Assembly (NCBI GenBank): GCA_965647125.1 | Contig: CBFGCD010000001.1 | Coordinates: 186,449-250,448, forward strand | DNA: 64,000 nt | Reading direction: 5' to 3' | DNA from: Candidatus Gastranaerophilaceae bacterium | Lineage (GTDB): Bacteria > Cyanobacteriota > Vampirovibrionia > Gastranaerophilales > Gastranaerophilaceae | Part shown: one piece after another, positions 1-64,000 of the stretch | How positions within the stretch are numbered: position 1 is the stretch's first letter | Layout of the letters: the number at the start of each line of letters is the position of its first letter | Notes under the pieces: model-generated | The model's input: only the letters and a program-made list of their open reading frames with translations | Told to the model about the DNA's origin: nothing | Database searches by the model: none | Made by a program: the position numbers and the translations under genes

Positions 1-543
1 TGCGTAATTTTCATCTTCATAATCCTCTCCAAAAAAACAAACAATACCAAGCGCATCAACCCCTTTTTTAACGAGTCTTTGTGCTGATTCAATCAAGGTT
101 TTTGGATTTTTTAAGTTTCCTGATGAAATTCCGTTTTTTATTTTGATTTCAACCCCTACAGGCTCTTTTGTGTATTCAATTGCTTCAATATTAATTCCTT
201 GAACCATTTTTAGTGCAGAAATTGTATTCAGATGAACGTTTAAGATATTTTCAGGGATTTCACAATCAAAAATAAGACCAATTTTATTTGTTTCAAATTC
301 TTTTTTAGGAATGATTCCAATATTTCCTTTAAAAAATTCGTCAAATAAAAACCCCTCCAAATAGCTCATATTATAATTTATGGCACTTAAAATCCCGCCG
401 TTTACAGCGTTTGGATTGATAATCACATGGAAATATTTTGAAAATTCTCTTGCTAAATATCCAAAATCCCCCGCATATCCTCCAATTTCAGCTCCAATGC
501 CTGTTGGGATTGAAATTGCTATTGTTTTTTTATTTTTGTTCAT
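1..543 (-). CDS. DUF3326-like conserved hypothetical protein, N-terminal ~180 aa (gene continues beyond window start)
   Basis: Not in the ORF track because it is truncated by the window edge. Own translation from ATG (cat at 541-543): MNKNKKTIAISIPTGIGAEIGGYAGDFGYLAREFSKYFHVIINPNAVNGG..., open to position 1. The IPTGIGAxIGGYAGD motif matches my memory of DUF3326 (cyanobacterial/plastid lineage). Confidence 0.5.
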   Translation of the reverse strand, partial: MNKNKKTIAISIPTGIGAEIGGYAGDFGYLAREFSKYFHVIINPNAVNGGILSAINYNMSYLEGFLFDEFFKGNIGIIPKKEFETNKIGLIFDCEIPENILNVHLNTISALKMVQGINIEAIEYTKEPVGVEIKIKNGISSGNLKNPKTLIESAQRLVKKGVDALGIVCFFGEDYEDENYA

Positions 544-555
544 TTTTTCTTTCTC

Positions 556-1497
556 TTAATACCCGCGTGCAATTTGCAAAAATAATGTTTCAAGAATTGT
601 TTTATCCTGTAGGTTTGCATTTTTCATTTTTATTGCATTATTAACTAATTTTATGTCGTTTTGGATTTTTGCAACAAGTGCTTGATTATTCAGGTTTTGT
701 TTTAAGGTGTCTTTTAAAAATTCTAAAAATTTATTCAATAAAGCTTCAAAATCATCTTCGCAAGAACTTATTATTTCAAGGAAATTTGAAGCGATATCAA
801 GAGCATTGTCATAATTGATATTTGGGTAAACATTTAAACAATTTTGAATATTGCTGTAATTGATTTGTTTTTTTGCTCCGCTTAATTTAAAAACAAGACA
901 TCTTGAAACAATTGTTTGTAAAATATTTTCTTTTGATTTTGTTAAAAAAACAAAAGTTGTGTTTTTTGGCGGTTCTTCAATTGATTTCAAAAGAGCATTC
1001 GGGGTTGTTGTATGAAATGTTGAAAAATTCAGCGGCTCAATTGAAAAACCAATTTCAGACTCATAGTCCATTTTTTTAAATTCTTCTTTTTTAGATTCTT
1101 CCAATTCTTTTTCATTTGATGAAAAAAAGATAAAAAATCGATGATAATCGCTTGATAAGGTGAGATTTTTTTCAATTTCAAGCGCTTGTTTGACAGAAAT
1201 TACTGTTTTTGTTTCGTCATTTTCTCCTTTAAAATGAATCTGTGAAACATTATTAACCGCAGGATGCGAGTGAGATTTAATCCATTTGCAATTTGTACAG
1301 GCGCAGTTTTCTAAATCTTCCTTGCAATTAAGATTGCGTGCAAGTTCAAGCGCAAAAAGATATTGTCCTGTTGTATCTTCACCCTCAAAAATTAATGCCT
1401 GGGGAAATAGCTTCTTGTTTTCTTTTGATAATTCCAAAATCTGTGTAAAATAATTGTACGCAAAAGGGAATTTTTCTTTTAAAATTGGGTTAATCAT
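556..1497 (-). CDS. holB: DNA polymerase III delta-prime subunit
   Basis: 313 aa. Clamp-loader AAA+ layout with degenerate P-loop region (ALIFEGEDTTGQYLFALELARNLNC), Zn module CACTNCKWIKSHSHP, SIEEPPKNTTFVFLT, and SRC motif TIVSRC. AAGGA SD before ATG 1497. Immediately downstream of a holA-like gene. Confidence 0.75.
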   Translation of the reverse strand: MINPILKEKFPFAYNYFTQILELSKENKKLFPQALIFEGEDTTGQYLFALELARNLNCKEDLENCACTNCKWIKSHSHPAVNNVSQIHFKGENDETKTVISVKQALEIEKNLTLSSDYHRFFIFFSSNEKELEESKKEEFKKMDYESEIGFSIEPLNFSTFHTTTPNALLKSIEEPPKNTTFVFLTKSKENILQTIVSRCLVFKLSGAKKQINYSNIQNCLNVYPNINYDNALDIASNFLEIISSCEDDFEALLNKFLEFLKDTLKQNLNNQALVAKIQNDIKLVNNAIKMKNANLQDKTILETLFLQIARGY

Positions 1498-1505
1498 ATT
1501 TTCCT

Positions 1506-2504
1506 TTATGAAATTTTTATTTGTTCATTTTCAAAAAAAGCTAATTCAAGCGCGCATATCGGGTCTTTGATTGTTCCTTGTTTAAGTTTGAATTCTGCTT
1601 TTGTTAAATTGATTTTCAGTCTTATTAATTCTTCAAGTGGAATTTTTGCAATTTTTTCTAAATTTTTCTTTACGATAAATTCATTTTGATTTAATTTGAC
1701 AGCTAAGTCGTAACTTCTTAATTTTTTTGAATAGATTTTTAATTTAGTGAGGTTTGAAAATGTTGATTGGATAAAAGCAAGGGTTGGAAGATAGTGTTCT
1801 TTTTGTAAAATATCTGAAATTAATTTCAGGCTTTGTGTATAGTCCTTGTTTAAAATTAAATCAACAAGTGCAAAGATATCGCAATTAACACAAACAACTT
1901 CTTCAACCATTTCTTTTGTGATTATGTTTTTTGGATAGGCATAAAGTTTTAATTTTTCAAGGCTGTTTGAAATATCTCTTAATGATGTTCCGACAGTTTG
2001 GATTAAAAGATTTATTTCGCCATTTCCGATTTTTAACTCTGATTCATCTGCCATTTTTTTAATAATCGGAATTAATTTATAATCTTCGTAGCTTTTATAG
2101 CTTTGAAATTCTTTGGGTTTTGTTATTTTTATTAATTCTTTGTAGAGCTTTTTTCTGCTGTCGGGTTTTTTCTTTTCGCCTTTTGGTGTCGGGCAGATTA
2201 AAATCAAATGAACTCTTTGTGAAACGTTATTCAAACCCTCGATTAATTCTTTTGTTTGTTTTTCGTCTAATTTTTCTTTTTGTTTGGATTCAAGAAAATA
2301 CCTGGGACATTTTACAACAATTACAACATCCCCAAACATCATCGCATTTGTTCTTAGGGTTTCTGAAAAAGTTGAAAACGAGGGATTGTCGACAACTCTG
2401 TAATTAAGCTCGTTAACATCCCCGTTTAAAACTTGTTTTTTGATTTTTTCTGTTTCTTTTTCTATTAGATAGTCTTCATCCCCAAAAAGAAATTCAATTG
2501 GCAT
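1506..2504 (-). CDS. holA: DNA polymerase III delta subunit
   Basis: N-terminus PIEFLFGDEDYLIEKETEKIKK is typical of HolA. About 330 aa with a helical C-terminal half, adjacent to holB. ATG 2504 has AGGA 7 nt upstream. The track start (GTG 2540) has no SD. Confidence 0.6.
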   Translation of the reverse strand: MPIEFLFGDEDYLIEKETEKIKKQVLNGDVNELNYRVVDNPSFSTFSETLRTNAMMFGDVVIVVKCPRYFLESKQKEKLDEKQTKELIEGLNNVSQRVHLILICPTPKGEKKKPDSRKKLYKELIKITKPKEFQSYKSYEDYKLIPIIKKMADESELKIGNGEINLLIQTVGTSLRDISNSLEKLKLYAYPKNIITKEMVEEVVCVNCDIFALVDLILNKDYTQSLKLISDILQKEHYLPTLAFIQSTFSNLTKLKIYSKKLRSYDLAVKLNQNEFIVKKNLEKIAKIPLEELIRLKINLTKAEFKLKQGTIKDPICALELAFFENEQIKIS

Positions 2505-2542
2505 TTTGTTTTCCTGATTCCGAATCCTGCCTTTTGGCACAA

Positions 2543-3496
2543 CTAGCTATTAAGCAGCAAACTTGCACCGATAACGCCTGCGGTGTTTGCTAATTGCGCA
2601 GGAACAACTTTTACACTCTGTGCTTGAATCGGCATTGCTCTATCTAAAATAGTCTGTCTTATCGGTTCAAGCAAAATATCGCCCGCATCTGCAACTCCGC
2701 CTCCGATTATTATTTTTTCGGGATTTAGCAGATTAACAACAGAAGCCAAGCCTGTTCCGATTATTTTTCCCATTTGTTTAAAAATTTGCAGCGAAACAGC
2801 ATCTCCCTGCAGTGCTGCTTGTGCTACGATAAAGGGCGTTATGATTCCGTCTGTTGCCATTTCTTTATATTTTGCAGATTTTCCTCCGCTTATGTATTCT
2901 TTTGCCATAGTAACAATTGCAGGACCCGATGCATAAGCTTCAAAACAGCCGTAATCACCACAGCCGCACAATGGGCCTTTTTTCATATCCATTTTAATAT
3001 GTCCGATTTCCCCTGCAGCGTTAGCGCAGCCTCTGACTAATTTGCCGTTTAGGACAATTCCCGAGCCGATTCCTGTTCCGATTGTAATGCAGATTAAATT
3101 TTCACATCCTTTTCCTGCGCCAAAGTTTAATTCGCCTAATGCGGCACATCGAACATCGTTATCAAGTTTTGTTTTGATTTGAAATTCGTCTTCAATTATC
3201 TTTGCAAGAGGAATATTGACCCAGCCCGGGATATTTGGAAGATTTTTAACAAGTCCTTGTTTGTAATCAATCTGTCCTGGTAAACCGAAACCAATTGCTT
3301 CAATTGTTTGTGCGGATTCGTTTGTTTCCTGTATTAAATCTTTAATTGCTTGTTTGATGTTATTTACCCCTGCTTCATAACCCATTTCGGCTCTTGTCGG
3401 GGTTGTTGCGTTATATACAATTTTTCCGTCCAAATCAACAAGGGCGATTTTTATGTTTGTTCCTCCGATATCAATCCCTATTCTGTATTTTTTCAT
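2543..3496 (-). CDS. ROK-family glucokinase
   Basis: IGIDIGGTNIKIALVD phosphate-1 motif, ITIGTGIGSGIV, and ROK Zn site GHIKMD...CGCGDYGCFEAYASG. AAGGAGAGG SD. Confidence 0.85.
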   Translation of the reverse strand: MKKYRIGIDIGGTNIKIALVDLDGKIVYNATTPTRAEMGYEAGVNNIKQAIKDLIQETNESAQTIEAIGFGLPGQIDYKQGLVKNLPNIPGWVNIPLAKIIEDEFQIKTKLDNDVRCAALGELNFGAGKGCENLICITIGTGIGSGIVLNGKLVRGCANAAGEIGHIKMDMKKGPLCGCGDYGCFEAYASGPAIVTMAKEYISGGKSAKYKEMATDGIITPFIVAQAALQGDAVSLQIFKQMGKIIGTGLASVVNLLNPEKIIIGGGVADAGDILLEPIRQTILDRAMPIQAQSVKVVPAQLANTAGVIGASLLLNS

Positions 3497-3666
3497 ATCC
3501 TCTCCTTAAATCTTTTAATACTTGCGCTCAGCCATATATTAATTCTAGCATAAAATTTTTTATGTTTCGCTGTGTAACAATTTTTAAACTATTTAATAAA
3601 TTTTGGTCAATTTCAGTCTTTTATTTGTTTTATTTAATCTATGAAAAGAAGCGAAAGGATTAATGT

Positions 3667-4059
3667 GTGAAATCAAAAACGCTGTATTCATTTTCGTTCA
3701 AAGTTCCAAACGATACAACAATATCTTTTAAATCAAGAACCGATTTAAAAATTTATCCTTATAATTCTATAATTGTTGCTTGTGCGATTTTGAATAAAGA
3801 ATCTAAAAAATTGTTCTTAAATTCAATGGTTGAAAATTTATTTGATTCAAATATTTTCAGAATAATTAATTCCGATGGAAGCGCTGTTGTGCGTTCATCA
3901 TGTGCTTTGGGCGGAGTGATTTATCCTTTTAATATTTTTACGGATGTTTATAATACAGCACTCAATATCCAAAATACAAAAGGCGCAATCACAAAAGAAG
4001 ACTCAATAATCCTTTTAAATCAATTCGGTGATATAATGAGAAATCTATCAGAGGTTTAG
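3667..4059 (+). CDS. hypothetical protein (130 aa)
   Basis: ORF with GTG start 7 nt after AAAGGA. No recognisable motifs. Confidence 0.35.
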   Translation: MKSKTLYSFSFKVPNDTTISFKSRTDLKIYPYNSIIVACAILNKESKKLFLNSMVENLFDSNIFRIINSDGSAVVRSSCALGGVIYPFNIFTDVYNTALNIQNTKGAITKEDSIILLNQFGDIMRNLSEV

Positions 4060-4129
4060 AATAATGTTTTTGACAGCAATTAAAGTATTTTTTATGATAA
4101 TTTTTTAAATATTTTTTAATTGGGTGAAA

Positions 4130-4681
4130 TTATTTAATCAACCCTTGAATTTCTTTGAAATTCGGATGTTTTGAACTTTTTAAAAATTCAAACAACAATA
4201 TTTCAAGCGTTTTAACTTCTGCCCCTTTTTGTTTCATCAATTCAAGCGCTGTTTTGTGGTTAAATTCATCTCTTGAAGCACAGCAATCACAGACAACATC
4301 AACCATAAAACCTGTTTTAATTAAATCCAAAACTGTTTGGTAAACACAAATGTGCGTTTCAATCCCGAAAACTATAACCTTGGTTTTTTTATCATAATTT
4401 TGCGGAAAATATTCCCTGATTTCATTTTCGTCTAATGCGCTGAATGAATTTTTATCAAAAGTTTTGAAGTCTTTAATGTTTTTAATTTCCTCAATTGTAT
4501 CCCCCAGCCCTTTTGGATATTGCTGTGTTAGAATTGTTTTGATATCAAGAATTTTTGCAGCTTTTAATAATTTAATTGCGTTATTTTTAACATCAAATTT
4601 TCCCATCGCGGAATTTTCAATCATTTTAACAAGTTTATCCTGAATGTCGATTCCTAAAATTATAATATTGCTATTTGTCAT
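4130..4681 (-). CDS. isochorismatase-family cysteine hydrolase
   Basis: ILGIDIQDKLV (catalytic Asp region), QQYPKGLG, VIVFGIETHICVYQTVLDL (Cys nucleophile context). 183 aa, typical size. Confidence 0.75.
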   Translation of the reverse strand: MTNSNIIILGIDIQDKLVKMIENSAMGKFDVKNNAIKLLKAAKILDIKTILTQQYPKGLGDTIEEIKNIKDFKTFDKNSFSALDENEIREYFPQNYDKKTKVIVFGIETHICVYQTVLDLIKTGFMVDVVCDCCASRDEFNHKTALELMKQKGAEVKTLEILLFEFLKSSKHPNFKEIQGLIK

Positions 4682-4808
4682 TTTTAACCTTTCTTGTTTA
4701 TGGTTTTGAAAATCTATTGTTTATTTTATTATAAAATAAAATAATGCCTGTGTAAGTTATGACCTTATTTAAACTTTTGTTAAATCAGGCTTTGTTTTAT
4801 TGGCAATA

Positions 4809-4837
4809 TTGACAATATGTATCTTATATGATACACT
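4809..4837 (+). promoter_or_regulatory. sigma-70-type promoter of the toxin-antitoxin pair (TTGACA-17 nt-TACACT)
   Basis: TTGACA at 4809-4814 and TACACT at 4832-4837. The ATG at 4844 lies about 7 nt after the -10 and has no SD, suggesting a leaderless or near-leaderless transcript. CAATAT direct repeat (4804-4809, 4813-4818) overlaps the -35. Confidence 0.45.
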
Positions 4838-4843
4838 AATAAT

Positions 4844-5164
4844 ATGAAGACTATTTTAAAATATCAATTGCCAAATGGTAAAATTCCGTATGATGAATGG
4901 TTTTGCAATTTAGATAAATCAATTCAAGCTAAAGTTTTAGTTAGAATAGAAAGGCTTAAAATAGGACTTTATGGCAATTATAGGAATCTTAAAAAAGGAA
5001 TCAGTGAATTAAAATTTATATCAGGTGAGAGAATTTATTTTTATGAAGATGAAAATACAATAATCTTACTTTTAAACGCAGGAAACAAGCAAAGACAATC
5101 AAACGACATTAAGACCGCTCAAATATATCTTGAAGATTATAAGAAAGGAGATAGTAATGAATAA
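4844..5164 (+). CDS. addiction-module killer protein (RelE/ParE superfamily, Gp49/HigB-like)
   Basis: 106 aa. LPNGKIPYDEWF...AKVLVRIERLKIGLYGNYRNLKKGISELKF..GERIYFYEDENTIILLLNAGNKQRQSNDIKTA matches my memory of the TIGR02683-type killer family. Overlaps the antidote gene by 8 nt. Confidence 0.8.
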   Translation: MKTILKYQLPNGKIPYDEWFCNLDKSIQAKVLVRIERLKIGLYGNYRNLKKGISELKFISGERIYFYEDENTIILLLNAGNKQRQSNDIKTAQIYLEDYKKGDSNE

Positions 5165-5468
5165 TAAAACAATTGAATATAATTCTCTTGATTATTTAAA
5201 AGACAACATTGAACTACAAAAAGAATATATAAGTGAATTATTGAATGAATATATCAAAGATAACAATATTGAAGCTTTTTTATTTTCACTTGAACCTTTA
5301 ATTAAGCTTCAAGGCTCAATCAGCGATTTTGCACGCAAAAGCGGAATAAACAGAACTTATTTTTATAAACTTTTTAAGCACGAAGTAACGCCTGAGTTTC
5401 CTACAATTGCGCTTATTATTAAGCATTTGGGTTTTGATATTAATTTTAGTTTAAACCATTGCGCTTAA
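5157..5468 (+). CDS. addiction-module antidote protein (HigA-like HTH)
   Basis: ATG 5157 preceded by AAAGGAG. N-terminal YLKD...EYISELLNEY and HTH FARKSGINRTYFYKLF....PEFPTIALIIKHLGFDINF are typical of the TIGR02684-type antidote. The track start (5130) is probably too early. Confidence 0.8.
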   Translation: MNNKTIEYNSLDYLKDNIELQKEYISELLNEYIKDNNIEAFLFSLEPLIKLQGSISDFARKSGINRTYFYKLFKHEVTPEFPTIALIIKHLGFDINFSLNHCA

Positions 5469-5738
5469 ACTGTTAAATTCATAAGGATTCTTAATTTTCA
5501 AAAATCCAGAGTTTCCTTAGGAATAAAATCCCCAACTACTGCCGATTTTCACAAGTTTTTAACCATTATCATCCTTTTGCTTTTACTAATCATTAAATCT
5601 ATTTTAGCATATCTAAAATAAACCAAGCCGATTATTTGAAGATAAAGATTGTTTTTATTAATAAAAACAGCGGACAATTTGCCCGCTTTGACCTAAAAAT
5701 AATTTTTCGCTTTAATTCTTGACTTATGCGATTTTAAT

Positions 5739-6335
5739 CTATTTCACCATTTCAACAACTTCCCTTACTGTTTTCACAATTTCTTCATGTGTTTCTTTTA
5801 AATAAAGTCCTCGTCCGACACCTACTGCGATTGCACCGGCGTCTAAATATCCTTTGATTTCATCTAACTTTACAAACCCGCAGGGAAGCAGGTTTAAAAA
5901 TGGCATCGGCTTAATTAATTCTTTAATATAATCAACCCCGCCCATTTTATCTACAGGATAAATCTTAATTAAAGCTATTCTTGATTTCCAGGCACTGTAT
6001 GCTTCGTTTGGTGTTGTTGTTGAGGGGATAAGGAATGTCGAATAGCAGGAAGCAAAGCGAATCAAGTTTGATTGCAAAATCGGACTTGAAATTATTTTTG
6101 CCCCTGCTTGGAGCGCTTTTTGTGCCTGTGCTGTTGTAATTATCCCGCCTTGTGCGATTATAATTTCTTCGTGTTCTTCGTGAATTTTTTTAGCGGCTTC
6201 AAGCGGGGAATTAAACTCAATTATCTTTATTCCGCCCTCAATATATGCTTTAGCGACTTCATAAGCCCTGTTTGAATCATCTTCTCTTATAATTCCGTAA
6301 ATTTTTTCTTGTTTTATTTTTTCAATTAATTTCAT
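5739..6335 (-). CDS. KDPG/KHG aldolase (Eda)-like class I aldolase, divergent
   Basis: Aligns by eye with E. coli Eda: GGIKIIEFNS (Glu kept; Arg of EVTLR replaced), AGAKIISSP, FLIPSTTTPNE, Schiff-base Lys in IKIYPV, GGVDYIKEL. Confidence 0.6.
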   Translation of the reverse strand: MKLIEKIKQEKIYGIIREDDSNRAYEVAKAYIEGGIKIIEFNSPLEAAKKIHEEHEEIIIAQGGIITTAQAQKALQAGAKIISSPILQSNLIRFASCYSTFLIPSTTTPNEAYSAWKSRIALIKIYPVDKMGGVDYIKELIKPMPFLNLLPCGFVKLDEIKGYLDAGAIAVGVGRGLYLKETHEEIVKTVREVVEMVK

Positions 6336-6649
6336 GCGGATACCAGCGTTTTTTCGATTGTGTTGTTTTTGACAAATTGCTCCATGTTGTGCAATCTTAG
6401 AATTGAAATTGCTTTTCTTGTTTGCTCATCTTTAACAAGCCAGCATAGTTTTTTTTCAAAATTGTTTAAAAAACAATATGTGGATGAAAGAATTGCAATT
6501 TTTACAGCTTCAAAAATATTAAGCGTTGAAATATCGATAATAAATCTTTCTTTATCTTGTGAACAATTAAATTTTAGTGGGGTTTTATCGCTTTCGATTA
6601 TGAAATTATTTTGCGATATTGTGATTTTTTTAATGGTTTTCATTTTCAT
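6332..6649 (-). CDS. hypothetical protein (105 aa), possibly STAS-like
   Basis: ORF overlaps the start of the Eda-like gene by 4 nt (coupled). FIIDISTLNIFEAVKIAIL faintly resembles STAS/anti-sigma-antagonist folds. Not secure. Confidence 0.4.
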   Translation of the reverse strand: MKMKTIKKITISQNNFIIESDKTPLKFNCSQDKERFIIDISTLNIFEAVKIAILSSTYCFLNNFEKKLCWLVKDEQTRKAISILRLHNMEQFVKNNTIEKTLVSA

Positions 6650-6740
6650 TCTTTTTTTGCTACAAAATAATTAACGGCATTATTTTTCGTATTTTTATTT
6701 AAATTTTAAAAAAGTAAATCTTTTGGTGTATAATTTTTTT

Positions 6741-7268
6741 ATGGAGCAATTAATTGAAAAAGCAAAGAAAATAAAACTTGTGGCGTTTGATGTGGATGGC
6801 GTTATGACGGATGGGTCGCTTTCTTTTACGCAAGACGGTGTTGAAATTAAAACATTTAATGCAAAAGACGGGCTTGGCGTTGTTATGCTTTCGCGTGCGG
6901 GGTTTATAACCTCTATTATTACTGCAAGAGAAAATAATACCGTTAAATTAAGAGCGGAAATGATTGATATTAAAGAATTATACATGGGTCAAAAAAATAA
7001 AACCCAAGCGCTTGAAGATTTAATTAAAAAATATGATTTAAAAAAAGACGAAATTGCCTATATGGGTGATGATTTGCCTGATATTTGCGTTTTGCGCGAG
7101 GTTGGGCTTTCCGTTTGTCCGAATGATGCGGTTTTAGAAGTTAAAAAAATCTGTAATTTTATTTGCAATAAAAACGGCGGCAGAGGCGCTGTGCGTGAAC
7201 TTTGTGATTTTTTACTTGATGCTAAAGGGATAAATTACGACATGATTTCAAAACCAAATAAACAATAA
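6741..7268 (+). CDS. kdsC: 3-deoxy-D-manno-octulosonate-8-phosphate phosphatase (HAD-IIIA, YrbI family)
   Basis: IKLVAFDVDGVMTDGSL (DxD), FNAKDGLGV, IITAREN, AYMGDDLPD, GGRGAVRELCDFLLDAKG. ATG at 6741 (the track TTG at 6723 is less likely). Confidence 0.85.
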   Translation: MEQLIEKAKKIKLVAFDVDGVMTDGSLSFTQDGVEIKTFNAKDGLGVVMLSRAGFITSIITARENNTVKLRAEMIDIKELYMGQKNKTQALEDLIKKYDLKKDEIAYMGDDLPDICVLREVGLSVCPNDAVLEVKKICNFICNKNGGRGAVRELCDFLLDAKGINYDMISKPNKQ

Positions 7269-7353
7269 TTGTTAAAAATTGTTAAAATTATTAATTTTTT
7301 TTATTTATTGGTTTTAATATAATTAATAGTACATAATGTAATCGGGAGGCGAT

Positions 7354-7695
7354 ATGAGAAAAATTGTTACTTTAAGTTTAATTTCATCAATTTTATTATC
7401 AGGAATGATTTTTATTGATGCTAAAGCTTACGATAGAAGTTCTTATTATACTTCAAGCAACACTAAAGGAAAATTTGATTCAAGACAAACCAGAGCATCA
7501 AAAAGAAGACAAGCAAAAGAATTAGAAGCTCAAAATTTGGAAAATCAACAAGAATTTGCCGCAGCAGCAAGAATAGATTACGATAACGGCTATACTTACA
7601 GCAGAATTATTAAACCGTTAAAAAATAATTATCATAGCTCAAATCGTTCAACTAAACCATCTAAATTAAGAAATAATTATTACCAAGGAAATTAA
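7354..7695 (+). CDS. small secreted protein (signal peptide), unknown function
   Basis: GGGAGG SD. N-terminal MRKIVTLSLISSILLSGMIFIDAKA signal-like segment. Polar, Q/N/R/K-rich remainder. Confidence 0.55.
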   Translation: MRKIVTLSLISSILLSGMIFIDAKAYDRSSYYTSSNTKGKFDSRQTRASKRRQAKELEAQNLENQQEFAAAARIDYDNGYTYSRIIKPLKNNYHSSNRSTKPSKLRNNYYQGN

Positions 7696-7701
7696 TAATT
7701 A

Positions 7702-10032
7702 TCAGTCGATATTAATCGGCTCAATGTTAATATATCTGATTGCATCGCGCGCTTTTTGTGCCAATTCGGGATTAATTCCCTCAATTATCATTAATTGCCT
7801 TAAAACATCAATTGCGCGTTTAAAGGTTCGTACAATGTCGCCTTGGGAAAATTCCGTATCTTCAAACATCGCTTCCCAGCTTGCAATAGGGTTATTTTCG
7901 GGATTCATATTTGCGCCAATCCAATATTCAATAAAATAACAAAAATGTGAATTTAAATTCATTTGATTTTCTATTTTGTTATCGCGCTCCAAAAGAAAGA
8001 TTTTTCTTTTTATGTCTTTAATCTGATTAAGCGTTTTTCTGACTTTTTTTGAACAAGGTTTTGAAATTGTTTCGTTGTTTTTTCTGATTTCTTCGCTTTC
8101 AAGTGCGCAAATTACGCTTGCAAGCTCGATTACAGATAAATCATCCAATAATCCCGATAGAATAATTTCACTTAAATAAAGCTCATTTTCGCACCTTAGA
8201 GCCATTGTGATTTTGCCTTTTTCGCTCGGGTAGTCGTCTTTTAAATTTCCTGTTAATTCGAGAATGTTTTTGTGAGCCAGGAACTTTTGCCAATAAATAT
8301 CTTTTTGAAATTCAATTTCTTTATCCAGAAATTTTATCTCTTTTTCAAATCTTTCCTTTAATTCAAGGCTTTTTTTATGTTTTTTGTAGATTTTACAAGT
8401 GTTGCATCCGTAAGATTCAATTCTTTTTTGTAAATCTTTTGATTTGTTATAAAATTCAATAACTTCAGGCGCTGTTGACGGGTTTTTGTATTTTCCTTTT
8501 GCTTGACGTTTGAGGGTTTTGTACAGGGTTCTTAATTGGACAAATTGATTTTTTAATTTGTTGTAATTGTTGAAATCTTCATCCCCCAGATTATATCTGC
8601 AAGAAAAATCGTTTGTTTTTTCAACATCTTCAAGGCGTTTATTTTTTTTATCTAAAAGAGGTGACAAACGGTCGGTTGATGAAAAATAGCCGAATGTTTT
8701 GAAGATTAATTCTTTAGCGGTTTCCATTGAAAATCTTTGCAAAAGATTCAAAACCATTGAATAACAAGGAGAAAACTTGCTTTCTAAAGGATTTGCATCT
8801 GATTTCACAAGAGCCGCAACTTCATCGGGCGTTTGAAAAGGAGTTCCCACAACGACAACATATCCAATTTCATCCATACCGCGGCGTCCTGCTCTGCCTG
8901 ACATTTGAAGAAATTCATTAGCGCTTAGGGTTCTGTGTCCTGAGTCTGTTCTTTTGGAAATTGAGCTTATTATTGTTGTTCTTGCCGGCATATTGATGCC
9001 TGCAGCAAGAGTTTCGGTTGCAAAAACGACTTTTATTAAGCCTTGTTGGAATAATTTTTCAACCAATGCTTTCCATCCGGGAAGCAATCCTGCATGGTGC
9101 GCGGCGATTCCGGAGCGGATTAAATCCAATTGCGGATTGTTCTCAAGATATTGGTTTTCTTTTAAATATTCGTCAATAATTTCATTTGCGCGTTTGTGCT
9201 CATCTTTATTTAAAAGCTCAAGTTTCAGGCATTTTTTTGCGTTTTCATCACATTTTTTTCTTGAAAAAGTGAAATAAATTGCAGGAAGCATGTTTTTTTC
9301 ATTTAAAGCCTCAACAATGTCTGTTGTGGGGTTTTTTATTTTATCTTTTTTGTTGAAATATTTATACTTGCTCTCGGGACGGATTTTTTTGTTTAAATCG
9401 CCCGATGGGGTTAAAAGCGGCAGGATTGTTTTGGGTTTTGAGGAATCATAGTAAAAAAACCTCAAAGGAACAGGGCGAAAATCTGTGTAAACGAGTTCTG
9501 TTTTGGAATGAACCGTATTAATCCAATCGGTTAATTGTCTTGAATTTTGTACTGTTGCGCTTAATGCGATGATTTGAATATTTGTCGGGCAATAAATAAT
9601 ACTTTCTTCCCAAACAGTTCCGCGTGATTCATCGTTCATGTAATGAACTTCATCTAAAACAACATATTTGACGTCTTTTAAATTGTCTTTAACAGAGCCG
9701 AATGTTGTCCCATAGAGCATATTTCTAAAAACTTCCGTTGTCATAACAACAATCTGTGCATCTCTGTTGATTGTTGTATCTCCTGTTAAAAGCCCTGTGT
9801 TTTCTTCGCCATATAATTTTGAAAAGTCGTTAAATTTTTGGTTTGACAAGGCTTTTAAGGGTGTCGTATAAAAAATCCGCTCACCTTTTTCAAGCGCAAG
9901 ATGAATCGCACTTTGCGCAATACAGGTTTTACCTGCGCCTGTCGGGGCACATACTACAACGCTTTTTCCGTTTTGGATGTGATTAATTGCTTCTTTTTGA
10001 AATTCGTCCAGTTCAAATTTAAATCCGTACAT
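7702..10032 (-). CDS. Ski2-like DExH RNA helicase (HelY type, C-terminal DSHCT-like domain)
   Basis: Motif I APTGAGKT, II DEVH, III SAT, HHAGLLP, TETLAAGINMPART, QMSGRAGRRG. C-terminal ...FSQGDIVRTFKRAIDVLRQL is typical of DSHCT. Confidence 0.85.
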   Translation of the reverse strand: MYGFKFELDEFQKEAINHIQNGKSVVVCAPTGAGKTCIAQSAIHLALEKGERIFYTTPLKALSNQKFNDFSKLYGEENTGLLTGDTTINRDAQIVVMTTEVFRNMLYGTTFGSVKDNLKDVKYVVLDEVHYMNDESRGTVWEESIIYCPTNIQIIALSATVQNSRQLTDWINTVHSKTELVYTDFRPVPLRFFYYDSSKPKTILPLLTPSGDLNKKIRPESKYKYFNKKDKIKNPTTDIVEALNEKNMLPAIYFTFSRKKCDENAKKCLKLELLNKDEHKRANEIIDEYLKENQYLENNPQLDLIRSGIAAHHAGLLPGWKALVEKLFQQGLIKVVFATETLAAGINMPARTTIISSISKRTDSGHRTLSANEFLQMSGRAGRRGMDEIGYVVVVGTPFQTPDEVAALVKSDANPLESKFSPCYSMVLNLLQRFSMETAKELIFKTFGYFSSTDRLSPLLDKKNKRLEDVEKTNDFSCRYNLGDEDFNNYNKLKNQFVQLRTLYKTLKRQAKGKYKNPSTAPEVIEFYNKSKDLQKRIESYGCNTCKIYKKHKKSLELKERFEKEIKFLDKEIEFQKDIYWQKFLAHKNILELTGNLKDDYPSEKGKITMALRCENELYLSEIILSGLLDDLSVIELASVICALESEEIRKNNETISKPCSKKVRKTLNQIKDIKRKIFLLERDNKIENQMNLNSHFCYFIEYWIGANMNPENNPIASWEAMFEDTEFSQGDIVRTFKRAIDVLRQLMIIEGINPELAQKARDAIRYINIEPINID

Positions 10033-10051
10033 TTTGTTCTCTTCTTATAAT

Positions 10052-10519
10052 TTATTTTACGCCTGTTGAACCAAAACCTCCGGCTGCTCTTTGTGTATCT
10101 GATAATTCATCTGCGACAACAATTTGCGGTTTTAAAACTTCCATGATTGCCATTTGGGCAATTCTATCGCCTTTTTGAATTGTAAAATCAACTTTTGAAT
10201 GATTGATTAAACCGACACAGATTTCGCCTCTGTAGTCTTCATCAATTGTTCCGATTCCGTTTACAACGGCAATTCCTTTTTTGATTGCCATGCCAGAACG
10301 CGAGCGGATTTGTGCTTCTGTGTTGTGCGGAAGCTCAATCGCAATCCCAGTGGGGATTATTCTGATTTCACCCGCGGGGATGATAATATCTTCATCAATT
10401 GCTGCAACTAAATCCATTGCAGAAGCGCCTTGTGTTTTATATTCAGGGATTGAAACAAAATTGTCCAGCTTTTTAATTTTAAGGGTTAGATTTTGTGTTT
10501 TTTCCATAATTCCTTGCAT
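10052..10519 (-). CDS. dut: dUTP diphosphatase
   Basis: GASAMDL, IPTGIAIELP, RSRSGMAIKKGI, GTIDEDYRGEI, GDRIAQM, RAAGGFGSTG. AAGGA SD 8 nt before ATG 10519. Confidence 0.9.
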   Translation of the reverse strand: MQGIMEKTQNLTLKIKKLDNFVSIPEYKTQGASAMDLVAAIDEDIIIPAGEIRIIPTGIAIELPHNTEAQIRSRSGMAIKKGIAVVNGIGTIDEDYRGEICVGLINHSKVDFTIQKGDRIAQMAIMEVLKPQIVVADELSDTQRAAGGFGSTGVK

Positions 10520-10523
10520 ATTT

Positions 10524-11291
10524 TTATTCCTTATTTAAATAATATAATTCTTTTAATCCGTATAGGGTTAAATCTTTATCAATATAATTTAATATTTTGT
10601 CCATGTTTTCAAATAAAATATTTGAATAGCCGCCTGTTGCAATGATTGTTGCGTTTGAATTTAATTCTTCTTCGCATTTTTTAATCATTCCCTCAATCAT
10701 ACATCTGTGCCCGAGAACAATTCCTGAAAGCATTGCAGAGATTGTATCTTTTCCTATGGCGTTTTTGGGACTTTCTATTTTTAATTTTGGAAGTTTTGAT
10801 GTGAATTGAGATAAAGATTTTGCTTGAATTTTTAATCCGGGTGCTATTATTCCGCCGATAAAATTTTTGTTTTCATCTACAATATCAAATGTTGTTGCTG
10901 TTCCAAAATCAATAACAATTGCAGGAAGTTTATATTTAACACTGACTGCTGCTGCGTTTGCAATTCTGTCGGCGCCGATTTCTTTGTTGTTGTCTAATGT
11001 TAATTTAACAGGCATTTTGGATTTATAAGATAATGTAAGAGCATTAATTTGAAGATATTTTGATAATGCTGTTTTAAAAGTTTCCTGCAGCTGCGGAACA
11101 ACAGAGGAAATTATTGCGCCTTTTATTTTTTTGATTAAATTGTTGTGATTTAAAATTGAAATAAGCGATATTCCGTATTCATCCGGGGTTTTTTTAATGT
11201 CTGATGATAAGAAAAATGTGCTTTTTAATTCATTATTTTCAAAAATCCCTAAGGACGTGTTTGTATTTCCGATGTCGATTACTAATAGCAT
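10524..11291 (-). CDS. coaX: type III pantothenate kinase
   Basis: MLLVIDIGNTNTSLGIF, GADRIANA, VIDFGTATTFD, GGIIAPG, IATGGYS. Confidence 0.9.
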   Translation of the reverse strand: MLLVIDIGNTNTSLGIFENNELKSTFFLSSDIKKTPDEYGISLISILNHNNLIKKIKGAIISSVVPQLQETFKTALSKYLQINALTLSYKSKMPVKLTLDNNKEIGADRIANAAAVSVKYKLPAIVIDFGTATTFDIVDENKNFIGGIIAPGLKIQAKSLSQFTSKLPKLKIESPKNAIGKDTISAMLSGIVLGHRCMIEGMIKKCEEELNSNATIIATGGYSNILFENMDKILNYIDKDLTLYGLKELYYLNKE

Positions 11292-11343
11292 GAGTATATT
11301 TTATAATAGATATAATTATTTTGAAAGCATGCTTTTTTGTGTT

Positions 11344-12078
11344 TTATTTTGATTCTAATAATGAATTATGTACATACCATTCAACATCATCACACAAAGG
11401 GTTTAGGGGGATGATGGAGTGGTATTTGTTTTTGAGTGCAAGTTGAATTAAAAAATCACAAAAATGTGGGTTTTGGGCTAAAATCGGACTCTGGATATTT
11501 GTTGCAAAAAGGTTTTTGTTCCTTGCGCCTTCTGTTTTGCTTTTTATATTTCCACAGCCTTTTTTAAGGTGAATAAAAGGTTGTGTTGTGTTTGCAATTT
11601 TGGTTAAAATTTTTCTGTTTTCAAATCCTGCTATTGTTTTGTTTTCCAAAAAATTACAGACTCCTGTGACTGTACCATAAATTAATTTTTTAGAATAAAC
11701 TGCGCAAGAATTAATAAGCCCAAGGGTTTCAATTTTGCTTTTATTTTGCGGCTGATAAAAATTTCCAAAAAGATAAAATCCGACTCCGACAGAAAGCATC
11801 GGGGTTTTTGAATTTAATGCTTTAAAAAGCTCTGTTTCGTTTTCTTTTAAAAAAGTAAGTGCATATTCAAGATATTCGACATTTGAACCGCCAATGTAGA
11901 AAAAGTCATATTTTTCGGCTTGGATTTTTGTATGTGCAGTAATGTAGTCTGTTGTGATATTAATATTTCGCACACAAGTACGGCGGCAAAAAGCCTCTAT
12001 ATTTGCTTCGTCGCAGAATCCTTGCAGAATATCGGGATATAAATATGCAATTTTTAATTCAAGATTATTTTCCTGCAT
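11344..12078 (-). CDS. GatD/CobQ-type glutamine amidotransferase-like protein lacking the catalytic Cys and His
   Basis: IAYLYPDILQ.., FFYIGGS, AGFEN blocks match the GatD (lipid II isoglutaminyl synthase glutaminase) family. The nucleophile block reads SVGVGFYLFG (family: xxCGGxQxLG) and GFENH reads GFENR. Overlaps the proS 3' end by 25 nt. Confidence 0.6.
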   Translation of the reverse strand: MQENNLELKIAYLYPDILQGFCDEANIEAFCRRTCVRNINITTDYITAHTKIQAEKYDFFYIGGSNVEYLEYALTFLKENETELFKALNSKTPMLSVGVGFYLFGNFYQPQNKSKIETLGLINSCAVYSKKLIYGTVTGVCNFLENKTIAGFENRKILTKIANTTQPFIHLKKGCGNIKSKTEGARNKNLFATNIQSPILAQNPHFCDFLIQLALKNKYHSIIPLNPLCDDVEWYVHNSLLESK

Positions 12079-13775
12079 TTTTCAACCGCTTCATCAGGCG
12101 TAATTTTAACGATTTGCCCATCTTTTCTTGTTTTAAATTCAACAAGTCCTTCGGATATTGTTTTTCCGACCGTAATTCTTAACGGAAAACCAATTAAGTC
12201 GGCATCTTTAAATTTTACGCCGGCTCTGTCTTTTCTATCATCAAGTACAACTTCAATGTTTAATTTTTGAAGTTTTTCATAAATTTCTTCTGCTGTTTTC
12301 ATTTGTTCAGGGTCTTCTGAATTAACAGGAATTACATCGACATGATAAGGTGCGATTTCAATCGGCCAGACGATTCCAAAATCGTCATGGTATTTTTCAA
12401 TCGCTGCTGCCATTGTTCTTGAAACACCAATTCCGTAGCACCCCATAACATAAGGTTTTAATTGTCCGCTTTCATCAGTATAGCAAGCATTCATCGGCTC
12501 GGAATATTTTGTTCCCAGCTGGAAAATATTTCCAACCTCAATTCCTTTTGTTTTTTTGAGAGGTTTATGACAATGCGGGCAGAATTCTCCCTCTTTGACA
12601 AGTGAAACATCAACAAAATCACCTGATAGCATAATTTCTTTTATGTTTTCTTCGAAATTAGCACCTGTAATGTGTTTATCTTTGATGTTTGCGCCTAAAA
12701 CGAAATTTTTCATATTTTTTGCAGAATTATCAAAAATAATTTTGACTTTTGAATTATCAACATTTCGATAGGAAATGAAACCCGGTGCACAATTGAGAAA
12801 TTTTTCAATTTCTTCATTTTCCATTGGTCTTATCTCAAGCGCATTTAGTGCGTTTAATAATTTTGTTTCTTCGATTTCTTTATCCCCTCTAATCATTACA
12901 ATAACAGGGTTTGAATCGGCAATATATGCAACGGCTTTTAAAATACAATTTGAATCAACTTTTAAAAACTCTGCAAGTTCTTCAATTGTTTTTATGTTTG
13001 GAGTATCGACTGTTTTTTCTTCTTTAAATCCGCCATCGGTTGAATCAATAGGCAAGATTGAAACTGCGTGATTTGAATTTGCACTATAGCTGCAAGTGCA
13101 ATAAAATACATCATTTTCGCCAACAGGAGTATCGACTAAAACCATATATTCATGTGAAACTGCGCCGCCGATTGCACCTGAGTCTGATTGGACAGATTTT
13201 GTTTCTAAACCGCAGCGTTTAAAAATATTTGTATATGTCTGCGCCATAATTTCATATTCGCGCTCTAAGTCTTTTTGAGAAGTGTGAAATGAGTATGCAT
13301 CTTTCATGATAAATTCACGTCCTCTTAAAAGCCCGAAGCGCGGACGAATTTCATCTCTGAATTTTGTTTGAATTTGATATAAATTTAAAGGAAGCTGTTT
13401 ATAAGAGGCTGCAATTCCGCTTACAACAGAAGTTATGACCTCTTCATGGGTCGGCGCTAAGCACATTTGATTTCCGTGGCGGTCTTCACATCTTAAAAGT
13501 TCTTTTCCATATTTTTGCCATCTGCCTGAACTTTGCCAGATTTCAGCAGGCTGTACAAAAGGCATTAATAGTTCCTGAGCGCCTGAAGCGTTCATTTCTT
13601 CACGGACGATGTTTGAAATTTTTGTTAAAACTCTTTGTGCTAAAGGTAAATAAGAATAAATTCCATTGGTTAGTTTTTTAATAAATCCTGCGCGAATAAG
13701 AAGCTTGTGCGAAATTGCCTCTGCATCATTTGGGAATTCTCTTAAAGTTTGAACAAAAAGTTTTGACATTTTCAT
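12054..13775 (-). CDS. proS: prolyl-tRNA synthetase (bacterial type with editing insertion)
   Basis: 573 aa. FVQTLRE, HKLLIRAGFI, class II motifs FRDEIRPRFGLLRGREFIMKDAYSF and GCYGIGVSR. C-terminal anticodon-binding domain. AAAGGAGAG SD. Confidence 0.92.
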   Translation of the reverse strand: MKMSKLFVQTLREFPNDAEAISHKLLIRAGFIKKLTNGIYSYLPLAQRVLTKISNIVREEMNASGAQELLMPFVQPAEIWQSSGRWQKYGKELLRCEDRHGNQMCLAPTHEEVITSVVSGIAASYKQLPLNLYQIQTKFRDEIRPRFGLLRGREFIMKDAYSFHTSQKDLEREYEIMAQTYTNIFKRCGLETKSVQSDSGAIGGAVSHEYMVLVDTPVGENDVFYCTCSYSANSNHAVSILPIDSTDGGFKEEKTVDTPNIKTIEELAEFLKVDSNCILKAVAYIADSNPVIVMIRGDKEIEETKLLNALNALEIRPMENEEIEKFLNCAPGFISYRNVDNSKVKIIFDNSAKNMKNFVLGANIKDKHITGANFEENIKEIMLSGDFVDVSLVKEGEFCPHCHKPLKKTKGIEVGNIFQLGTKYSEPMNACYTDESGQLKPYVMGCYGIGVSRTMAAAIEKYHDDFGIVWPIEIAPYHVDVIPVNSEDPEQMKTAEEIYEKLQKLNIEVVLDDRKDRAGVKFKDADLIGFPLRITVGKTISEGLVEFKTRKDGQIVKITPDEAVEKCRKIILN

Positions 13776-13831
13776 AATTGCAGTTACTCTCCTTTGAAAA
13801 TTTATTTTTATTTCAGATTATCATAAATATA

Positions 13832-13874
13832 AAAATAAAAAAATCAGCGCAAAATTTTTATTTTTTGTGCTGAT
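13832..13874 (-). terminator. rho-independent terminator after the 131-aa secreted-protein gene
   Basis: On the minus strand, ATCAGCACAAAA-loop-TTTTGCGCTGAT (12 bp, one G.U) followed by TTTTTTTATTTTT. Confidence 0.65.
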
Positions 13875-13904
13875 TTTTGTTTTAAAAATTTTATTTTATT
13901 GTGG

Positions 13905-14300
13905 TTACAGATTTTCAACCCCGTATTTTTTGCCTTTTATTTTTGTTGTTGATTTTTCGGGAGTTGCGTATTTTGTTGTTTCATCTGTCCATGTGTTTGA
14001 GAAGTTAATTTGATGTTCCCCAAACAATCCGTCATCTTGAAGCGGGTCGACATAATTTTTAAGATAATAATAGCTTCTTCCTAAGAAATTTTGGCGTTTT
14101 GGTCTTTGAAATTTTCTTTGATAATTGCTGTGAATCCCCTCGTTGAAAGCATGGGTTTTATCTGTAACTAAAATCATAGTGTTTGAATATCCTTGAGCTT
14201 TCATTGTTTCGGGATATAATGTTTCATTTTCGTAATAATAAGCAAAAGATGCACCGCCTAAAAACGCAAATATGCCGAATAAAACAAATAATTTTTTCAT
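13905..14300 (-). CDS. small secreted protein, unknown function
   Basis: MKKLFVLFGIFAFLGGASFA signal-like N-terminus. 131 aa, Tyr-rich. Confidence 0.55.
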   Translation of the reverse strand: MKKLFVLFGIFAFLGGASFAYYYENETLYPETMKAQGYSNTMILVTDKTHAFNEGIHSNYQRKFQRPKRQNFLGRSYYYLKNYVDPLQDDGLFGEHQINFSNTWTDETTKYATPEKSTTKIKGKKYGVENL

Positions 14301-14384
14301 AAGCCTCTATTCTTATAACTTTCTTTTAATACTTTCTATCTTATTTTACATTATATATCTTTTTGTATTTTTTTGCAAAAAAAT

Positions 14385-15446
14385 TTATATTTTTAAATCC
14401 AAACGTATGATTTTTTCCAATTCATCCAATAATTTGTCCTGAGGAACTTTTTTTATCATTTCTCCTTTTTTAAAAATATACCCCTCATCTATCGCGCCTG
14501 CAATTCCATAATCTGCACCTGCTGCTTCTTTTGGCCCGTTAACCGCACAGCCCATTGTTGCAATTGTAATCGGCACATCAAGATTAGAGAATTTTTCTTC
14601 AACTTTTTTGGCAAGACTGATTAAATCAATTCTTGTTCTTCCGCAAGTCGGACAAGAGATAAAATTTACACTTTGTTTTTTGCAATAGGTTTTAAGATTA
14701 AGAGTTTTTAATATTTCGATTGCAAGCTTTACTTCTTCAATCGGGTCTTCTGTTAAAGAAACTCTTATCGTATCGCCGATTCCTTGAGAGAGTAAAGAAC
14801 CAATCGCAATTGAGGATTTGACAATTCCGCCTCTTAGAGTTCCTGATTCTGTTAAACCTATGTGCAGCGGATAAGGCGTTAAATCATGCATTTTTTTGTA
14901 TGCTTTTATTGTTGTTGAAACATCGGAAGATTTTAGAGAGATTTTAATTAAATGAAAGTCTAAATCTTCTAAGATTTTAACATGCCTTTGAGCAGAAATT
15001 ATCATTTTTTCTTCAAGCGGCAGGGTTTTATTTTCATATAAATCTTTTTCTAATGACCCCGCATTAATCCCGATTCTGATTGGAGTATTTGTCTGTTTTG
15101 CAAGTTTGACAACTTTTTTTGTATGTTCAATGCTTCCTATGTTTCCGGGGTTTAAACGCAGAGCATGGATTCCTTTTTCAATTGCAGTTAATGCTAAACG
15201 ATAATCAAAATGGATATCTGCAACAACGGGAATTGGCGAGTTTTTAGTGATTTCATCCAAAACATCCGCGCATTTTTTATTTAAAACTGCAACGCGGATG
15301 ATATCACATCCTGCTTTAGCAAGCTTTTCAATTTGGTTTAGCGTTGCATATGTATCATCTGTTTTTGTGTTTGTCATGGATTGAATGCTTATTGGTGCAC
15401 CGTTTCCAATTTCAACATTGCCGATTTTCAGTTTAATTTTGTCCAT
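14385..15446 (-). CDS. ispG: 4-hydroxy-3-methylbut-2-en-1-yl diphosphate synthase
   Basis: IGNGAPISIQSMTNT, ADIHFDYRLAL, LRLNPGNIG, IRIGINAGSLE, SCPTCGR, MGCAVNGPKEA. Confidence 0.92.
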   Translation of the reverse strand: MDKIKLKIGNVEIGNGAPISIQSMTNTKTDDTYATLNQIEKLAKAGCDIIRVAVLNKKCADVLDEITKNSPIPVVADIHFDYRLALTAIEKGIHALRLNPGNIGSIEHTKKVVKLAKQTNTPIRIGINAGSLEKDLYENKTLPLEEKMIISAQRHVKILEDLDFHLIKISLKSSDVSTTIKAYKKMHDLTPYPLHIGLTESGTLRGGIVKSSIAIGSLLSQGIGDTIRVSLTEDPIEEVKLAIEILKTLNLKTYCKKQSVNFISCPTCGRTRIDLISLAKKVEEKFSNLDVPITIATMGCAVNGPKEAAGADYGIAGAIDEGYIFKKGEMIKKVPQDKLLDELEKIIRLDLKI

Positions 15447-15488
15447 GGTAGTATATTAACATAAAATTACAGTTATTAACGGCGGAGA

Positions 15489-17579
15489 ATGAAAAATAAT
15501 AAAATTATAAAATCTTGCTTTTGGATATTGCTTATTTATTCTGTTTTTACAATATTAATAATTTTTTTTAAATATCCTTATTTTTACCAAATCAAAAATG
15601 TTTTTTATTCTTTAAATAATATTGATGTTAATTTGACTCTTGATAAAAAAATAAGTGAAAAACCGCTTGTGTGTTTTGATGATTATTGTTCTGATTTGGC
15701 AAGTTATAATAATACGACGGTTTATAATGTTGAATTTTCTGGCTATGAAAACGGTTTGGATTTTTATTTAAAACCTGTTAAAAAATATTTTGTTGCTTAT
15801 CCTTATGATAAAAAAGATGAATTTTTAAATGCTTTTTCGGATTTATATTTATATAGCGGAGATAAAAAATATTACTTTGCAAAAAATGATTTATTAAAAT
15901 TCAAAACTTCAATTGCGCAAATAAAATTTGATTATTCTCAAGACTCTCATTCGACAAAATATTACCGTATCGAGCTTGAGGGAGTTGAATCTAATTATAA
16001 CGGAGTTTTTAATCATTTTATAATATTTGTTTTAAGTTTATTTTTCAATTGTAAATATTTTATCTTTCCCTATCTTGGGCTGTTGGGGTGTTTTTTGATT
16101 TATTCCTTTTATAGAAAAGATAAAAATAACTGTAAAAAAGAAAATTGTAATTCAAGCCGTCATTATTTTTTGTTTTCTTTAATTTTATTTTTGGGTGTTG
16201 TTTTGAGATTTTATAATATTGAAAATCTGCCCTTGTATCCTGATGAAATTTACACAAAAACGGTTGCAATAAGTAGTTTTCAAAATTGTTTTAAAGATCC
16301 CGGGAATCCTCCTTTGTTTTATTTGATTGAGTTTTTATTTTGTAAACTTTTTAATGATTCTAATTTTTCTTTAAGGTTTTTATCTTTTTTATCCGGTGTT
16401 GGATTTGTTTTGGCGGTTTATTTGTTTTTTAAAAGAATTAATAAAAATCTTGCATTGTTAATGATGTTTTTTGCTTCTTTTAATACAATTAATATAATTT
16501 ATTCTCAAAGTGCAAGATGCTATTCTTTGTGCATGGTAATGTGTGTTTTGATAAGTTATTTTTTCTTGAAATATTTAAAAAATTTAAATAAAAAAGATTT
16601 GATTATTTTTTCATTTTTATCAGTTATTGCAATAAATCTTCATTATTTTTGCGTTGTTTATGTTTTTTCTAATTTTGTTTACGGGATTTTTGTTATTTTT
16701 AAAAATAAAAATCACAAAGAATTGCTTAAATTTGTTTTTGTTAATTTGATTTGCTTTTTGTCTTTTGTTCCTTATTTATTAATTTCTTTTAAAAATTCAA
16801 TAAATCAAGATTTTAATTCCTGGATAGAGCCTTTGAGTTTGATTAAGTTAAAAAGTATTATATCTTCTTATTTTATTAATGAAAAAATATTTTTAATTTT
16901 TCTTTTTATTGTTTTTGTTAATTTGATTTTGATATTTATTAATAAATTTAAAATTAATAAGATAAAAAAAGAAGTTTTCCTTTATTTAATTTTTTCAATT
17001 GTTTTTTCGCTTTTTATTATTTTAATTATTTCGATTTTTGTAAAACCTGTTTTGGATAAAAGAATTTTGTTGAGTCTTTACGGTTTGTTTATTTTGCTTC
17101 AGGGTGTTATGATTTCAGGAGTTTTTGAGTGTAATTTATTAAACAATAAAAATTATTTTTTCAAAAATCTTTATTCAATCTTGCTTTTGTTTTTGTTTTT
17201 TTCAATAACACAGGCAGGCGAGTTTAAAATTACTCATAATCTTAACGGTTATTTTTTCTTTATTCAAAATGATATTAAAAATAATGACTATAATAAAAAT
17301 ATTTATGAAATCCATGGGATTGTTATTCAAGATATAAATTTTTTAAAGAATTTTCCCGAAATTGAAAAATTAAGTGATATAAACTGGCATGTTATAGATA
17401 CGCTTACAAAAGATAAAATAGAAAAAATTTCAAAAAAAGATTTAACAAAATCAAACAAAAAAGTAATTTTATATTTAAGCAATTACGGAACAAGTCTTGA
17501 TTCAAATTATTTTATTGAAAAGCAAATAAAAATTTATAAAACAGGAGCAAATAAAAGCGCAAAAGTTGTGTTAGAATAA
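15489..17579 (+). CDS. GT-C fold membrane glycosyltransferase (family 39/83, ArnT/PMT-like) with extra N-terminal module
   Basis: 696 aa, more than 10 TM. First-loop acidic motif LPLYPDEIYT followed by DPGNPPLFYLIEF. Paralogue of the next gene. Confidence 0.65.
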   Translation: MKNNKIIKSCFWILLIYSVFTILIIFFKYPYFYQIKNVFYSLNNIDVNLTLDKKISEKPLVCFDDYCSDLASYNNTTVYNVEFSGYENGLDFYLKPVKKYFVAYPYDKKDEFLNAFSDLYLYSGDKKYYFAKNDLLKFKTSIAQIKFDYSQDSHSTKYYRIELEGVESNYNGVFNHFIIFVLSLFFNCKYFIFPYLGLLGCFLIYSFYRKDKNNCKKENCNSSRHYFLFSLILFLGVVLRFYNIENLPLYPDEIYTKTVAISSFQNCFKDPGNPPLFYLIEFLFCKLFNDSNFSLRFLSFLSGVGFVLAVYLFFKRINKNLALLMMFFASFNTINIIYSQSARCYSLCMVMCVLISYFFLKYLKNLNKKDLIIFSFLSVIAINLHYFCVVYVFSNFVYGIFVIFKNKNHKELLKFVFVNLICFLSFVPYLLISFKNSINQDFNSWIEPLSLIKLKSIISSYFINEKIFLIFLFIVFVNLILIFINKFKINKIKKEVFLYLIFSIVFSLFIILIISIFVKPVLDKRILLSLYGLFILLQGVMISGVFECNLLNNKNYFFKNLYSILLLFLFFSITQAGEFKITHNLNGYFFFIQNDIKNNDYNKNIYEIHGIVIQDINFLKNFPEIEKLSDINWHVIDTLTKDKIEKISKKDLTKSNKKVILYLSNYGTSLDSNYFIEKQIKIYKTGANKSAKVVLE

Positions 17580-17613
17580 TTTTATTAATAAAATAAAATT
17601 AGGGGAGAAAATA

Positions 17614-19752
17614 ATGAAAAAAGATGAAAAAAAAGCTTCAATTTTTGTGTTTTGTTTTTGGATTCTTTTATTTTTTGCTGTTTTTTCTATTTTCAACATA
17701 ATAAAATTTAACTTTTATAATGCGGATGTAAAATATTCACATTCCGTCTTAGAAGAAGCAAGTATTAATTTTACCTTTAAACAAAAAATAAAATTAGGTT
17801 CAAGTTTTATGGTTTGTTTTAATGATGTTTGTAAAAATCCCGAATCTGATTCATTTTTAAATTCATATTATTTAAAATTCAACAAAGATTTTTTTAATTC
17901 GGATTTTTATTCAAAAAAATTATCAAATATTTCTTTTGTTTTTGATAAAAATGATGAAAAATTAATCGAAAACAATCTAAACGATATATATCTTTATGTT
18001 GGAAATCGTGCATTTAATTATCACAAAAAAGATATAAAAAATTTCAAGAAAAAAACCATAAAAATCAAAAAAGATGATTCAAAAAAAGAAAGCGAATTTG
18101 CCGCTATTGAAATTCCTAATGATTTTAAAACAAACTATAAAGGAAAATTGAATCATTTTATAACTTTGTTTTTAAATCTTTTTTATAATCCTTTAATGTT
18201 TTTAATCCCTTATTTTTGGCTGTTTATAGCGTTTTGTATTTATGCTTTTAAAAAAGATGAAATCAGTTTTGGATTTTTTACTGATTTTTTCAATAAAAAG
18301 AAAACTTATTACTCAATTTTCGGTTTAATAATTTTTATGACTGTTTTAACAAGATTCAATCTTTTGACTTATAATCCTTTGTGGTTTGACGAATTATATA
18401 CAAAAATTATTGCGATTGAAAATTTTAAATCTTGTTTTCAAGACCCGGGCAATCCACCTTTGTTTTTCTTGCTTGAATTTTTTGTTTCAAAAATAAATTC
18501 AAGCGACTTTGCACTAAAGCTCGTACCTTGTTTTTTAGGAATTACTCTGATTGTTTTAATTTATTTGCTGTTTAAAAATATAAATAAAAAACTCGCCCTT
18601 TTTGCAAGCTTTTTTGCGTTAATTAATACGATTTTTATCTACCATTCAAAAGAAATAAGAAGCTCGATTCTTTGTGCTTGTTTAATTGTTTTTTCAATTT
18701 ATGCTTTGTTTGAATATTTAAAAAATGGGAAAAATAAAAATTTTGTTTTGTTCTTAATTTCACAGATTTTATTGATAAACACGCATTATTACCTTGCTAT
18801 TCTTGCTTTTTGTAATTTTGTTTATGGCCTTGCGGGTATTTTTGATAATAAGGAAATTAGAAATAAAAAAAATATTATAAAATTTACTATTGGAAATATT
18901 TTTTGCGCTCTCAGTTTTTTTCCTTATCTTTTAATATCTTATAAATCGGCATTAGGAAAAGAATTTAACAGCTGGATTGGAAGCTTTGATAAATTAAAAT
19001 TTTTATATTCAATTAATGAATATTTTATAAATAAATATATATTTTTATTTTTGGCATTTATTGTATTGATAAATTTGATTTTAATATATCTTCCAAAAGA
19101 TAAATTAAAATTAAAAATAAAAACAAATCCAAATTTGGAAAATTTATATATTTATTTAATTTATTTGATAACACTTTTGTTGATTATAATCAGTTTGATT
19201 TCAATTTTAATTAAACCAATTTTTCACAAAAGACTTTTACTATCAATTTATCCTTTAATTTTTCTTATCGAAACAGTTTCAATTGCTTCTGTTTTAGAAT
19301 TTAAAAAACTTGAAAAATTACCTTTAATTCTAAAAGGGTTTTATTCAACAACTTTGTTTTTCATCTGTATGTTTATAACATATCCAATGCCTTTGGTGAA
19401 AATTTGTAAAGTTGATGATTATATGAATTTTATTTTAAACGATGCTTCAAAATATATTTCCAAAGGTTATGAAGTCCATGGGTTTTTAATTGATCATAAA
19501 GAAGTTTTGACTAAATATCCTAAAGTAGAAAAACTTGATATAAATTGGCATATTATCAAAGGGAATAAAGGTGAATATATTACAAAAATAAAAAAAGAAG
19601 ATTTTATTAATCCGAATAATAAAAATCAAAAAGCTGTTTTGTATTTAAATTCAATCGGTGTTGATTTTGAAAAAGCGCTTTTATATAATCCTAACGCCTA
19701 TATAATTTACACAAATTCTGTTGCAAATGCTAAAATAATTTATGATAACTAA
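17614..19752 (+). CDS. GT-C fold membrane glycosyltransferase (ArnT/PMT-like), tandem paralogue
   Basis: 712 aa. NPLWFDELYT and DPGNPPLFFLLEF. Same N-terminal module as the previous gene (VCFNDVCKNPESD, NDIYLYVGN, NYKGKLNHFI). GGGGAG SD. Confidence 0.65.
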   Translation: MKKDEKKASIFVFCFWILLFFAVFSIFNIIKFNFYNADVKYSHSVLEEASINFTFKQKIKLGSSFMVCFNDVCKNPESDSFLNSYYLKFNKDFFNSDFYSKKLSNISFVFDKNDEKLIENNLNDIYLYVGNRAFNYHKKDIKNFKKKTIKIKKDDSKKESEFAAIEIPNDFKTNYKGKLNHFITLFLNLFYNPLMFLIPYFWLFIAFCIYAFKKDEISFGFFTDFFNKKKTYYSIFGLIIFMTVLTRFNLLTYNPLWFDELYTKIIAIENFKSCFQDPGNPPLFFLLEFFVSKINSSDFALKLVPCFLGITLIVLIYLLFKNINKKLALFASFFALINTIFIYHSKEIRSSILCACLIVFSIYALFEYLKNGKNKNFVLFLISQILLINTHYYLAILAFCNFVYGLAGIFDNKEIRNKKNIIKFTIGNIFCALSFFPYLLISYKSALGKEFNSWIGSFDKLKFLYSINEYFINKYIFLFLAFIVLINLILIYLPKDKLKLKIKTNPNLENLYIYLIYLITLLLIIISLISILIKPIFHKRLLLSIYPLIFLIETVSIASVLEFKKLEKLPLILKGFYSTTLFFICMFITYPMPLVKICKVDDYMNFILNDASKYISKGYEVHGFLIDHKEVLTKYPKVEKLDINWHIIKGNKGEYITKIKKEDFINPNNKNQKAVLYLNSIGVDFEKALLYNPNAYIIYTNSVANAKIIYDN

Positions 19753-19762
19753 GGAGAAAATT

Positions 19763-20500
19763 ATGAAAATCGCTGTAATTTCAGATATCCATGCAAATAA
19801 ATCAGCTCTTGAAAGGGTTTTAGACGATATTAAAATTTTTTCACCTGATATAATATTTTGTCTGGGGGATTTAATTCTTGCAGGTTATAACCCTAATTAT
19901 GTTTGTCAAAAAATGTTGGATTTAAAAGATGAATATAATGACGATTTTATTATAATTCAAGGAAATACAGATAAAATGATTGCAAATTGCAGCGAGGATT
20001 TAATCGAGAAAACTAAAAAAGCGTTTCCGTGTATGGGGTATTCATTAGAAGATGATGTTAAAATAACAAATAAAAAATATATCGATTTTGTTAAAAACTT
20101 GAATGAAAAAGAAAAAATCGAAATTAACGGCTTGAAAATCGAACTTGTGCATGGTTCGCCGCGCAAACAAGATGAAAACATTTATCCTGATATGGACAAC
20201 GATGAGGTTGAAAAAATGGTTGATTCGTCTGATGCCGACTTAATTCTTTGCGGACATACACATATACCTTGCGGTTATACTTTAAATTCAGGCAAAACAA
20301 TAATTAATGCAGGCTCTGTCGGGCGTTCTATGACTGAAGATAAAAAATCGGTTTATCTTCAATTAACAATTGATAAAAATGCAAAGTTCTTTTCTGAGCA
20401 CAGGTTTGTTGAATATGATAATAAAATTGTTGCAAATCATATTTTAATGAGAAATTTTAAACATTGTGACGATTTGGCAAAAATGTACCTTAAAGATTAA
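19763..20500 (+). CDS. metallophosphoesterase (YfcE/MJ0936-like)
   Basis: MKIAVISDIHAN, CLGDL, GNTD, LVHGSP, CGHTHIP. ATG 19763 preceded by TAAGGAG. Confidence 0.8.
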   Translation: MKIAVISDIHANKSALERVLDDIKIFSPDIIFCLGDLILAGYNPNYVCQKMLDLKDEYNDDFIIIQGNTDKMIANCSEDLIEKTKKAFPCMGYSLEDDVKITNKKYIDFVKNLNEKEKIEINGLKIELVHGSPRKQDENIYPDMDNDEVEKMVDSSDADLILCGHTHIPCGYTLNSGKTIINAGSVGRSMTEDKKSVYLQLTIDKNAKFFSEHRFVEYDNKIVANHILMRNFKHCDDLAKMYLKD

Positions 20501-20547
20501 ATAACCATAAAATGATTTTATGGTAAAATATTTTAAAAGGAGTTAAA

Positions 20548-21708
20548 ATGAGTACTTTAGAAAATTTACACCACGAAGCATTAAAAGAATACGAAGAAAA
20601 AAACATTGATAAAGTTTTAGAAATATATCAAAATATTTTGGCAATTAACCCTGCAGATGAAATAGCACTCGGGTGTTTGATGGATATATATCTGGAAAAA
20701 GGTGATAAATTAAACTATTATTTAACCCGCGCCGATTTAAACACGGCTCAAAACAAGCTTGAATTTGCAATTAATGATGTCAAAAAAGCGCTTGAATTGG
20801 ATTTGGAAAATGTTGATGTCAGAACCCGTCTTGCTTTTATGTATAAATTTTCGGGAAAAAATTTAAAATCGATTGATGAATTTTTAAAAGTTTTAGAATA
20901 TGATAAAAATGCTTCAAAAGCATATTTTGAACTGATAGATTTATATATGTCGGAAGGTTCAATTGAATCTGCGATTGATATTGCAAACAGGGGTTTGGAA
21001 GTTTTTCCTGATGATGAAAATATTTCAAACGCGCTGTCGCAGTTGTATTTTAAAAATAATGACACAAAAAATGCGCTTCGGGTTGTAAAAGATGAATTTT
21101 TCAAAGTCAAAATTCTTCTTCAAGACAATCAAAATGATGAAGCAAAGGCGATTTTGGACAACTATACTTTAACAAATACTCCTTTAAACCGCAAAGCGGA
21201 TTTGCATATTCTAAAAGCTCAATATGCTTATAATACGGATAATTTCGAAGAATCTTTAAAAGAAGTTGATGAATACATTAAATTAAATAATCCAAACCCT
21301 GTTTCTTTTCAGATGAAAGCCTTAATTTATGAGGGGCTTGAGGATTATTTTAATGCTCATTTAAATTGGGGATTTTGTAAAAAACTGCTCCAAAAGCCCG
21401 ATGAAGCAATTGTTGAATTTGAAAATGCTTATCAAATTAATCCGAAAGATAAAACTGTTTTAGTAGAATTATATAATCTTTATCTTCAAAATAAAGAACG
21501 TTTTGTTGCGATTGAATATATGCAAAAAGTTTATGATATTGATAAAGATGAACAAGCCAAAAATATCTTAGCGGAATTTTATTATTCCCAAGGTAATTTT
21601 CAAAAAGCGGAAGAATTTGGGAAAACAAACGATAAACCGCAAGAAAACTATACCGGTCTGATTGATAAAATCATGGGATTTTTTACAAAAGATAAAGATA
21701 AAGTTTAA
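20548..21708 (+). CDS. TPR-repeat protein
   Basis: 386 aa of repeated about 34-aa helical units (A..Y..IL.INP.D, A...F..AYQINPKD). AAAGGAG SD. Confidence 0.6.
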   Translation: MSTLENLHHEALKEYEEKNIDKVLEIYQNILAINPADEIALGCLMDIYLEKGDKLNYYLTRADLNTAQNKLEFAINDVKKALELDLENVDVRTRLAFMYKFSGKNLKSIDEFLKVLEYDKNASKAYFELIDLYMSEGSIESAIDIANRGLEVFPDDENISNALSQLYFKNNDTKNALRVVKDEFFKVKILLQDNQNDEAKAILDNYTLTNTPLNRKADLHILKAQYAYNTDNFEESLKEVDEYIKLNNPNPVSFQMKALIYEGLEDYFNAHLNWGFCKKLLQKPDEAIVEFENAYQINPKDKTVLVELYNLYLQNKERFVAIEYMQKVYDIDKDEQAKNILAEFYYSQGNFQKAEEFGKTNDKPQENYTGLIDKIMGFFTKDKDKV

Positions 21709-21709
21709 A

Positions 21710-21892
21710 ATGGGCGAGAAAAATTTTAAAAAAAGCATGTTTGATGATTTTTCTTATGATGAATCAAAAAACGATAAATTAAAAAAAGCCGAAACGGATA
21801 AAAAGCTTAATTCAATGCGCCAAATGCTTTTAAATGATGAAAGGGCAAAAGAATTTGCCCTTAAATTAACACAATATTTAAAAGAAAATTAG
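21710..21892 (+). CDS. small hypothetical protein (60 aa, K/E-rich)
   Basis: ATG 2 nt after the TPR gene stop, with no clear SD. The track version (21662) overlaps the TPR gene. Confidence 0.35.
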   Translation: MGEKNFKKSMFDDFSYDESKNDKLKKAETDKKLNSMRQMLLNDERAKEFALKLTQYLKEN

Positions 21893-21897
21893 ACTTT

Positions 21898-22824
21898 TTA
21901 CATTTTCATTAGTGCCGATTCTAAATTTTTGTAAATTACATTAAGTTCGTAAGTATTTGTTTTATTGTCATTAAATACTGCATATTCTCCAATTGGAACA
22001 CCTGCGTATTTGTTTTTGTTGATGTGAGCATATTTCTTTGTAAAAAGAGTCGTTGAGCAGGCTTGGTTTTTGAAATTACAGCTTTGAATATCATAATGTC
22101 TTTTTTTGATGTCGGAAATTTGCGTATTTTTTTCAAAAGCCTCTGTTGTAATGCTTGGGGTTATTGTTAAATTGTATTTTTCAAGAGTTATTTTTCTTAT
22201 TTTTGCAAGATAATGCAATAATGTGTCATATACCGCATCATATCCTAAAAAATCATTTGAAATTATAACCAAACAATCACTCAAGGACATTTTTACCCTG
22301 TGCCGGAATTTAAAAAGCCTTTGTTCCAGATTTAAAAACACAATGCTGTTTAGCTTTCGTTTAAAATCTTCGCCAATTTCTTTTTGACCTTTATAATCAA
22401 TTGACAAACAAATCGAGTATTGTTTTATTGCATCAAATTGCCTTAAATAATCAAGTTTTGCTTTAACTTCTTCTCTGTGTTTATTTTCTTCAATTAATTT
22501 ATCATGATATTTTAAAAGCTTTTCTTCTTTTTTGTCACAATAAAAATAACTGAAAAATAAAGGTAAAATTAGTGCAAAAAGCGTTATTGAAGTATTTTTA
22601 TAAATTTCAAAACCCTCGCCGTTTGGAAAAAGAAAATTTGCCAGAGGCGAGAAATATTGCGAAGTATAGCTGTAAACCATATCATCGCAGATTAAAAATA
22701 TCCAATAAATAAAATAAACCATGCTCGATATTGCGCAAGTAATTATTGCAGCATCAATAATCTGTCGTATTTTTTTAAATTTTAATTTTAAATCGAGCGA
22801 ATAATTGTCAAATTCAAAAATCAT
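21898..22824 (-). CDS. membrane protein: 2 TM + coiled coil + about 170-aa C-terminal domain (unknown; faint nucleotidyl-cyclase-like pattern)
   Basis: TM segments AAIITCAISSMVYFIYWIFLI and ITLFALILPLFFSYFY, then KLLKYHDKLIEENKHREEVKAKLDYL. The C-terminal domain is unassigned. Confidence 0.5.
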   Translation of the reverse strand: MIFEFDNYSLDLKLKFKKIRQIIDAAIITCAISSMVYFIYWIFLICDDMVYSYTSQYFSPLANFLFPNGEGFEIYKNTSITLFALILPLFFSYFYCDKKEEKLLKYHDKLIEENKHREEVKAKLDYLRQFDAIKQYSICLSIDYKGQKEIGEDFKRKLNSIVFLNLEQRLFKFRHRVKMSLSDCLVIISNDFLGYDAVYDTLLHYLAKIRKITLEKYNLTITPSITTEAFEKNTQISDIKKRHYDIQSCNFKNQACSTTLFTKKYAHINKNKYAGVPIGEYAVFNDNKTNTYELNVIYKNLESALMKM

Positions 22825-23033
22825 CTCTTTATTTCTCCTTGTGCTATTTTATTAAAGTAGTCTTATTAAAAAAAATTGCGCATTTGAAAAAAAAATTGTA
22901 AATTTTTTTTAACATTTGTTTTCATTTTTTAATTTTTATTCAAATAAAGTTTTAAAAAAATTTTTTTAAAACTAGCCCAAACGGGTAATTTTTATTAATT
23001 AACCTCTGATAATTTAACTTTTAAAATTTTTTT

Positions 23034-23042
23034 GTTATAATT
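23034..23042 (+). promoter_or_regulatory. extended -10 element TGTTATAAT upstream of secD
   Basis: TGnTATAAT match about 30 nt before ATG 23072. The same 9-mer precedes the tRNA-Pro pair. Confidence 0.35.
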
Positions 23043-23071
23043 TATTTAAGAATTATAATTTGAGGAAAAAA

Positions 23072-24385
23072 ATGAAAAATAAATTAATTATTTTTTGGTT
23101 TATTATTGCTATCACATTAGGCAGTATTTTTGTAGTTTATAAAAAACCAACAAGCCTCGGACTCGATTTAGTCGGAGGTTCAAGATTGATACTTGAAGCA
23201 CAGGCATCGGAATCTGTTCCGAAAATTACCCCCGAAATCATGGACAGCTTACAATATGCTATTGAAAACAGGGTAAATGCCATGGGTGTCGGCGAAACTT
23301 TGGTTCAAAGAGTCGGTGCTAAAAGACTTCTTGTTGAAATTCCAAATATAAAAGATACAACAAAAGCAAAAGAGTTTATTGGTCAAACTGCTGAATTAGA
23401 ATTCAAAAGACCAATAATGAGCCCGCAGGGTGAAATAACAGGCTGGCAATCAACAGGTTTAACAGGTAAAGATTTAAAAAAAGCATTGGTAGGCTCAACC
23501 CCCCAAACTGCAGAATGGATGGTTGAACTTGAATTTAATATGGAAGGTGCTAAAAAATTCTATGATTTAACAAAAGAATTATCAGGAAAGCAAATGGCAA
23601 TCTTCTTTAATGGCGAACTTCAATCCGATCCGCGTGTTAATGAGCCGATTGCAGGCGGCAGAGCGCAAATCACAGGCGGCAATGGCGGATTTCAATACGA
23701 AGAAGCAAAACAAATGGTTGATTTGCTAAACGCAGGTGCACTTCCTGTTGGTGCGGAAATTATTCAGGAAGAATCAGTCGGTCCGACATTAGGACAAGAC
23801 AGTATAAATAAATCTAAAATTGCAGGTTTAATCGGTATCTCTGCTGTTATGATTTTCATGCTTGTTTACTACCGCGTTTTGGGTTTAATTTCTTGCTTTG
23901 CGTTGATAATTTACGCGCTTATCAACTTTGCTATTTATAAACTTGTTCCCGTAACTTTGACTTTAACGGGAATTGCAGGTTTTATTTTATCAATCGGTAT
24001 GGCAATTGATGCTAATATCTTGATTTTTGAACGTACAAAAGAAGAATTGAAAATGGGCAGAAGCTTGTTCACTGCGATTAATTCCGGTTTTGACAGAGCT
24101 TTCGCAAGTATTTTTGATTCAAATGTTTCAACAATTATTACCTGCTTGATTTTATATGTCTTTGGCGCTTCAATGGTTAAAGGATTTGCTTTGACTTTGA
24201 TAATCGGTGTCTGCCTTTCAATGTTCAGCGCAATTACCGTTACTAAAAACTTCATGCACTTAATCTTTGGAACAAGCGAGCTTAAATATCCTCAATTGTT
24301 CGGTTTAAAACAAGAAGACATTGCAAACGCTTATAAAGCAGAAGAAACAAAACGTGAAAAAGCCAAGTTCGGCGTTTTAGATTAA
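23072..24385 (+). CDS. secD: protein translocase subunit SecD
   Basis: LGLDLVGGSRLILEA, periplasmic domain, C-terminal 6 TM with GIAGFILSIGMAIDANILIFER. GAGGAA SD before ATG 23072. Confidence 0.9.
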   Translation: MKNKLIIFWFIIAITLGSIFVVYKKPTSLGLDLVGGSRLILEAQASESVPKITPEIMDSLQYAIENRVNAMGVGETLVQRVGAKRLLVEIPNIKDTTKAKEFIGQTAELEFKRPIMSPQGEITGWQSTGLTGKDLKKALVGSTPQTAEWMVELEFNMEGAKKFYDLTKELSGKQMAIFFNGELQSDPRVNEPIAGGRAQITGGNGGFQYEEAKQMVDLLNAGALPVGAEIIQEESVGPTLGQDSINKSKIAGLIGISAVMIFMLVYYRVLGLISCFALIIYALINFAIYKLVPVTLTLTGIAGFILSIGMAIDANILIFERTKEELKMGRSLFTAINSGFDRAFASIFDSNVSTIITCLILYVFGASMVKGFALTLIIGVCLSMFSAITVTKNFMHLIFGTSELKYPQLFGLKQEDIANAYKAEETKREKAKFGVLD

Positions 24386-24421
24386 TAAAAATTAAGAATT
24401 TTGGCAAGGAGAAATTTAAAA

Positions 24422-25411
24422 ATGGCAAATACAAATTTAATAAAAGATAAATATAAAATTGATATTATAAAATACAGATACCTGTTTCTTGCACTTAGTG
24501 CAATTCTCTTAATTCCTTGTATTGCGGCAATAATTTATTTAAGCGTTACACAAGCAAACCATGCACCTTTAAAATTAGGCATTGATTTTACCGGCGGAAC
24601 AATTCTGCAATATAGCGTTGAAGGGGCAGTTCCGTCTGATAAAATTGCTAATTTAAGAGAAAAATTACTTGATAATGAAATCAAAAACCCGACAATCCAG
24701 GTTACTTCAACTTCATCAATTGATGATTCCACAGATAATCTGGTTTCAATTAAAACTGTCTTTATTGGTGATACTCAAAGTAAAAATACCGAAAATAAAA
24801 TAACGGAAATTGTTAGCCAAAATTTTGACAACGCACAGCTTGTACAGGTTAATTCCGTTGGTCCGACTCTTGGAAGTGAATTACTAAAAAATACAATGAT
24901 AGCTCTTATTATTTCATTTATTGCAATGGTAATTTATATTTCATTCCGCTTTCAGGTGGAATACGGCTGGATTGCACTGTTAGCATTATTACATGATGCT
25001 TTGTTTGTTATCGGTATTTTCGCTCTTAAGGGAATATTTTTCGACACAACCGTTGACAGTTTGTTTATTACGGCAATTTTAACCGTAATCGGTTATTCTG
25101 TTAATGATACGATTGTTGTATTTGACAGAATAAGAGAAAATATGAGATTTTTAGCTAAAAAACATTCGTCAAATGAAATTATAAATGCTTCAATTAACCA
25201 AACAATCGCGCGTTCAATTAATACTTCAGCTACAACATTATTTACTCTTTTAGCTTTGTATTTCTTTGGCGGCGTTACTATAAAAGAATTTGTTTTGGCA
25301 ATTATACTTGGCGTTTTGGTTGGTTCATATTCTTCAATTTTTATTGCAGGAAGTGTTCTGTCTATTGTTAAAGAAAAAATGACCAAGAAAAATATCCAAA
25401 GTGCACAATAA
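24422..25411 (+). CDS. secF: protein translocase subunit SecF
   Basis: LGIDFTGGT, GPTLGSEL, HDALFVIGIFAL, GYSVNDTIVVFDRIREN. AAGGAG SD before ATG 24422. Confidence 0.9.
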   Translation: MANTNLIKDKYKIDIIKYRYLFLALSAILLIPCIAAIIYLSVTQANHAPLKLGIDFTGGTILQYSVEGAVPSDKIANLREKLLDNEIKNPTIQVTSTSSIDDSTDNLVSIKTVFIGDTQSKNTENKITEIVSQNFDNAQLVQVNSVGPTLGSELLKNTMIALIISFIAMVIYISFRFQVEYGWIALLALLHDALFVIGIFALKGIFFDTTVDSLFITAILTVIGYSVNDTIVVFDRIRENMRFLAKKHSSNEIINASINQTIARSINTSATTLFTLLALYFFGGVTIKEFVLAIILGVLVGSYSSIFIAGSVLSIVKEKMTKKNIQSAQ

Positions 25412-25860
25412 TGAATCATAATAATAATCAAAAACATGATAAAATCTCCCTTGCTCAATTTGTAATCACAAAAAGGGAATCGCTCGGGTTATCTCAGGAA
25501 GAATTAGCAAATAAATCAAGCCTTGGAATTGATGAAATTCTTTCAATAGAACAAGGGCTTGATTTATTTTTGCCAACGACAATAAGACAAAAACTCGCCA
25601 AGGGCTTGAGGGTTGATAATAAAGAAATCAAAAAATATGAGAAAAGGACAGATTTTTCCCTTGTTAAAAAATCAAAAAATGATGAAATTAAAGAATTAAT
25701 TCTGCTTAATTCGAATAATCCTGATTTTGAAATAAAATGTCCTGTTTGCGGTGAAAAATTAATCACAAGAATTGCAAAGCTATATGACCTTGAGGATAAT
25801 TTGGTCTTGCATCCAAAAGCAAGATGTTCAAAATGTCCTTTTCAGTTGAGCGAAGAATAA
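25411..25860 (+). CDS. XRE-family HTH protein with C-terminal zinc ribbon
   Basis: HTH FVITKRESLGLSQEELANKSSLGIDEILSIEQG. CPVCGEKL...CSKCPF. Its start overlaps the secF stop codon by 1 nt (TAATG). Confidence 0.65.
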   Translation: MNHNNNQKHDKISLAQFVITKRESLGLSQEELANKSSLGIDEILSIEQGLDLFLPTTIRQKLAKGLRVDNKEIKKYEKRTDFSLVKKSKNDEIKELILLNSNNPDFEIKCPVCGEKLITRIAKLYDLEDNLVLHPKARCSKCPFQLSEE

Positions 25861-25963
25861 AATTAAAAATTTTTTTAATATTTCTTTACAAAGTTGAAAA
25901 AAATAGCATATTTTTTTAAAAATATTACTTTTAATTTATATAGGAGTTAAAAGTTTTATTATC

Positions 25964-28267
25964 ATGATGAATAATATTAATTATCAAAATTTAAACACAA
26001 ACACACAAAACATTAATCCCGAACTTCGTAAAAGATTGGACGAAAATCAGGAAAATTATACCGCGCTTGATAAAGAACAGATAAAAGGTGACGCTGTTCA
26101 ACTTGCAAATAAAGCAAAAGAAAACCTGCAGGAGAATTTTGCATTTCGTTTCTTAAGAGGAATAGGCGTTAAAAATCCCAAAAAATTTACATCGATTACG
26201 CTTGCAATTGCAACGGTTATCGGTATGGCATTTGCAGGAAACAAGCTTGCTGCTCCGAGCGCAAAATTGGGCGAAGCGATTGATGGTGTTTTATTAAATA
26301 AATCAAATGTGTTAGGAAAAATATATGGAAATATTTCAGATTTCTTATCCAACACTAAAAAAGGAATTACTAATCAATTAACAAAAATCCCTGTATTTGC
26401 CGATATAAAAGATACCATGCAAAACAGAAAACTCTCAATGCAGGCTAACTGCTTCAGAGGTTACGAACGCGGTCCTGTCGGGATTTTTATCATGACATTA
26501 AACGATATAATGGAGCGTTCTGTTTTTGGTACAAGAAAAGCAGACGTTTCATCGATTTGTTCAAGTTTAGGGATTAAAACCGATGGCGCTTTGCCTGATA
26601 TTTCTGAGATTATGAATAAAGCTCAAGCTAAATTAGCAACTTTAACCGAAGCAAAAGAAATTGATGATTACAAAGAAGCGATACGTCAAGCTGCGGCAAA
26701 ATTGAACTCTATTCAAAGCGAAGATGCCGCTAAATTTGATGCAATAAAAAAATTGGTCGGCGATTCTAATGCGAAAAAATATTTTGATGGTCTTGCAAAA
26801 GGAATGAAATCAAATCAGGAACAAAAATTTTATGCCGAATTTATTAATGCTGTTGTTGATAATTTGCAAAATACCTGTCCCCAGCTTCAAAACAAAACAA
26901 AAGCAGAAATTCTTACCCTTGCAAAAAATAATAAACTTGTAAATTTTGGCGGGCCTGATGTTTCTCAATTTATTGGTATCAGAATGGGAAAACCTGCACA
27001 AACTTTATCTCAAAGGTTTACAAATTTTTCAACAAGTGCCGTAAACGGTTTTAAGAATTTACCTGCTGCAATTATAAATGCCGTTCATCATCCCTTGCAA
27101 ACGGGAGGAAAAGTAATAGGCATATTAGGAGGCAAATTCACTCAGGGAATTAGCAACTGGTGGCCTGCTACTGTGATTGAAGATGCGGGACGCATGATTC
27201 CGGGTAATAAAGATTGGGAATTTTGCAGAGGAAATCTGTTTGATTCATTGATTAAATTTGATGCAATGAATGGAACAGGTGCAAAAACGCTTCCGGGTAA
27301 AGTTGTCCAAAAGCTTCCGATTTTGTTTACCGAAGGTGTTTCAAACTTTGTTAATGATAAATCAGGCTTAGGTGTATTTCTTGCTCTAAACCTTGTGGGC
27401 TTATTTGATACAATTCAAGAAGCGCCTGATGACAAAAAAGTTTCAACCATTCTTGAAAATTTTGTAAATCAAAATGCAGGCTGGGCGCTTCAAAACCCTG
27501 TGACATATTCAATAATTTATAATGCCGCTACGTTGAAAAATCTTCAAGGAACAGGCTTCGGCTCAAAACTTTTAAGAATCCCCGGCAGGATTTTCGGTCT
27601 TGGTCTGGGTGCTAATAATGGACCCGGTGGAAAACTTAAAGGCATTATCGGCGGCGGTTTAAGATTTTTCTTATGGCAGAATGTAATTTTTCCAAAAGTT
27701 GCAAAAGTTATTGATAAAACTACAAAAAAAATATTCAATCCTTATGATCCGCAGGCAGCTGCACAACAAAAAGCATTTGAAGAACAAAAAAATACACTAA
27801 TTCCTGAACTGGGAGTTACACAGGGTGAACTTTTGGAAAAAATTCAAAAAAATCCACAAGCATTTCAAAAATTACAAAATAATCCCGAATTGTTAAAAAT
27901 ATTGGATGCTAATCCGAAATTGTTAATTGATTATTTAGACGGAAAAGATATTACAAAAATTTCTCAAACAAGCAGTCAAAAACCCGCAATGACCTTAAGC
28001 CCTTCGCTTGCCAACAGAATTAATCAACGCAAACAAAATAATTTAAATACCAATCCCGCACAACAGCAAATCCCGCAAGGAAATGCGCAAGCCTCCCAAA
28101 CACCTGCGCCTGCTGCGCAAAATAAAAATGTTGATACTGCAACTTATATTCCATCAAGCCAATTTGTTGCAAACAGCTCAACTTTAAGCGAAGAACAATC
28201 TGCTCGCTATAACGAAAAAATGACCGCAGCAGACAAAGCATTAAAACGTGCTGAAAAATATATTTAA
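25964..28267 (+). CDS. large orphan membrane-associated protein (767 aa)
   Basis: Long clean ORF. N/Q-rich N-terminus without a signal peptide. Hydrophobic segments ITLAIATVIGMAFAG, LGVFLALNLVGLF, GLRFFLWQNVIFP. Gly-rich GLGLGANNGPGGKLKGIIGGG. Q/N/P-rich tail. No family recognised. Confidence 0.6.
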   Translation: MMNNINYQNLNTNTQNINPELRKRLDENQENYTALDKEQIKGDAVQLANKAKENLQENFAFRFLRGIGVKNPKKFTSITLAIATVIGMAFAGNKLAAPSAKLGEAIDGVLLNKSNVLGKIYGNISDFLSNTKKGITNQLTKIPVFADIKDTMQNRKLSMQANCFRGYERGPVGIFIMTLNDIMERSVFGTRKADVSSICSSLGIKTDGALPDISEIMNKAQAKLATLTEAKEIDDYKEAIRQAAAKLNSIQSEDAAKFDAIKKLVGDSNAKKYFDGLAKGMKSNQEQKFYAEFINAVVDNLQNTCPQLQNKTKAEILTLAKNNKLVNFGGPDVSQFIGIRMGKPAQTLSQRFTNFSTSAVNGFKNLPAAIINAVHHPLQTGGKVIGILGGKFTQGISNWWPATVIEDAGRMIPGNKDWEFCRGNLFDSLIKFDAMNGTGAKTLPGKVVQKLPILFTEGVSNFVNDKSGLGVFLALNLVGLFDTIQEAPDDKKVSTILENFVNQNAGWALQNPVTYSIIYNAATLKNLQGTGFGSKLLRIPGRIFGLGLGANNGPGGKLKGIIGGGLRFFLWQNVIFPKVAKVIDKTTKKIFNPYDPQAAAQQKAFEEQKNTLIPELGVTQGELLEKIQKNPQAFQKLQNNPELLKILDANPKLLIDYLDGKDITKISQTSSQKPAMTLSPSLANRINQRKQNNLNTNPAQQQIPQGNAQASQTPAPAAQNKNVDTATYIPSSQFVANSSTLSEEQSARYNEKMTAADKALKRAEKYI

Positions 28268-29679
28268 TGCTTAACTTTTTCATGCTTATACGCTTTATGC
28301 GACATATATGATAAAACAGCGCAGATAATTCCAAAAATTACCGCCCATAAAATTGCGCAATGATAGCCGTTTAAAAATGCTGTTGTGTTGTCAAATCCTT
28401 TTGATAAATTCAATTGTTTAACATGATCAAAAATGCTGACAGAGATTGCTATTCCAAGCAGCATTCCGACATTTCTAAACATTGCCAAAATTCCCGATGC
28501 TATCCCCATTTTACCAGGTGGTGCAACCGAAACAATTAAAGCGTTAACGCTCGGCTGATAACATCCTGAACCCGCTCCGATTAAGCCTTGTGCGATAATA
28601 ATGTTGTAAAAAGTCAGTTTTTCCGTAGTTGTTAAAAACAAGATGTATCCTAAAATTATCAAAATTGTTCCTGTTGTCATAAGTATTGAGCTGTGGAGTT
28701 TTTTGGTCATTTTACCGTTTAATAATGCCATAATCATAAACATAATCGAAAAAGGCAAAATTAAAACCGCCGTCATTAAAGGACTTTCCCCTAATATATC
28801 CTGCGTATAAAAGGGAAACAATAAGGCGTTTGTAAACAAAGCAAAATAAGCGACCAAAAGCGCAAAATTTCCACACAAAAACACCTTTGATTTAAATAAT
28901 TCAAAATTGATAACAGGATAATCAATCCTTTTTTCTCTGAAATAAAAAACAACAGAAAATAAAATAAATAATATCGCTAAACAAATAATCCTTTTTGACC
29001 CCCAGCCCCAAAAATGCCCTTTGGCAATAACCAGAAGCATTGAAAGCGTTGCAATAAGCTGGTAAATCATTCCTTGATAGTCAAATTTAAATTCTCCTTT
29101 ATGAACAATTTCAGGAATAAATTTTAAGGAATAGTATGCTCCAAAAAGTCCGATGATGATACTCGGGATAAATATGGCGCGCCAGGTGACATAATGCATT
29201 AAAAATCCGCCAATCATCGGTCCTGACATTCCCGCAAGCGCCATTAAGGCTGTTGAAAACCCTAAAGCTTTCGCACGTTCGTTTCCTTTGAAAATTGATG
29301 AAATAATTGCATAATTATTTGATAATAAAATGCTTGCGCCAAGTGCCTGAATAATACGTGCAATAATTAGTGAAACCAAATTAAACGAAGCAATATTAAA
29401 TAAAGCGCCGAGCGCAAAAACAAGATATCCCGAAGTGTATAAATTTCTTCTTGAAATTAAATCGTTTAATTTTCCAAAAAGTGTCAAAAATGTTGATAAA
29501 ATTAAAATGTACGCGCTAACCGCCCATTGAGCACTTGTTATTGTTATATTGAAATTTTGTGCAATTTCAAATAATGCGACATTCATCGTATTTGAATCCA
29601 TCATCGCCAAAAAGCCACCGATTGCACTTACTGTAAAAATAATCCATTTTAATTTATGAGTTTCTTCGCTAAACATCAC
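28264..29679 (-). CDS. MFS transporter, DHA2 (14-TMS EmrB/QacA-like) family
   Basis: 471 aa, about 14 hydrophobic segments. GKLNDLISRRNLY (motif A-like), LIIARIIQALGAS, GPMIGG. Confidence 0.8.
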   Translation of the reverse strand: MMFSEETHKLKWIIFTVSAIGGFLAMMDSNTMNVALFEIAQNFNITITSAQWAVSAYILILSTFLTLFGKLNDLISRRNLYTSGYLVFALGALFNIASFNLVSLIIARIIQALGASILLSNNYAIISSIFKGNERAKALGFSTALMALAGMSGPMIGGFLMHYVTWRAIFIPSIIIGLFGAYYSLKFIPEIVHKGEFKFDYQGMIYQLIATLSMLLVIAKGHFWGWGSKRIICLAILFILFSVVFYFREKRIDYPVINFELFKSKVFLCGNFALLVAYFALFTNALLFPFYTQDILGESPLMTAVLILPFSIMFMIMALLNGKMTKKLHSSILMTTGTILIILGYILFLTTTEKLTFYNIIIAQGLIGAGSGCYQPSVNALIVSVAPPGKMGIASGILAMFRNVGMLLGIAISVSIFDHVKQLNLSKGFDNTTAFLNGYHCAILWAVIFGIICAVLSYMSHKAYKHEKVKH

Positions 29680-29806
29680 TAAAGCTTTCGTTTTTGTACC
29701 AACCTTTTGATATTAGCACTTTAAATTTTTGAATCAATGTTTTTCTTTTAAAAAATTTTGATATAGTATATATTATGGAAGTTATATGAAAAAGGATTAG
29801 AAAATT

Positions 29807-30994
29807 ATGTTTGAACAATATTTTTCAAAAAGAATTAAAAACACACCCTCGTCATTCATCAGAGAAATTTTAAAAGTTACACAAAAGCCCGAAATAATTT
29901 CTTTTGCTGGCGGATTGCCTAATCCTATTTCGTTTCCGCAAGAAGAATTGAAAATTTCAATGAATAGAATAGCTGATAAATTCGGCGCAAAAATTTATCA
30001 ATATTCAACAACAATGGGGTTGGAGTCTTTACGGGAATTTATCGTTGAACGTTATAAAAAAATCTGGAAAATGGATATAAATTTATCAAATGTCATAATA
30101 ACCACAGGTTCGCAACAGGCGCTTGATTTAATCGGCAAAGCATTTGTTAATGAGGGCGATAGAGTTTTGGTTGAAAAACCTTCGTATCTTGGGCTTTTAC
30201 AGGCATTTTGTTTATTTGAAGCAGATTTTATTGCAACAAAATTGAATGATGACGGACTTGACATTGAAGATTTAAAACAAAATTTAGATAAATATAATCC
30301 GAAACTTGCCTATTTAATCCCGAATTTTCAAAACCCGACAGGTCTAACATACAGTGTTCAAAACCGCAAAGATGTTTTTGAGCTTATAAAAGATAAAAAC
30401 ATGCTCTTAATTCAAGACGACCCTTATGGAGAATTGAGATTCAACGATGATGAGCCCCGAATTCCTTACATCGGCTTGAATGAATCCGATAAAAATATTT
30501 ATCTTGGGTCTTTTTCAAAAATCGTAACTCCCGGTATGCGCCTTGGTTATGTTATAGCGCACAGTGAAATAATTCAAAAACTTGAAACCGCAAAACAAGC
30601 TTCTGATTTGCATTCAAATATTTTCGGACAATATTTAATCTCAGATTATCTTGAAAATAATGACCTTGATAAACATATTGAAAAAATTAAAAAATTATAT
30701 AATGCACAAGCAGATACTATGGTTTCATCCATGGAAAAATATTTCCCTGCTGATATTAAATTTACCCGTCCGAAAGGCGGCATGTTTTCTTGGGTAACTT
30801 TAAAAGAGGGAAAATCTTCTGCGGAATTATTCAAAAAAGCACTTGAAAAAAATGTTGCTTTTGTTCCGGGCAACCCTTTTTATGTTAATCAAAACGTGGA
30901 TGTTAACACGCTTCGTTTAAATTATACAAATGCGGATTCAAAAACAATCGAAGAAGGGATTAAACGCCTAGCGCAAGCTTTAAATGAGGTTTAA
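29807..30994 (+). CDS. PLP-dependent aminotransferase (class I/II, 2-aminoadipate/aromatic type)
   Basis: SFAGGLPNP, TTGSQQALDL, IPNFQNPTG, DDPYGELRF, PLP-Lys in GSFSKIVTPGMRLGY, RPKGGMFSWV. Confidence 0.85.
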   Translation: MFEQYFSKRIKNTPSSFIREILKVTQKPEIISFAGGLPNPISFPQEELKISMNRIADKFGAKIYQYSTTMGLESLREFIVERYKKIWKMDINLSNVIITTGSQQALDLIGKAFVNEGDRVLVEKPSYLGLLQAFCLFEADFIATKLNDDGLDIEDLKQNLDKYNPKLAYLIPNFQNPTGLTYSVQNRKDVFELIKDKNMLLIQDDPYGELRFNDDEPRIPYIGLNESDKNIYLGSFSKIVTPGMRLGYVIAHSEIIQKLETAKQASDLHSNIFGQYLISDYLENNDLDKHIEKIKKLYNAQADTMVSSMEKYFPADIKFTRPKGGMFSWVTLKEGKSSAELFKKALEKNVAFVPGNPFYVNQNVDVNTLRLNYTNADSKTIEEGIKRLAQALNEV

Positions 30995-31000
30995 TTTTCA

Positions 31001-31031
31001 AAACCGATTGTTTATCTGCAGTCGGTTTTTG
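31001..31031 (+). terminator. rho-independent terminator after the aminotransferase gene
   Basis: AAACCGATTG-loop-CAGTCGGTTT (10 bp, one G.U) followed by TTTTG. Confidence 0.65.
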
Positions 31032-31080
31032 TTATATAATTAATTTATCGGAATTTAATTAAAAGTAAAGGAAAAATATA

Positions 31081-33549
31081 ATGCAGGTTTCTTATGAATG
31101 GCTTAATGAATTTGTAGATTTATCAGGAATTACTCCTGAAGAAATTGCGCATAATCTCACAATGTCGGGCTTAGAGGTTGAGGAAATTGAATATAAAAAA
31201 CCCTCATTTTCAAATATAAGAACTGCAAAAATAATCAAAATTGACAATCACCCAAACGCAGACAAACTTCATCTTGTGACTTTGAATTTGGGCGAAGCTG
31301 AAAAAGTTGTTGTTTGCGGAGCTCAAAATATTGAAGTTGGTCAAATTATCCCCTATGCTTCAATAGGTTCTAAAGTTTTGGACAGAAAAACAGGAGAACA
31401 GTTTGAGCTTACTCCTGCGGTTATCCGCGGAGTTGAATCACAAGGAATGTTGTGTTCTCAAGATGAACTTGGTTTATCGGACTTGCAGAAAGAAGACGGA
31501 ATCCTTATTTTAAACCGTTTATTTAATGATGATATCAAATTAAACCAGTCTTTAGAAGAATTATTGAACTTGTCTGATGAAATTATTTTTCATACAGCTC
31601 CAACTGCCAACCGCGGCGATCAAATGAGTGTTATCGGAATTGCAAGAGAGTTGAGCGCATTGTTTAATCGTCCTTTAAAATTTGAAAAACCAAAATTAAA
31701 AGAAGATAAAAAAGCAGATTTTGAAGTAGAAATTAAAAATGATGAAATTTGCAAATATTATAGCGTTGCAGTTTTAAAGAACCTTAAAATAAAACCCTCG
31801 CCTGATTTTATTCAAAGAAGAGTTTGTGCTGCCGGCATGCGTCCGATTAATAATATTGTAGATATTACAAATTATGTCATGCTTGAATTAGGCACTCCTC
31901 AACATGCTTTTGATTTTGATAAATTAAACAACTATCTTTGCGTTCGTTATGCACAAGACAACGAAACAATTGTTACGATTGACGAACAAGAGCGTGCGCT
32001 TGTAAAAGATGTAAGCGTTTTAATTGCAACAAAAGAAAAACCTGTCTGTATTGGCGGGGTTTTTGGCGGATTAAATTCTGAAATTGATGAAAATACTAAA
32101 AACATTGCTCTTGAAGCTGCATATTTCACTCCGCACACAAACCGTAAATCCGCACGCAGTGTCGGGTATCGTTCAGATGCCTCTGCGCGCTATGAAAGAG
32201 GAGTTGATATTGAAATGATTCGATATGCTCAATATCGCTCTATTGAATTATTAGAAAAATACGCTGATGCCGAATTTGTGGGAATTTCGCAAACAGGATG
32301 CGACAAAGCTCCCCAAATCGATATAACCTTAAGAAATTCTGAAATAAAAAGAATTATGGGACTTGAATTAGAGCAATCAAGACAGATTCAAATTCTTCAA
32401 AATCTTGGTTTTGAGCTTTTGGGCAAAAATGAACTTGCGGCAAAATTTAAAGTTCCAAGCTACAGAACAAATGATGTTTATCGTGAAATTGATTTAATTG
32501 AAGAAATTTCAAGAATTGTCGGTTTTGATAAAGTTGCTCCGGTTATTCCTAATATTTCCCAAGGTGCTGATATAACTTTTGATACAAAAACAATTAAAAA
32601 AATTAATGAAACAATGCTTGCACAAGGGTTTGATGAAATAATTACAAGCTCTTTAATCGGTGAAAATTTAGCTCAAAGCTTTTATCAACCTTTAGATAAA
32701 GAAAAAATGATTAAGGTTTTAAATGCACACAGCGATGATTTTTCGATTTTAAGACAAAAATTAATGCCCAGCATGCTGGAAGTTGTGAAAAATAATTTTG
32801 ATAACGGTAATAAAAATTTTAGACTTTACGAAGTCGGAAAAACATACGCAAGAACCGCGCAAATTACACAAGACTCTACAGGAGTGAAAGAAGAGCGGAA
32901 ATTAAGCGGCTGTATTTTTGGTAATGTAAATAATTCTTTATTTAATGCGCAAAATCCTGATTTTTTCACTTTAAAAGGCGTTTTAGAATCCTTATTTGAA
33001 AAATTAGGATTATCAAAAAGATTAGTTTTTTCTGTTTTTGATGATGATGACATTAAAAATAATGAATTTTTACATCCCGTTCAAAGTGCCTCAATTTCTA
33101 TTTTGGGTAAAAATAAAAATAAAATCGGCTATTTGGGAAAATTGCATCCGATTTTGGCGGATAAATTAAAATTTAATCAGGATTTATTTATTTTTGAAAT
33201 TAATTTAGAAGAAATAATTTCTTCTCTTGCGCTATCTGTTGCAAAATTTAAAAAACTTCCTGTTTTTGGTGCGGTTAATCGTGATATTGCAATTTTGGTT
33301 GATAAAAATACAACCATTGAAGAAATCAATAAAGCAATCAAAAAAACAGCAGATAAAAATATATTCAAATCATCAAAAGTTTTTGATATTTATACAGGTA
33401 AAGGAATTGAAGAAGATAAAAAATCTCTGGCTTTCAGAATCACACTTCAAGATGAAAATAAAACTTTAACAGATGAAACAATTCAAAACGAAATCAACAA
33501 AATCAAAGCAGGACTTGAAAAAGCGATTGTCGGTTTGAAATTAAGATAA
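31081..33549 (+). CDS. pheT: phenylalanyl-tRNA synthetase beta subunit
   Basis: 822 aa. MQVSYEWLNEFVDL start, tRNA-binding domain (HPNADKLHLV), B3/4 and B5 domains, C-terminal FDVYTGKGI...KSLAFRITLQ. No pheS adjacent. Confidence 0.92.
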   Translation: MQVSYEWLNEFVDLSGITPEEIAHNLTMSGLEVEEIEYKKPSFSNIRTAKIIKIDNHPNADKLHLVTLNLGEAEKVVVCGAQNIEVGQIIPYASIGSKVLDRKTGEQFELTPAVIRGVESQGMLCSQDELGLSDLQKEDGILILNRLFNDDIKLNQSLEELLNLSDEIIFHTAPTANRGDQMSVIGIARELSALFNRPLKFEKPKLKEDKKADFEVEIKNDEICKYYSVAVLKNLKIKPSPDFIQRRVCAAGMRPINNIVDITNYVMLELGTPQHAFDFDKLNNYLCVRYAQDNETIVTIDEQERALVKDVSVLIATKEKPVCIGGVFGGLNSEIDENTKNIALEAAYFTPHTNRKSARSVGYRSDASARYERGVDIEMIRYAQYRSIELLEKYADAEFVGISQTGCDKAPQIDITLRNSEIKRIMGLELEQSRQIQILQNLGFELLGKNELAAKFKVPSYRTNDVYREIDLIEEISRIVGFDKVAPVIPNISQGADITFDTKTIKKINETMLAQGFDEIITSSLIGENLAQSFYQPLDKEKMIKVLNAHSDDFSILRQKLMPSMLEVVKNNFDNGNKNFRLYEVGKTYARTAQITQDSTGVKEERKLSGCIFGNVNNSLFNAQNPDFFTLKGVLESLFEKLGLSKRLVFSVFDDDDIKNNEFLHPVQSASISILGKNKNKIGYLGKLHPILADKLKFNQDLFIFEINLEEIISSLALSVAKFKKLPVFGAVNRDIAILVDKNTTIEEINKAIKKTADKNIFKSSKVFDIYTGKGIEEDKKSLAFRITLQDENKTLTDETIQNEINKIKAGLEKAIVGLKLR

Positions 33550-33566
33550 GTTTTAAAATAATTTAA

Positions 33567-34196
33567 TTAAAATTTAAGCGCTTGAATAAAACCTGATGGA
33601 ATCGTTGGATTATAAGCTTTTTTATCAACAATTGTTAAAATAAGCTTGCTTGAAGCATGATGTGCTTTTTCATTTGTTGTTGAATAACATGCAAGAATCC
33701 CGACAACATTTTTAAAGGGAACATTTTTTACTTTTGCGTTAAATTTGATATAAGGAATATCTTTTCCGATTGAATGATAATTACCTTTTTGGACAATTTC
33801 AAAATCCTCAAAAGTTATAAAAGAATCTTTAAGCGTGTTTAGGATATCTTTAATTTTATTATCAATTTTTCCGTTTTTAAAATCTTCAACGCTTATTTTT
33901 TCTTCGTTTTTAAGGTCGCAAATTATGATTTTTTGTCCTGTCGGGAGATATTTCGCACTTATTTTTTTATAGCCGAAAATGTTGAAATTTCTTGATAATT
34001 GATAATCTGAGGGTACAAGCGAAAAATCAGCATAGTTTTTTTCGGTTTTTATAAATTCACTTCTTGATGGATTTTTATAATCATTTATTATTTTTTTGGT
34101 AAAAGTCCAGCCGCCGAAAGCAAAAAAAGCAACTAAAAGCAGAATAAAAATAATTTTATATAATAAATTTTTCAAAAAACTTTTCAAACATCCCAT
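33567..34196 (-). CDS. membrane-anchored hypothetical protein
   Basis: ATG 34196 with AAGGA SD 9 nt upstream. N-terminal TM LLYKIIFILLLVAFFAFGGW, then about 170 aa soluble domain of unknown family. Confidence 0.5.
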   Translation of the reverse strand: MGCLKSFLKNLLYKIIFILLLVAFFAFGGWTFTKKIINDYKNPSRSEFIKTEKNYADFSLVPSDYQLSRNFNIFGYKKISAKYLPTGQKIIICDLKNEEKISVEDFKNGKIDNKIKDILNTLKDSFITFEDFEIVQKGNYHSIGKDIPYIKFNAKVKNVPFKNVVGILACYSTTNEKAHHASSKLILTIVDKKAYNPTIPSGFIQALKF

Positions 34197-34381
34197 TTTA
34201 AATTTTCCTTTTGTGTCTTTATTTAACAATAACATAAAAATAAATTTGCATTTAAAATGTGTCTATAATAAACTTTAATTGTTATATTAGAAAAAATCGG
34301 TTATTTATTTCCAAATGGTTCTTAAAACCAGCCTTAACCATAGAGGTCAGGATTAAACCGAAATTGAAAGGACAAGAAACT

Positions 34382-35152
34382 ATGGCACAAGCTACTTTAG
34401 TAGAATTATTAGATGCAGGCGTGCATTTTGGACATCAAACGCAAAAATGGAATCCAAAAATGAAACAATATATTTTTGGTGCAAAAAATGGTATTTATAT
34501 TATCGATCTTAGAAAAACATCTGATTTGTTGGATAAAGCTTATGAAGCAGTAAGAAAAGTTGCTTCAATGGGCAGAAATGTTTTATTTGTCGGAACAAAA
34601 AAACAAGCAGTAGATGTTATTGCTCAAGAAGCAACACGCTGCGGCGGATATTACATCAATCGTCGCTGGTTGGGCGGAATGATGACAAATTTTGAAACAA
34701 TCCGCACAAGAGTCAATAAATTAAGAGAATTGGAAAGCTTCTTGGAATCGGGTGCTGCTAATAAACTTCCTAAAAAAGAAGTTGCGCAATTAAACAGACA
34801 AGTTTCAAAATTATCAAAAACATTGGGCGGAATCAAAGAAATGAAAGGCATGCCTGATATTTTAGTTGTAATTGATCAAAAGAAAGAATTAATTGCAATT
34901 AAAGAAGCAAATAAACTCGGTATCCCTGTTGTTTGTTTGGCTGATACAAATGCTGATACAGACGGAATTGACTATATTATCCCGGGAAACGATGATGCAC
35001 TTCGTTCAATTAAATTAATTGCTTCAAAAATGGCTGATGCTGTTTTAGAGGGCAAAGAATTAAGAGCAAACAATGCTAAAACAACAGGTAAAATTGAAAA
35101 AATTGAAGCAAAAGATGCAAATGCTGAAAATGCAGAAACTGTTGAAGCGTAA
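34382..35152 (+). CDS. rpsB: 30S ribosomal protein S2
   Basis: [27 protein letters not shown]..., [28 protein letters not shown]. The track start (34259) is far too early. Confidence 0.93.
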
Positions 35153-35181
35153 ATAATATTAGAATTAGGAGAAAAATAATA

Positions 35182-36057
35182 ATGGAAATCAAAGCATCAA
35201 TGGTAAAAGAGCTTAGAGATAAAACCGGCGCCGGAATGATGGATGCTAAAAAAGCATTGGTTGAAACAAACGGCGATATGGAAAAAGCTATCGAATTTTT
35301 AAGACAAAAAGGTATAGCATCTGCCGATAAAAAAATGGGCAGAATTGCGGCTGAAGGTACAATTGCTTCATTTATCGACGGCAAAAAAGGCGCAATGGTT
35401 GAAGTCAACTGCGAAACAGATTTTGTTGCTAAAAATGAAGATTTCAAAGCTTTTGCCGATATGATGGCTTGCGCTGTTGTAAAATTAAACCCCTCTTCAG
35501 TTGACGAGCTCCTTAAGATGGATTGCCCCGAATGCAAAAAACCGATTGAAGAAGTTGTTAAAGAAAAAATTGCTAAAATCGGCGAAAAAATCACAATCAG
35601 AAGATTTGTTAAATATGATGCAGGATGTTGTGTTAATACATATATCCACAATGGCAAAATCGGTGTTTTATTGGAAGCAAAATGCAATTCCTGTGATTCA
35701 ACTTTAACAAAAGATATTTGTCTGCATATCGCATCAAATGCTCCTGAATTTGTCAGCCGTGAACAAATCCCATCTTCTGTTATTGAAGAAGAAAGAAGAA
35801 TTGAAATGGGCAAAGAAGATTTAGCTAAAAAACCTGAAAACATTAGAGAAAAAATCGTTGAAGGCAGAGTTAATAAAATCATGGCTGAAAAATGTCTGCT
35901 TGAACAACCTTTTGTTAAAAATCCGGATCAAACAATTGCTCAATTAATTGAGGGTAAATGTGAAATCGTAAGGTTTGACAGATTTGTACTCGGTGAAGGC
36001 TTAGAAAAAAGACAAGACGACTTTGCTGCTGAAGTTATGAATCAAATTAAAGGCTAA
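35182..36057 (+). CDS. tsf: translation elongation factor Ts
   Basis: MVKELRDKTGAGMMDAKKALVETNGDMEKAIEFLRQKG (UBA-like), IAKIGEKITIRRF, HIASNAP. Downstream of rpsB. Confidence 0.93.
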   Translation: MEIKASMVKELRDKTGAGMMDAKKALVETNGDMEKAIEFLRQKGIASADKKMGRIAAEGTIASFIDGKKGAMVEVNCETDFVAKNEDFKAFADMMACAVVKLNPSSVDELLKMDCPECKKPIEEVVKEKIAKIGEKITIRRFVKYDAGCCVNTYIHNGKIGVLLEAKCNSCDSTLTKDICLHIASNAPEFVSREQIPSSVIEEERRIEMGKEDLAKKPENIREKIVEGRVNKIMAEKCLLEQPFVKNPDQTIAQLIEGKCEIVRFDRFVLGEGLEKRQDDFAAEVMNQIKG

Positions 36058-36086
36058 TAATATAAAATATTCAAACAAATTCTATA

Positions 36087-36116
36087 ACCCGCAACATTTT
36101 TTATGTTGCGGGTTTG
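36087..36116 (+). terminator. rho-independent terminator after tsf
   Basis: AACCCGCAACAT-TTTTT-ATGTTGCGGGTT followed by TGT. Confidence 0.75.
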
Positions 36117-36208
36117 TAATTCCGATGTCGTGGTGAATTTAGAAATGGAACACTGCATTGTGTTGTTATGCATTAAAAAATAATTTTGTTTTTTGAATAA
36201 TTTTTTTA

Positions 36209-36217
36209 TGTTATAAT
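36209..36217 (+). promoter_or_regulatory. extended -10 element TGTTATAAT upstream of the tRNA-Pro pair
   Basis: TGnTATAAT about 39 nt before the first tRNA. A TTGAAT 13 nt upstream has poor spacing for a -35. Confidence 0.3.
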
Positions 36218-36255
36218 AATTTCGTAAAATGAATTTTGACAATTAAATAATTTTT

Positions 36256-36329
36256 CGGGACGTGGCGCAGCTTGGTAGCGTACTACCTTGGGGTGGTAGG
36301 GGTCGCAGGTTCAAATCCTGTCGTTCCGA
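36256..36329 (+). tRNA. tRNA-Pro (anticodon GGG)
   Basis: Hand-folded cloverleaf: acceptor CGGGACG/CGTTCCG, D arm GCGC/GCGT, anticodon stem CTACC/GGTAG with loop TTGGGGT, T arm GCAGG-TTCAAAT-CCTGT, discriminator A. 74 nt, CCA not encoded. Confidence 0.9.
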
Positions 36330-36340
36330 TTTTTTATTTT

Positions 36341-36417
36341 CGGGATGTAGCGCAGCTTGGTAGCGCACCGTGTTCGGGTCGCGGGGGTCGCAAGTTCGAA
36401 TCTTGTCATCCCGACCA
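36341..36417 (+). tRNA. tRNA-Pro (anticodon CGG)
   Basis: Acceptor CGGGATG/CATCCCG, anticodon stem CCGTG/CGCGG with loop TTCGGGT, T arm GCAAG-TTCGAAT-CTTGT, discriminator A, CCA encoded. 77 nt. Confidence 0.9.
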
Positions 36418-36420
36418 TAA

Positions 36421-36446
36421 AAGGGAATTTTTTATAATTCCCTTTT
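36421..36446 (+). terminator. hairpin/terminator after the tRNA pair
   Basis: AAGGGAATT-TTTTAT-AATTCCCTT followed by TT. Confidence 0.55.
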
Positions 36447-36476
36447 ATTATATAAATTGTATTGCGGGAGTTGAGT

Positions 36477-38489
36477 ATGATAGTTGGTCTTTATCTTCGA
36501 CATATAAAAACATATAAAAATATAAATTTTGTTCCGGTGGGTAATCATAATTTTATAAATTATTTAGGAAAAAACGGAAGCGGAAAAAGTTCAATAATAG
36601 AAGCGTTTGATATTTTTTTTAATGCAGCTGCTCCTGATTATTTAATCAATAAAAGTATAAGTTCAATTTCAAGAAACAGTAATTATCCTTTTTTTGTACC
36701 GATTTTTTTGATTGAAAAAAGTAAAATTGCCACAAGAAACAAAGAAAATTTTAAATTGCTCAGTGATTTATTTTGGAATATTGAGGAAAAAGAAATTACA
36801 AATATTAATCGTAAAACAGGCTCAGAAATTAAGGAATTTTTTAAATTAAGAGATTCAATAAAACAATATAAAGATACTCATTTTTTGGTTATGCTTGGAG
36901 AAACTTCATTCAAAGATGTTTGTGTGCCGTTTTTTCAAAATTATGAAAAATTTAAAAAAGAAATCGGCTATTGCGAGTCAATGCCTGTTGAAGACAAAAG
37001 CGAGGATAATCAAAGCAGCGTTGAGGATGAAAATAAGGAAAGCGAAGAAGAAAAATTTAGAAAGTTTTTAAATGAAAAATTCAGAAGCACTTTAGAAACC
37101 ATTAAAAAAACTTATTCATACGTATATATACCTGTTGAAAGCAGCATAGAAAGTTTTACTAAAATTGAAACAACAAGTATGCAAAAAATCATCGGAAAAA
37201 CATTAAGGGATGAAATTTTACAACTTTTAAACGAAACAAAATTTGAAGATGAGATAAATGATAAGCTGAATAATTACATGGAAGATATTGAAAAAAAATT
37301 AGATGGAGAATATTATTACGATTCAACTAAATCAAATAAAAAATATTTAAAAAACAGCGATTTATTTAATACGATTTTAGAAACCTATTTTAAAATCCGC
37401 GTTTTAAACAAAGGCAACAAAACCAACAATGCAGGTAAAAAAATAAGCGAATTAAGTGCGGGTGAAAAAAGGCAGGCTTTGTTGGATTTATTACATGCTT
37501 TTTTGACAGACGGACAAGAAAGGGAAAAATATACTATAATCGGCATTGATGAACCTGAAAACTCTTTGCATACCGGGCTTTGTTTTGAACAATTTGAAAA
37601 ATTGAAAGAAATTTCAAAAAATTATCAGATTTTTGTAACCACCCATTGGTATGGTTTTTTACCGGCAATCAGCGAGGGGGTGGGGCATTTTTTAAATAAA
37701 ACAAAAGAAGATAAAGTCGAGTTTGAATCTTATGAATTGTGTAATTACAGATCGCAAATCAAACATGATATGGTCCAAAATAAAGGAAAAATGCCGCATG
37801 ATTATCAGCTGAAAAGCATGAATGATTTGGTTCAGTCAATATTTCACTCTATCAGGCATGAAAATCCTTACAATTGGCTTATTTGCGAGGGATTGAGTGA
37901 AAAAATATATTTTGATTTTTTATTTAAGGATGAAATTAAAAACAAAAATCTTAAAATTTTACCAATGGGCGGCCAAAATGCTGTTGTCAGATTATACAGG
38001 TATCTTGCACTTCCTATTGCCGAAATGAAAGATACTCCTGAGTTTAAAGGAAAGGTATTTTGTATTATTGATACTGATAACCAAATTAATGGTAACGATA
38101 TAGGTGATATTAGCACCAATTTAAAAATAAAACGTTTTTTAAACGAAGATGAAAACAACAAAACCGCATTAGTTTTGTTAAACAATGGAAAATATACACA
38201 AACCGAAATAGAAAATGCACTAAATCCGACTATTTTTAGAGAAACATTGGAAAATTTGACAAATGAATCTAAATACAAAATTAATGATGAGCTTGATTTA
38301 ACTAAATTGAAAAATACGGATTTTTCCGCAAGTTTTAACAATTATCAAATTAAGCATTATTTTAATGAAAACAACGGAGAAAATAAAATAAAGTTTGCTG
38401 AAAAATATATCGATATCTTAAAGAATAAAGAAAACATGAAAGAATATATACCTGATTGGGTAAAAGAAATCAAAGATTTTTTTAATTAA
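36477..38489 (+). CDS. OLD-family-like ABC-ATPase/Toprim fusion protein (class-1 OLD-like or fused PARIS AriA-AriB-like); putative defence nuclease
   Basis: ATG 36477 with GGGAG SD. Walker A GKNGSGKSS, long K/E-rich helical insert, LSAGEKRQ, Walker B IIGIDEPENSLH, FVTTHW. C-terminal LICEGLSEKIYF, ILPMGGQNAV, FCIIDTDNQ (Toprim Glu and DxD). Confidence 0.7.
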   Translation: MIVGLYLRHIKTYKNINFVPVGNHNFINYLGKNGSGKSSIIEAFDIFFNAAAPDYLINKSISSISRNSNYPFFVPIFLIEKSKIATRNKENFKLLSDLFWNIEEKEITNINRKTGSEIKEFFKLRDSIKQYKDTHFLVMLGETSFKDVCVPFFQNYEKFKKEIGYCESMPVEDKSEDNQSSVEDENKESEEEKFRKFLNEKFRSTLETIKKTYSYVYIPVESSIESFTKIETTSMQKIIGKTLRDEILQLLNETKFEDEINDKLNNYMEDIEKKLDGEYYYDSTKSNKKYLKNSDLFNTILETYFKIRVLNKGNKTNNAGKKISELSAGEKRQALLDLLHAFLTDGQEREKYTIIGIDEPENSLHTGLCFEQFEKLKEISKNYQIFVTTHWYGFLPAISEGVGHFLNKTKEDKVEFESYELCNYRSQIKHDMVQNKGKMPHDYQLKSMNDLVQSIFHSIRHENPYNWLICEGLSEKIYFDFLFKDEIKNKNLKILPMGGQNAVVRLYRYLALPIAEMKDTPEFKGKVFCIIDTDNQINGNDIGDISTNLKIKRFLNEDENNKTALVLLNNGKYTQTEIENALNPTIFRETLENLTNESKYKINDELDLTKLKNTDFSASFNNYQIKHYFNENNGENKIKFAEKYIDILKNKENMKEYIPDWVKEIKDFFN

Positions 38490-38571
38490 ACATTTTACAA
38501 ATTTTTGGTTCAAAAAATATTTTTATGAGTGTTTTATAATTAAATACAAATAAAACAGAAAGGTTATAAAC

Positions 38572-38786
38572 ATGGATTTCAGGGTAAACAGTTTTTCAAT
38601 CAGACGACCGAATTTTAAAGGAAGCGTTGCTGTCGTTGGATAGACAGAACGGTAATTAACGTTAAAAGTGCAGGTTATGAAGAGCTTGACGAAGCAATTC
38701 AAAAAGAAAAAGAAACTGATTTTTCAAGCAACACTAATCTGCTTGGTGATTATATGACAGGAAAAATGGATAAGGAAGTATTTTAA
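38572..38786 (+). pseudogene. frameshifted small ORF (about 71 codons), unknown function
   Basis: GAAAGG SD 8 nt before ATG 38572. MDFRVNSFSIRRPNFKGSVAVVG stops at 38641. The open frame continues in another phase (WIDRTVINVKSAGYEELDEAIQKEKETDFSS...KEVF). One extra T near 38636 would join them. Confidence 0.35.
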
Positions 38787-38794
38787 TTAAAATA

Positions 38795-39611
38795 TTGCTG
38801 CAAAAATTAAATTCTCATAAATTTAAAACAAATTTCCCAATTTTTTTAATTGCGGGTTTAATTTTCTATTCATTTTTAATTGAGCCCAAAATGCTTCAAG
38901 TCGTTAATTATTCAATTAAAGATTCATCATTATCAGGAATAAAGCTTGTTTTAATCGGAGATTTACACCTTAAACCCAGCGAGGAAAAAAGGCTTTATAA
39001 AATTGTAAATAAAATAAATCTTCAAAACCCTGATGTCGTGCTTTCTGTTGGAGATTTTGTGAACGGACATAGTGAAAAAAAGCACTTTGCCGATTGATAA
39101 AATTGCTAACGAACTTAAAAAAATAAAATCAAAAAATGGCTTTTATACTGTTTTGGGAAATCATGATATTTGGATTAATGAGGATGAAATCACAAGCAGA
39201 TTTGAACAAAGCGGCATAAAGGTTTTGAAAAATGAAAATATTCCTGTAAAAATTAAAGATAAAAACTTATATATTGCAGGAGTTGAGGATTTAACAACAA
39301 AAATTCCCGATGTTGATAAAGCGCTTAATGATGTAAAAAGTTCAACGATATTATTAACCCACAACCCTGACATATTCCCCGAGATTCCCCAAAACGTTAA
39401 TTTAACACTTTGCGGTCATTTGCATGGCGGACAGGTCAGATTGCCGTTTTTAGGCGCTGTTGTTACTCCCTCAAGATATGGCGACAGATATTCAAAAGGC
39501 TTGATTGTAGAAAATAATAAAAAATTAATCGCAACAAAAGGACTTGGAACAAGTATCCTGCCTCTTCGTTTTAATTGTGTGCCTGAAATTGTTGTGATTG
39601 AATTTTTATAA
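38795..39611 (+). pseudogene. YaeI-type membrane-anchored metallophosphoesterase, interrupted by a frameshift in an A7 run
   Basis: Fragments 38795..39097 (LIGDLHL, SVGDFVNGH) and 39072..39611 (VLGNHD, LTHNPD, CGHLHGGQ) together give all the calcineurin-like motifs. The frames join at A7 (39075..39081) if read as A6 or A9. Confidence 0.75.
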
Positions 39612-39666
39612 CTTAAAAATTAACTTTCTTGCAAACTTATAATTTGTGGCTTATTATGTTGTTTGT

Positions 39667-40587
39667 ATGGACTGTAAAAAAAACAGAAGAAATTTTTTAA
39701 AAGGGTTTTTTGGAACTTATCTTGCCTTGAGCAGTTATTTTTCTTTTAAATATTTTACCCAAAGCAAAAACAGCAGCAAAATAATAAACAATACAAAAGA
39801 AAAAGCTTTAAATGTTGTTCAAATTCCAATTGTCTATAATTGTAATTTGAATTGTGCTTATTGTGACCATTTTGCGCCGATTGCGCCTAAATATCAAGTA
39901 AGCGTTGAAAAATTCAGCACAGATTTAGACCGCCTTTATAAAGTTACGCAAGGAAAAGTTAAAACAATCTGGCTTTTGGGTGGAGAACCTTTGCTGCACA
40001 ATAAAATCTGCGATTTAATAAAAATAACATCTTCAAAATTTCAAAATTCAAAAATAGCAATAACAACAAACGGCTTATTGCTGGATAAAATGAATGATGA
40101 ATTTTGGCAGGTTTTAAAAGATAAAAACGTTGAAGTTAATGTTGAAAATTATATTTTAAATAAAAATATTATAAAGACGGATAAAATTTTTCAAAAAGTT
40201 AAGGAATTTCATTGTAATTTAAATATTAATTTTCCAAAATATGAATTTAGAAAAGCAAGTTTATCAAAAAAGCCAAAATATGACAAAAATAAAAGATTTA
40301 GTGCCTGTAAATGTAAACAATGGCCGATTTTTGATGATGGAAAATTTTATTGCTGTGCAACAATAAACGGGGTTGAAAAATTTTTCAATAAAAAATTTCC
40401 AGATAATAAAATTCCGATTTCGTCTTGTGATATTTTAGATTCATATCAAATTAATTCAATTGATGAAATTATAGAATTTTATCAAAAACCTAAAAATATG
40501 TGTGCGCATTGCGGATATTTTCAAACAAAACCTTGGAAACTATCGCAAAATAATATTTATGAATGGTTTGAAAAAAGCGGGGAATAA
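39667..40587 (+). CDS. radical SAM protein with twin-arginine-type N-terminus and C-terminal Cys cluster (paralogue A)
   Basis: MDCKKNRRNFLKGFFGTYLALSSYFSFKYF; CX3CX2C in IPIVYNCNLNCAYCDHF; GGEPLLH; C-terminal Cys ACKC, YCC, MCAHCG. ATG 39667 chosen by analogy with the paralogue (track: GTG 39646). Confidence 0.75.
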   Translation: MDCKKNRRNFLKGFFGTYLALSSYFSFKYFTQSKNSSKIINNTKEKALNVVQIPIVYNCNLNCAYCDHFAPIAPKYQVSVEKFSTDLDRLYKVTQGKVKTIWLLGGEPLLHNKICDLIKITSSKFQNSKIAITTNGLLLDKMNDEFWQVLKDKNVEVNVENYILNKNIIKTDKIFQKVKEFHCNLNINFPKYEFRKASLSKKPKYDKNKRFSACKCKQWPIFDDGKFYCCATINGVEKFFNKKFPDNKIPISSCDILDSYQINSIDEIIEFYQKPKNMCAHCGYFQTKPWKLSQNNIYEWFEKSGE

Positions 40588-41540
40588 TGAAAAGGAGAAA
40601 TTTTTTAAAAGGCTTATTCACTTCATACGCAGCAGTTTCAACGTATTTTTCTTTTAAATATTTTAATGAAAAAAATGTTGAAAAGCCTTTTGATAATAAA
40701 TCAAAGGAAGATGATGAAATTAAAAATGCGATTGACAAAAACGCTAAATTTCTTAACATGGTTGAAATTCCGATTGTTTATCATTGTAATTTAAATTGTG
40801 CACATTGTGACCATTTTTCTTCGATTGCTCCAAAATACATCATGCCTGTTGAGGTTTACGAAAAAGATGTTAAAAAACTTTCGCAAATCACAAAAGGAAA
40901 ATTAAAAGAATTAATAATCGTTGGCGGCGAACCTTTTTTGCATGATAAAATATCCGAAATTATGAAAATATCAAGAAAATATTTCCCGAAAACAAGAATT
41001 GAAATTCTGACAAATGGAACTTTGCTTGAAAAACAGCCTGACGAGGTTTTTCTAACTGCTAATAAAGAAGATGTGGGAATTTATATAAGTTATTATCGGA
41101 CAGGTAAAAAGCTTTTTGATTTTGAAAAAATTACTGAAAAAATTGATAAATTTAAAGTTAAAATAAGAATAAGCTATCCAAAATTTGAGTTTCAATTAAT
41201 GAATCTTGAAAAGACAGCAAAACACGACATCAAAAAACGCTACACTCCTTGTTATTCAAAACTATGGCCTATTTTAGACAACGGTAAATTTTATGTGTGT
41301 TCGACTGTTAACGGTGTTGATAAATTTTTTAACAGAAAATTTGAAAATGATAAAATCCCTTATTCAAACGATGATGTTTTAGATATTCATAAAATTTCAA
41401 CACTTGACGAGTTATTAGATTTTTATTCAAAACCAAAAAAAATGTGTGCATATTGTAATTATTATATTTCCGATAAAGCACAATGGCAAAAAGCTCGCTT
41501 CAGCCCTTATGAGTGGCTAAAAAAGCTCCCGAAAGCTTAA
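40587..41540 (+). CDS. radical SAM protein with twin-arginine-type N-terminus and C-terminal Cys cluster (paralogue B)
   Basis: MKRRNFLKGLFTSYAAVSTYFSFKYF; IPIVYHCNLNCAHCDHF; GGEPFLH; C-terminal PCY, YVCS, MCAYCNY. Start overlaps the paralogue A stop (TAATG). Confidence 0.8.
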   Translation: MKRRNFLKGLFTSYAAVSTYFSFKYFNEKNVEKPFDNKSKEDDEIKNAIDKNAKFLNMVEIPIVYHCNLNCAHCDHFSSIAPKYIMPVEVYEKDVKKLSQITKGKLKELIIVGGEPFLHDKISEIMKISRKYFPKTRIEILTNGTLLEKQPDEVFLTANKEDVGIYISYYRTGKKLFDFEKITEKIDKFKVKIRISYPKFEFQLMNLEKTAKHDIKKRYTPCYSKLWPILDNGKFYVCSTVNGVDKFFNRKFENDKIPYSNDDVLDIHKISTLDELLDFYSKPKKMCAYCNYYISDKAQWQKARFSPYEWLKKLPKA

Positions 41541-41579
41541 CAATTTGCGCTGTAAATTTGTTTTGTATATAATTATTCA

Positions 41580-42611
41580 ATGAACAATTTCAAAAAAAGA
41601 GTTCTTGTTTCCGGATATATCGGTTTTTCTAATTTTGGTGATGAAGCGATATTTTACGCTTTATCAAAGCATTTAAAAATGCTCAATTATAAAACAAGCG
41701 TATTGTGCAATAATCCTTTAAAGGTTAGTGCTGAATATGGTGTTGAAGCTTTTTATTATAAAAATTTAATTAATGTGTTTAGCTCAATTTTAAAAAACGA
41801 CATTTTAATTTCCGGAGGCGGAAGCCTTTTACAAAACAAAACCAGTAATTTCAGCCTTTTTTATTATCTTTTTGTAATTTTTTCGGCTAAATTGTTTTTT
41901 AAAAAAGTAATAATTTTTTCACAGGGAATTGAACCAATTAATGGCAAATTTCCGTTGTTTTTGACAAAAATGATTTTAAATGGGGTTAAATTTATCTCGG
42001 TTCGTGATTTAAAAAGTCAAAAACTGTTAGAAAAATATAAAATCAAGTCCGATTTAACATCTGACCCTGTTTATTCACTGGTTGAAGAAATTAAGCCCTC
42101 TTTTCAAAAAAAAGGATTATTAATTCAATTAAGAGAGTTTAATAATATTAATGAAAAGTTTATTGATGATTTAGCAAAAAGCGTTTTTAAAAATTATTCA
42201 AAAACCGATATAAGTGTTTTTTCTTTTCAGGATGAATATGATAAGAAAATTTGCGAAAAATTTATTGAAAAATTGGCAAAATTTAATCTAAAAGCACAAT
42301 TAATCTGCAATAAAACAATAAATGAAACAATCAATATAATCAATGACCACGAATTTATGTTGTCTGCAAGGCTTCATGGGTTAATTGTTTCAAATGCTTT
42401 AAAAACAAAGACTTTTGCTCTTTCTTACGATGAAAAAATAAAAACATTATCAGAAGAGTTAAAGATTGAAAATATTGATATTTTTAACTATAAAAACGAT
42501 GAGCTTGATTTGAAACTAAATAATTTTTTTAATTCAAATAATGTAAACCCTCCTGTGCTCTACAGAAAGTTTGATTGGAGTGTTTTGGACGGGTATTTGT
42601 CAAAAGTTTAG
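41580..42611 (+). CDS. csaB: polysaccharide pyruvyl transferase CsaB
   Basis: VLVSGYIGFSNFGDEAIFYAL, ISGGGSLLQNKTS, SARLHGLIVS are typical of the CsaB family. Confidence 0.8.
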   Translation: MNNFKKRVLVSGYIGFSNFGDEAIFYALSKHLKMLNYKTSVLCNNPLKVSAEYGVEAFYYKNLINVFSSILKNDILISGGGSLLQNKTSNFSLFYYLFVIFSAKLFFKKVIIFSQGIEPINGKFPLFLTKMILNGVKFISVRDLKSQKLLEKYKIKSDLTSDPVYSLVEEIKPSFQKKGLLIQLREFNNINEKFIDDLAKSVFKNYSKTDISVFSFQDEYDKKICEKFIEKLAKFNLKAQLICNKTINETINIINDHEFMLSARLHGLIVSNALKTKTFALSYDEKIKTLSEELKIENIDIFNYKNDELDLKLNNFFNSNNVNPPVLYRKFDWSVLDGYLSKV

Positions 42612-42628
42612 TATATTTGGGAGAATAA

Positions 42629-43312
42629 ATGGCTAATAAATCTGTAATTGAAAGATACAACAAAGATAAAAAATTTGTTTTAATTTCAAGTCTTGTTATT
42701 GTTCTTTTTCATATTATCCGCTTTTTTTACAGGTGTAAATGTGTTAATTATCCAAAAGAAAAATGTGTTTTTGCCCTTTGGCATGCTCATCAATGCGGGG
42801 TTTTTTCCTGTAATCTAGAGCGCAAAACAGCAATCATGGTTTCAAATTCGAAAGACGGCGAAATAATCTCGCGCGCAGCAAATGCAATGGGGGTTGAAAC
42901 TGTACGCGGTTCACACAATCGGGGAGGCGCTAAGGCAACTTATGAATTGATTAAAAAAATCAAAGACGAAAATTGCAATGGTGCTTTGACAATTGATGGA
43001 CCAAAAGGTCCAAAAAGAATTGTTAAAAAAGGAATAATCGAAATTGCAAAAATGGCAAATGTTCCAATTGTTCCTGCGGTTTGGTGGAGCAAGGATATAA
43101 CTTTTTTAAAATTCAAATCATGGGATGAATTTCGATTTCCTTTAATAGGAACAAGGCTTGTTATGCTTTTTGGCGAACCGATTTACCTTAGTGAAAATCC
43201 CGATGAAGAAGAAATTGAACAAGTAAGATGTAAAGTCGAAAAAAGTTTGAATGAACTTTATTGTGATGTTAAGAAAAATTTCGATAAATATTTAAAAAAT
43301 AAACCCTGCTGA
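42629..43312 (+). CDS. DUF374 lysophospholipid-acyltransferase-family protein
   Basis: FALWHAHQ, MVSNSKDGEIISRAANAMGVETVRGS, TIDGPKGPKRIVKKGIIEIAKMANVPIVP. Confidence 0.75.
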   Translation: MANKSVIERYNKDKKFVLISSLVIVLFHIIRFFYRCKCVNYPKEKCVFALWHAHQCGVFSCNLERKTAIMVSNSKDGEIISRAANAMGVETVRGSHNRGGAKATYELIKKIKDENCNGALTIDGPKGPKRIVKKGIIEIAKMANVPIVPAVWWSKDITFLKFKSWDEFRFPLIGTRLVMLFGEPIYLSENPDEEEIEQVRCKVEKSLNELYCDVKKNFDKYLKNKPC

Positions 43313-43336
43313 AATTTATTTAGCAGGGTTTATTTG
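43301..43336. terminator. bidirectional terminator hairpin between the DUF374 gene and tpiA
   Basis: AAACCCTGCT-11 nt-AGCAGGGTTT. The left arm includes the DUF374 stop codon. T/A-rich flanks on both sides. Confidence 0.65.
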
Positions 43337-43355
43337 ATATTTATAAACAGTTTGA

Positions 43356-44126
43356 TTACATAGCACCTTTAATTAATTCAACAAAGCTGTCTGCTTTTAA
43401 AGAAGCTCCGCCGATTAAGCCGCCATCGATTTCGCTTTGTGCCATTTGTTCAACAATTGTTGAGGGTTTAACTGAGCCGCCATAAAGGATTCTGATTTTG
43501 TCGGCTGTGGTTTGAGAATAAAGTTTTGCAACAACTTTTCTGATTTCTCCAATTGTTCTGTTTGCTTCTTGAGAATCGCAAGATTTTCCTGTTCCGATTG
43601 CCCAGATTGGTTCGTAAGCTATAACTGATTTTTCAACATCACTTGCTGAAATTCCGTCAAGTGCTTTTGTTATTTGATTGGCCAAATGAGCATCCGTAAC
43701 GCCTGCTTCTCTTTGTTCCAATGTTTCGCCGCAGCAAATAATTGGAATCAATCCTTTTTCAAGAATTGCTTTTGCTTTTTGGTTGATAAATTCATCAGAT
43801 TCATTAAACATTTGACGGCGTTCAGAGTGCCCGATTATAATATATTTAACGTTAAAATCCGCCAGCATTTCAAGAGAAATTTCACCGGTATATGCGCCCG
43901 ATGGGTTCGGATTAACGTTTTGCGCTGCAAGGGCGATTTTTGATTCGTTTCTGATTAAATCATGTGCTTGCCATAGTGATGTAAATGTCGGTGCAATAAC
44001 AACTTCAGGCATTTTATCCCCATCAAGCTGTGAAATACCGTACATGATTCCGTCAACAAGTTCTTTTGTTGCGGCTTTATTGTTGTTCATCTTCCAATTT
44101 CCTGCAATAATAGGTTTTCTTGCCAT
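43356..44126 (-). CDS. tpiA: triosephosphate isomerase
   Basis: MARKPIIAGNWKMNN, IGHSERR, AYEPIWAIGTG, YGGSVKP. AAAGGAG SD before ATG 44126. Confidence 0.92.
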   Translation of the reverse strand: MARKPIIAGNWKMNNNKAATKELVDGIMYGISQLDGDKMPEVVIAPTFTSLWQAHDLIRNESKIALAAQNVNPNPSGAYTGEISLEMLADFNVKYIIIGHSERRQMFNESDEFINQKAKAILEKGLIPIICCGETLEQREAGVTDAHLANQITKALDGISASDVEKSVIAYEPIWAIGTGKSCDSQEANRTIGEIRKVVAKLYSQTTADKIRILYGGSVKPSTIVEQMAQSEIDGGLIGGASLKADSFVELIKGAM

Positions 44127-44187
44127 TATTTTACTCCTTTTCTGAAAATTCTTGAAATAATTACAAGAATATTTTATCACAGAAAAA

Positions 44188-45012
44188 TTAAATAATTGAT
44201 TTTGTTAAACGCTCCGAACGATTTTGAGATAAAATATTTCTTAATTTCATAATTGCCTGTGCATGAAGCTGGCAGACGCGGGATTCTGAAACATTAATTG
44301 CTTCGCCGATTTCTTTTAAGGTCATATTTTCATGATAATAGAAAACAAGCAAAGTCCTCTCGCGTTCGGGAAGCTTTTTAAGTGCGTTTTCAAGTTCACG
44401 CTTGGCATCTGTCCTCTCAATTTCATCATCAGGCTGTGATGTGTTTTCATCCTCAATTGTATCGATAATTTCTACGCTGTCTTCACCTGATCCTTTTTTG
44501 TCGTAAATTGAATTAACCGATAAATCGCTTGACATAATTTCAAGGATTTTTTCTTCTTCCATTCCCAGAACATCTGCAACTTCTTTTGTTGAGGGCGCTC
44601 TACCCATTTGCTGTTTTAAGCGTTCGGTTGCAATTTTAATTTCTTTGATTTTTTTTCTTAAACTTCTTGGAAGCCAATCATCGGAGCGGATTTTATCGAT
44701 AATTGAACCTCTTATTCTCATTAGCGCGTAAGATTCAAATTTAGCACCTTTAGACGGATGATACTTTTCAATCGCATCAATTAAACCCTCAATTCCAAAA
44801 GAAACAATATCTTCAAAAGAAAAAGTATTGGGAAGATTAACTTTTATTCTTCCAACAACATAACGCGCAAGGTAAATATATTGAACAATTAATTTATCTC
44901 TGCATTTTTTGTTTGTTTTATCTTCTAAATAAGTTTCCCAAAGTTTTTCCAAGTCTTCTTGTGAAAGTTTATTTATTTTTTTATATGAATCAATGTCTGT
45001 TGTCTGACTCAT
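44188..45012 (-). CDS. fliA: RNA polymerase sigma-28 factor (FliA/WhiG family)
   Basis: Region 2 DIVSFGIEGLIDAIEKYHPSKGAKFESYALMRIRGSIIDKIR; DWLPRSLR; region 4 LVFYYHENMTLKEIGEAINVSESRVCQLHAQAIMKLR. Confidence 0.85.
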   Translation of the reverse strand: MSQTTDIDSYKKINKLSQEDLEKLWETYLEDKTNKKCRDKLIVQYIYLARYVVGRIKVNLPNTFSFEDIVSFGIEGLIDAIEKYHPSKGAKFESYALMRIRGSIIDKIRSDDWLPRSLRKKIKEIKIATERLKQQMGRAPSTKEVADVLGMEEEKILEIMSSDLSVNSIYDKKGSGEDSVEIIDTIEDENTSQPDDEIERTDAKRELENALKKLPERERTLLVFYYHENMTLKEIGEAINVSESRVCQLHAQAIMKLRNILSQNRSERLTKSII

Positions 45013-45078
45013 TGTAATTTTATTAAGTTCCTCGATAATTCCCTGTGTCTGTAATTATATTTTCTAAAAAGCAAGGTG

Positions 45079-45113
45079 TAATGTCATCATCTAAATTAAT
45101 GATGATGACATTA
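45079..45113 (-). terminator. perfect 13-bp hairpin between the 153-aa gene and fliA (terminator or attenuator)
   Basis: TAATGTCATCATC-9 nt-GATGATGACATTA. On the minus strand a T-run (GCTTTTT) follows only after about 8 nt. Confidence 0.45.
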
Positions 45114-45123
45114 GGTGCAATTT

Positions 45124-45585
45124 TTATGTTGTTTCTAAGTTTTTGTTTATCATTTTTTTAGATTTTTCAACATTTTTCATTTTTTTATTTAATTCGTTAA
45201 TTTCATTTTTTAGATTTTTACAATGTTGTATTGCTTTTTCTTTTTCGGCTGTTGCTGTGTTATATTTTGCTGTTAAAACAGCAAGTTCTTGTCTTAATTC
45301 AACTTGTGCATCATCAAGGTTAACGAGTGCTGAATTAAATTTTTCTTGTTTGATTGATTGATAATTATTAACAGGTGTTGTTTGTGTTGTTGCTTTTGCG
45401 TTTGGTGTTGTGCTGGTTGTATTTTGCATTTTTAACTGTGGGGTTGTTGTTTTTGGAGTCGGAGGGGTGCTTGTTGCGTATTTTACTTCAATTGCCCTGT
45501 CTTGTGAATCAAAAACCGTTTCAAGAGCAAAAACATTTGTCGAAATTAGCGAAAGCGCAAACACATAAACTAATATTTTTTTCAT
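45124..45585 (-). CDS. secreted T/P-rich coiled-coil protein, unknown function
   Basis: MKKILVYVFALSLISTNVFA signal peptide, TTPPTPKTTTPQ low-complexity stretch, C-terminal heptad-like region. Confidence 0.55.
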   Translation of the reverse strand: MKKILVYVFALSLISTNVFALETVFDSQDRAIEVKYATSTPPTPKTTTPQLKMQNTTSTTPNAKATTQTTPVNNYQSIKQEKFNSALVNLDDAQVELRQELAVLTAKYNTATAEKEKAIQHCKNLKNEINELNKKMKNVEKSKKMINKNLETT

Positions 45586-45707
45586 AAAAACTCCATTCTG
45601 ATAGCTTTCTTAATATTATTTTACATTATGCTGAAATTATAATGCAATAAAAAAGAGAATAATTACTCTTTTTATTTGATTTAATTTTTTAATGATATAA
45701 TTTTTCT

Positions 45708-46550
45708 ATGGATAAATCATATTTAATAGCTCTACTATTTTCAACTCTTGCAGGTCTTTCAACGGTCATTGGCGGATTTGTCACTTTTTTTATTAAAGAA
45801 AATTCGCTCAAATTTCTTTCTTTTGGATTGGGATTATCTGCAGGTGTTATGCTTTTTGTTTCTTTGGTTGATTTATATCCTGATGCCTGTGAAATGATTA
45901 AAAATCAAATGGGAAATGAATTTCTCTGGCTTGCGGTTTTGTTTTTAACAATCGGAATGCTTTCGGCGATTTTGATTGATTATTTTATTCCCGATCATAT
46001 TCAAGCTTCAATGTTTACAAAGCAATTGGGAGCAAACGAAAAACATATTGACAGCACAGATTGTGTCTGTAATGAAAATGCTTGTATTTCAATCGGGAAA
46101 ATAAAAAAAGCAGGGCTTTTGACAGCGATTGTTGTTGCGGCACATAATTTCCCCGAGGGGCTTGCAACATTTTTTGTTACAACGCAAGATACCGCAATCG
46201 GATTAGGGATTGTTGCGGCGATTGCAATTCATAATATCCCTGAGGGTATGGCGATTTCTATTCCTGTTTATCAAGCAACTCATTCAAAAAGAAAAGCATT
46301 TCTATATTCTTTTTTATCAGGAATGGCAGAACCTGTTGGCGGAGTTTTAGGATTTTTGATTATAAGAACTTTGTTTCCTGATTTATGCATAGGGATTTTA
46401 TTTGCTCTTGTTGCAGGAATTATGACCTATATTTCGCTTGACACATTATTACCCCTGTCAAGAGATTACGACACAGGACACTATTCAATCAGCGGCGTTG
46501 TTGTGGGAATTATGCTTATGGGTTGTGCGCTTATGATTCTTTCAAATTAA
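45708..46550 (+). CDS. zupT: ZIP-family zinc transporter ZupT
   Basis: 8 TM. AAHNFPEGLA and AIHNIPEGMA metal-binding motifs. Confidence 0.85.
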   Translation: MDKSYLIALLFSTLAGLSTVIGGFVTFFIKENSLKFLSFGLGLSAGVMLFVSLVDLYPDACEMIKNQMGNEFLWLAVLFLTIGMLSAILIDYFIPDHIQASMFTKQLGANEKHIDSTDCVCNENACISIGKIKKAGLLTAIVVAAHNFPEGLATFFVTTQDTAIGLGIVAAIAIHNIPEGMAISIPVYQATHSKRKAFLYSFLSGMAEPVGGVLGFLIIRTLFPDLCIGILFALVAGIMTYISLDTLLPLSRDYDTGHYSISGVVVGIMLMGCALMILSN

Positions 46551-47932
46551 CCCAGCATTTTTAATGATTTAGAAAAATTATTTCCGCGGGATTTTAGTTT
46601 AATTAAAGAATCAATTTCAAAAGCTTTTTTGAGAAGATAATTTGGTCTTAGATAATAGCTTTTGTTTAACTTTGCGCAATGTGCCAAAATTTCTTCGCGG
46701 CTTAGGGCGAAGCTTCGCGGGTTTAAAAGCGCGTAAGGATTTTCGGGGTTTGGTTCTGCTAATCTGTTTTTGATGAGATAATCAAAATATTTTGTTTGCG
46801 AATATGCAATTGTGGGTTTAAAAATTGCACTGTGGGTATTTAATTCTTTTGCAAAATTATATGTTTCATTGATTGTTTCTTTTGTTTCCCAGGGGAAGCC
46901 AATGTTGAATTCTGTTTGAATTTGAATTTTTGCATCAGATAAAAGCGCGACTGTTTCTTTTATTTCTTCAAGATTGTTTTTCTCGTTCATTCTTTCTAAT
47001 ATAGCTTCGCTTGCGGATAAAACATTTAAAATAATAAAATTGCATCCTGCTTTTTTCATTATTTCAATTGTTTCAAAATCAAGAGAATCGGCTTTTGTTC
47101 TTGTTGAAAAATTAATTCTTAAATTATTTTCAAGAATTTGTTTTGATAATGTATCAACCCAATTGTTGTCAAAATTAAAAAAATCTGCTTCAAAAAAGAA
47201 ATTTTTAATTTCATATTTTCTAACACAATCCTTTATTTCGTCAATTATAAGGCTTGTGTTTTTGAGACGGATTAATTTTTCTTTTTCAAATTTATTTCCG
47301 CGGTAAAAATCAAATTGATTATCGCCCGAAGAAACAACAATCGAGCTTTGTATTTGTTTTGTGAGTGGATTTATGTATAAATTATTGTTAACTAATTCCC
47401 TGTCTAAAACAGGCAGATTATCAAGCGAGGTTTCTTTGATTCTGTCTTTTGTTGAGGAGATTTTGTTATTGATTTGATATGTAATTCCCTCAATTTCTTT
47501 TAAATCATTATATTGTATAATTTCATCAAATGCCCCCTCGATATCTCCTCTTAGTGCGATATCAATTTGGGGATATTTTTGCATTATTGTGTATGAATTG
47601 TAATTGAAAATTTCACCTTTTGCAATTATTACAATATCTTCAAATAAATCTTCGTTTTGAGATAAAATCGACAAATCTTCTTCGAAATTTTCTCTTGTAA
47701 CATTAATAAGCAGAAAATCAGGCTTAAACATTCTTAAATCTCTTAAAAAATCATAAAGAGACAGATTATCTTTAGAATAATCGCAAAATTTTGTTATATA
47801 TCCTCTTTTTTTAGCAACGGTTGATAACATCATCATATCAACAGGCAAATTATTTTCATGTTGATTTAATTTGTTTGAATTCGGAGGATATATGAAAAAA
47901 ATTTTTTGTCTTTTTATTTTTTTTGTTTCCAT
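46547..47932 (-). CDS. B12-binding-domain/radical-SAM-like protein lacking the CX3CX2C cluster motif
   Basis: Class-B rSAM layout, but the cluster block reads SSIVVSSGDNQFDFYRGN in place of SRGCPxxCxFC. Flanking blocks are retained (SLIIDEIKDCVRKYEIKNFFFEADFFNFD, AGCNFIILNVLSAS). Confidence 0.6.
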   Translation of the reverse strand: METKKIKRQKIFFIYPPNSNKLNQHENNLPVDMMMLSTVAKKRGYITKFCDYSKDNLSLYDFLRDLRMFKPDFLLINVTRENFEEDLSILSQNEDLFEDIVIIAKGEIFNYNSYTIMQKYPQIDIALRGDIEGAFDEIIQYNDLKEIEGITYQINNKISSTKDRIKETSLDNLPVLDRELVNNNLYINPLTKQIQSSIVVSSGDNQFDFYRGNKFEKEKLIRLKNTSLIIDEIKDCVRKYEIKNFFFEADFFNFDNNWVDTLSKQILENNLRINFSTRTKADSLDFETIEIMKKAGCNFIILNVLSASEAILERMNEKNNLEEIKETVALLSDAKIQIQTEFNIGFPWETKETINETYNFAKELNTHSAIFKPTIAYSQTKYFDYLIKNRLAEPNPENPYALLNPRSFALSREEILAHCAKLNKSYYLRPNYLLKKAFEIDSLIKLKSRGNNFSKSLKMLG

Positions 47933-47945
47933 TTTCTTTTTTCTA

Positions 47946-48758
47946 TTATTTTGAAGTCTTAATTCTGTGTTTTAAAATTATTTTAATCAAATTGTTAACA
48001 AAGTTCTGCGGCAAAAATCTTGATAATTTGGCAATTTTAGCATCAAAACCAATATTATAAACTGCTTTTGGATTTTTTGTTTCAATAATGCGGGCGATTT
48101 TTTTTCCTGCATAAATCGGGCTTTTAGCGTAAAGTGCGTTTTTTTGTGCATTTTTAATCAAAAAATCCATTTCTTTTTCGTATTTATTTTGATTTGAGTC
48201 AGGTTTATTTTCACTATTTTTATTTTTTTCAATTGATACTTCCCAAAATTTGGTTGCAAATGCCCCCGGACGGATTGAAACAACTTTTGTATTGTTTTCA
48301 ATTGAATAATTATTTAATAAAATATCACATGCAGATTTGGAAATTGAATAAGGGCTTAAAAACGGGAAAATTCCATATTGAGCCATTGATGAAACATTGA
48401 TAAATTTCCCTTTTTCATCTAATTGAGGACAAATATATTTAATTATCCTTAAAAGCCCGAAAAGATTAACATCTAATTGTTTTTTAAGCTCTTTTTCATC
48501 AAGATTTTCAACCGCGCCTGCAATTGCAATTCCTGTAAAATTTATTATTGTATCAAATTTTAAATCTTTAATTTTTTCTCTTAGTTTTATAAAATCATTT
48601 TCTTTTTCAACATCCAAATAAAACTCATGGATTTTTTCATTAATTAATCCTGCACGGCGAGTTGTGGCAAAAATGTTATATTCTGCGCTGTTTAACTCCT
48701 TTAGTGTACTTAATGCTAATTCAGAATTTATTCCAATTAGAAGAATGTTTTTTTGCAT
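47946..48758 (-). CDS. short-chain dehydrogenase/reductase (SDR) family protein
   Basis: N-terminal Rossmann ILLIGINSELALS, NFTGIA (NNAG-like), SSMAQ...YSISKSA (S...YxxxK). Confidence 0.65.
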   Translation of the reverse strand: MQKNILLIGINSELALSTLKELNSAEYNIFATTRRAGLINEKIHEFYLDVEKENDFIKLREKIKDLKFDTIINFTGIAIAGAVENLDEKELKKQLDVNLFGLLRIIKYICPQLDEKGKFINVSSMAQYGIFPFLSPYSISKSACDILLNNYSIENNTKVVSIRPGAFATKFWEVSIEKNKNSENKPDSNQNKYEKEMDFLIKNAQKNALYAKSPIYAGKKIARIIETKNPKAVYNIGFDAKIAKLSRFLPQNFVNNLIKIILKHRIKTSK

Positions 48759-48776
48759 AAAACTATTTTATAATAA

Positions 48777-49388
48777 TTAATTGATATTTTCCAGGTTTAT
48801 TTTTTTCTTTTTGATTATATTGTAAGATTTAAAATCCATATTTGCCCCTTTTTTAATAAGTTCTTGTGCAATTTCAGGCATATTGTTTTTAAGCGCCATG
48901 GATAAATTTGTGTTATTTGTAACTAAATCCTGATAATTAATTTTTGCGTTATTATCAATTAAAAATTTTGCCATTTCTTTGTTTTTGTTTCTAATTGCTT
49001 CATAAAGTTCGCTATAATAACCGCGGTCCAGTTTTGCACCGTTTTCATAAAGTAATTTAACCGTTTCGAAATGATTGTTCCTTGCTGCACGATAAATTGC
49101 ATAATCGCCAAAATAACTTTGATTTAAATCCATGCCTGAACTTATTAAAAGTTTAATATTTTCAATATTGTTTTTGTTAACCTGTTCAATCAAACATTGC
49201 GCACAAGGAACGAGTTTTTTTGAGCGGAGTTTTTCTTTTAATTCAAAATCGATTTTGTTTTGAGGGTTTGATTTTTGAATAATTAGCGACCGCGAGGCAA
49301 AATCGCCCAAATTTTCTATATCAATTGCATACACACAAGAAAACGCGAAAAACAAGAATATTATTAAAAAAATATTAATTTTTTTCAT
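48777..49388 (-). CDS. secreted ankyrin-repeat protein
   Basis: MKKINIFLIIFLFFAFSCVYA signal peptide. At least 3 ankyrin units (AIYRAARNNHFETVKLLYENGAKLD, LYEAIRNKNKEMAKFLIDNNAKIN, LSMALKNNMPEIAQELIKKGANMD). Confidence 0.7.
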   Translation of the reverse strand: MKKINIFLIIFLFFAFSCVYAIDIENLGDFASRSLIIQKSNPQNKIDFELKEKLRSKKLVPCAQCLIEQVNKNNIENIKLLISSGMDLNQSYFGDYAIYRAARNNHFETVKLLYENGAKLDRGYYSELYEAIRNKNKEMAKFLIDNNAKINYQDLVTNNTNLSMALKNNMPEIAQELIKKGANMDFKSYNIIKKKKINLENIN

Positions 49389-49391
49389 TTT

Positions 49392-50069
49392 TTAATCCAA
49401 TTTAATCTTTTCAAATTCCTTAATAATTTTTGCTTTTTCAAAAGAATTGAATTTCGGAATTGTTCCCAAAATTTTAACATCGCTGAAACATTTTAATTCT
49501 TTAATGAAATTTTTTTCACTCAAAGTCGGATTTTCATTCATTAAATTAATTATTATTCCTTTGATTTTAATTTCACAATCTTGCGCACATTTTACAGTCA
49601 TCAAAAGATGATTTAATCTCCCCAGGCTTGGGGGAGTTACTATTATTATTTCTTGATTTAAAAGTTTTATAATATCTGAAAATAATTTTCCTTTACAAGC
49701 AGGGCAAAACAACCCTCCTGCTCCCTCGATTATCATTAAATCAATATCGCGGGAAAAATCGTCAAAATCTTTTTTGATTTTGTTTAAGTCAATATCAATA
49801 TCATTAATTAAACATGCCAGATGAGGAGAGATTTCACCTTTAAAAAGATGAGAATATTTTGTTTTAATTGAATTTGAATCGTTTGAATATTTTTTGAATT
49901 CATAAATATCAGGAGCAATTAAAACATCGTCTTGTTTATAAGCTCCGCTTTGGAAAGGCTTGTAATATCCGACTTTTAAGCCTTTGTTTTTGTTTGCCAG
50001 ACAAAGTCCGATTGAAACAAAGGTTTTCCCGATATTTGTATCAACTCCTGTTATAAAAACGCTTTTCAA
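49392..50069 (-). CDS. bioD: dethiobiotin synthetase
   Basis: VFITGVDTNIGKTFVS P-loop, YYKPFQSG, IIEGAGGL. Apparent TTG start. Confidence 0.8.
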   Translation of the reverse strand: MKSVFITGVDTNIGKTFVSIGLCLANKNKGLKVGYYKPFQSGAYKQDDVLIAPDIYEFKKYSNDSNSIKTKYSHLFKGEISPHLACLINDIDIDLNKIKKDFDDFSRDIDLMIIEGAGGLFCPACKGKLFSDIIKLLNQEIIIVTPPSLGRLNHLLMTVKCAQDCEIKIKGIIINLMNENPTLSEKNFIKELKCFSDVKILGTIPKFNSFEKAKIIKEFEKIKLD

Positions 50070-50145
50070 AATTTTTTCACATCCTTAATTTTGTTTATAT
50101 TATAATTATACAATTAAATTAATTATTTTAGCAAAAAGGTAAATT

Positions 50146-51081
50146 ATGAAAACAAAAGAAGAGCTTTTAAAATTATATAATTTGGATTTAGATGAACTTT
50201 TAAAAATAGCATCTCAATTTACATTCCCAGAGTTTGAATTTTGCTCGTTAATATCCGCACGCACGGGCAAATGTTCGCAGGATTGTAAATATTGCGCTCA
50301 ATCAACAAGATATAACACAAATATCAAAACGCATCCTTTGGTTTCAATTGAAGAAGTTAAAAAAGCGGCAATTGAATCAAAAAACAACGGCGCGATAAAT
50401 TTTGCAATCGTAACATCGGGAAAAACACCCGATGAAGCAAAGGATTTTGATGAATTATTACAAATGATTAAAGAAATTAACGCGCTGGGGTTGAAGTCTT
50501 GCGCCAGTATTGGAATTTTAAATCAAAATCAGGCACAAAAATTAAAACAAGCGGGTTTGGTGCGTTTTCATCATAATATCAATACTTGCAGAAGTTATCA
50601 TAACAAAATTTGCTCAACCCACAGCTATGAAGACAGAATCAACACCTGTAAATTTGTAAAGCAGGCAGGTATGGAACTTTGCTCGGGGGTAATTATCGGG
50701 ATGGGTGAAACAATTGAACAAAGAATCGAAATGGCGCTTGAACTGGCACAAATTGAACCTAATAGCATCCCTGTTAATATTTTAACGCCTATTAAAGGAA
50801 CTCCTTTTGAAAATTATGGCGATAAAATCGATGAGGAAAATATTTTGCGAACGATTGCGATTTTTAAAATCGCCAATCCGAAAGCTTCAATTCGCCTTGC
50901 AGGAGGCAAAAAAGCAAGGTTGAGCGGAGAAAATATTGAAATTTTGATGAAAAATTGTGTTGATAGCGCAATTGTCGGGAATTATTTAACAACAACGGGA
51001 TTTTCTGCTTCAGATGATGAAAAAAAAGTAATTAAAGCAGGAAAAACCCTTAAAACGCTTAAAGCTTTTCAGGCTTTTTAA
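50146..51081 (+). CDS. bioB: biotin synthase
   Basis: CSQDCKYCAQS radical-SAM motif, FAIVTSG, CASIG, NTCRSY, CSGVIIGMGE. Confidence 0.9.
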   Translation: MKTKEELLKLYNLDLDELLKIASQFTFPEFEFCSLISARTGKCSQDCKYCAQSTRYNTNIKTHPLVSIEEVKKAAIESKNNGAINFAIVTSGKTPDEAKDFDELLQMIKEINALGLKSCASIGILNQNQAQKLKQAGLVRFHHNINTCRSYHNKICSTHSYEDRINTCKFVKQAGMELCSGVIIGMGETIEQRIEMALELAQIEPNSIPVNILTPIKGTPFENYGDKIDEENILRTIAIFKIANPKASIRLAGGKKARLSGENIEILMKNCVDSAIVGNYLTTTGFSASDDEKKVIKAGKTLKTLKAFQAF

Positions 51082-51975
51082 AATTTGATAAAATAAGTCC
51101 GAAAATAACAAGAATAATTCCCGAAATTGAAAAAACATCAAGTTTTTCACCCAATATCAAAACGCTTGAAACAGCACAAATTACGGGAACAAGATAAATA
51201 TAAATGCTTGTTTTTACCGCTCCTAATTTTTTAAGTGAATAATTCCACCAGATAAAACAAAAAGCGCTTGCACCCAAACTTAAATATAAAAGATTTAAAA
51301 AATTAACAGGGTTTAAAAATGTTTCAAAATTTAAATTATTCCCTTGGATTTTTTCAAAATAAATCAAAAACGGAATCATTAAAATTATTCCGTGAAAAAA
51401 AACCTTTTTGTAACTTGAATTGTAGAATATCTGTAGTTTGAAATTTTTTTAATCAAAATTGAATAAATTGCCCAGATGAAAGATGCGCAAATTGCCAGAA
51501 AATCGCCCAGAGGGTTTATTTCTATTTTTGTGTTTTTAAAACTTATTAAATAAATTCCAATTATTGCAGTTAAAAATCCTAAAAAGAAGTTAAGATAAAG
51601 TTTCTCGCGATTCTTTTTTCTGAAAACAAAATAACTCAAAATCCCGACTGCAAAAGGAGCACATGACATAATGACTCCGACATTTGCAGCATAAGTAAAA
51701 CAAAGCGCTATGTTTTCAAAAAGATAATAAAGTGTTATTCCAAAAAAGCCTGCAAAAATAAACAATAATTCTTTTTTAAAACCATTAATTTTAATTCCTC
51801 CGGGACAAATCAAAAATAAGACGAAAAATCCGATTAAAAACCTCAAAAAAAGAATTTCTACAGGATAAAAATCTTTTAGCAAAATTTTTGTTGAAACAAA
51901 CGTCATTCCCCAGATAAAAATCGTTATAATTGCGCTTATGTGTGCGGGTATATTTTTTGATGGCTTATTGTTCAT
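51059..51975 (-). pseudogene. EamA/DMT-family transporter interrupted by a frameshift in a homopolymer
   Basis: Fragments 51385..51975 (5 TM) and 51059..51379 (4-5 TM) join as ...TKRFFFHGIILMIPFLIYF... if the A8 run at 51395..51402 (T8 on the coding strand) is 9 nt. Confidence 0.7.
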
Positions 51976-52803
51976 TTTTTATTTTCCTCTTTTTTGGGTT
52001 TTTATTTGCAATTTCAAAAGGCGAAAAACCGAAATATTTTTTAAATGAATTGCTAAAATGGCTCTGGTCGCAAAAACCCAGAAAATATGCAGTATCGGCT
52101 ATTGAATAATTCAGTTTTAAAAGATTTTTCGCCTTATTTAATCTTATTGATTCTTGAAATTTATAAGGCGTTATATTTTTCCTTTGAATAAATTTTCGAT
52201 TCAAGGTTGATTTGCTTATTTTAAATATTTTTGAAAGTTCTTCTAAATTTATCCGATTTTTGCAGTTTTTTCCAAATATAAACAAATTTCGTCGATTTTA
52301 TCTTTTTTTGGAGCATTTTTTGTTTTGATAATATTTTTTTCAAACAAAATTGATAAAATTTTTAAAAGTTCTTTTTTTGATTTTTTGTTATTTGAAATGT
52401 TTTGATAAATCGCTTGAAAAATTGAAGAAAAATCGATATTTGAAAAATTAATGTCTGAAAATTTAATAACATTTTCGCAAAAATCCACAGTTTCTTTTTT
52501 ATCTGAAATTTCATAAATCGGCAATTCCATTGTTGTTTTGGGGATATTGAGTGCGATATAATTAAAATTTTCAAAGCTTAATTTATTACATCCATGGCAG
52601 GTTTCGGGGTTAAAAAGTAAAATATCATTTTGATTGATTGAATAATTTTTATTGTTGCAAAAAAGTTTTCTGTCGCCTTTTTTAATTAAGCCGATTGTAT
52701 AATAATTATGAAAATGAACAGGAAAACTTGTATTGAAGCTTTCGTAATTATAAATTTCAAAATTTAAATCTTTATTATAAAAAATTTTTTTATCGTTTTT
52801 CAA
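51965..52803 (-). pseudogene. AraC-family regulator (cupin + HTH) interrupted by a frameshift in a homopolymer
   Basis: Cupin fragment 52249..52803 (FPVHFHNYYTIGLIKKG) and HTH fragment 51965..52285 (LEELSKIFKISKSTLNRKF...DQSHFSNSFKKYFGFSP) join as ...LYLEKNCKNRINLEEL... if the T6 run at 52266..52271 is 7 nt. Confidence 0.7.
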
Positions 52804-52879
52804 TTATAATCCTTTCGATGATTTAATTATAATTATAAAAGCGATAAAATCTTGCAAAAAAGATTCAATTTTAATATTT

Positions 52880-52917
52880 TATAAAACAACCGCAAAACTG
52901 TTTTGTGTTTTGCGGTT
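52880..52917 (-). terminator. rho-independent terminator after the 873-aa gene
   Basis: AACCGCAAAAC-8 nt-GTTTTGCGGTT (11 bp, perfect) followed on the minus strand by GTTTTAT. Confidence 0.7.
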
Positions 52918-52941
52918 GGTTATTTTGAAATTTATTTGAAA

Positions 52942-55563
52942 TTATTTCATTTCGTCTTTAAATTGTTTGATTATTTGATTTTTTGATTTACCTTCTTGTA
53001 AAAGTTCTTTTGCTTCATCCATGGTGATTGAAACACCCTCTTTATAACCTTGCATTACTGTGCTCCAAGCATCATCCTGTAATTTTGCTTTGTCGCTTTC
53101 AGGGCCTTTGAGGTCATCTTGTAATTCAACGCATTTATCAACAATTGCTTCGGCACTTAAGTTTCCGTTTTGGACATAGAAACCGTGAGCTTGTTCCATA
53201 TCAACAATTACACCTTTTTTGTTTGCAATTGAGCGGATTTCGCTTTGCAGGCTGCCCCAGTTAACTGCTTGAGAGTTTGCTTGCGCTTCGTTTCCTGCTT
53301 GAATAACTTGCGCGTTGGTGTTGTCTTGAATTCTGTTTAATGCTTGATTGTAGCTTTCTTTATTGTCGCCTGCGATTTTTTCAACATTTAAAACCATTGC
53401 GGAATCTTTTATAAATTGGTCAAATGAAGCATTTTTAGCCGAGAATTTATCAACATTATTATCAACAATACTTTCAATATCGTTTTGGCTGAATCCTATT
53501 TCAAGTTTTTTGCCGTAACTTGCGCCATAAACTTTGTTCATATATGTTGTTGTTTCATCTTTTCTTGTTGCGGTTACATCTTTATTATTCATTTTGAAAG
53601 TCAGCTTGTCGTTGAATAATGCGGAATTGTTAATGTCAATCTTGCCTGTAGCATTATTAACTTCGTCTTCTTTTACTTTTGTTAAATCAATTTCAGATAT
53701 TCCCATTGATTTTGCGGATTGGATTGTGTAGTTAAGATTTGTAGTGGTTGAAGTATCTGTTACTGTTGCATTATCTTCAAACTCTACACCCAAAAGCTTT
53801 AATTGAGCCAACTCTTCACCTGTCAACTTGCCATCGTTATCAATATCCAGGCTTTGCAAGTCTTCAAGCCAGCTTTTTGAATCTGCTCCGACAAAATCAT
53901 TAGCGCCGCTGAATTTACCGTCTTTGTTTCTGTCAAGCGCAAAGATAAATTCTCTGTTTCCTTGTCTGAATGAAAGCGGGTCGGTTCTTTTGACCGTATC
54001 ATTATTTGCTGTATTGTTGTTTGTCGGTTTGCCGAGCAATTCTTCTTCGGTCTTGCCTGTTCTGTTTGTTTGACCATTCATTGCTTCTTTATAGCCCTGT
54101 GGAGTTTCGCCCCAGGTTGAATCTGTTTTTTGTGCAAATTTTTCTAAAAATTCTGCCGTTTCTTTGTCTGCTGCATTGTTAATTTTAAATTGCGGTTTGC
54201 CATCAGGTCCTATGAAATATTCAATTGCACCGTTGTCTTTGAAGATACCTGTGTCTTTATTAAATAAAGCCCACATTGATTCTTTGAATGAAAAACCGTT
54301 GTCATCAAATATTTTTAAGATTTGTTCGTAATTTTTTGCCAATTCTTGCAATTGCGGGTTGTAAGGAACTCCGTTTGCATCATTTTTAATTGAATTTTGA
54401 GAGTATTTTTCGGCATTTGTCGGGTCGAAATAAATACTTGCGCCTTGATTTGCGTTTGACTTGGGGAATCCGTTTACAAAGTTTATTAATTTGTTGTAAG
54501 CATCTTTGCTTGCTGCATCATGACCATAAGGAACGCTTAGTGCACCTGTATTTTTATCAAGAACAACATTTGCATTTGAAAAATATTTATCAAAGAAACT
54601 TTTTGCTTGATATGCTGTTAAACCTGCATTTTGCATATCTTTTAAAAAGTCGGGATTATTCATTAATGTTGCTAAATCTTGTGTTGCTTTGTTTGCAACG
54701 GAATTTGTATCAACATTAGGGGTTTTTGTATTTGTTAAATATTGTCCATATTTATTTAAGATGTTTTCAAGGGTTGATGTTTGATTTTTGACATCGTTAA
54801 CTGCGCTGTTTTCGTTTGAAACAGTGTGTTTTTCGGCGACATCTGTTACAACGTCAACTTTTTTAAGTGAATAAATCGGAGTGGCTGAATCAAGGTCTGA
54901 ATTTGTATAGCTTCCTGAAACTTTTCCGATTTGAGCAATTGATTTTGTTAAAATATTCATAGCCGAAGTTGTTGAAACATATTTTGCTTGAAGCATGTTT
55001 CTTTCATCAATCAAGCTTGTAATATTTTTAATCATTGAATCAAGAGCTGTTTTTTTGTTGTCTAAATTAGCTAAAATTAACTGGATTTCGCCTGCTAAGG
55101 ATGTATTTGTTGCATCTTTAATTCTTTTTCTGATTTCGCCTGAAACTTGGTCTTTATCAATTCTTCCGCGTCTGAATGAGGTCATTACATCATTTACGAT
55201 GTATGAAACATCGTCTTTTTGTTGTTTTTCAAGTTGTTTTGATTTTGATTGAGCGCTTAGGGCTAAATTTTCAATATTTTCTGATTCTTTGGCAACTTCT
55301 TTATCTTTTTTTGCCATGCGGTTTTCTAAGTCTTCAATTTGTTTTTCGTATTGTGTTAGTTTTGCTTGAAGAGCTTGTGATTGTTTGTTGATTGAAACTG
55401 TGTCGGCATTTGTTGCGTTGTTGTCATTAGTTCTTACAAACATTTGTAATTCTTGTTTGATTGCATTGACGCTTGTGTTTTTGTCAATGCTGCTGTCGTT
55501 CACACCTAAATTGGCAAGTTTTTTGATTAAATTCTCCGCATTTCCCGTATTAAAAACACTCAT
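52942..55563 (-). CDS. large orphan protein (873 aa) with N-terminal coiled coil and an EF-hand/dockerin-like Ca-binding pair
   Basis: Clean 2.6-kb ORF with no signal peptide. Coiled coil QALQAKLTQYEKQIEDLENRMAKKDKEV. DRNKDGKFSGANDF ... DIDNDGKLTGEEL (DxDxDGxLxxxE loop). N/T/D-rich. Sigma-28-type promoter upstream. Confidence 0.65.
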   Translation of the reverse strand: MSVFNTGNAENLIKKLANLGVNDSSIDKNTSVNAIKQELQMFVRTNDNNATNADTVSINKQSQALQAKLTQYEKQIEDLENRMAKKDKEVAKESENIENLALSAQSKSKQLEKQQKDDVSYIVNDVMTSFRRGRIDKDQVSGEIRKRIKDATNTSLAGEIQLILANLDNKKTALDSMIKNITSLIDERNMLQAKYVSTTSAMNILTKSIAQIGKVSGSYTNSDLDSATPIYSLKKVDVVTDVAEKHTVSNENSAVNDVKNQTSTLENILNKYGQYLTNTKTPNVDTNSVANKATQDLATLMNNPDFLKDMQNAGLTAYQAKSFFDKYFSNANVVLDKNTGALSVPYGHDAASKDAYNKLINFVNGFPKSNANQGASIYFDPTNAEKYSQNSIKNDANGVPYNPQLQELAKNYEQILKIFDDNGFSFKESMWALFNKDTGIFKDNGAIEYFIGPDGKPQFKINNAADKETAEFLEKFAQKTDSTWGETPQGYKEAMNGQTNRTGKTEEELLGKPTNNNTANNDTVKRTDPLSFRQGNREFIFALDRNKDGKFSGANDFVGADSKSWLEDLQSLDIDNDGKLTGEELAQLKLLGVEFEDNATVTDTSTTTNLNYTIQSAKSMGISEIDLTKVKEDEVNNATGKIDINNSALFNDKLTFKMNNKDVTATRKDETTTYMNKVYGASYGKKLEIGFSQNDIESIVDNNVDKFSAKNASFDQFIKDSAMVLNVEKIAGDNKESYNQALNRIQDNTNAQVIQAGNEAQANSQAVNWGSLQSEIRSIANKKGVIVDMEQAHGFYVQNGNLSAEAIVDKCVELQDDLKGPESDKAKLQDDAWSTVMQGYKEGVSITMDEAKELLQEGKSKNQIIKQFKDEMK

Positions 55564-55624
55564 GTTCCATTGTCCCTTTCGCAGTTAAAATAAAAACTTT
55601 ATTATATATAAAGGACTTCGGTAT

Positions 55625-55652
55625 TTTTAAGCTTAAACTTTAGGGTTTTTAA
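55625..55652 (-). promoter_or_regulatory. sigma-28 (FliA)-type promoter: TAAAGTTT-12 nt-ACCGAAGT
   Basis: Minus strand reads CCCTAAAGTTTAAGCTTAAAAATACCGAAGTCC, about 60 nt upstream of the 873-aa ORF. Enterobacterial consensus is TAAAGTTT-N11-GCCGATAA. The -35 is an exact 8/8 match, the CCGA core of the -10 is kept, and the spacer is 1 nt longer. Confidence 0.55.
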
Positions 55653-55685
55653 GAGTAATTTTACAAAAATTTACACAAATGTGAT

Positions 55686-56921
55686 TTATTGTGAAATAAA
55701 ACCTTTTATCGCAGATTTAGCAGCAACATAAGGACTTGATAAATAAATAAAACCGTTAACGTTGCCCATTCTGCCTTGGAAATTCCTGTTTTGCGTTGCA
55801 AGACAAATTTCCCCGTCACCCAATATTCCGCCATGTACCCCGACACAAGGGCCGCAGCCTGCGGGCAAGAAATTTGCTCCTGCTTCAAGGAAAATATCCA
55901 ATAAACCCTCTTTGCTTGCTTTTAAATAAACATCTTTGCTTGCAGGGGCAATGATTAAACGTACATCAGGATGGACTTTATTTCCTTTTAATATATTCGC
56001 AGCAATCCTCAAATCTTCAATTCTTCCGTTTGTACAAGTTCCGATAAATACCTGATTTAATTTAACATCACTTAATTCACTTGCAGGTTTTGTATTATCT
56101 ACCGTGTGCGGGCAAGCTACCATTGGAGGGATAATTGAAGCATCAATTTTGATTATTCTTTCATATTGTGCATCTTCATCCATTTTTATTTCTTTAAATT
56201 TATCAATTCTATTGTGTTGTTTTAAATATTCTTCTGTTTTTTCATCTGTTTCAAATAATCCTGCCTTTGCGCCTGCTTCAACTGCCATGTTAGCTAAAGT
56301 AAAACGCTCTGACATAGACATATTTTTGATTGTTTCTCCGCAGAACTCTAAAACTTTATAAGTAGCACCGTCTGCTCCTATAAGCCCGATTAAATAAAGC
56401 ATTAAATCTTTAGAGCAGACATTTTCTTGAAATTTTCCACTAACTTCAATTTTAAAAGAACGCGGAACTTTAAACCAGGTTTTTCCGTAAGCCATTGAAA
56501 CGGCGATGTCGGTTGAACCCATGCCTGTTGCAAAAGCGCCCAGAGCGCCTGATGTACAGGTGTGAGAATCTGCTCCGACAAGGATTTCTCCAGGGTTTAC
56601 ATATTCTTCTATGAGTCTTTGATGACAAACCCCACGCCCGATATCAGATAAAACTGCACCATATTCTTTTGCAAATTCTCTTATTGTATTATGAGCATTT
56701 GATAATTCTTTTCTTGGTGATGGTGCTGCATGGTCAATAAAAAGGATAGTTCTTTTCGGGTTTTTTAAGGGTTTATTTAATTTTTTGAATTCTTTAATTG
56801 CTAAAGGCCCTGTGCCGTCTTGCGTTGCACAAACATCAATGTTTGCAATTACAAGTTCATCAAATTGAACTGTGTGATTTGAGTGGTTTGACAGAATTTT
56901 TTGTGCTAATGTAAGACCCAT
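55686..56921 (-). CDS. aconitase-family dehydratase large subunit (LeuC/HacA-like), copy 1
   Basis: ATG 56921 with GAGGAA SD. GADSHTCTSGALGAFATGMGSTD, FIGTCTNGRIEDL, AGCGPCVG (3 cluster Cys), NRNFQGRMG. About 411 aa, archaeal/short LeuC type. Confidence 0.8.
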   Translation of the reverse strand: MGLTLAQKILSNHSNHTVQFDELVIANIDVCATQDGTGPLAIKEFKKLNKPLKNPKRTILFIDHAAPSPRKELSNAHNTIREFAKEYGAVLSDIGRGVCHQRLIEEYVNPGEILVGADSHTCTSGALGAFATGMGSTDIAVSMAYGKTWFKVPRSFKIEVSGKFQENVCSKDLMLYLIGLIGADGATYKVLEFCGETIKNMSMSERFTLANMAVEAGAKAGLFETDEKTEEYLKQHNRIDKFKEIKMDEDAQYERIIKIDASIIPPMVACPHTVDNTKPASELSDVKLNQVFIGTCTNGRIEDLRIAANILKGNKVHPDVRLIIAPASKDVYLKASKEGLLDIFLEAGANFLPAGCGPCVGVHGGILGDGEICLATQNRNFQGRMGNVNGFIYLSSPYVAAKSAIKGFISQ

Positions 56922-57070
56922 GGGATTTTCCTCTATTTTATATCTACAAAATAAGTATATTAAAAACAAGTTTTAATTAAAAGCTTTTGTTAATCTCCAT
57001 TAATTATATGATAACAAATTTATTGATTTTTAGGATAATAAAGCAATAAATTAGGAGTTTTATAACAAAA

Positions 57071-57844
57071 ATGGATATAGCAGCTTTAATCGGTTCAATA
57101 TTTGGGCTTGGATGTATATTGTTAGGACAGGCGCTTGAGGGTGGTAATATCGGACAATTGCTTCAAATTACCGCAGGTTTTATTGTAATCGGCGGTACGG
57201 CAGGGGCTGTTTTTTTAAGTTTTCCGATTGAAGATTTCAAAACTGCTCTAAAGTGTATTCAAATGGTGTATTTTGGAAAAACTCCGAAATTTGAAACAAT
57301 AATTTCAGAAATTGTCGGCTATGCTCAAAAAGCCAGAAAAGAGGGTGTTATCATTCTTGAAAAAGAAGCAAGAAATGCTTCTCATCCTCTTTTAAAACTT
57401 GGTCTTGAAGCTGTGGCAGACGGTGCTGATCCTACTTTGGTGCGTGATATGATGGAAACTCATTATGCGCAATATCAGGAAAAAATACTTGCAGGGGCGA
57501 AACTAATGGAATCTGCGGGTGGTTTTTCTCCGACTCTGGGTATCATCGGGGCGGTTTTGGGTTTGATTCAAGTAATGCAAAACCTTTCAGACCCCGCAAA
57601 ACTCGGCGCAGGGATTGCGGTTGCGTTTGTTGCTACGGTTTATGGTTTGGTTTTGGCTAATCTTTTTATGATTCCTTATGCGACACGTTCTAAACGTAAA
57701 TTTGCAAAAGTTTTTGTTTCTATGGAATTAATGATTGAGGGGATTTTATCTATCCAGGCAGGCGAATCTCCTGCTTTAATAGAGCGCAAGCTTGAATGTT
57801 ATATAATTGATGAAAAACCTGCTAAAAACGAGGCTAAAGCTTAA
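57071..57844 (+). CDS. motA: flagellar stator protein MotA/PomA
   Basis: 257 aa, 4 TM. C-terminal GIIGAVLGLIQVM...GIAVAFVATVYGLVLANLFMIP plug/channel region is typical of MotA. Confidence 0.85.
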   Translation: MDIAALIGSIFGLGCILLGQALEGGNIGQLLQITAGFIVIGGTAGAVFLSFPIEDFKTALKCIQMVYFGKTPKFETIISEIVGYAQKARKEGVIILEKEARNASHPLLKLGLEAVADGADPTLVRDMMETHYAQYQEKILAGAKLMESAGGFSPTLGIIGAVLGLIQVMQNLSDPAKLGAGIAVAFVATVYGLVLANLFMIPYATRSKRKFAKVFVSMELMIEGILSIQAGESPALIERKLECYIIDEKPAKNEAKA

Positions 57845-58821
57845 TGGCAAGAAAAAAACCACCTGAAGAACATGAAAATCTGGAGCGTTATTTAGTTTCT
57901 TATGCTGATTTTATGACGCTTCTGTTTGCAACATTTGTTGTTTTATATGCTTTAGCACAAACTGACGTCAACTCTTTCAAAGGGATTGAAGAAGCGCTAA
58001 GAAAAGCTTTCAGTCAGAGTATTTTTGAAAATAGCGATAAAACCATACTTGATGGCAAAGATTCAATTTTAGACGGTCAAGACGGACAAACAAACCCTCT
58101 TATGCTTGAATATATGAGTCAAAAATACGAGCAAAGTTCTTTTGAAGAAATTAAAGAAAAAATCGACAAAATGAAAGACTCCGGAATTTCTGCCGAAATT
58201 GATGAAAGAGGACTTGTTATTCGTCTTGATAATCATGCTGTACAGTTTTTATCAGGTTCTGCCGATATTGTTCCGCAAACTTTAAAAACGCTTGAAACTG
58301 TCGGCAAGTTAATTAAACAAAAATTCTCTATACACTTTATTCAAGTTGAAGGTCATACGGATTCTGACCCTGTTTCTAATGTTAAATATCCATCAAACTG
58401 GGAGTTATCTTCTGCGCGCGCTGCTGCTGTTATCAGACATTTAATTACAACCCAAAGTTTTAATCCAAAGGTTTTTATTTGTGTCGGTCTGGCAGATACA
58501 GTTCCTGCAAGCGAAAATACAAACAGTGTTAACAAAGCAAAAAACAGACGTGTTGAAATTGTTATTTTAAGAAATAAAAATAAATTTTTATCAAAGAAAA
58601 ATATGCAGCAGCTTTTAAATGAAGTTCAAGCGGAAAAAAACAAGCAAAATAAAACGCAAACCACTAGAGAAAGCTTGGAAAAATTGTTTAAAAATGACAG
58701 AGAAACACTTAAAAACGTTATTGATTTAAAAGACAGTTATGAAGCAGAAATTAAACGTCTTGAGATGATTGAACAGGAAAATTATACCCATGATGGTCTA
58801 AAACCTGAATTTATGGAATAA
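57844..58821 (+). CDS. motB: flagellar stator protein MotB (OmpA-like C-terminal domain)
   Basis: YLVSYADFMTLLFATFVVLYAL (conserved Asp in TM). GHTDSDPVSNVKYPSNWELSSARAAAV. NRRVEIVIL. Overlaps the motA stop (TAATG). Confidence 0.85.
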   Translation: MARKKPPEEHENLERYLVSYADFMTLLFATFVVLYALAQTDVNSFKGIEEALRKAFSQSIFENSDKTILDGKDSILDGQDGQTNPLMLEYMSQKYEQSSFEEIKEKIDKMKDSGISAEIDERGLVIRLDNHAVQFLSGSADIVPQTLKTLETVGKLIKQKFSIHFIQVEGHTDSDPVSNVKYPSNWELSSARAAAVIRHLITTQSFNPKVFICVGLADTVPASENTNSVNKAKNRRVEIVILRNKNKFLSKKNMQQLLNEVQAEKNKQNKTQTTRESLEKLFKNDRETLKNVIDLKDSYEAEIKRLEMIEQENYTHDGLKPEFME

Positions 58822-58841
58822 ATAGAACAAGCAGGATTATT

Positions 58842-60029
58842 ATGAATAAAAATGAATATTTTATAATTTTTGGCGGCGGCGGAATAAGAGGGCTTGCATA
58901 CAGCGGGGCTTATAAAGCTTTGATTGAAAATAACATAGTTATGACAGGGTGTGCAGGAAGCTCTATTGGTGCTGTTTTTGCTTCTTTATTGATTGTCGGA
59001 TATTCTTATGATGAAATTTATGAATTATTAGAAAGCACAGGTTTCAGCCTTTTTAAAGATATAAATATTGATATTACAAAAGAAATTGCGCTTTCAAAGG
59101 GTAATATTTTTTATGATTGGATAAAAGAAAAAATTGAAAAAAGATTCTACGGAAACGCTTATATTAAAGGCGAGATGAAACCTGTTACTTTTGCTGATGT
59201 TGAGCGGAAACTGCTTATTTATTCCGTTGATTTAACAAATATGAAATATAAAGAATTTTCATATCTTCAAACGCCTGATTTTGAAATTGCGCAGGCAGTT
59301 CGTGCAAGTGTTTCCATGCCGGGTTTATTTTCACCAATTGAAATCGATAATGTGCTCGTTGTCGATGGCGACCTTTTGAAATCCGCGCCTTTGTGGAGAT
59401 TGACAAACACAATTAAAAATCTGGATGAAAGGATTATTGAATTTCGTCTTGAAGATAATCAAACCGTTCGCAAACTTTCTAATCCTATTGAGTATTTGAA
59501 CCGTGTTTATAATGCCATTTGCGGTTTTGCGACAGATTATATAATCGATCTTTATTCACAAAAAGACAAATTTGATTATATTAAAATTGATACGCCAAAT
59601 GTTTCTGTTGTTGATTTTTTGATTCCAAAAGAAAAAAAACAAGAGCTCTTTGATATCGGCTACAATATTACAAACCAATATTTCAAAAATATTTATCCTT
59701 ATAAAACAAGATTATTGTGTGAAAAATATAAAAAGCTGTTAAAGCTTGTTTCAAAATTTGAAAAAGAATTTAACAAGAAAAACTTAGTAAAATCATATTT
59801 AAGATTGTGTGAAATTTTTGTTTATTTGTGCGAAGAAAAACAAAATTTAGATACAAAAATTTATGAAATGATTTTGAAATTAAAAAATGAATACAGCGCA
59901 AATTATTCTTCAACTAACTTTTTCTTTATAAAATCCGCTTCTGTCAAAAACAAGGATTTTGTTTCTGAAAAATTGCTCGAAATTATAAAAGAAATTTCAA
60001 TCAAGGTAGAAGAATTGACAAACAGATAG
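58842..60029 (+). CDS. patatin-like phospholipase
   Basis: FGGGGIRGLAY (GGxR), GCAGSSIGAV (GxSxG), VVDGDLL (DG of the dyad). Confidence 0.85.
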   Translation: MNKNEYFIIFGGGGIRGLAYSGAYKALIENNIVMTGCAGSSIGAVFASLLIVGYSYDEIYELLESTGFSLFKDINIDITKEIALSKGNIFYDWIKEKIEKRFYGNAYIKGEMKPVTFADVERKLLIYSVDLTNMKYKEFSYLQTPDFEIAQAVRASVSMPGLFSPIEIDNVLVVDGDLLKSAPLWRLTNTIKNLDERIIEFRLEDNQTVRKLSNPIEYLNRVYNAICGFATDYIIDLYSQKDKFDYIKIDTPNVSVVDFLIPKEKKQELFDIGYNITNQYFKNIYPYKTRLLCEKYKKLLKLVSKFEKEFNKKNLVKSYLRLCEIFVYLCEEKQNLDTKIYEMILKLKNEYSANYSSTNFFFIKSASVKNKDFVSEKLLEIIKEISIKVEELTNR

Positions 60030-60040
60030 TTTGTTTTAAA

Positions 60041-61408
60041 TTAATAAGTTCTATAGATTGCTGTTATAAGGTCGTTTTCAAAATTTTTCAAAACAGCTTT
60101 GCGTTTGCTTGAATTTTGTACAATTGTACAAAAAATTATCTTTTTATTCTTTTTTGTTGTTAAAGTTCCGATTAGCGCAGACATATTGGATAGAGTTCCT
60201 GTTTTTGCTTTTAAATTATTTTCTAAAAAAGACATTCTGTTTTTTAGTGTACCTTGGTTTGCGCTTGCCATTAGCTTTGAAACATTTGTTTCTTTATCAA
60301 GATTATTGAAAATTTGAACAGCAGATTTAGCACTTATTAAATTGTATCTTGAAACCCCTGAGCCATCTGCGATTTTTATGTATTCGTCATCAAGAGTTTT
60401 GTTGATTTCATAAAACATATCAATAGCATCTTGTGCAGTTGCAGGATGTGAATAGTTGATGTGTTTTGCTGCTGCCGTTCTGAAAACAATTTCTGATGTA
60501 AAAGAATCGGATGAGAGGAGAATTTTTTGTGAAATTTCTTCAATATTATGATTAACCGAGGCGATTTTAGCTGCGTTTTTGGGACATTTTTTTGCTGTTA
60601 TTTTTTTTGTGTAATTAATTTGATTTTTGTTTAAGGCTTTGTTTAGTTTGATGTTGAAATTGATTTCAGGTTTTAAAACAGGTAAATCAAAGATAACATC
60701 TTTATTAATTATTCCTGAAAATTTAACAATTGATGAATTTTCTCCGTATAATCTTTCAATATTGATTTCTTGAGCTTTAGAATTATCTAAATCAAGCTCA
60801 AGTTCATTTATTATCGGCAATTTGTACTCATCATCCTGTAAAATATCAATTTTTGTTGCCAGGCTTGAGCGTTTTATTGCGATTTTTGAATAATTATTAT
60901 CAATAATATAAGGTGTAATCAATCTTGCATGAGGCCAGATGTCATCCTGCATCCATCCCGAGGGATAGGGGAGAAATTTATTCATTATAGAATCATCAAT
61001 ATAAAAATTATTGATTTTTGCAAAATTTATCTTGTTTTTCGCTTCTTTAAATAATTCTACCAAATCATTAGTAGACAAAAGCGGGTCTGCGCCGAGTTTC
61101 AAATAAAGATCGTTGTTTATTTTATATAAAGTTGTTTCAAATTTATAATCCACCCCCAACACCTTGTAACTTGTTGCAAAAGAGAGCAGTTTTAAGGTGC
61201 TTGCAGGGTTTAGAAGTTTGAGTTCATTTTTTTTGTAAATTTCTTTATTTGTATTTGCATCTATCACATAAATACCCATAGATGACCTTAGCCCCAGGTC
61301 GGATTTTGCAATTACTTTATCTATTGTTTTTGCACTTGCGCTCAAAAACATAAAACAAACAAATATTAAAAATGAAATAATTTTTACAAAATTTTTTGAT
61401 TTTCCCAC
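60041..61408 (-). CDS. dacB: D-alanyl-D-alanine carboxypeptidase/endopeptidase, PBP4 (S13) family
   Basis: Signal peptide IISFLIFVCFMFLSASA. ASTLKLL (SxxK), DGSGVSRYN (SxN), AKTGTLS (KTG). GTG start 3 nt after the leuC-like stop, with GAGGA SD. Confidence 0.8.
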   Translation of the reverse strand: MGKSKNFVKIISFLIFVCFMFLSASAKTIDKVIAKSDLGLRSSMGIYVIDANTNKEIYKKNELKLLNPASTLKLLSFATSYKVLGVDYKFETTLYKINNDLYLKLGADPLLSTNDLVELFKEAKNKINFAKINNFYIDDSIMNKFLPYPSGWMQDDIWPHARLITPYIIDNNYSKIAIKRSSLATKIDILQDDEYKLPIINELELDLDNSKAQEINIERLYGENSSIVKFSGIINKDVIFDLPVLKPEINFNIKLNKALNKNQINYTKKITAKKCPKNAAKIASVNHNIEEISQKILLSSDSFTSEIVFRTAAAKHINYSHPATAQDAIDMFYEINKTLDDEYIKIADGSGVSRYNLISAKSAVQIFNNLDKETNVSKLMASANQGTLKNRMSFLENNLKAKTGTLSNMSALIGTLTTKKNKKIIFCTIVQNSSKRKAVLKNFENDLITAIYRTY

Positions 61409-61411
61409 GTT

Positions 61412-62683
61412 TTATAATTCCTCAACGCTTCCAATTCTGCCTAAAACCGCACTCGCTGCAGCAATATATGGGCTTGCAAGATAAATTTTAGAATCAATAT
61501 GTCCCATTCTGCCGACAAAATTCCTGTTTGTCGTTGAAACACAGACTTCCCCATCGGCAAGAATTCCGCAATGTCCTCCAAGGCAAGGGCCGCAGGTCGG
61601 GGTTGAAATTGCGCCGTTTGCTTCAATTATTGTTTGATAATATCCAAGTTCAATTGATTTTAAAACAATGTCTTGTGTGGCAGGAAAAACAATTAAACGC
61701 ACATCAGGATGAACTTTTCTTCCTTTGAGGATTTGTGCTGTCATTTTAATGTCTTCCAGTCTGCCGTTTGTACAGCTTCCGATTACAACCTGGTTTATTT
61801 TAATATTGTCTTTTATTGCTTCTTTAATTGTGTGTGTATTTTCGGGCAAATGCGGATAAGCAACAACAGGCTCGATTTTTGAAGCATCAATTTCAATAAT
61901 TTGTTCATATTTCGCGTCCTCATCGCTTTTTAAAATCAAAGGTTCGCGCAAAGAGCGGTTTTTGAGATATTCAATTGTGATTTCATCAGGCTCAATTATT
62001 CCGTTTTTTGCTCCTGCTTCAATCGCCATATTGCAAAGGGTAAAACGTTGATCCATTGACATTGTCTTAAAAGTTGAACCGCAAAATTCCAATGTTTTAT
62101 ACAAAGCTCCTGCAACGCCGATTTTGCCAATCAGATGCAAAATTAAATCTTTTGATGTTACATATTTTTGAAATTCACCCTCAACAATTACTTTAATTGT
62201 TTCAGGCACTTTTAACCAGGTGACACCTGATGCCATTGTGCATCCAAGGTCGGTCGAACCGACACCTGTTGAAAAAGCCCCCAGGGCTCCGTATGTACAT
62301 GTGTGCGAATCAGCGCCTATTATCAAATCTCCCGCGGTCACAATTCCTTTTTCGGGCAAAAGAGCATGTTCAATACCCATTGTTCCGACATCAAATTTGT
62401 GTTGAAGATTTTGTTTTTTTGTAAATTCTCTTAAAATTTTTGCCTGAATTGCTGATTTTATGTCTTTATTTGGCACAAAATGATCCGGAACAAGAACAAC
62501 TCTTGAATTATCGAAAACTTTTTCAACGCCCGTTTTTTCAAAAACTTCAATTGCTAAAGGCCCTGTTATATCGTTTGCAAGAGTAATATCAACGCGCGCT
62601 TCAATAAGCTCGTTTGGTTCTACGTAGTCTTTGTTTGAATGATGTGCAAAAATTTTTTGCGTTATTGTCATTGGTTTAGACAT
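61412..62683 (-). CDS. aconitase-family dehydratase large subunit (LeuC-like), copy 2
   Basis: ATG 62683 (MSKPMTITQKIFAHHS). GADSHTCTYGALGAFSTGVGSTD, IGSCTNGRLEDI, PTCGPCLGG, NRNFVGRMG. Confidence 0.8.
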   Translation of the reverse strand: MSKPMTITQKIFAHHSNKDYVEPNELIEARVDITLANDITGPLAIEVFEKTGVEKVFDNSRVVLVPDHFVPNKDIKSAIQAKILREFTKKQNLQHKFDVGTMGIEHALLPEKGIVTAGDLIIGADSHTCTYGALGAFSTGVGSTDLGCTMASGVTWLKVPETIKVIVEGEFQKYVTSKDLILHLIGKIGVAGALYKTLEFCGSTFKTMSMDQRFTLCNMAIEAGAKNGIIEPDEITIEYLKNRSLREPLILKSDEDAKYEQIIEIDASKIEPVVAYPHLPENTHTIKEAIKDNIKINQVVIGSCTNGRLEDIKMTAQILKGRKVHPDVRLIVFPATQDIVLKSIELGYYQTIIEANGAISTPTCGPCLGGHCGILADGEVCVSTTNRNFVGRMGHIDSKIYLASPYIAAASAVLGRIGSVEEL

Positions 62684-62684
62684 T

Positions 62685-62876
62685 TTATTTTCCCTGTTTT
62701 GCTTTGATGTCAAGGATATTGTTGTGCCCTATTACATACATCGCACAGGTTTTTGAACTTGTAATATACCAGGCACAATGTTCCTGTGTGCAGATTTTTA
62801 AATCATGCGCCCCTGCTGATAATAAAGGGCAAAAGGGGATTCTTTTTTTGTTAATAATTGGTTGTTGTTCGCTCAT
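62685..62876 (-). CDS. small Cys/His-rich protein (63 aa), unknown
   Basis: MSEQQPIINKKRIPFCPLLSAGAHDLKICTQEHCAWYITSSKTCAMYVIGHNNILDIKAKQGK. Starts 4 nt after the PyrK-like stop and ends 1 nt before the leuC-like ATG (TAAAATG). Confidence 0.5.
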   Translation of the reverse strand: MSEQQPIINKKRIPFCPLLSAGAHDLKICTQEHCAWYITSSKTCAMYVIGHNNILDIKAKQGK

Positions 62877-62880
62877 AATT

Positions 62881-63738
62881 TTATACCTTAGTTTCTAATT
62901 CCATACCTTGTTTGATGAGATTGCATTTTGTTTCATCACATCTTTTTTCTTCTGCTTTGTATATTTTTGTTCTGTTTATAACTTCGTCAAAATCAATTTT
63001 GTGTGCATCAAAATCAGGACCGTCGACACAGGCAAATTTAACTTTACCGTCAACCGTTAATCTGCATGCTCCGCACATTCCTGTTCCGTCAACCATAATC
63101 GGGTTCATAGAAGCTTCCGTTTTGATTCCATACGGACGTGTCAGCTCGGCAACTGCTCTCATCATCGGCATTGGTCCTACTGCGATAACATAGTCAACTT
63201 TTGATGAATCGATTATTTCTTTTGCAACATTTGTAGTAAAGCCTTTGATTCCGTAACTTCCGTCATCGGTTGTGATGTAGAGTTTTGAGCAGGCTGATTT
63301 CATTTTTTCTTCCCAGAAAATTAAATCTTTCGTTCTTGCGCCCATAACCATGTGAACTTCATTTCCTGCATCTTTAAAAGCTTTTGCAATTAAATAGCAA
63401 GGCGCTGCACCATATCCGCCCGCAACACAGATTACTCTGCCATAGTTTTCAATGTGTGTCGGAACTCCTAAAGGGCCTACAATATCTTCAATATAATCAC
63501 CAACATTCAAAGATGCAAGTTTTTTTGTGGTATAGCCGACTGCCATATAGACAATTGTTAAAACTTCATTTTCTCTATCATAATCAGCAATTGTTAAAGG
63601 AATTCTTTCGGAATTTTTATCTGTTCTTAAAATGATAAACTGTCCCGCTTTAGCGTTTTTGGTAATAAAGGGAGCTTTTACTCTTATTTCATACTGATTG
63701 GCACAAAGTTCTTTTTTATATAAAATTTCATATCCCAT
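62881..63738 (-). CDS. PyrK/NfnA-like FAD/NAD(P)-binding oxidoreductase subunit with C-terminal 2Fe-2S site
   Basis: RIPLTIADYD (FAD RxxS/T-type motif), CVAGGYGAAP, GTGMCGACRL...FACVDGP Cys cluster. 285 aa. Confidence 0.75.
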   Translation of the reverse strand: MGYEILYKKELCANQYEIRVKAPFITKNAKAGQFIILRTDKNSERIPLTIADYDRENEVLTIVYMAVGYTTKKLASLNVGDYIEDIVGPLGVPTHIENYGRVICVAGGYGAAPCYLIAKAFKDAGNEVHMVMGARTKDLIFWEEKMKSACSKLYITTDDGSYGIKGFTTNVAKEIIDSSKVDYVIAVGPMPMMRAVAELTRPYGIKTEASMNPIMVDGTGMCGACRLTVDGKVKFACVDGPDFDAHKIDFDEVINRTKIYKAEEKRCDETKCNLIKQGMELETKV

Positions 63739-63850
63739 TTAAGATTCCTCCAATATTGTTTAAAAATATAATATAGCAAAAAAAACATAATGTCATTTTG
63801 TAAACGAAAATTTAATATTTTATTTTGTTTTGTTATATTATAATTTTTAA

Positions 63851-64000
63851 ATGAGTATAGATAAAATTATAAGCTTTATTAAAAAAGAATTCAAAGACTT
63901 TTTAAAAGGAGAAGTTTATGTTTTTTCTTTTATTATAATTTTTGTTTTTATTTTATCGTTGATTTCAAAAAGTTCTGTTGTTTCAATAATTTCTGCTCTT
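63851..64000 (+). CDS. hypothetical membrane protein, N-terminal fragment (runs off window end)
   Basis: Own translation from ATG 63851: MSIDKIISFIKKEFKDFLKGEVYVFSFIIIFVFILSLISKSSVVSIISAL..., open to the window end. TTGTTATATTATAAT promoter-like element upstream. Confidence 0.35.
   Translation, partial: MSIDKIISFIKKEFKDFLKGEVYVFSFIIIFVFILSLISKSSVVSIISAL

Follow-up and report, generated by a model that had tools for sequence, protein, structure and literature searches.

OLD-family nucleases and the gene at 36477-38489

Solitary proteins of the OLD (overcoming lysogenization defect) family (class 1) are encoded by single genes in variable neighbourhoods. Their N-terminal ABC ATPase contains a helical insertion and precedes a C-terminal Toprim domain. 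P2 Old, the OLD proteins of Thermus scotoductus and Vibrio cholerae (Vc OLD) and YbjD of E. coli belong to this class. Both Vc OLD (PMC12392090) and P2 Old (PMC12445682) defend against phage as solitary proteins; killing by P2 Old is abolished by mutation of D299, H306 or H332, and E398 and E402 are required for its activity (PMC7049728). One OLD-family protein, Cran1 of the Sulfolobales, is an essential cell-cycle protein and not a defensive one (PMC12796447).

In other systems the Toprim comes with further partners. GajA of Gabija (class 2) is associated with the UvrD-like helicase GajB, class 3 (retron type I-B) requires an adjacent reverse transcriptase (RT) and msr/msd, and PARIS (class 4) combines the ABC ATPase AriA with the Toprim protein AriB, fused PARIS genes being also known (PMC10568477). 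AbiL (AbiLi/AbiLii) and RloAB (Rlo, restriction-linked ORF) are linked to restriction loci and consist of two genes, the ATPase gene preceding the Toprim gene, and the mechanism of both is itself unknown (PMC13064643). In retron-Eco2 (Ec67), reverse transcriptase and Toprim form one fusion protein, with msDNA restraining the Toprim.

Here, we analysed a stretch of 64,000 nucleotides (the window) from a Candidatus Gastranaerophilaceae bacterium, in which a single gene encodes a 670-aa OLD-family ATPase-Toprim protein. The ORF list allowed two starts on the + strand, 36462 (TTG) or 36477 (ATG), with a common end at 38489. The ATG is the real start, since 31 of 31 homologues share the beginning MI(I/V)GL and a GGGAG ribosome-binding site (RBS) lies 6 nt upstream of it.

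36466-36470, + strand: Shine-Dalgarno-like GGGAG, read from the sequence, inside the insert described below and 6 nt before the ATG
36477-38489, + strand: complete gene for the 670-aa protein, stop codon included

A 2-kb ORF with full-length homologues in a genome of 31% GC is far beyond chance. The search returned 679 homologues, the full-length ones with E-values from 1e-153 down to 0, and nearly all of the 120 listed showed 100% coverage at 43-73% identity; the exact protein was not found in a collection of 15 billion proteins. The initial annotation had also cited low GC in support of a defence role. This argument does not hold: at 27.7% GC the gene lies below the window mean of 31.1% (sd 3.5% for windows of 2 kb), but about 15% of such windows reach equally low values, and its GC3 is in line with that of the neighbouring genes. 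No promoter of the gene's own was recognised within the window.

In agreement with the initial annotation, which had reported neither GajB nor a second gene, the ORF list shows neither a helicase nor a reverse transcriptase nor any further partner gene adjoining the ORF in the window. Moreover, the two tRNAs were the only Rfam matches in the window as a whole, with no msr/msd ncRNA, and no RT ORF is present there, so that neither of the elements on which class 3 depends occurs in the window.

The ATPase and Toprim halves

All motifs that had been named in the two halves of the protein are present in the ORF:

36477-37736, + strand: ABC-type ATPase half, aa 1-420 (Pfam AAA_15 1.5e-20, AAA_21 1e-11)
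36567-36593, + strand: Walker A GKNGSGKSS, aa 31-39 (K37), sequence motif
37452-37475, + strand: signature LSAGEKRQ, aa 326-333, sequence motif
37536-37571, + strand: Walker B and D-loop IIGIDEPENSLH, aa 354-365 (D358, E359, H365), sequence motif
37632-37649, + strand: H-loop FVTTHW, aa 386-391 (H390), sequence motif
37782-38486, + strand: Toprim nuclease half with C-terminal helical domain, aa 436-670 (profile matches, AF2 model)
37878-37913, + strand: LICEGLSEKIYF, aa 468-479 (E471, E475), sequence motif
37956-37985, + strand: GG motif ILPMGGQNAV, aa 494-503, sequence motif
38058-38084, + strand: DxD motif FCIIDTDNQ, aa 528-536 (D532, D534), sequence motif
within 38202-38228, + strand: candidate metal-B residues E577/E579, from spacing and conservation
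within 38382-38408, + strand: K637 of the helical domain, conserved in at least 90%

The residues that are invariant in a family alignment of 32 sequences include K37, S327, D358, E359, H390, E471, D532 and D534, with H365 conserved in at least 90%. Judged from sequence, E471, D532 and D534 are candidate metal A residues and E475 and E577/E579 candidate metal B residues; [D/E/S/T]577-x-E579, with E579 invariant, and K637 match the published pattern by spacing. The spacing of the motifs differs from that in Vc OLD, with K37/D358/D532/D534 here against K48/D313/D468/D470 there. Between Walker A and the signature, AF2 secondary structure places a largely helical insertion (about aa 85-310), which is presumed to be a dimerisation domain. 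An insertion of about 300 aa, helical and rich in K and E, had been described at this place; its helical character is borne out, whereas the enrichment is modest (K+E 26% in aa 61-325 vs 22% in the whole protein).

To P2 Old, the relationship is visible at the profile level over the C-lobe of the ATPase and the first half of the Toprim. Alignment of the two families by hhalign (92.3% probability, E 5.6e-7, 218 columns) ran unbroken through the signature, Walker B, D-loop and H-loop and continued into strand 1 and the GG motif of the Toprim. In this alignment, D358/E359, H365 and H390 pair with D299/E300, H306 and H332 of P2 Old, and E471 and E475 with E398 and E402; thus five of the six aligned P2 Old residues, all but E300, are ones shown to be required. 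The C-terminal profile alone aligned weakly with P2 Old (E 0.04), and for the second half of the Toprim no similarity to P2 Old was detectable by profile alignment. Overall, the Toprim half is very diverged in sequence: at this level it had no match among solved structures, the PDB sequence matches being SMC heads only.

The full-length model (pLDDT 77) gave GajA 8u7i_A (1.3e-9), 8x5i (5e-8) and Thermus OLD 6p74 (8e-7) as its top PDB fold matches, with low TM-scores of 0.25-0.3, as expected for multi-domain proteins of flexible arrangement. GajA likewise joins an ATPase to a Toprim with helical elements beyond the Toprim core, but its helicase partner has no counterpart beside the gene in the window or in the homologue loci examined, and the PADLOC GajA model touches the Walker A region only (E 0.009). 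The PADLOC Old model matched the protein at 6.8e-9. Pfam OLD-like_TOPRIM matched all 26 family C-terminal domains tested (best E 6e-8), the query alone scoring 22.8 bits, just below the cut-off of 23.2 bits. The ABC ATPase, the metal A motifs of the Toprim and the overall fold thus all place the protein in the OLD family in the broad sense, and the earlier reading as a stand-alone ABC-ATPase/Toprim protein of OLD type, a candidate for anti-phage defence or abortive infection, is upheld.

The class 1 label that had been offered holds by gene context, as the gene is solitary. By sequence, the family is a distinct clade, always fused, whose Toprim is closer to the AbiLii/RloB type. The protein is also longer than class 1 proteins by 80-145 aa (670 against 586 in P2 Old and 512 residues in Thermus chain 6p74), and in the AF2 model the Toprim is followed by an additional helical domain of about 90 aa, which Thermus OLD lacks (PMC7049728). 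Moreover, the Arg/Lys just after the metal-B Glu of class 1 (Thermus R487, P2 K550; PMC7049728) is not conserved: position 588, R in the query, varies across the family (K, A, Q, I, E, N, L, S, M), and the helical domain with its conserved Lys is found instead.

These features raise the possibility that the protein is not a strict class 1 OLD but a fused version of two-gene AbiL or RloAB, in which the ATPase would act as a sensor that frees or activates a Toprim RNase or tRNase, presumably as in PARIS. AbiLii matched 26 of 26 family C-terminal domains (best 1.4e-8) and Pfam RloB 10 of 26 (best 2.5e-6), and AbiLi matched the ATPase half weakly (5.5e-5). The C-terminal AF2 model (pLDDT 89.8) found its best fold match in an RNase-active Toprim, that of retron-Eco2 (9lm3_A, E 2.8e-3, probability 0.95; about 270 aligned columns at about 14% sequence identity). 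In both, the catalytic pattern is E-x3-[DE], DxD, [ST/DE]-x-E plus a Lys late in the sequence, within a helical segment (E374/D378, D460/D462, S513/E515 and K562 in Eco2), although here the Toprim sits on an ABC ATPase and neither RT nor ncRNA accompanies it. Some family members also show Rlo-type placement, inside type I R-M (L172) and BREX operons, where Rlo genes were first found; the window copy has no adjoining R-M genes. On the other side, AbiL and RloAB are encoded by two genes, whereas every complete member of this family that we saw is one polypeptide. The short family hits that we inspected were a scaffold-gap artefact (P0140) or started inside ATPase motifs (P0122, P0133), so that none of them is evidence of a natural split form. 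Given that the alignment to P2 Old is continuous across the ATPase-Toprim junction, an ancestral OLD-type fusion is favoured over a recent fusion of AbiLi and AbiLii. Comparison with AbiL and RloAB is, moreover, a comparison with systems of unknown mechanism, and we consider this derivation possible but doubtful.

The initial annotation had leaned towards a single-chain PARIS, a fused AriA-AriB. In such a protein, the ATPase would sense a phage anti-restriction protein and free a DUF4435-type Toprim that cuts tRNA-Lys. PADLOC AriA models do match the ATPase half (1.2e-20, residues 31-390), fused PARIS genes exist, as mentioned above, and the C-terminal model also has AriB as a fold match. However, the AriA match is no better than that of generic AAA_15 and does not discriminate, since both cover the same residues with profiles of near-equal length (373 vs 374), and against the AriA chains in the PDB the family profile reached E 0.049 in the Walker B region alone. 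In addition, neither Pfam DUF4435 nor PADLOC AriB matched any of the 26 C-terminal domains at E up to 1, and Foldseek gave AriB 8v46_D an E of 0.21 and a probability of 0.30, compared with 0.95 for the Eco2 Toprim. PARIS resembles the query in joining an ABC ATPase to a Toprim, but the Toprim of the query is not of the DUF4435/AriB type in either library, which largely refutes this reading and leaves it very improbable.

A strain-specific insert beside a tRNA-Pro pair

The following features delimit the locus:

36255-36417, + strand: tRNA-Pro pair, GGG at 36255-36330 and CGG at 36341-36417 (ARAGORN; Rfam tRNA, 58 bits each)
36420-36445, + strand: hairpin AAAGGGAATT-TTTTAT-AATTCCCTTT, read from the sequence, after the second tRNA
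36461-38641, + strand: strain-specific insert of 2181 bp (blastn against conspecific loci, junction alignment, empty-site sequences)
38642-38840, + strand: right edge of the variable region (blastn, translations)

The tRNA-Pro pair lies directly upstream of the gene, as had been described. It is host DNA that forms the left border of a variable site and is present in occupied and empty alleles, including the empty site L092. The hairpin that follows is identical in L092, L096, L098, L099 and L102 and is likewise host DNA common to both alleles; it looks like a terminator, and the terminator scan made no call on it. Among 82 other loci of the family, a single one has a tRNA within 500 bp, and tRNA adjacency is thus not a feature of the family.

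The final base common to both alleles is 36460. From there, the insert stands in place of 26 bp GAAAGTTATCCTAATGTTGTTTTAAA of the empty allele and contains nothing but the RBS, the OLD-like ORF and a 3' stretch of 152 bp: neither integrase nor recombinase was present, and the repeat search found no att-type repeat. The site is empty in five of five conspecific Gastranaerophilales assemblies, whose flanks are about 98-99.5% identical (97.9-99.5% by blastn), and the gene is missing from 18 related Gastranaerophilales species that retain rpsB-tsf. The gene is therefore not strictly syntenic or conserved among its relatives, as a housekeeping repair ATPase had been expected to be. Nucleotide homology to the locus of the closest homologue (L116) begins at 36467, so that this similarity covers the RBS and the ORF only.

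At the right edge, a 99-bp stretch shows 92.9% identity to the empty alleles, compared with 97.9-99.5% in the flanks, and the next 100 bp (38741-38840) have no counterpart in the empty alleles. The drop in identity and the additional 100 bp suggest either that recombination brought in the tract from a diverged relative or that the empty alleles arose by deletion. The same stretches complete a start-less ORF remnant (38608-38787) that ends ...KMDKEVF* at 38787. Downstream of the gene there are thus 152 bp, this remnant, and then a metallophosphoesterase gene that is frameshifted by an extra A in a homopolymer. The earlier statement that both downstream neighbours are decayed reduces to this frameshift and the remnant. 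No defence island surrounds the window copy, which has housekeeping (pheT, rpsB, tsf, tRNAs) or cell-envelope genes as neighbours.

Family neighbourhoods and proposed function

The family is small and discrete, with about 290-350 clusters (349 at 50% identity) among 1.84 billion. Its members are about 660 aa long, nearly all of the 349 cluster representatives being single polypeptides of 630-680 aa, and they are scattered over Gammaproteobacteria, Campylobacterota, Melainabacteria, UGA-as-Gly bacteria and an archaeal MAG. Vibrio, Shewanella, Moritella, Aliarcobacter, Francisella, Aeromonas and an Aenigmarchaeota MAG are among the hosts. Neighbours vary between loci, as seen in the seven homologue contexts examined. 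Among 215 neighbours of 82 loci, there was no recurrent partner gene, R-M and BREX genes excepted: the gene lies between pglX and pglZ of BREX in L090 and L152, follows pglX immediately in L163 and L153, and stands between hsdM and hsdS of a type I R-M operon in L172, while in L143, L155 and L192 it has other genes for methyltransferases or restriction beside it. The BREX- and R-M-embedded members are distant from the window copy. One Shewanella member is on an integrase-flanked tRNA-Ser island, and some homologues are on plasmids, flanked by IS30 elements. The published OLD phylogeny dataset, with which classes 1-4 and clades U1-U11 were defined, lacks the signature motifs of the clade, and the literature searched contained no experimental study of any clade member.

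A selfish or addiction module, or an anti-plasmid or anti-transformation nuclease kept by its own mobility or toxicity, would be in keeping with an insert reduced to a bare ORF with its RBS and no recombinase, with the plasmid-borne homologues, and with the precedent of Toprim nucleases that can target plasmids, such as Wadjet (mentioned in PMC12405507). Nevertheless, neither an antitoxin-like partner nor a recurrent neighbour accompanies the gene, a position inside BREX and R-M operons is typical for genes that defend against phage, and all characterised solitary OLDs act on phages; the chance that such a module explains the locus is very small. Finally, a housekeeping genome-maintenance ATPase-nuclease of the RecF/RecN/SbcC or Cran1 type, suggested by weak N-terminal SMC_N, RecF and SMC-head matches, by the neighbouring pheT, rpsB, tsf and tRNA genes and by the precedent of an essential OLD-family protein, deserves scarcely any credence: these matches are confined to the Walker A region, the family is rare and patchy across phyla and domains, members occur in BREX and R-M operons, on plasmids and in integrase islands, and the presence/absence polymorphism among conspecific genomes and related species refutes this role.

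We therefore favour, with good confidence, an accessory anti-phage defence enzyme of the OLD family that is encoded by a single gene and was acquired horizontally. The architecture, the conservation of the catalytic residues, the homology to P2 Old, the strain-level presence and absence of the gene and the embedding of relatives in BREX and R-M operons are what the analysis shows; the defence function itself, the trigger, the abortive outcome and the substrate are inferred. By analogy with characterised proteins, the N-terminal ABC-type ATPase would bind and hydrolyse ATP and serve as a sensor or switch, with the helical insertion probably mediating dimerisation. Upon infection, the ATPase would license the C-terminal Toprim, a putative two-metal nuclease in which E471, D532 and D534 would hold metal A and E475 and E577/E579 metal B, probably together with K637 from the helical domain. 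The nuclease would then cut nucleic acid and phage replication would stop, probably at the cost of the infected cell. Its substrate could be DNA, nicked or degraded as by Vc OLD, Thermus OLD and GajA, or else tRNA or RNA, cleaved as by P2 Old, AriB and the retron-Eco2 Toprim.

A further proposal, which goes beyond this and which we regard as rather unlikely, is that the clade forms a separate, so far unclassified OLD class. It would be a permanently fused module of the RloAB/AbiL type without a helicase or RT partner, with a class 2/Eco2-like Toprim and a catalytic Lys supplied by the C-terminal helical domain; it would cut RNA or tRNA and not DNA, and would spread as a bare cassette of RBS and ORF, without recombinase, into tRNA-proximal sites and sites internal to R-M and BREX operons.

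As an accessory defence enzyme of the OLD family, the protein most likely represents a known general type of anti-phage enzyme and opens no new category of system. Solitary OLDs are, however, less well understood than any other branch of this major anti-phage family, and documented defence among them is limited to P2 Old, which cuts tRNA, and Vc OLD, which nicks DNA. The present gene points to a compact clade that recurs inside BREX and type I R-M operons, and assaying one of its members would reveal which nucleic acid, DNA or tRNA, is cut by a fused Toprim of the AbiLii/RloB type. The locus offers a clean natural comparison, in which strains of an uncultured Melainabacteria species from the human or animal gut are nearly identical apart from this gene, and the sparse catalogue of the Gastranaerophilales gains a defence gene.

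The insert and its surroundings

The gene encoding the 670-aa ABC-ATPase/Toprim protein directly follows two tRNA-Pro genes and has a ribosome-binding site of its own. The features of the locus are as follows.

36255-36330, + strand: tRNA-Pro (GGG), directly 5' of the OLD-like gene (tRNA scans)
36341-36417, + strand: tRNA-Pro (CGG), directly 5' of the OLD-like gene (tRNA scans)
36461-38641: strain-specific insert of 2181 bp, in place of 26 bp in the conspecific locus L092 (comparison with conspecifics)
36462 (TTG) or 36477 (ATG) to 38489, + strand: OLD-like ORF (ORF list)
36466-36470, + strand: ribosome-binding site GGGAG, 6 nt 5' of the ATG at 36477 (read from the sequence)

The ATG at 36477 is the true start, and an MI(I/V)GL start is common to 31/31 homologues in the family alignment. 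The genes pheT, rpsB and tsf are located farther upstream of the tRNA-Pro pair. On the 3' side, 152 bp of non-coding DNA and a short ORF remnant precede a metallophosphoesterase gene, beyond which lie two paralogous radical-SAM genes, a pyruvyl-transferase gene and a DUF374 gene. The promoter and terminator scan gave no signal above shuffled-sequence expectation. No promoter seems to lie within the insert itself, and expression of the OLD-like gene may depend on transcription that continues from the tRNA genes or on a TATAAA-like sequence at the junction.

Judged by its tsf protein, the window belongs to Candidatus Gastranaerophilales, which are non-photosynthetic gut Melainabacteria. In 18 related species, rpsB-tsf was kept and was followed by neither the OLD-like gene nor the tRNA pair. 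Conspecific assemblies were located by exact-protein look-ups. One of them, L092 (GCA_948742005.1), matches the window at 99.4-99.5% identity in the flanks and has, in order, tsf, tRNA-Pro, tRNA-Pro, a hairpin, 26 bp and the metallophosphoesterase gene. The same empty junction was observed in L096 (GCA_950097155.1) and in three independent read-set assemblies (L098, L099 and L102), and the right flank of these four is 97.9% identical to the window. Strict synteny and conservation in all relatives, which the initial annotation had named as evidence for a housekeeping gene, are thus clearly contradicted, since five conspecific assemblies carry an empty site and the 18 related species lack the gene.

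The insert consists of the ribosome-binding site, the OLD-like ORF and 152 bp, and nothing else. Its nucleotide similarity to L116, the locus of a homologue with 73% protein identity, is confined to the ribosome-binding site and the ORF. A tRNA-targeted island was considered and rejected, as neither an integrase nor an att-like repeat was found at the insert. To the right of the insert, the empty alleles match the window at only 92.9% over 99 bp and lack the 100 bp that come next; either the tract arrived from a diverged relative by recombination, or the empty lineage has undergone deletions, and the pattern fits both. The exact protein was not found in a collection of 15 billion proteins, and an exact-pattern scan of JGI metagenomes with the left flank of the locus gave no matches.

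In the initial annotation, low GC was counted as supporting context. The OLD-like gene has 27.7% GC, ~1 sd below the window mean; 15% of 2-kb windows have GC as low, and its GC3 equals that of its neighbours. As the gene is indistinguishable from the rest of the window, we rejected the idea that its GC or codon usage points to transfer. The lowest GC of the window (21-24%) is found at 15489-19752, where a tandem pair of paralogous genes codes for multi-pass membrane proteins of ~700 aa, resembling by eye glycosyltransferase-39/ArnT-type enzymes.

Several other features of the region were recorded. Between the OLD-like gene and the next gene, 38573-38840 holds ORF fragments without a start codon (...IDRTVINVKSAGYEELDEAIQKEKETDF...KMDKEVF-stop), of which the empty alleles retain the 99 bp at 92.9% identity and lack the final 100 bp; none of the fetched loci yielded a homologue of these fragments. 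At 39074-39080, in the metallophosphoesterase gene (~38891-39611), the window has 7 A and both L092 and L096 have 6 A; the extra A splits this 239-aa gene, intact in relatives, into ORFs ending at 39097 and starting at 39072, and is due either to a sequencing error in the homopolymer or to recent pseudogene formation. The tandem radical-SAM genes (39646-41540; 313 and 317 aa, ~65% nucleotide identity) both carry an N-terminal Tat-like RRNFLKG motif, and the cluster that they form with the following pyruvyl-transferase (CsaB-like) and DUF374 genes is conserved in conspecifics. The pheT gene, intact in the window (31081-33549, 822 aa), is called as two genes (209 and 570 aa) at 1967-4368 of L092, the alignment showing a ~60-bp gap at window 31689-31744; this is probably an assembly or indel difference. 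Finally, the tRNA-Pro pair forms direct repeats, 79% identical and 85 bp apart, and contigs of seven independent conspecific assemblies (L093, L094, L095, L096, L098, L099 and L102) break inside or beside it, which may reflect that repeat or strain heterogeneity at the site.

Domain identity, predicted fold and putative active site

Every motif listed in the initial annotation was found at its reported place, and the key residues K37, S327, D358, E359, H390, E471, D532 and D534 are invariant in the 32-member family alignment. In the query, Pfam profiles AAA_15 (1.5e-20) and AAA_21 (1e-11) cover aa 30-390, and OLD-like_TOPRIM reaches 19.4 bits over aa 467-534, below its cut-off of 23.2. With the PADLOC library, the ATPase half gave generic AriA/AAA_15-type matches, and the query matched Old (6.8e-9, extending into the Toprim), AbiLii (1.7e-6) and the retron I-B ATPase-Toprim (1e-6).

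The PDB was searched by sequence with the protein and with two profiles, one of the family and one of its C-terminal half, and the only matches were SMC/cohesin heads at the Walker A and a marginal AriA/Ec78 match at the Walker B. Nothing matched the Toprim half, indicating that this half is not classifiable from sequence alone. We also scanned aa 436-670 of 26 family members. OLD-like_TOPRIM and AbiLii each matched 26/26 of these C-terminal domains (best 6e-8 and 1.4e-8, respectively) and the Pfam family RloB matched 10/26, so that the expected pairing of ATPase and Toprim was borne out. The earlier leaning towards a DUF4435 or PARIS-like domain was not supported, as profile scans found DUF4435 in 0/26 and AriB in 0/26. 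By these profiles, the C-terminal half is a Toprim of the OLD-like/AbiLii/RloB kind, not of the DUF4435 kind.

The predicted structure agrees with an OLD type. For the full-length AF2 model (pLDDT 77), the best fold matches are GajA (8u7i_A, 1.3e-9; 8x5i) and Thermus OLD (6p74, 8e-7), with SMC/Rad50 heads ranking below them. A separate model of aa 436-670 was confident (pLDDT 89.8, pTM 0.87). Its best fold match is the retron Eco2 Toprim effector (9lm3_A, E 2.8e-3, probability 0.95), whereas AriB falls far below (E 0.21, probability 0.30). In this model, a five-stranded core, composed of four β-strands before and after the DxD region and one further short strand, is flanked by helices and followed by a ~90-aa helical domain.

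Homology to phage P2 Old was examined by hhalign. A single-sequence comparison aligned the ATPase motifs and nothing else, and a 30-sequence P2 Old family profile was therefore built. Profile against profile, the alignment reached 92.3% probability (E 5.6e-7, 218 columns) and runs unbroken from the signature through the Walker B, D-loop and H-loop, via the linker helix, to Toprim strand 1 and the GG motif. Beyond these, in its second half, the Toprim is too diverged to be aligned. D358/E359, H365, H390, E471 and E475 are paired with D299/E300, H306, H332, E398 and E402 of P2 Old, and D299, H306, H332, E398 and E402 have been shown by mutation to be needed for P2 Old killing (PMC7049728). Since the alignment spans the domain junction, the ATPase-Toprim fusion appears to be homologous to that of OLD proteins.

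From spacing and conservation relative to published templates, we infer that D532 and D534 complete metal site A. By the same measures, [D/E/S/T]577-x-E579 together with E475 makes up a candidate metal site B, and the candidate catalytic Lys is K637, which is nearly invariant and lies in the C-terminal helical domain. The corresponding template residues are E377/D431/D433, D381/S478/E480 and R487 in Thermus OLD, E400/D455/D457, E404/T506/E508 and K562 in BpOLD (PMC7049728), and E374/D460/D462, D378/S513/E515 and K562 in Eco2 (PMC12405507).

Extent of the family and its genomic neighbourhoods

A full-length search returned 679 relatives, of which the best 120 show nearly all 100% query coverage, with 43-73% identity and lengths of 630-680 aa. 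Database labels are 'AAA family ATPase' or 'predicted ATP-dependent endonuclease of OLD family'. When 1.84 billion cluster representatives were searched exhaustively by HMMER with the C-terminal profile, only 349 matched (287 below 1e-10), and in nearly all complete matches this domain is the end of a 630-680-aa protein. Natural two-gene forms were discarded, as the short matches checked were fragments, one of them a scaffold-gap artefact. It follows that the clade is small and sharply delimited, and that its members are always fused. In Aliivibrio fischeri (P0067 cluster), one contig carries the family gene as separate 416-aa and 251-aa products and the 251-aa product occurs on 11 contigs, indicating that some strains have a disrupted, probably decaying copy.

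Hosts are scattered, including Vibrio, Aliivibrio, Photobacterium, Shewanella, Moritella, Aeromonas, Francisella, Aliarcobacter, an Aenigmarchaeota MAG and UGA=Gly organisms. In the alignment A1, proteins P0109, P0114 and P0119 have W at many family-invariant G positions (e.g., GxxGxGK becomes WENGIWK), so their hosts probably read UGA as Gly; these are probably organisms with genetic code 25 (Gracilibacteria/Absconditabacteria) whose genes were called in the wrong code.

The family is not mainly phage-borne, as tblastn against 50,697 phage records found no family match, IMG/VR gave three distant partial matches only, and one PHROG family, phrog_4747, matches full length (2e-15). A giant-virus protein was also a fold match. 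A recent OLD phylogeny distinguishes classes 1-4 and clades U1-U11 (PMC12796447). Neither the accession numbers nor the signature motifs of the clade were found in its Dataset EV1; as that dataset is a sample, their absence is only suggestive.

At seven loci of closer homologues, the gene is solitary, its neighbours differ from one locus to the next, and a helicase, RT or Toprim partner is absent from all of them. No conserved downstream partner was found, the ORF 3' of the L116 gene and the remnant 3' of the window gene matching nothing else. The Shewanella copy lies in an integrase-flanked island at a tRNA-Ser. In this island (L109), a DUF2971 protein gene (7030-7959) is located on the same strand, 42 bp 5' of the family gene. 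It was not seen at the other loci, and it might be related to defence and travel together with the family gene.

Adjacency to tRNA genes, proposed as context for a defence gene, is not a family trait: only 1/82 other family loci (L001) has a tRNA within 500 bp. Such adjacency is seen in the window and in two of the three loci most closely related to it. In L116, the contig begins within the 3' end of a tRNA gene (1-45; a long variable arm by eye, no ARAGORN call), and the family gene starts ~255 bp after that end. In L001 (58% homologue), tRNA-Arg(tct) at 10060-10133 lies 62 bp 3' of the family gene.

A full-length homologue with 35% identity, carried by an Acinetobacter plasmid, sits between pglX and pglZ in a BREX-1 operon. 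For 80 further metagenomic loci, flanking ORFs were clustered and the tightly linked ones were scanned by profile. Among loci with at least 1 kb of upstream flank, at least 8/52 place the gene inside or beside R-M or BREX operons. The arrangements seen include pglX-[gene]-pglZ in L152, pglX directly 5' in L163 and L153, PglX-like or type IIG methyltransferases 5' in L143 and L155, hsdM-[gene]-hsdS in L172 (MTase_I 1.7e-176; Specificity_I 3.5e-65), and a type III restriction-like enzyme 5' in L192. Such placement is classic for defence genes. RloA and RloB, the 'restriction-linked ORFs', were likewise originally found in this kind of place (PMC13064643).

Class, proposed mode of action and significance

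By the genomic definition, a solitary gene in a variable neighbourhood, the protein is a class 1 OLD (PMC10568477, PMC12796447). Class 2 is rejected by the lack of GajB, class 3 by the lack of an RT and an ncRNA, and class 4 (PARIS) by the lack of DUF4435. The nearest two-gene analogues are AbiL and RloAB, whereas the present family is always fused. In structure and sequence, the protein departs from class 1 in two features. It is not compact, its Toprim being followed by a ~90-aa helical domain that class 1, as represented by Thermus OLD, lacks, and the basic residue that class 1 conserves just after the metal-B Glu is not conserved in this family; in class 2 enzymes and Eco2, the catalytic Lys sits in the C-terminal helical domain (PMC7049728, PMC12405507).

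Characterised OLD proteins suggest, by analogy, a mode of action in which an ABC ATPase dimer would act as an ATP-dependent switch and the Toprim would be a two-metal nuclease that is unleashed upon infection, leading to abortive infection. GajA cleaves DNA, and AriB cleaves tRNA-Lys. In P2 Old, ATPase and Toprim residues are both required (PMC7049728), and the enzyme cuts the tRNA anticodon stem (PMC12445682). Vc OLD, which requires the Walker A, Walker B and DxD, nicks DNA and acts by abortive infection (PMC12392090), and the Eco2 Toprim is an RNase (PMC12405507). The nearest fold, Eco2, and the affinity to AbiLii/RloB tilt the likely substrate slightly to RNA or tRNA; by analogy with Vc OLD, Thermus OLD and GajA, DNA would be equally possible, and no real preference is expressed.

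Taken together, the gene probably encodes an accessory OLD-family defence nuclease, a single-gene member of an uncharacterised clade. The protein itself would be unsurprising to a specialist; it lends itself well to testing because of the clean strain-level indel and because the family is repeatedly embedded in BREX and R-M operons.

Follow-up and report, generated by a model that had tools for sequence, protein, structure and literature searches.

Radical SAM proteins make up one of the largest superfamilies of enzymes. Their dependence on SAM and on a low-potential reductant is the reason why they are regarded as strictly cytoplasmic. Turnover normally consumes SAM, drawn from the cytoplasmic pool, and requires the reductant; SAM is regenerated by lysine 2,3-aminomutase. 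Among the described members, those most similar to the enzymes reported here are the twitch dehydrogenase SpeY of spectinomycin biosynthesis (PDB 7WZV/7WZX/7X0B) and the alcohol or Cys/Ser dehydrogenases BtrN and anSME, which have twitch or SPASM domains. SpeY pairs a partial TIM-barrel radical SAM core, which contains a CX3CX2C motif, with a short C-terminal domain for one auxiliary [4Fe-4S] cluster, a layout also predicted for the enzymes reported here. It is a cytoplasmic enzyme of an actinomycete antibiotic pathway and has no signal peptide. BtrN and anSME are also cytoplasmic and lack a twin-arginine (RR) signal. The latter differs further in having a full SPASM domain and two auxiliary clusters, but it matures exported sulfatases and thus also has a tie to the cell envelope.

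The twin-arginine (Tat) system exports folded, cofactor-loaded proteins. Its Fe-S substrates (hydrogenase small subunits, ferredoxins of the NrfC/DmsB type and Rieske proteins) have an RR-x-F-L-K n-region and a mildly hydrophobic h-region, as do the enzymes described below. Their clusters are inserted before export. Some Tat substrates stay attached to the membrane, either because the signal anchor is not cleaved (Rieske) or through a lipobox (Tat lipoproteins of Streptomyces and haloarchaea). Unlike radical SAM enzymes, they are electron carriers that require no diffusible cytoplasmic co-substrate. A vestigial twin-arginine N-terminus, bound by the chaperone NarJ, is found on the cytoplasmic enzyme NarG. 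Given that radical SAM chemistry is thought to need cytoplasmic SAM, Tat-like tags on such enzymes are unexpected. Our literature search returned no description of an extracytoplasmic or Tat-targeted radical SAM enzyme, and nothing relevant for Gastranaerophilales in combination with twin-arginine signals.

Here we describe a branch of radical SAM enzymes with RR N-termini, centred on the Gastranaerophilales, which is a real and previously undescribed variant. The DNA analysed (the window) is a stretch of 64,000 nt from Candidatus Gastranaerophilaceae bacterium, order Gastranaerophilales (GCA_965647125.1, contig CBFGCD010000001.1, positions 186,449-250,448, forward strand). On its plus strand are two adjacent genes, rSAM-A (39667..40587; 306 aa from ATG) and rSAM-B (40587..41540; 317 aa), each annotated as a twitch-type radical SAM enzyme.

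Catalytic core and predicted auxiliary cluster

The original prediction of tandem paralogues is borne out. The two proteins are 44% identical over 311 columns (BLASTP, E=2e-101), the rSAM-A stop codon (TAA, 40585-40587) overlaps the rSAM-B ATG by a single base to give TAATG, and each protein has CX3CX2C and four further Cys. Both pass the Pfam models Radical_SAM (PF04055; 48.8 and 50.2 bits versus a cut-off of 29.5) and Fer4_12. The CX3CX2C motif, which provides the ligands of the radical SAM [4Fe-4S] cluster, reads CNLNCAYC in rSAM-A (residues 59-66; 39841..39864, plus strand) and CNLNCAHC in rSAM-B (residues 67-74; 40785..40808, plus strand), and is invariant in 29/29 family members (alignment A1). 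Also invariant across these 29 are all seven Cys of rSAM-B (C67, C71, C74, C222, C238, C287 and C290) and, in the family alignment, the SAM-binding GGEP (G113, G114, E115, P116) and TNG. Because CX3CX2C, GGEP and TNG are invariant within the RR clade as well, these enzymes are not SAM-independent.

The AlphaFold (AF2) model of rSAM-B (pLDDT 89.4) matches radical SAM structures, including the partial TIM-barrel fold. SpeY is the best match both by sequence profile (E=1.4e-24) and by structure (Foldseek E=3e-15; TM 0.67-0.71 over 269-281 columns, with identity of ~17%). BtrN (E about 1e-6) and anSME (7e-7) are also among the Foldseek matches, and the auxiliary Cys spacing, C-x15-C-x48-C-x2-C, resembles that of BtrN. 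The likeness to SpeY/BtrN-type dehydrogenases, which use SAM to oxidise secondary alcohols of sugars or cyclitols, is one of modelled fold only.

Lacking in both proteins are matches to the SPASM domain (Pfam PF13186, E<=0.01) and to the RRE domain (Pfam). A SPASM domain has seven Cys and binds two auxiliary clusters, whereas the C-terminal Cys here number only four. The best NCBIfam scores for named radical SAM equivalogs (MoaA, QueE, viperin, HxsC, Tes and others) are 45-54 bits versus cut-offs of 180-850. An auxiliary cluster of twitch or SPASM type had been suggested for the C-terminal Cys. The twitch assignment stands, given the four invariant Cys (C222, C238, C287 and C290) of the rSAM-B twitch domain (41217..41486, plus strand) and the match of the model to SpeY and BtrN, whereas SPASM is not recovered by Pfam. 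Thus, the predicted fold is twitch-type and not SPASM. Judged by their conserved residues, rSAM-A and rSAM-B would be catalytically intact, each with a predicted SAM-cleaving [4Fe-4S] cluster and a fully Cys-ligated auxiliary cluster. The enclosing family is large (1688 clusters at E<=1e-30) and unnamed, and the majority of its members are without the RR motif. Ten clusters of the RR clade have no informative source name, the sole name given being 'MoaA/NifB/PqqE/SkfB family radical SAM enzyme'.

The twin-arginine N-terminus

The N-termini read as originally quoted. The RR pair occupies residues 7-8 of rSAM-A (segment MDCKKNRRNFLKGFFGTYLALSSYFSFKYF, conserved across its subclade; 39667..39756, plus strand; RR at nt 39685-39690) and residues 3-4 of rSAM-B (segment MKRRNFLKGLFTSYAAVSTYFSFKYF, 40587..40664, plus strand; RR at nt 40593-40598), followed in each by 15 uncharged residues. 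The n-regions are N-R-R-N-F-L-K and K-R-R-N-F-L-K, respectively, so that the residue before the arginines is N or K and not S/T. The h-regions have a mean Kyte-Doolittle value of 0.88-0.94 and are rich in aromatic and hydroxyl residues (Y, F, S, T). They agree with a TATFIND-style rule, by which RR is followed by an uncharged, moderately hydrophobic stretch of 13 or more residues. When all six frames of the window are scanned for RR.F[LIVMF], six matches result, and only those in rSAM-A and rSAM-B are N-terminal in an ORF longer than 300 aa; the remaining four are inside short stop-to-stop segments of 40-52 aa.

In the rSAM-B model the N-terminal segment is a single helix (residues 2-29). It leads into a low-complexity charged linker (residues 27-58; 40665..40760, plus strand) that is hypervariable, with indels and a mean pairwise identity of 14%, and is predicted to be disordered (pLDDT ~45). 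This modelled layout, in which a helix is joined to the domain by a disordered hypervariable linker, suits a tethered exported domain.

R3, R4 and F6 are invariant in 15/15 close homologues (alignment A2), and the pattern x-R-R-x-F-[LIF] is found at residues 2-15 in 49 sequences, down to ~30% identity; an uncharged stretch of 14-25 residues comes next, and after it a linker that is hypervariable. In all 25 of the RR N-termini that we examined individually, RR is at residues 2-7, the uncharged run is 14-25 residues long, and 17-43 residues then precede CX3CX2C. RR with an h-region is present in 20 of the best 150 cluster representatives. In a neighbour-joining tree calculated from the catalytic core only, 47/49 RR sequences fall into two RR-only clades (31/31 and 16/16), which the midpoint-rooted tree leaves as either sisters or separate groups. 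The RR sequences come mainly from Gastranaerophilales. One metagenome-assembled genome (MAG), Lapin-002 bin108, encodes both RR and non-RR members (L010 and L021), which fits two cellular locations.

We considered the possibility that the RR is untranslated or a chance match created by a mis-called start, or that the enzymes are RiPP maturases with an overlooked precursor peptide. The start of rSAM-A is indeed ambiguous (GTG at 39646, giving 313 aa, or ATG at 39667), and the upstream sequence shows no strong Shine-Dalgarno match. The ATG of rSAM-B, however, is preceded by GGGGA 5-6 nt upstream, and no further start codon lies between the RR and the core. Homologues do not begin downstream of the RR; rather, R-R-x-F is kept in all 15 close homologues and in 49 divergent sequences overall, and its distribution follows the phylogeny of the core domain, which contradicts a mis-called start. 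The RiPP variant is rejected too: in addition to the missing SPASM and RRE matches, the closest fold is that of a sugar dehydrogenase and not of a peptide maturase, and the intergenic gaps of 17-55 bp leave no space for a precursor-peptide ORF, in agreement with the earlier reading that none flanks the pair. An artefact of either kind is therefore very improbable. On the comparative sequence data, the RR N-terminus is inherited and not a start-codon artefact.

Proposed export or anchoring, and the alternatives

Many RR paralogues add a lipobox after the h-region (LTAC|S, LSAC|T or FAGC|K). Examples are MNRRDFIKSCACCFSMLMLTAC|S in L035, LMLSAC|TNDD in P0062, AFFAGC|KKD in P0058 and LGAC in P0004. 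As lipid modification makes sense only after export, these paralogues favour export. The window pair has neither a lipobox nor a clear signal-peptidase I site (AxA), only A-V-S|T and A-L-S|S at a conserved position. Against the Tat signal model PF10518 the pair scores 12.4 and 12.5 bits versus a cut-off of 22.7, with only the RRxFLKG part covered, and TIGR01409 has no match in rSAM-A or rSAM-B. The TIGR01409 cut-off (16.7 bits) is exceeded by the paralogues L008a (18.0) and L009b (21.4). The sensitivity of both models is low in this lineage, since neither PF10518 nor TIGR01409 accepts a Tat lipoprotein of canonical appearance whose gene lies beside tatAC. In the subclade of the window, the N-terminal 25 residues are 64% conserved versus 51% for the catalytic core, which is atypical for a cleaved signal. 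Taken together, the lipobox paralogues favour export, whereas in the window pair the absence of a lipobox, the sub-cut-off scores and the conserved N-terminus count against a cleaved signal. The pair is the least signal-like of the RR set.

We consider Tat-dependent export or anchoring of these radical SAM enzymes to be evenly poised between right and wrong. According to this proposal, the protein would fold and gain its Fe-S clusters in the cytoplasm. The N-terminus of the branch (the RR-x-F-L-K n-region, the weakly hydrophobic 15-residue h-region and a flexible tether of 20-40 residues) would then be recognised at its RR motif by TatC, and the TatAC translocase would carry the protein across the inner membrane. 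At the periplasmic face, many paralogues would be held by lipid on the lipobox Cys, and the window pair by its retained N-terminal helix. There the enzymes may oxidise or epimerise a sugar of an envelope glycan by radical chemistry, and would thereby share a pathway with CsaB and the DUF374 protein, whose genes are co-transcribed with theirs. For the window enzymes we infer translocation, final topology, substrate, and the delivery of SAM and electrons.

A different reading is that the enzymes remain cytoplasmic and that the N-terminal helix is a Tat-like tag that is not translocated. The helix would either anchor the protein to the membrane, in-plane or peripherally, or be bound by a chaperone or other partner. 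The enzyme would be kept at the cytoplasmic face of the membrane, close to lipid-linked glycan intermediates and to CsaB, with SAM and reductant available. This agrees with the cytoplasmic location of SAM chemistry and the retention of all SAM motifs, with the high conservation of the N-terminus relative to the core, with the weak hydrophobicity of a segment whose 15 uncharged residues are rich in Y, F, S and T, and with the missing lipobox and sub-cut-off HMM scores of the window pair. Many non-RR members have basic, amphipathic N-terminal extensions, so a role of the N-terminus in membrane association may be ancestral. The CsaB encoded next to the pair and the GT2-like domains of relatives are also established to work on the cytoplasmic side. 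NarG is the model for such a tag, but its motif is degenerate and it has no lipobox relatives, unlike the window family, and no gene of the NarJ/TorD type was seen beside any of the loci. A tag also leaves unexplained why R-R-x-F-[LIF]-K, exactly the consensus that TatC recognises, should be invariant across 49 sequences of a low-GC lineage, and why in many paralogues the h-region ends in a lipobox Cys, with a polar tether after it. Furthermore, under the positive-inside rule a positively charged N-terminus followed by a spanning helix places the C-terminal domain outside, as would apply here if the helix spans the membrane. We regard a cytoplasmic, tagged enzyme as possible but doubtful.

Tat-dependent export presupposes a translocase, and the search for one gave a divided answer. 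At L035, genes for TatA (PF02416, 1.8e-15) and TatC (PF00902, 4.5e-56) were identified ~2.2 kb from a family member with RR and lipobox, and >120 TatC clusters are 57-100% identical to the L035 TatC, some of them named as Gastranaerophilales TatC. The tatA and tatC genes are therefore common in the order, but four TatC look-ups (P0319, P0221, P0216 and P0228) gave no link to the locus-carrying MAGs GCA_950097155.1 or GCA_948742005.1. With TatA, TatB and TatC of E. coli and TatAd of B. subtilis as queries, tblastn found no match in the 64-kb window, and a single match, in L035, over all loci compared. The flavodoxin, polyferredoxin and tatAC genes beside the L035 homologue do not recur beside other family members in the loci compared. 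Thus, the adjacency at L035 is a single case and anecdotal.

The tatA-tatC cluster (L086-L089 and L035) also encodes a lipoprotein with aldo/keto-reductase and Fer4 domains (MKRREFIINSALMAGGIALLSGC|G). A further gene of the cluster is for a NapH-like polyferredoxin, in which a segment with KRRDF and a transmembrane stretch is internal. These Fe-S proteins come from the same lineage as the window enzymes, and the N-terminal design is the same (MKRREFI...LLSGC|G); they differ in having other catalytic domains and no link to the window locus. By its predicted features, the polyferredoxin is a possible trans-membrane electron route.

A further alternative is that the enzymes are exported but do not consume SAM over multiple turnovers outside. 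The protein could act in the cytoplasm and be exported afterwards, possibly with a partner; it could be exported with bound SAM for single use or for regeneration, as in lysine 2,3-aminomutase; or it could function mainly as a periplasmic Fe-S redox protein. Folded, cofactor-loaded cargo is what Tat carries, and the genes next to tatAC, for the NapH-like polyferredoxin and the Fe-S lipoprotein, hint at an extracytoplasmic Fe-S redox chain in the order. Enzymes with the SpeY/BtrN fold are dehydrogenases whose auxiliary cluster can accept the substrate electron, so that the need for an external reductant could be small. No conserved partner gene adjoins the RR genes, however, and the purely electron-carrying variant is hard to reconcile with SAM-binding motifs that are all strictly conserved. 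Overall, we judge export without multiple-turnover use of SAM to be improbable.

The most far-reaching form of Tat-dependent export, which we put forward tentatively as a minority view, is that these are the first radical SAM enzymes at work outside the cytoplasm. They would be exported as holo-enzymes, tethered to the periplasmic face by lipid or helix, and would perform a radical oxidation or epimerisation on an assembled envelope glycan. SAM might be co-exported in the active site and regenerated in every cycle, as in lysine 2,3-aminomutase, or supplied via a transporter, and electrons might arrive via the NapH-like polyferredoxin. The rapidly diverging paralogues, arranged in tandem in groups of 2 to 5, might then reflect diversification of surface glycans.

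If export is correct, a coherent clade with conserved twin-arginine and lipoprotein signals would perform its radical reactions beyond the inner membrane, on its outer side, and this raises questions about the source of SAM, whether it is used catalytically, and the path of electrons across the membrane. If the N-terminus is instead a Tat-like tag, the branch would add a new case in which a Tat motif has been taken over for anchoring or for chaperone binding. In either case, the findings concern an unnamed twitch family of ~1,700 clusters, large and linked to glycan biosynthesis, none of whose members has been characterised, and they bear on the envelope biology of an uncultured, non-photosynthetic sister lineage of cyanobacteria that lives in animal guts.

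Gene neighbourhood and glycan link

The two enzymes are followed on the plus strand by genes for a CsaB polysaccharide pyruvyl transferase (41580..42611; TIGR03609, 226.3 bits versus a cut-off of 213.1, with a PF04230 match) 39 bp 3' of rSAM-B, and for a DUF374 protein (42629..43312; PF04028, 81.4 bits), as had been proposed for these neighbours. The DUF374 gene is the last of an apparent transcription unit, which ends at a strong terminator-like hairpin with a 17-bp stem (43297..43335, plus strand) between DUF374 and a convergent TPI gene. Intergenic gaps measure 55, 39 and 17 bp. The order rSAM-rSAM-CsaB-DUF374, including the syntenic CsaB gene, is conserved in another species (L007). Other RR loci are located among housekeeping genes, and the clade-B RR genes P0101, P0106 and P0062 have no recurring neighbours.

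An envelope glycan or lipid had been proposed as the substrate. The glycan part of this idea fits the conserved rSAM-rSAM-CsaB-DUF374 synteny, the N-terminal extensions of non-RR relatives that resemble GT2 glycosyltransferases when read by eye, and the position of five RR paralogues next to two PMT_2 (GT-C) genes. Many family members are fused to glycosyltransferase-like (GT2-like) domains, and together the predicted fusions and neighbours link the family to glycan biosynthesis. Since the cytoplasmic face is where CsaB and GT2 domains work, the ancestral substrates of the family were probably cytoplasmic.

An Rfam scan of the window identified two tRNAs only and no SAM riboswitch. Just 5' of rSAM-A is a promoter-like site (TTGCAA-17-TATTAT, 39629..39657, plus strand) that is only a weak match to the consensus, and such sites are not enriched over shuffles in the rSAM region. 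Directly 5' of the rSAM unit is a metallophosphoesterase gene (38795..39611, plus strand) that is broken into two ORFs (38795-39097 and 39072-39611), with Pfam Metallophos matches in both halves. The break comes from a poly-A run that has one A too many in the window: the counterpart in L001-L004 is an intact ORF of 239 aa, and its blastn alignment with the window has a 1-nt gap.

The radical SAM pair and its enzyme class

The ORF list places two adjacent radical SAM paralogues on the + strand, rSAM-A (306 aa; 39646/39667-40587) and rSAM-B (317 aa; 40587-41540), with one base common to the stop codon of the first and the start codon of the second (TAATG overlap). The two proteins align over 311 columns at 44% identity (E=2e-101), and both pass the Pfam cut-offs for Radical_SAM (48.8 and 50.2 bits; cut-off 29.5) and Fer4_12. 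rSAM-B contains seven cysteines in all: the CNLNCAHC motif supplies three, and the others are C222, C238, C287 and C290. Across a family alignment of 29 sequences none of the seven varies, and GGEP and TNG are likewise invariant. The original prediction of overlapping paralogues with a CX3CX2C motif and four further cysteines is thus borne out, as are the neighbors that it named, CsaB (TIGR03609, 226.3 bits; cut-off 213.1) and DUF374 (PF04028, 81.4 bits). Given that the genes of this region are separated by gaps of only 55, 39 and 17 bp, and that a hairpin with a 17-bp stem lies 3' of DUF374, the two radical SAM genes, CsaB and DUF374 look like a single transcription unit.

We classify both proteins, from models and profiles, as twitch-type enzymes because SpeY, a twitch radical SAM dehydrogenase, is the best match by structure (7WZV; E=3e-15, TM 0.67-0.71) and by family sequence profile (E=1.4e-24). 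Viperin, anSME, BtrN and EpeE rank after it structurally. The AlphaFold model of rSAM-B (pLDDT 89.4, pTM 0.80) comprises a helix (residues 2-29), a disordered stretch (~30-55, pLDDT ~45), the radical SAM core and a small C-terminal domain. Of the twitch/SPASM-like auxiliary cluster proposed earlier, the twitch part agrees with the SpeY match and the four invariant C-terminal cysteines; the SPASM part does not hold, as no Pfam SPASM match was found in either protein. The SpeY likeness suggests, as a lead, radical oxidation or epimerization of a sugar-like alcohol. None of the NCBIfam models approaches its curated cut-off with the pair, which leaves the family unnamed.

Proteins identical to rSAM-B are encoded, with gene order unchanged, in two NCBI MAGs and several Logan assemblies. 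Scanning a single genome for each species recovered at least 569 loci encoding relatives. Full-length matches that include the N-terminus are from Candidatus Gastranaerophilales (Melainabacteria), with partial matches in gut and termite Spirochaetes, Lachnospiraceae, Bacteroidia, Endomicrobia, Campylobacter and others. Searched with a profile, 1.84 billion cluster representatives yielded 1688 clusters at E<=1e-30.

Conservation of the twin-arginine N-terminus

Scanned in all six frames, the 64-kb window contains RR.F[LIVMF] six times, and only the occurrences in rSAM-A and rSAM-B are N-terminal in a long ORF. Among the first 53 homologues, the 14 closest and two more distant sequences start with M-x-R-R-x-F, and R3, R4 and F6 are invariant in an alignment of 15 close homologues. 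In each of the 25 twin-arginine (RR) N-termini examined, RR falls within residues 2-7 and is followed by an uncharged run of 14-25 residues (the h-region) and then 17-43 residues to CX3CX2C. RR with an h-region is present in 20 of the 150 best cluster representatives, and KR in one more. A neighbor-joining tree built from the core only places 47 of 49 RR sequences in two RR-exclusive clades (31/31 and 16/16), the sister relation of which it does not settle. These comparisons show the RR N-terminus to be inherited and conserved. Homologues therefore do not begin downstream of it, the outcome named earlier as refuting, and an artefact, such as a mis-called start, is effectively excluded.

The window pair itself calls for caution. 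Its h-region, GLFTSYAAVSTYFSF, is weakly hydrophobic, with many aromatic and hydroxyl residues. Lacking in both N-termini are a lipobox and a clear AxA site; the c-regions offer A-V-S|T and A-L-S|S at most. The match to Pfam TAT_signal, over RRNFLKG alone, reaches 12.4-12.5 bits where the cut-off is 22.7, and TIGR01409 has no match in the pair. Both models also miss the canonical-looking lipoprotein whose gene lies next to tatAC, so they are insensitive in Gastranaerophilales. Within the window subclade, mean pairwise identity is 64% for the N-terminal 25 residues, compared with 54% for the twitch domain, 51% for the core and 14% for the linker. As the conserved segment (RRNFLKG...YFSFKYF; window 40587-40664 and 39667-39756) exceeds even the core and twitch domain, it may be retained in the mature protein as an anchor or specific binding tag. 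The main rival to the export reading, though less likely, is that the enzyme would remain at the cytoplasmic face, with the Tat-like helix serving as an anchor or as a chaperone tag, for which NarG/NarJ is the model.

Putative Tat signals, Tat machinery and the case for export

In many RR paralogues the h-region ends in a lipobox, with a polar tether behind it, for example MNRRDFIKSCACCFSMLMLTAC|SRR in L035 (a locus from a rumen Gastranaerophilales MAG) and, among cluster representatives, GLMLSAC|TNDDNKEN (P0062), CAFFAGC|KKDNY (P0058), FCFGC|SSQ (P0085) and LGAC (P0004). Paralogues at two further loci pass the TIGR01409 cut-off of 16.7 (L008a, 18.0 bits; L009b, 21.4 bits). One MAG carries family members both with and without the RR motif (loci L010 and L021). 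Some h-regions contain three to four cysteines, more than one lipobox requires (L008, L035 and L105 paralogues, P0057-P0059, P0085, P0090 and P0159; e.g., GACTCCGC, SACACAGC and LTCACAFFAGC).

As to the Tat machinery sought in the genome, the order has it. L035 encodes TatA (PF02416, 1.8e-15) and TatC (PF00902, 4.5e-56) ~2.2 kb downstream of its RR-lipobox radical SAM gene, and its TatC has relatives in more than 120 clusters (57-100% identical), some named as Gastranaerophilales TatC. Closer to the window the search came back empty: tatA and tatC are absent within the 64 kb, and four look-ups did not find TatC in the two MAGs that carry this locus, GCA_950097155.1 and GCA_948742005.1. The tat cluster is conserved in Gastranaerophilales (L086 1236-4720; L035 10803-13950). 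In other genomes, an aldo/keto-reductase+Fer4 gene precedes polyferredoxin-tatA-tatC-purE-larC; its counterpart in L035 is a membrane-anchored Flavodoxin_4, which lies with a NapH-like polyferredoxin between the radical SAM gene and tatA/tatC. The reductase N-terminus (MKRREFIINSALMAGGIALLSGC|G), a predicted Tat lipoprotein signal, matches the radical SAM N-termini in design, and the polyferredoxin has an internal KRRDF and TM segment ahead of its ferredoxin domains. The gene content suggests that these Fe-S proteins form an electron chain outside the cytoplasm.

The best-supported reading, about which we are evenly divided, is that the enzyme would fold and gain its Fe-S clusters, be exported via Tat, remain tethered at the periplasmic face and there modify an envelope glycan. 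The NapH-like polyferredoxin is a plausible electron route. This export reading must account for SAM supply outside the cytoplasm: SAM could be exported bound to the enzyme and regenerated every cycle, be used for a single turnover per enzyme, or be delivered by a transporter. Export without multiple-turnover SAM chemistry outside seems improbable. In the literature searched, no radical SAM enzyme is described as carrying a Tat signal, and we regard the pairing of such a signal, or of a lipoprotein signal, with a twitch enzyme as a new combination of known kinds; periplasmic radical SAM chemistry, if shown, would be categorically new.

Glycan context and other features of the window

The order rSAM-rSAM-CsaB-DUF374-TPI-FliA is kept in another species (L007). 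Between window 39667-42611 and L007 10001-12909, the radical SAM proteins are 64% and 50% identical and CsaB 59%, whereas the flanking DUF374, TPI and FliA are far less diverged (87-89%). By this comparison the locus is evolving fast, with a pattern known from surface-glycan loci. RR genes also form tandem arrays of five (L008 8057-12662) and three paralogues (L009 9962-12804; L105 6084-8885), and at least 10 copies occur in MAG BRZ_BN bin55 (CALUYE01). The L008 and L009 arrays are in one MAG. The five-gene array adjoins two PMT_2 (GT-C) membrane glycosyltransferase-like genes, and, by eye, phage terminase- and portal-like genes; the two trios are syntenic, surrounded by LptF/G, prephenate dehydrogenase, agmatinase and PGI. 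Relatives without the motif often have N-terminal extensions that appear, by eye, GT2 glycosyltransferase- or Rossmann-like. Other RR genes are solitary in housekeeping surroundings. Overall, the tie to glycans is suggestive but loose.

The window also encodes two tandem PMT_2 (GT-C) polytopic membrane paralogues (15489-20500; 696 and 712 aa, 21-23% GC), followed by a second metallophosphoesterase gene. The same pairing of PMT_2 genes occurs next to the L008 array. A single additional A in a poly-A run (~39075-39081) breaks the first metallophosphoesterase gene (38795-39611), which lies upstream of rSAM-A, into two ORFs. In four other assemblies the gene is whole (239 aa); the break reflects a sequencing error or else a slippage variant. 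Immediately after two tRNA genes (36256-36329 and 36341-36414) is a 2.2-kb insertion (36461-38641), missing from locus L002, which is identical in other respects. The insertion, within which lies an OLD-family ATPase/TOPRIM gene (36462-38489; AAA_15, AAA_21, and OLD-like_TOPRIM sub-threshold at 19.7 bits, cut-off 23.2), is probably a small mobile or defense island. Two other radical SAM genes, for a class-B (B12-binding) enzyme and BioB, and an EamA-family transporter ORF are located at 46547-47932, 50146-51081 and 51385-51975; the transporter ORF is 196 aa, compared with 305 aa for its counterpart at locus L001.

Follow-up and report, generated by a model that had tools for sequence, protein, structure and literature searches.

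The locus and its transcription unit

We describe here a gene for an 873-residue protein of Candidatus Gastranaerophilaceae bacterium, together with its surroundings in a window of 64,000 nucleotides (assembly GCA_965647125.1, contig CBFGCD010000001.1, positions 186,449 to 250,448), whose coordinates are used throughout and are gathered in Table 1. A preliminary description of this DNA, made from the sequence, had pointed out the open reading frame, the strong terminator at its end and the presence of fliA and motAB in the same window, and all of these were found, the motility genes by profile matches. The fliA gene stands alone, adjoining tpiA, at 8 kb from the gene under study. In the relatives, the neighbours of the family gene are bioB/bioD, and the linkage to motAB is not kept. 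The upstream neighbour varies among genomes, whereas the sigma-28 motif detailed below stays with the gene. A search of the neighbourhood for a chaperone-like partner found none adjacent, the genes met there being bioB, bioD, an aconitase-family gene and unrelated ones.

The leader that abuts the ATG is nearly identical in at least eight orthologues, whose proteins share about 35% identity. Its two GGA motifs lie only 8 nt apart. The genome encodes CsrA and FliW, and CsrA may be a candidate for control of the leader.

Table 1. Features of the 873-residue protein gene, its promoter and the neighbouring motility genes (positions in the window)
Feature	Position	Strand	Remarks
CDS of the 873-aa protein P0001	52942..55563	-	Monocistronic; protein starts MSVFNTGNAENLIKKLANLG
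Intrinsic terminator	52887..52918	-	12-bp stem with 6 GC pairs, then a T-run; 24 nt past the stop
Leader GAAAGGGACAATGGAAC, abutting the ATG	55564..55580	-	Shine-Dalgarno and second GGA; conserved among orthologues
Sigma-28 -10 element ACCGAAGT	55615..55622	-	CG core the same in all 20 orthologue sites; consensus in the family G[C/T]CGATAA
12-nt spacer aagcttaaaaat	55634..55623	-	Between the -35 and -10 elements
Sigma-28 -35 element TAAAGTTT	55635..55642	-	20 orthologue sites show no variation at T, A, A and G of TAAAG
Direct repeat TGTAAA-N4-TGTAAA	55660..55675	-	17 nt ahead of the -35; found upstream of nearly all orthologues
Predicted antiparallel helical hairpin (coiled-coil stalk), aa 52-212	54928..55410	-	Long; AlphaFold2 model m5696570af0c0
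Predicted beta-rich domain with both Ca-type loops, aa 526-671	53551..53988	-	No known fold (AlphaFold2, Foldseek)
Ca-type loop 1 DRNKDGKFSGAN, aa 544-555	53899..53934	-	Position 12 is N here, E in most orthologues
Ca-type loop 2 DIDNDGKLTGEE, aa 573-584	53812..53847	-	Canonical 12-residue EF loop between short helices
fliA (sigma-28)	44188..45012	-	TIGR02479, 242.1 bits (cut-off 189.6); sigma-70 r2, r3 and r4 found
motA	57071..57844		Pfam
motB	57844..58821		Pfam

A conserved sigma-28 promoter

Textbooks present sigma-28 as the "late flagellar" sigma factor; its promoters read TAAAGTTT-N11-GCCGATAA for FliA in E. coli and Salmonella, and TAAA-N15-GCCGATAT for SigD in B. subtilis. The TAAAGTTT-N12-ACCGAAGT motif reported upstream of the gene is indeed present, its -35 element starting 79 nt and its -10 element ending 51 nt upstream of the ATG. 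Compared with the enterobacterial consensus, the -35 element is matched at 8 of 8 positions and the -10 element at 4 of 8, the CCGA core alone being kept, and the spacer is of 12 nt, not 11. The -10 element is the weakest portion of the motif in this genome.

The motif is conserved: TAAAGTTT-N12(11)-G[C/T]CGATAA stands 33-57 nt ahead of the ATG in each of the 21 orthologue upstream regions, and the proteins encoded behind it are just 29-37% identical. A two-block matrix derived from 20 orthologue sites, the query site excluded, gives that site 18.4 bits, which is rank 14 genome-wide, and 13 of the top 14 matches fall between genes, coding sequence making up 91% of the genome. The spacing is selective too: intergenic matches of at least 15 bits number 14 with a spacer of 11 and nine with a spacer of 12, and between zero and three for each of the other spacers within 4-23. 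The motif is thus non-random, being conserved in position and enriched upstream of genes, it has the elements and the fixed spacing of the class (-35 TAAA(GTTT), -10 GCCGATAA), and the genome has a gene for a cognate sigma factor. The call of a sigma-28 promoter made in the preliminary description is therefore strongly supported by phylogenetic footprinting, by the genome-wide matrix scan and by the spacer control, and we consider the promoter of this gene to be a genuine and evolutionarily conserved one of the sigma-28 type.

Simple regular-expression counts of TAAA-Nx-CCGA revealed no intergenic enrichment, and they were abandoned for the full two-block matrix, which alone separates the signal from the background. 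The direct repeat lying upstream of the -35 element (Table 1) has 13 intergenic copies in the genome, one of which is upstream of another sigma-28 promoter.

FliA would read the gene as a single-gene transcription unit, starting a few bases past ACCGAAGT, near position 55608, with a leader of about 45 nt that includes the conserved ribosome-binding region, and ending at the hairpin 52918..52887.

FliA and the sigma-28 regulon

FliA is the likely reader of this promoter. Each of the 39 relatives with a TIGR02479 match above the cut-off has exactly one copy. The genome also encodes other group-3-like sigma factors, which could read similar promoters.

About 20 sigma-28 promoter units, dispersed upstream of genes, were found in the genome by the matrix scan. 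They encode mostly signal-peptide-less orphans and cell-wall hydrolases, as well as the rod operon of a second, flagellar-type export apparatus, upstream of which a sigma-28-like element is found at 48-57 nt in most genomes of the genus. Among the members are CHAP proteins and a protein ending, by eye, in a lysozyme-like domain, all without a signal peptide apparent by eye, and a response regulator with, by eye, an HD-GYP-type domain. A crude extension of the matches into downstream "operons" reached housekeeping genes (a transporter, RlmH, thymidine phosphorylase) and was dropped.

The genes that one would expect in such a regulon are mostly outside it. The motif is absent within 300 nt of three major flagellins of the four, of motAB, and of the operons of the canonical flagellum (FliF1, FliP1, FlgB1), the best score there being at most 4.2 bits. 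The remaining flagellin, a divergent one (contig C8 of this genome, G000, positions 46381-47346), does have a 14.6-bit site, so the regulon does not belong cleanly to the second export system only. The matrix scan proposed at the outset to see whether flagellin and motility genes share the motif thus gave a divided answer: these genes mostly use other promoters, and the motif itself is far from random.

The comparison with known systems follows the same division. The family shares the consensus of both promoter elements with the FliA promoters of E. coli and Salmonella and the SigD promoters of Bacillus subtilis; the genome has a FliA orthologue, and the regulon is made of some 20 dispersed promoters. 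The SigD regulon of B. subtilis includes cell-wall hydrolases, as does the one described here. Unlike the class 3 promoters of these species, the spacer is here 12 as often as 11; unlike their regulons, this one leaves out the major flagellins, motAB and the operons of the canonical flagellum, takes in the rod operon of the second system, and is still found in a relative with neither flagellin nor motor.

The protein and its family

The AlphaFold2 model of the protein has a mean pLDDT of 86 and a pTM of 0.66. The preliminary description had proposed a polar N-terminus, an N-terminal coiled coil and the absence of a signal peptide, and all three hold. The N-terminus is short, with residues 1-9 modelled as disordered; a helix at 52-131 is followed by return helices at 137-212; no signal peptide is found, nor any transmembrane segment (the maximal 19-residue Kyte-Doolittle mean is 0.52). 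Judging from its 80-residue helix, the stalk would measure about 115 A, and it would be followed in order by an alpha-rich middle domain, a flexible linker, a beta domain with the two loops and a C-terminal helical bundle.

None of these domains could be connected to a known family. Searches of Pfam, NCBIfam, PHROGs and the PDB with the protein (phmmer and profiles) returned nothing usable, only coiled-coil noise and sub-threshold EF-hand matches. With Foldseek against the PDB, neither the full model (best E 0.22) nor the 523-700 domain (best E 0.07, TM 0.25) has a significant match, and flagellar filament chains appear only at E of 1.5 or more, with a TM of about 0.05. In agreement with the earlier reading of the N-terminus as distinct from those of flagellin, FlgK/L, FliD and FlgM, Pfam and NCBIfam searches up to E=1 found no match to the flagellar axial, cap or anti-sigma families (Flagellin_N/C, Flg_bb_rod, FliD_N/C, FlgM).

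The announced pair of Ca-type loops is present and conserved among orthologues; the binding of Ca itself is a prediction. Both are 12-residue DxNxDGxxxxxE loops set 29 residues apart, and they resemble those of EF-hand and dockerin-type proteins, the second being helix-flanked and answering the DxDxDG...E pattern, the first having N at position 12. The Pfam profiles EF-hand_5 (16.8 bits against a threshold of 25.9), EF-hand_1 (15.4 against 25.4) and EF-hand_6 match loop 2 only, all below threshold. In contrast to true EF-hands, a paired helix-loop-helix is not found, as loop 1 follows a beta strand and not a helix; there is no Dockerin match, and the loops are set in a mostly beta domain without PDB counterpart. 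This domain (aa 526-671) is the only portion that recurs in other protein architectures of the order.

The protein was first taken for an orphan. It is not one in the strict sense, having about 100 homologues, all of them unnamed. These form 16 clusters when grouped at 90% identity; at 50% there are 99 representatives, of which 31 at E<=1e-30. The sole named source is "Candidatus Gastranaerophilales" and, from the sequences compared, the family is restricted to this order and fast-evolving. Its divergence is about twice that of FlgF2 in the same genomes, with 35-37% identity versus 67-73%. Full-length homologues occur in 19 of 24 genomes of the genus, in a copy number that ranges from 0 to 3. 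The five genomes that do not have the family have both of the export systems described below, so it is a core part of neither machine.

Two flagellar-type export sets

The genome contains two full FHIPEP genes, which are 37.5% identical to each other, two FliP genes and two FliF genes. We term System 1 the rotating flagellin flagellum (FlhA1, FliP1, FliF1, FlgB1) and System 2 the second flagellar-type export set, which comprises FlhA2, FliP2/Q2/R2, FliF2, FliE2, four rod-like proteins and a lytic transglycosylase; neither FliG_C nor MotB was found for this set. Among 61 genomes drawn from the order, 55 have an FlhA2 orthologue (66-80% identity), and four further ones have a match to FlhA2 at 39-40% identity only, that is, an FlhA1-like one. 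We propose a second flagellum-like export machine, non-rotary, conserved across the Gastranaerophilales and previously unrecognised, as the partner of the family.

Non-flagellated Gastranaerophilales were found to retain a "subset of flagella genes" (Soo et al. 2014, PMC4040986), and two flhA genes were listed in ACD20 (Di Rienzi et al. 2013, PMC3787301). This subset (flgG, flgG, flgC, fliF, fliH, flhA, and fliP, fliQ, fliR) is apparently the same as System 2. Those papers took it as a part or remnant of one flagellum, whereas we find a separate and conserved paralogous set, whose rod operon bears a sigma-28-like promoter.

One relative separates the two systems. Across 41 relatives, nearly all genomes have both flagellin and FliA, so their co-occurrence does not discriminate, and a single genome (G011, same genus, metagenome-assembled, 97% complete) is informative. 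This one natural case has no match to Flagellin_N, FlhA1, FliP1, FliF1, FliG_C or MotB_plug, and it keeps FliA, FlhA2, FliP2, FliF2, FlgF2 and two to three copies of the family, with their sigma-28 promoters.

Possible roles of the protein

Taken as a whole, these observations are best explained if the 873-residue protein is a sigma-28-controlled cargo, or an external Ca-stabilised part, of System 2, an explanation that we consider evenly poised between right and wrong. FliA would turn the gene on jointly with the second, non-rotary machine, and the protein would exit the cytoplasm through it. The broader statement, in which the family is a cargo or external Ca-stabilised component of a FliA-controlled System 2 found throughout the Gastranaerophilales, and in which sigma-28 in this lineage runs a programme for the secretion of fast-evolving orphans and cell-wall hydrolases and not flagellin synthesis, is put forward tentatively, as something short of an even prospect. 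Export through a flagellar-type type III apparatus is plausible and, if it occurs, it is more likely to take place via the second system. The absence of a signal peptide and of transmembrane segments, the disordered N-terminus, the conserved loops, the fast divergence and the variable copy number are counted as export-compatible traits, and the set expected of a flagellar-type type III substrate (no Sec signal, a disordered polar N-terminus, sigma-28 co-expression) is complete here, this set being permissive and not diagnostic. A hook, cap or ruler of System 2 was considered and set aside, there being no profile similarity to such proteins and five of the 24 genomes having System 2 without the family.

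The protein could also stay inside the cell, as a coiled-coil scaffold or regulator of the motile or secretion-competent state that is co-regulated by sigma-28 and never exported. Sigma-28 regulons elsewhere include cytoplasmic proteins, which counts in favour of this view, and the regulon described here has its HD-GYP-type response regulator. The compact and confident model and the long coiled coil recall many intracellular scaffolds. Five of the 24 genomes do without the family, no chaperone gene adjoins it, and its export is itself a prediction. EF-type loops are commoner in extracellular proteins, and their conservation in the beta domain, together with the fast divergence and variable copy number, weighs against such a role; so do the co-regulated cell-wall hydrolases, which have no signal peptide and must still find a way out of the cytoplasm. 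On the whole, we find a purely cytoplasmic protein rather unlikely.

The preliminary description had favoured a classical late (class III) gene, turned on after hook completion, whose product acts with System 1 or is secreted by it, for instance as a sheath, adhesion or filament-associated factor. The type of the promoter, the site upstream of the divergent flagellin, and the flagellin and FliA held by nearly all the family-bearing relatives speak for it. It also has a precedent in Campylobacter, where the flagellum exports sigma-28-dependent non-flagellar proteins (PMC9856085). A class III gene should share its promoter class with the flagellin and motor genes and co-occur with the flagellum, and this is not what we observe: most flagellins, motAB and the canonical export and basal-body operons do not have the motif, the flagellin-less relative has even duplicated the family with its promoters, and the proximity to motAB is not conserved. 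The proposal is thus unsupported as stated, and we hold it to be improbable.

The Campylobacter precedent bears on the System 2 reading as well. As far as they are described in the account that cites them (Barrero-Tobon & Hendrixson 2012; Goon et al. 2006, in PMC9856085), the C. jejuni proteins FedA-D, CiaI and FspA are sigma-28-dependent and non-flagellar, and like the present protein they are lineage-specific, without Sec signal, and co-expressed from sigma-28 promoters with a flagellar-type apparatus. Several of them are exported via the flagellar type III system, according to the same account; for the 873-residue protein, export is putative. They differ in that there is no similarity of sequence or fold, in that the Fed and Cia proteins are small and this one has 873 residues in several domains, and in that the likely partner machine here is not a rotating flagellum.

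Finally, it is very improbable that the sigma-28 motif is not a working promoter and that transcription starts from an overlapping sigma-70-like TTAAAA-N18-TATAAT (55630..55601) or reads through from the upstream aconitase-family gene: this site has 10 of 12 consensus matches and several orthologues show TGTATAAAAT just past the -10 element, but the scan finds 11 such sites where 11.6 are expected from shuffled sequence, the TATAAT-like element is present in a subset of the orthologues and the sigma-28 elements in all, and the motif accompanies the gene behind differing upstream neighbours.

Implications for the Gastranaerophilales

The Gastranaerophilales, relatives of the cyanobacteria, often inhabit the guts of humans and animals and are uncultured, so promoter-based predictions are one of the few routes into their cell biology. 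Their sigma-28 regulon, as seen in this genome, has for the most part members that are lineage-specific and devoid of signal peptides; the main flagellins and the motor stand outside it, and it survives the loss of the flagellum in a relative. The 873-residue protein itself offers two confidently modelled domains without PDB counterpart. If the link to System 2 is true, gut Gastranaerophilales would have a secretion system that derives from a flagellum and exports cargo of its own under sigma-28 control. This would parallel, independently, the way in which injectisomes arose, and the set of promoters would be a direct list of candidate substrates, among whose best-conserved entries this family stands.

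Promoter and transcription unit

The promoter motif of the 873-aa gene exceeds chance in three independent tests. Firstly, in a phylogenetic footprint, TAAAGTTT-N12(11)-G[C/T]CGATAA is found in all 21 orthologue loci (L001-L008, L014-L025; 19 genomes of the genus), while the orthologous proteins share 29-37% identity with the query (72% for the closest species) and the gene upstream varies from locus to locus. Where the start codon is clear, the motif lies 33-57 nt upstream of the ATG, and all 20 non-query sites agree in T, A, A and G within TAAAG and in the -10 element's CG. Secondly, with a two-block matrix made of these 20 sites, the query being omitted, and scanned on both strands of the whole query genome (G000; 2.06 Mb, 31.6% GC, 99.9% complete), the site of the 873-aa gene scores 18.4 bits and ranks 14th; 13 of the top 14 matches are intergenic, in a genome that is 91% coding by our own ORF call, and most have a start codon 17-120 nt downstream. 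Thirdly, spacers 11 and 12 give 14 and 9 intergenic matches of 15 bits or more, and each other spacer from 4 to 23 gives 0-3; no such peak is seen among coding-region matches with the same matrices. Cruder counting of TAAA-Nx-CCGA in this genome gave no signal, so that both full blocks are required. The sigma-28 promoter of the preliminary description is thus strongly supported by the footprint, by the rank in the genome-wide matrix scan that it proposed, and by the spacer peak.

The site of the query itself has a perfect -35 element, a 12-nt spacer and a -10 element that retains the CCGA core only; the leader beyond it measures about 45 nt and closes with GAAAGGGACAATGGAAC-ATG. Given the conservation and the genome-wide statistics, we consider it very probable that the gene depends on sigma-28, and we infer that the reader is FliA and not another group-3 sigma factor. 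An overlapping sigma-70-like TTAAAA-N18-TATAAT does no better than shuffled sequence and lacks conservation. The hairpin and T-run after the stop codon, the strong terminator expected there, together with the gene's own upstream promoter elements and leader, indicate a monocistronic unit.

Two further elements accompany this promoter. A double TGTAAA similar to the upstream repeat precedes nearly all of the 21 orthologues; the repeat has 13 intergenic copies in the genome, one before another sigma-28 promoter (C1:281112, C1 and the like being contigs of the query genome) and one directly before a tRNA gene. The leader segment GAAAGGGACAATGGAAY is almost invariant among orthologues whose proteins are about 35% identical; it contains two GGA motifs 8 nt apart, and the genome has csrA and fliW at C2:6290-6833. 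Control by CsrA, or a tiny out-of-frame ATG overlapping the segment, is conceivable.

Features of the 873-aa gene, of its AlphaFold2 model and of related loci (plain coordinates, window; C, contigs of the query genome; outside the window, genes are our own crude ORF calls)
Feature	Position	Strand	Remark
ORF, 873 aa	52942..55563	minus	
Direct repeat TGTAAATTTTTGTAAA (TGTAAA-N4-TGTAAA)	55675..55660	minus	17 nt upstream of -35 element
Sigma-28 -35 element TAAAGTTT	55642..55635	minus	
Sigma-28 -10 element ACCGAAGT	55622..55615	minus	
Leader segment GAAAGGGACAATGGAAY	55564-55580	minus	immediately 5' of ATG
Terminator	52918..52887		12-bp GC-rich hairpin and T-run, 3' of stop codon
fliA	44188..45012	minus	TIGR02479, 242 bits (cut-off 189.6); Pfam
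motA and motB	57071..58821	plus	Pfam
Model	residues 1-9		disordered
Model	residues 52-131 and 137-212		long hairpin, helix and return helices
Model	after hairpin		strand at conserved SYTNSD block
Model	residues 265-497		alpha-rich domain, conserved F-x-F-K-E-x-M-x-A-L-F...G-x-F-K-D block
Model	residues 498-522		disordered linker
Model	residues 526-671		beta domain
Model	residues 672-872		helical region
System 1	C1; C2; C1		FlhA1-FlhB-FliR-FliQ-FliP; FliF1-FliG-FliH-FliI; FlgB/C-FliE
System 1, comparison loci	C1:387870-394713, C2:283391-288484		outside window
System 2, part 1	C4:59431-66272		lytic transglycosylase, FliE2, FliF2, 316-aa protein, 271-aa protein, FlhA2
System 2, part 2	C4:137030-138966		FliP2/Q2/R2
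System 2, part 3	C2:39580-41865		four rod-like proteins
Major flagellins	C5:120340-121229, C3:36758-37700, C5:73300-74289		begin MAVTINTNVD...
Sigma-28 matches with TAAGGW/AAGGA	C1:85970, C8:50184, C1:277689, C1:254149, C3:154638, C10:10068		

Genes behind sigma-28 sites

The high-scoring intergenic sites sit mostly before proteins of 106-580 aa without Pfam matches. Two paralogues of about 1030 aa, C1:250983-254099 (beginning 535 nt beyond the window end) and C1:277759-280839, follow strong sites (18.8 and 20.0 bits). Pfam HD matched below threshold (19.7 bits against 22) in the one that was scanned, and an HD-like motif is seen by eye in both. Two paralogues beginning MGL(A/S)ASQARFL (C3:21522-22547 and C2:166673-167401; 19.3 and 15.6 bits) terminate in a coiled coil, the one scanned having no meaningful Pfam match, and could serve the second apparatus described below as structural components. 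Three more proteins look like cell-wall hydrolases, and by eye all of them lack a signal peptide: a 240-aa CHAP protein by Pfam (C2:93053-93775), an 816-aa coiled-coil protein with a C-terminus CHAP-like by eye (C1:66499-68949), and a 738-aa protein with a sub-threshold EF-hand, a coiled coil and a C-terminus lysozyme-like by eye (C1:281204-283420). A response regulator with an HD-GYP-type domain (by eye) and a rod-protein operon also follow such sites. At several of these promoters, the -10 element is followed some 8-10 nt on by TAAGGW or AAGGA, close to where the transcript would be expected to begin; this could be a shared leader signal.

Only one flagellin, a divergent one (C8:46381-47346), has a site, a weaker one of 14.6 bits. 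Within 300 nt of the three major flagellins, motAB, fliA, csrA-fliW and the canonical flagellar operons, none is found, the best score being at most 4.5 bits. Two of the three major flagellins share AAAC(C)TTTCT(T)ATAATTC in place of the motif. Pfam confirms fliA and motAB in the window, as had been read from the sequence, and detects no FlgM in the genome; anti-sigma candidates are a 135-aa protein (C8:49730-50137) that lies close to the divergent flagellin and follows a sigma-28 site of 20.4 bits, and a 153-aa ORF with no Pfam match immediately upstream of fliA (window 45124-45585, minus strand).

The 873-aa family

Searches of Pfam, NCBIfam, PHROGs and PDB sequences returned coiled-coil noise and a sub-threshold EF-hand on loop 2 only. 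The protein had been called an orphan: it does have homologues (16 clusters at 90% identity and, among 1.84 billion proteins, 99 representatives at 50% identity, 31 with E<=1e-30), but none of those found has a functional name. The only homologue with a named source places the organism in the Gastranaerophilales. Of 24 same-genus genomes, 19 have full-length homologues, with 0-3 copies per genome, and other families of the order align solely with residues about 508-688. For the same genomes, the family diverges about twice as much as the rod protein FlgF2 (35-37% vs 67-73% identity). In relatives, the gene stands beside bioB (convergent), bioD and an aconitase-family gene, none of them a partner gene.

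The AlphaFold2 model, from a 42-sequence alignment, reaches pLDDT 86 and pTM 0.66, and the isolated 523-700 domain 88.6 and 0.83; neither model has a PDB counterpart by Foldseek (best E 0.22 and 0.07). As for the proposed EF-hand-like pair, both loops are indeed EF-type, loop 2 (DIDNDGKLTGEE) being canonical and loop 1 reading DRN-x-DG-x-FSG-x-E in most orthologues, with N at the end in the query protein, but the fold around them is no helix-loop-helix pair. The protein has no hydrophobic segment.

Two flagellar-type export sets

Gastranaerophilales are non-photosynthetic Melainabacteria/Vampirovibrionia, and the query genome holds two full-length FHIPEP genes (37.5% mutual identity), two FliP and two FliF. 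These belong to the export set of the rotating flagellum (System 1) and to a second flagellar-type set (System 2); in System 2, FHIPEP, FliP, FliF and rod proteins are profile matches, and the other parts are named from sequence reading. Of 61 genomes drawn from the order, 55 have an FlhA2 orthologue at 66-80% identity; four others matched at 39-40% only (FlhA1-like) and two not at all. FlhA2 and FlgF2 lie within about 8 kb of each other in other genera. The FlgF2 operon of most same-genus genomes is preceded, at 48-57 nt, by a sigma-28-like element, behind a TTGACTTT-type promoter. FliG_C and MotB occur just once in each flagellated genome, and none was found for System 2. A third FHIPEP-related protein (500 aa, C3:51401-52903), kept in all five genomes checked, matches profile positions 321-655 only, the FlhA cytoplasmic domain. 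The two-set picture fits the literature, since Di Rienzi et al. (PMC3787301) list two flhA genes for ACD20, which shares a flagellar gene subset with the non-flagellated MEL.A1.

A single metagenome-assembled genome of the genus, G011 (97% complete, 20 contigs), has no match to Flagellin_N, FlhA1, FliP1, FliF1, FliG_C or MotB_plug, and just one rod-domain match. It retains FliA, FlhA2, FliP2, FliF2 and FlgF2, so that System 2 is its sole flagellar-type export set, and the 873-aa family is there in 2-3 copies, all preceded by the sigma-28 motif (L006, L022).

A proposed FliA programme beyond the rotating flagellum

The label of a late (class III) flagellar gene is not supported: the major flagellins, motAB and the canonical operons lack the motif, and both family and motif persist in the flagellin-less G011. 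Nor is the family a core part of either export machine, as 5 of the 24 same-genus genomes lack it. A purely cytoplasmic protein is a serious rival to an exported one, and export is predicted with somewhat less than even confidence; it is suggested by the absence of a Sec signal, by an N-terminus that is polar and disordered, by the Ca-type loops, by fast divergence and variable copy number, and by the co-regulated cell-wall hydrolases, likewise without signal peptides, along with the single case of G011. The best-fitting reading couples the FliA programme to the second apparatus: in the Gastranaerophilales lineage, FliA would drive a programme tied to this stator-less apparatus, of which the 873-aa protein may be an exported or external product.
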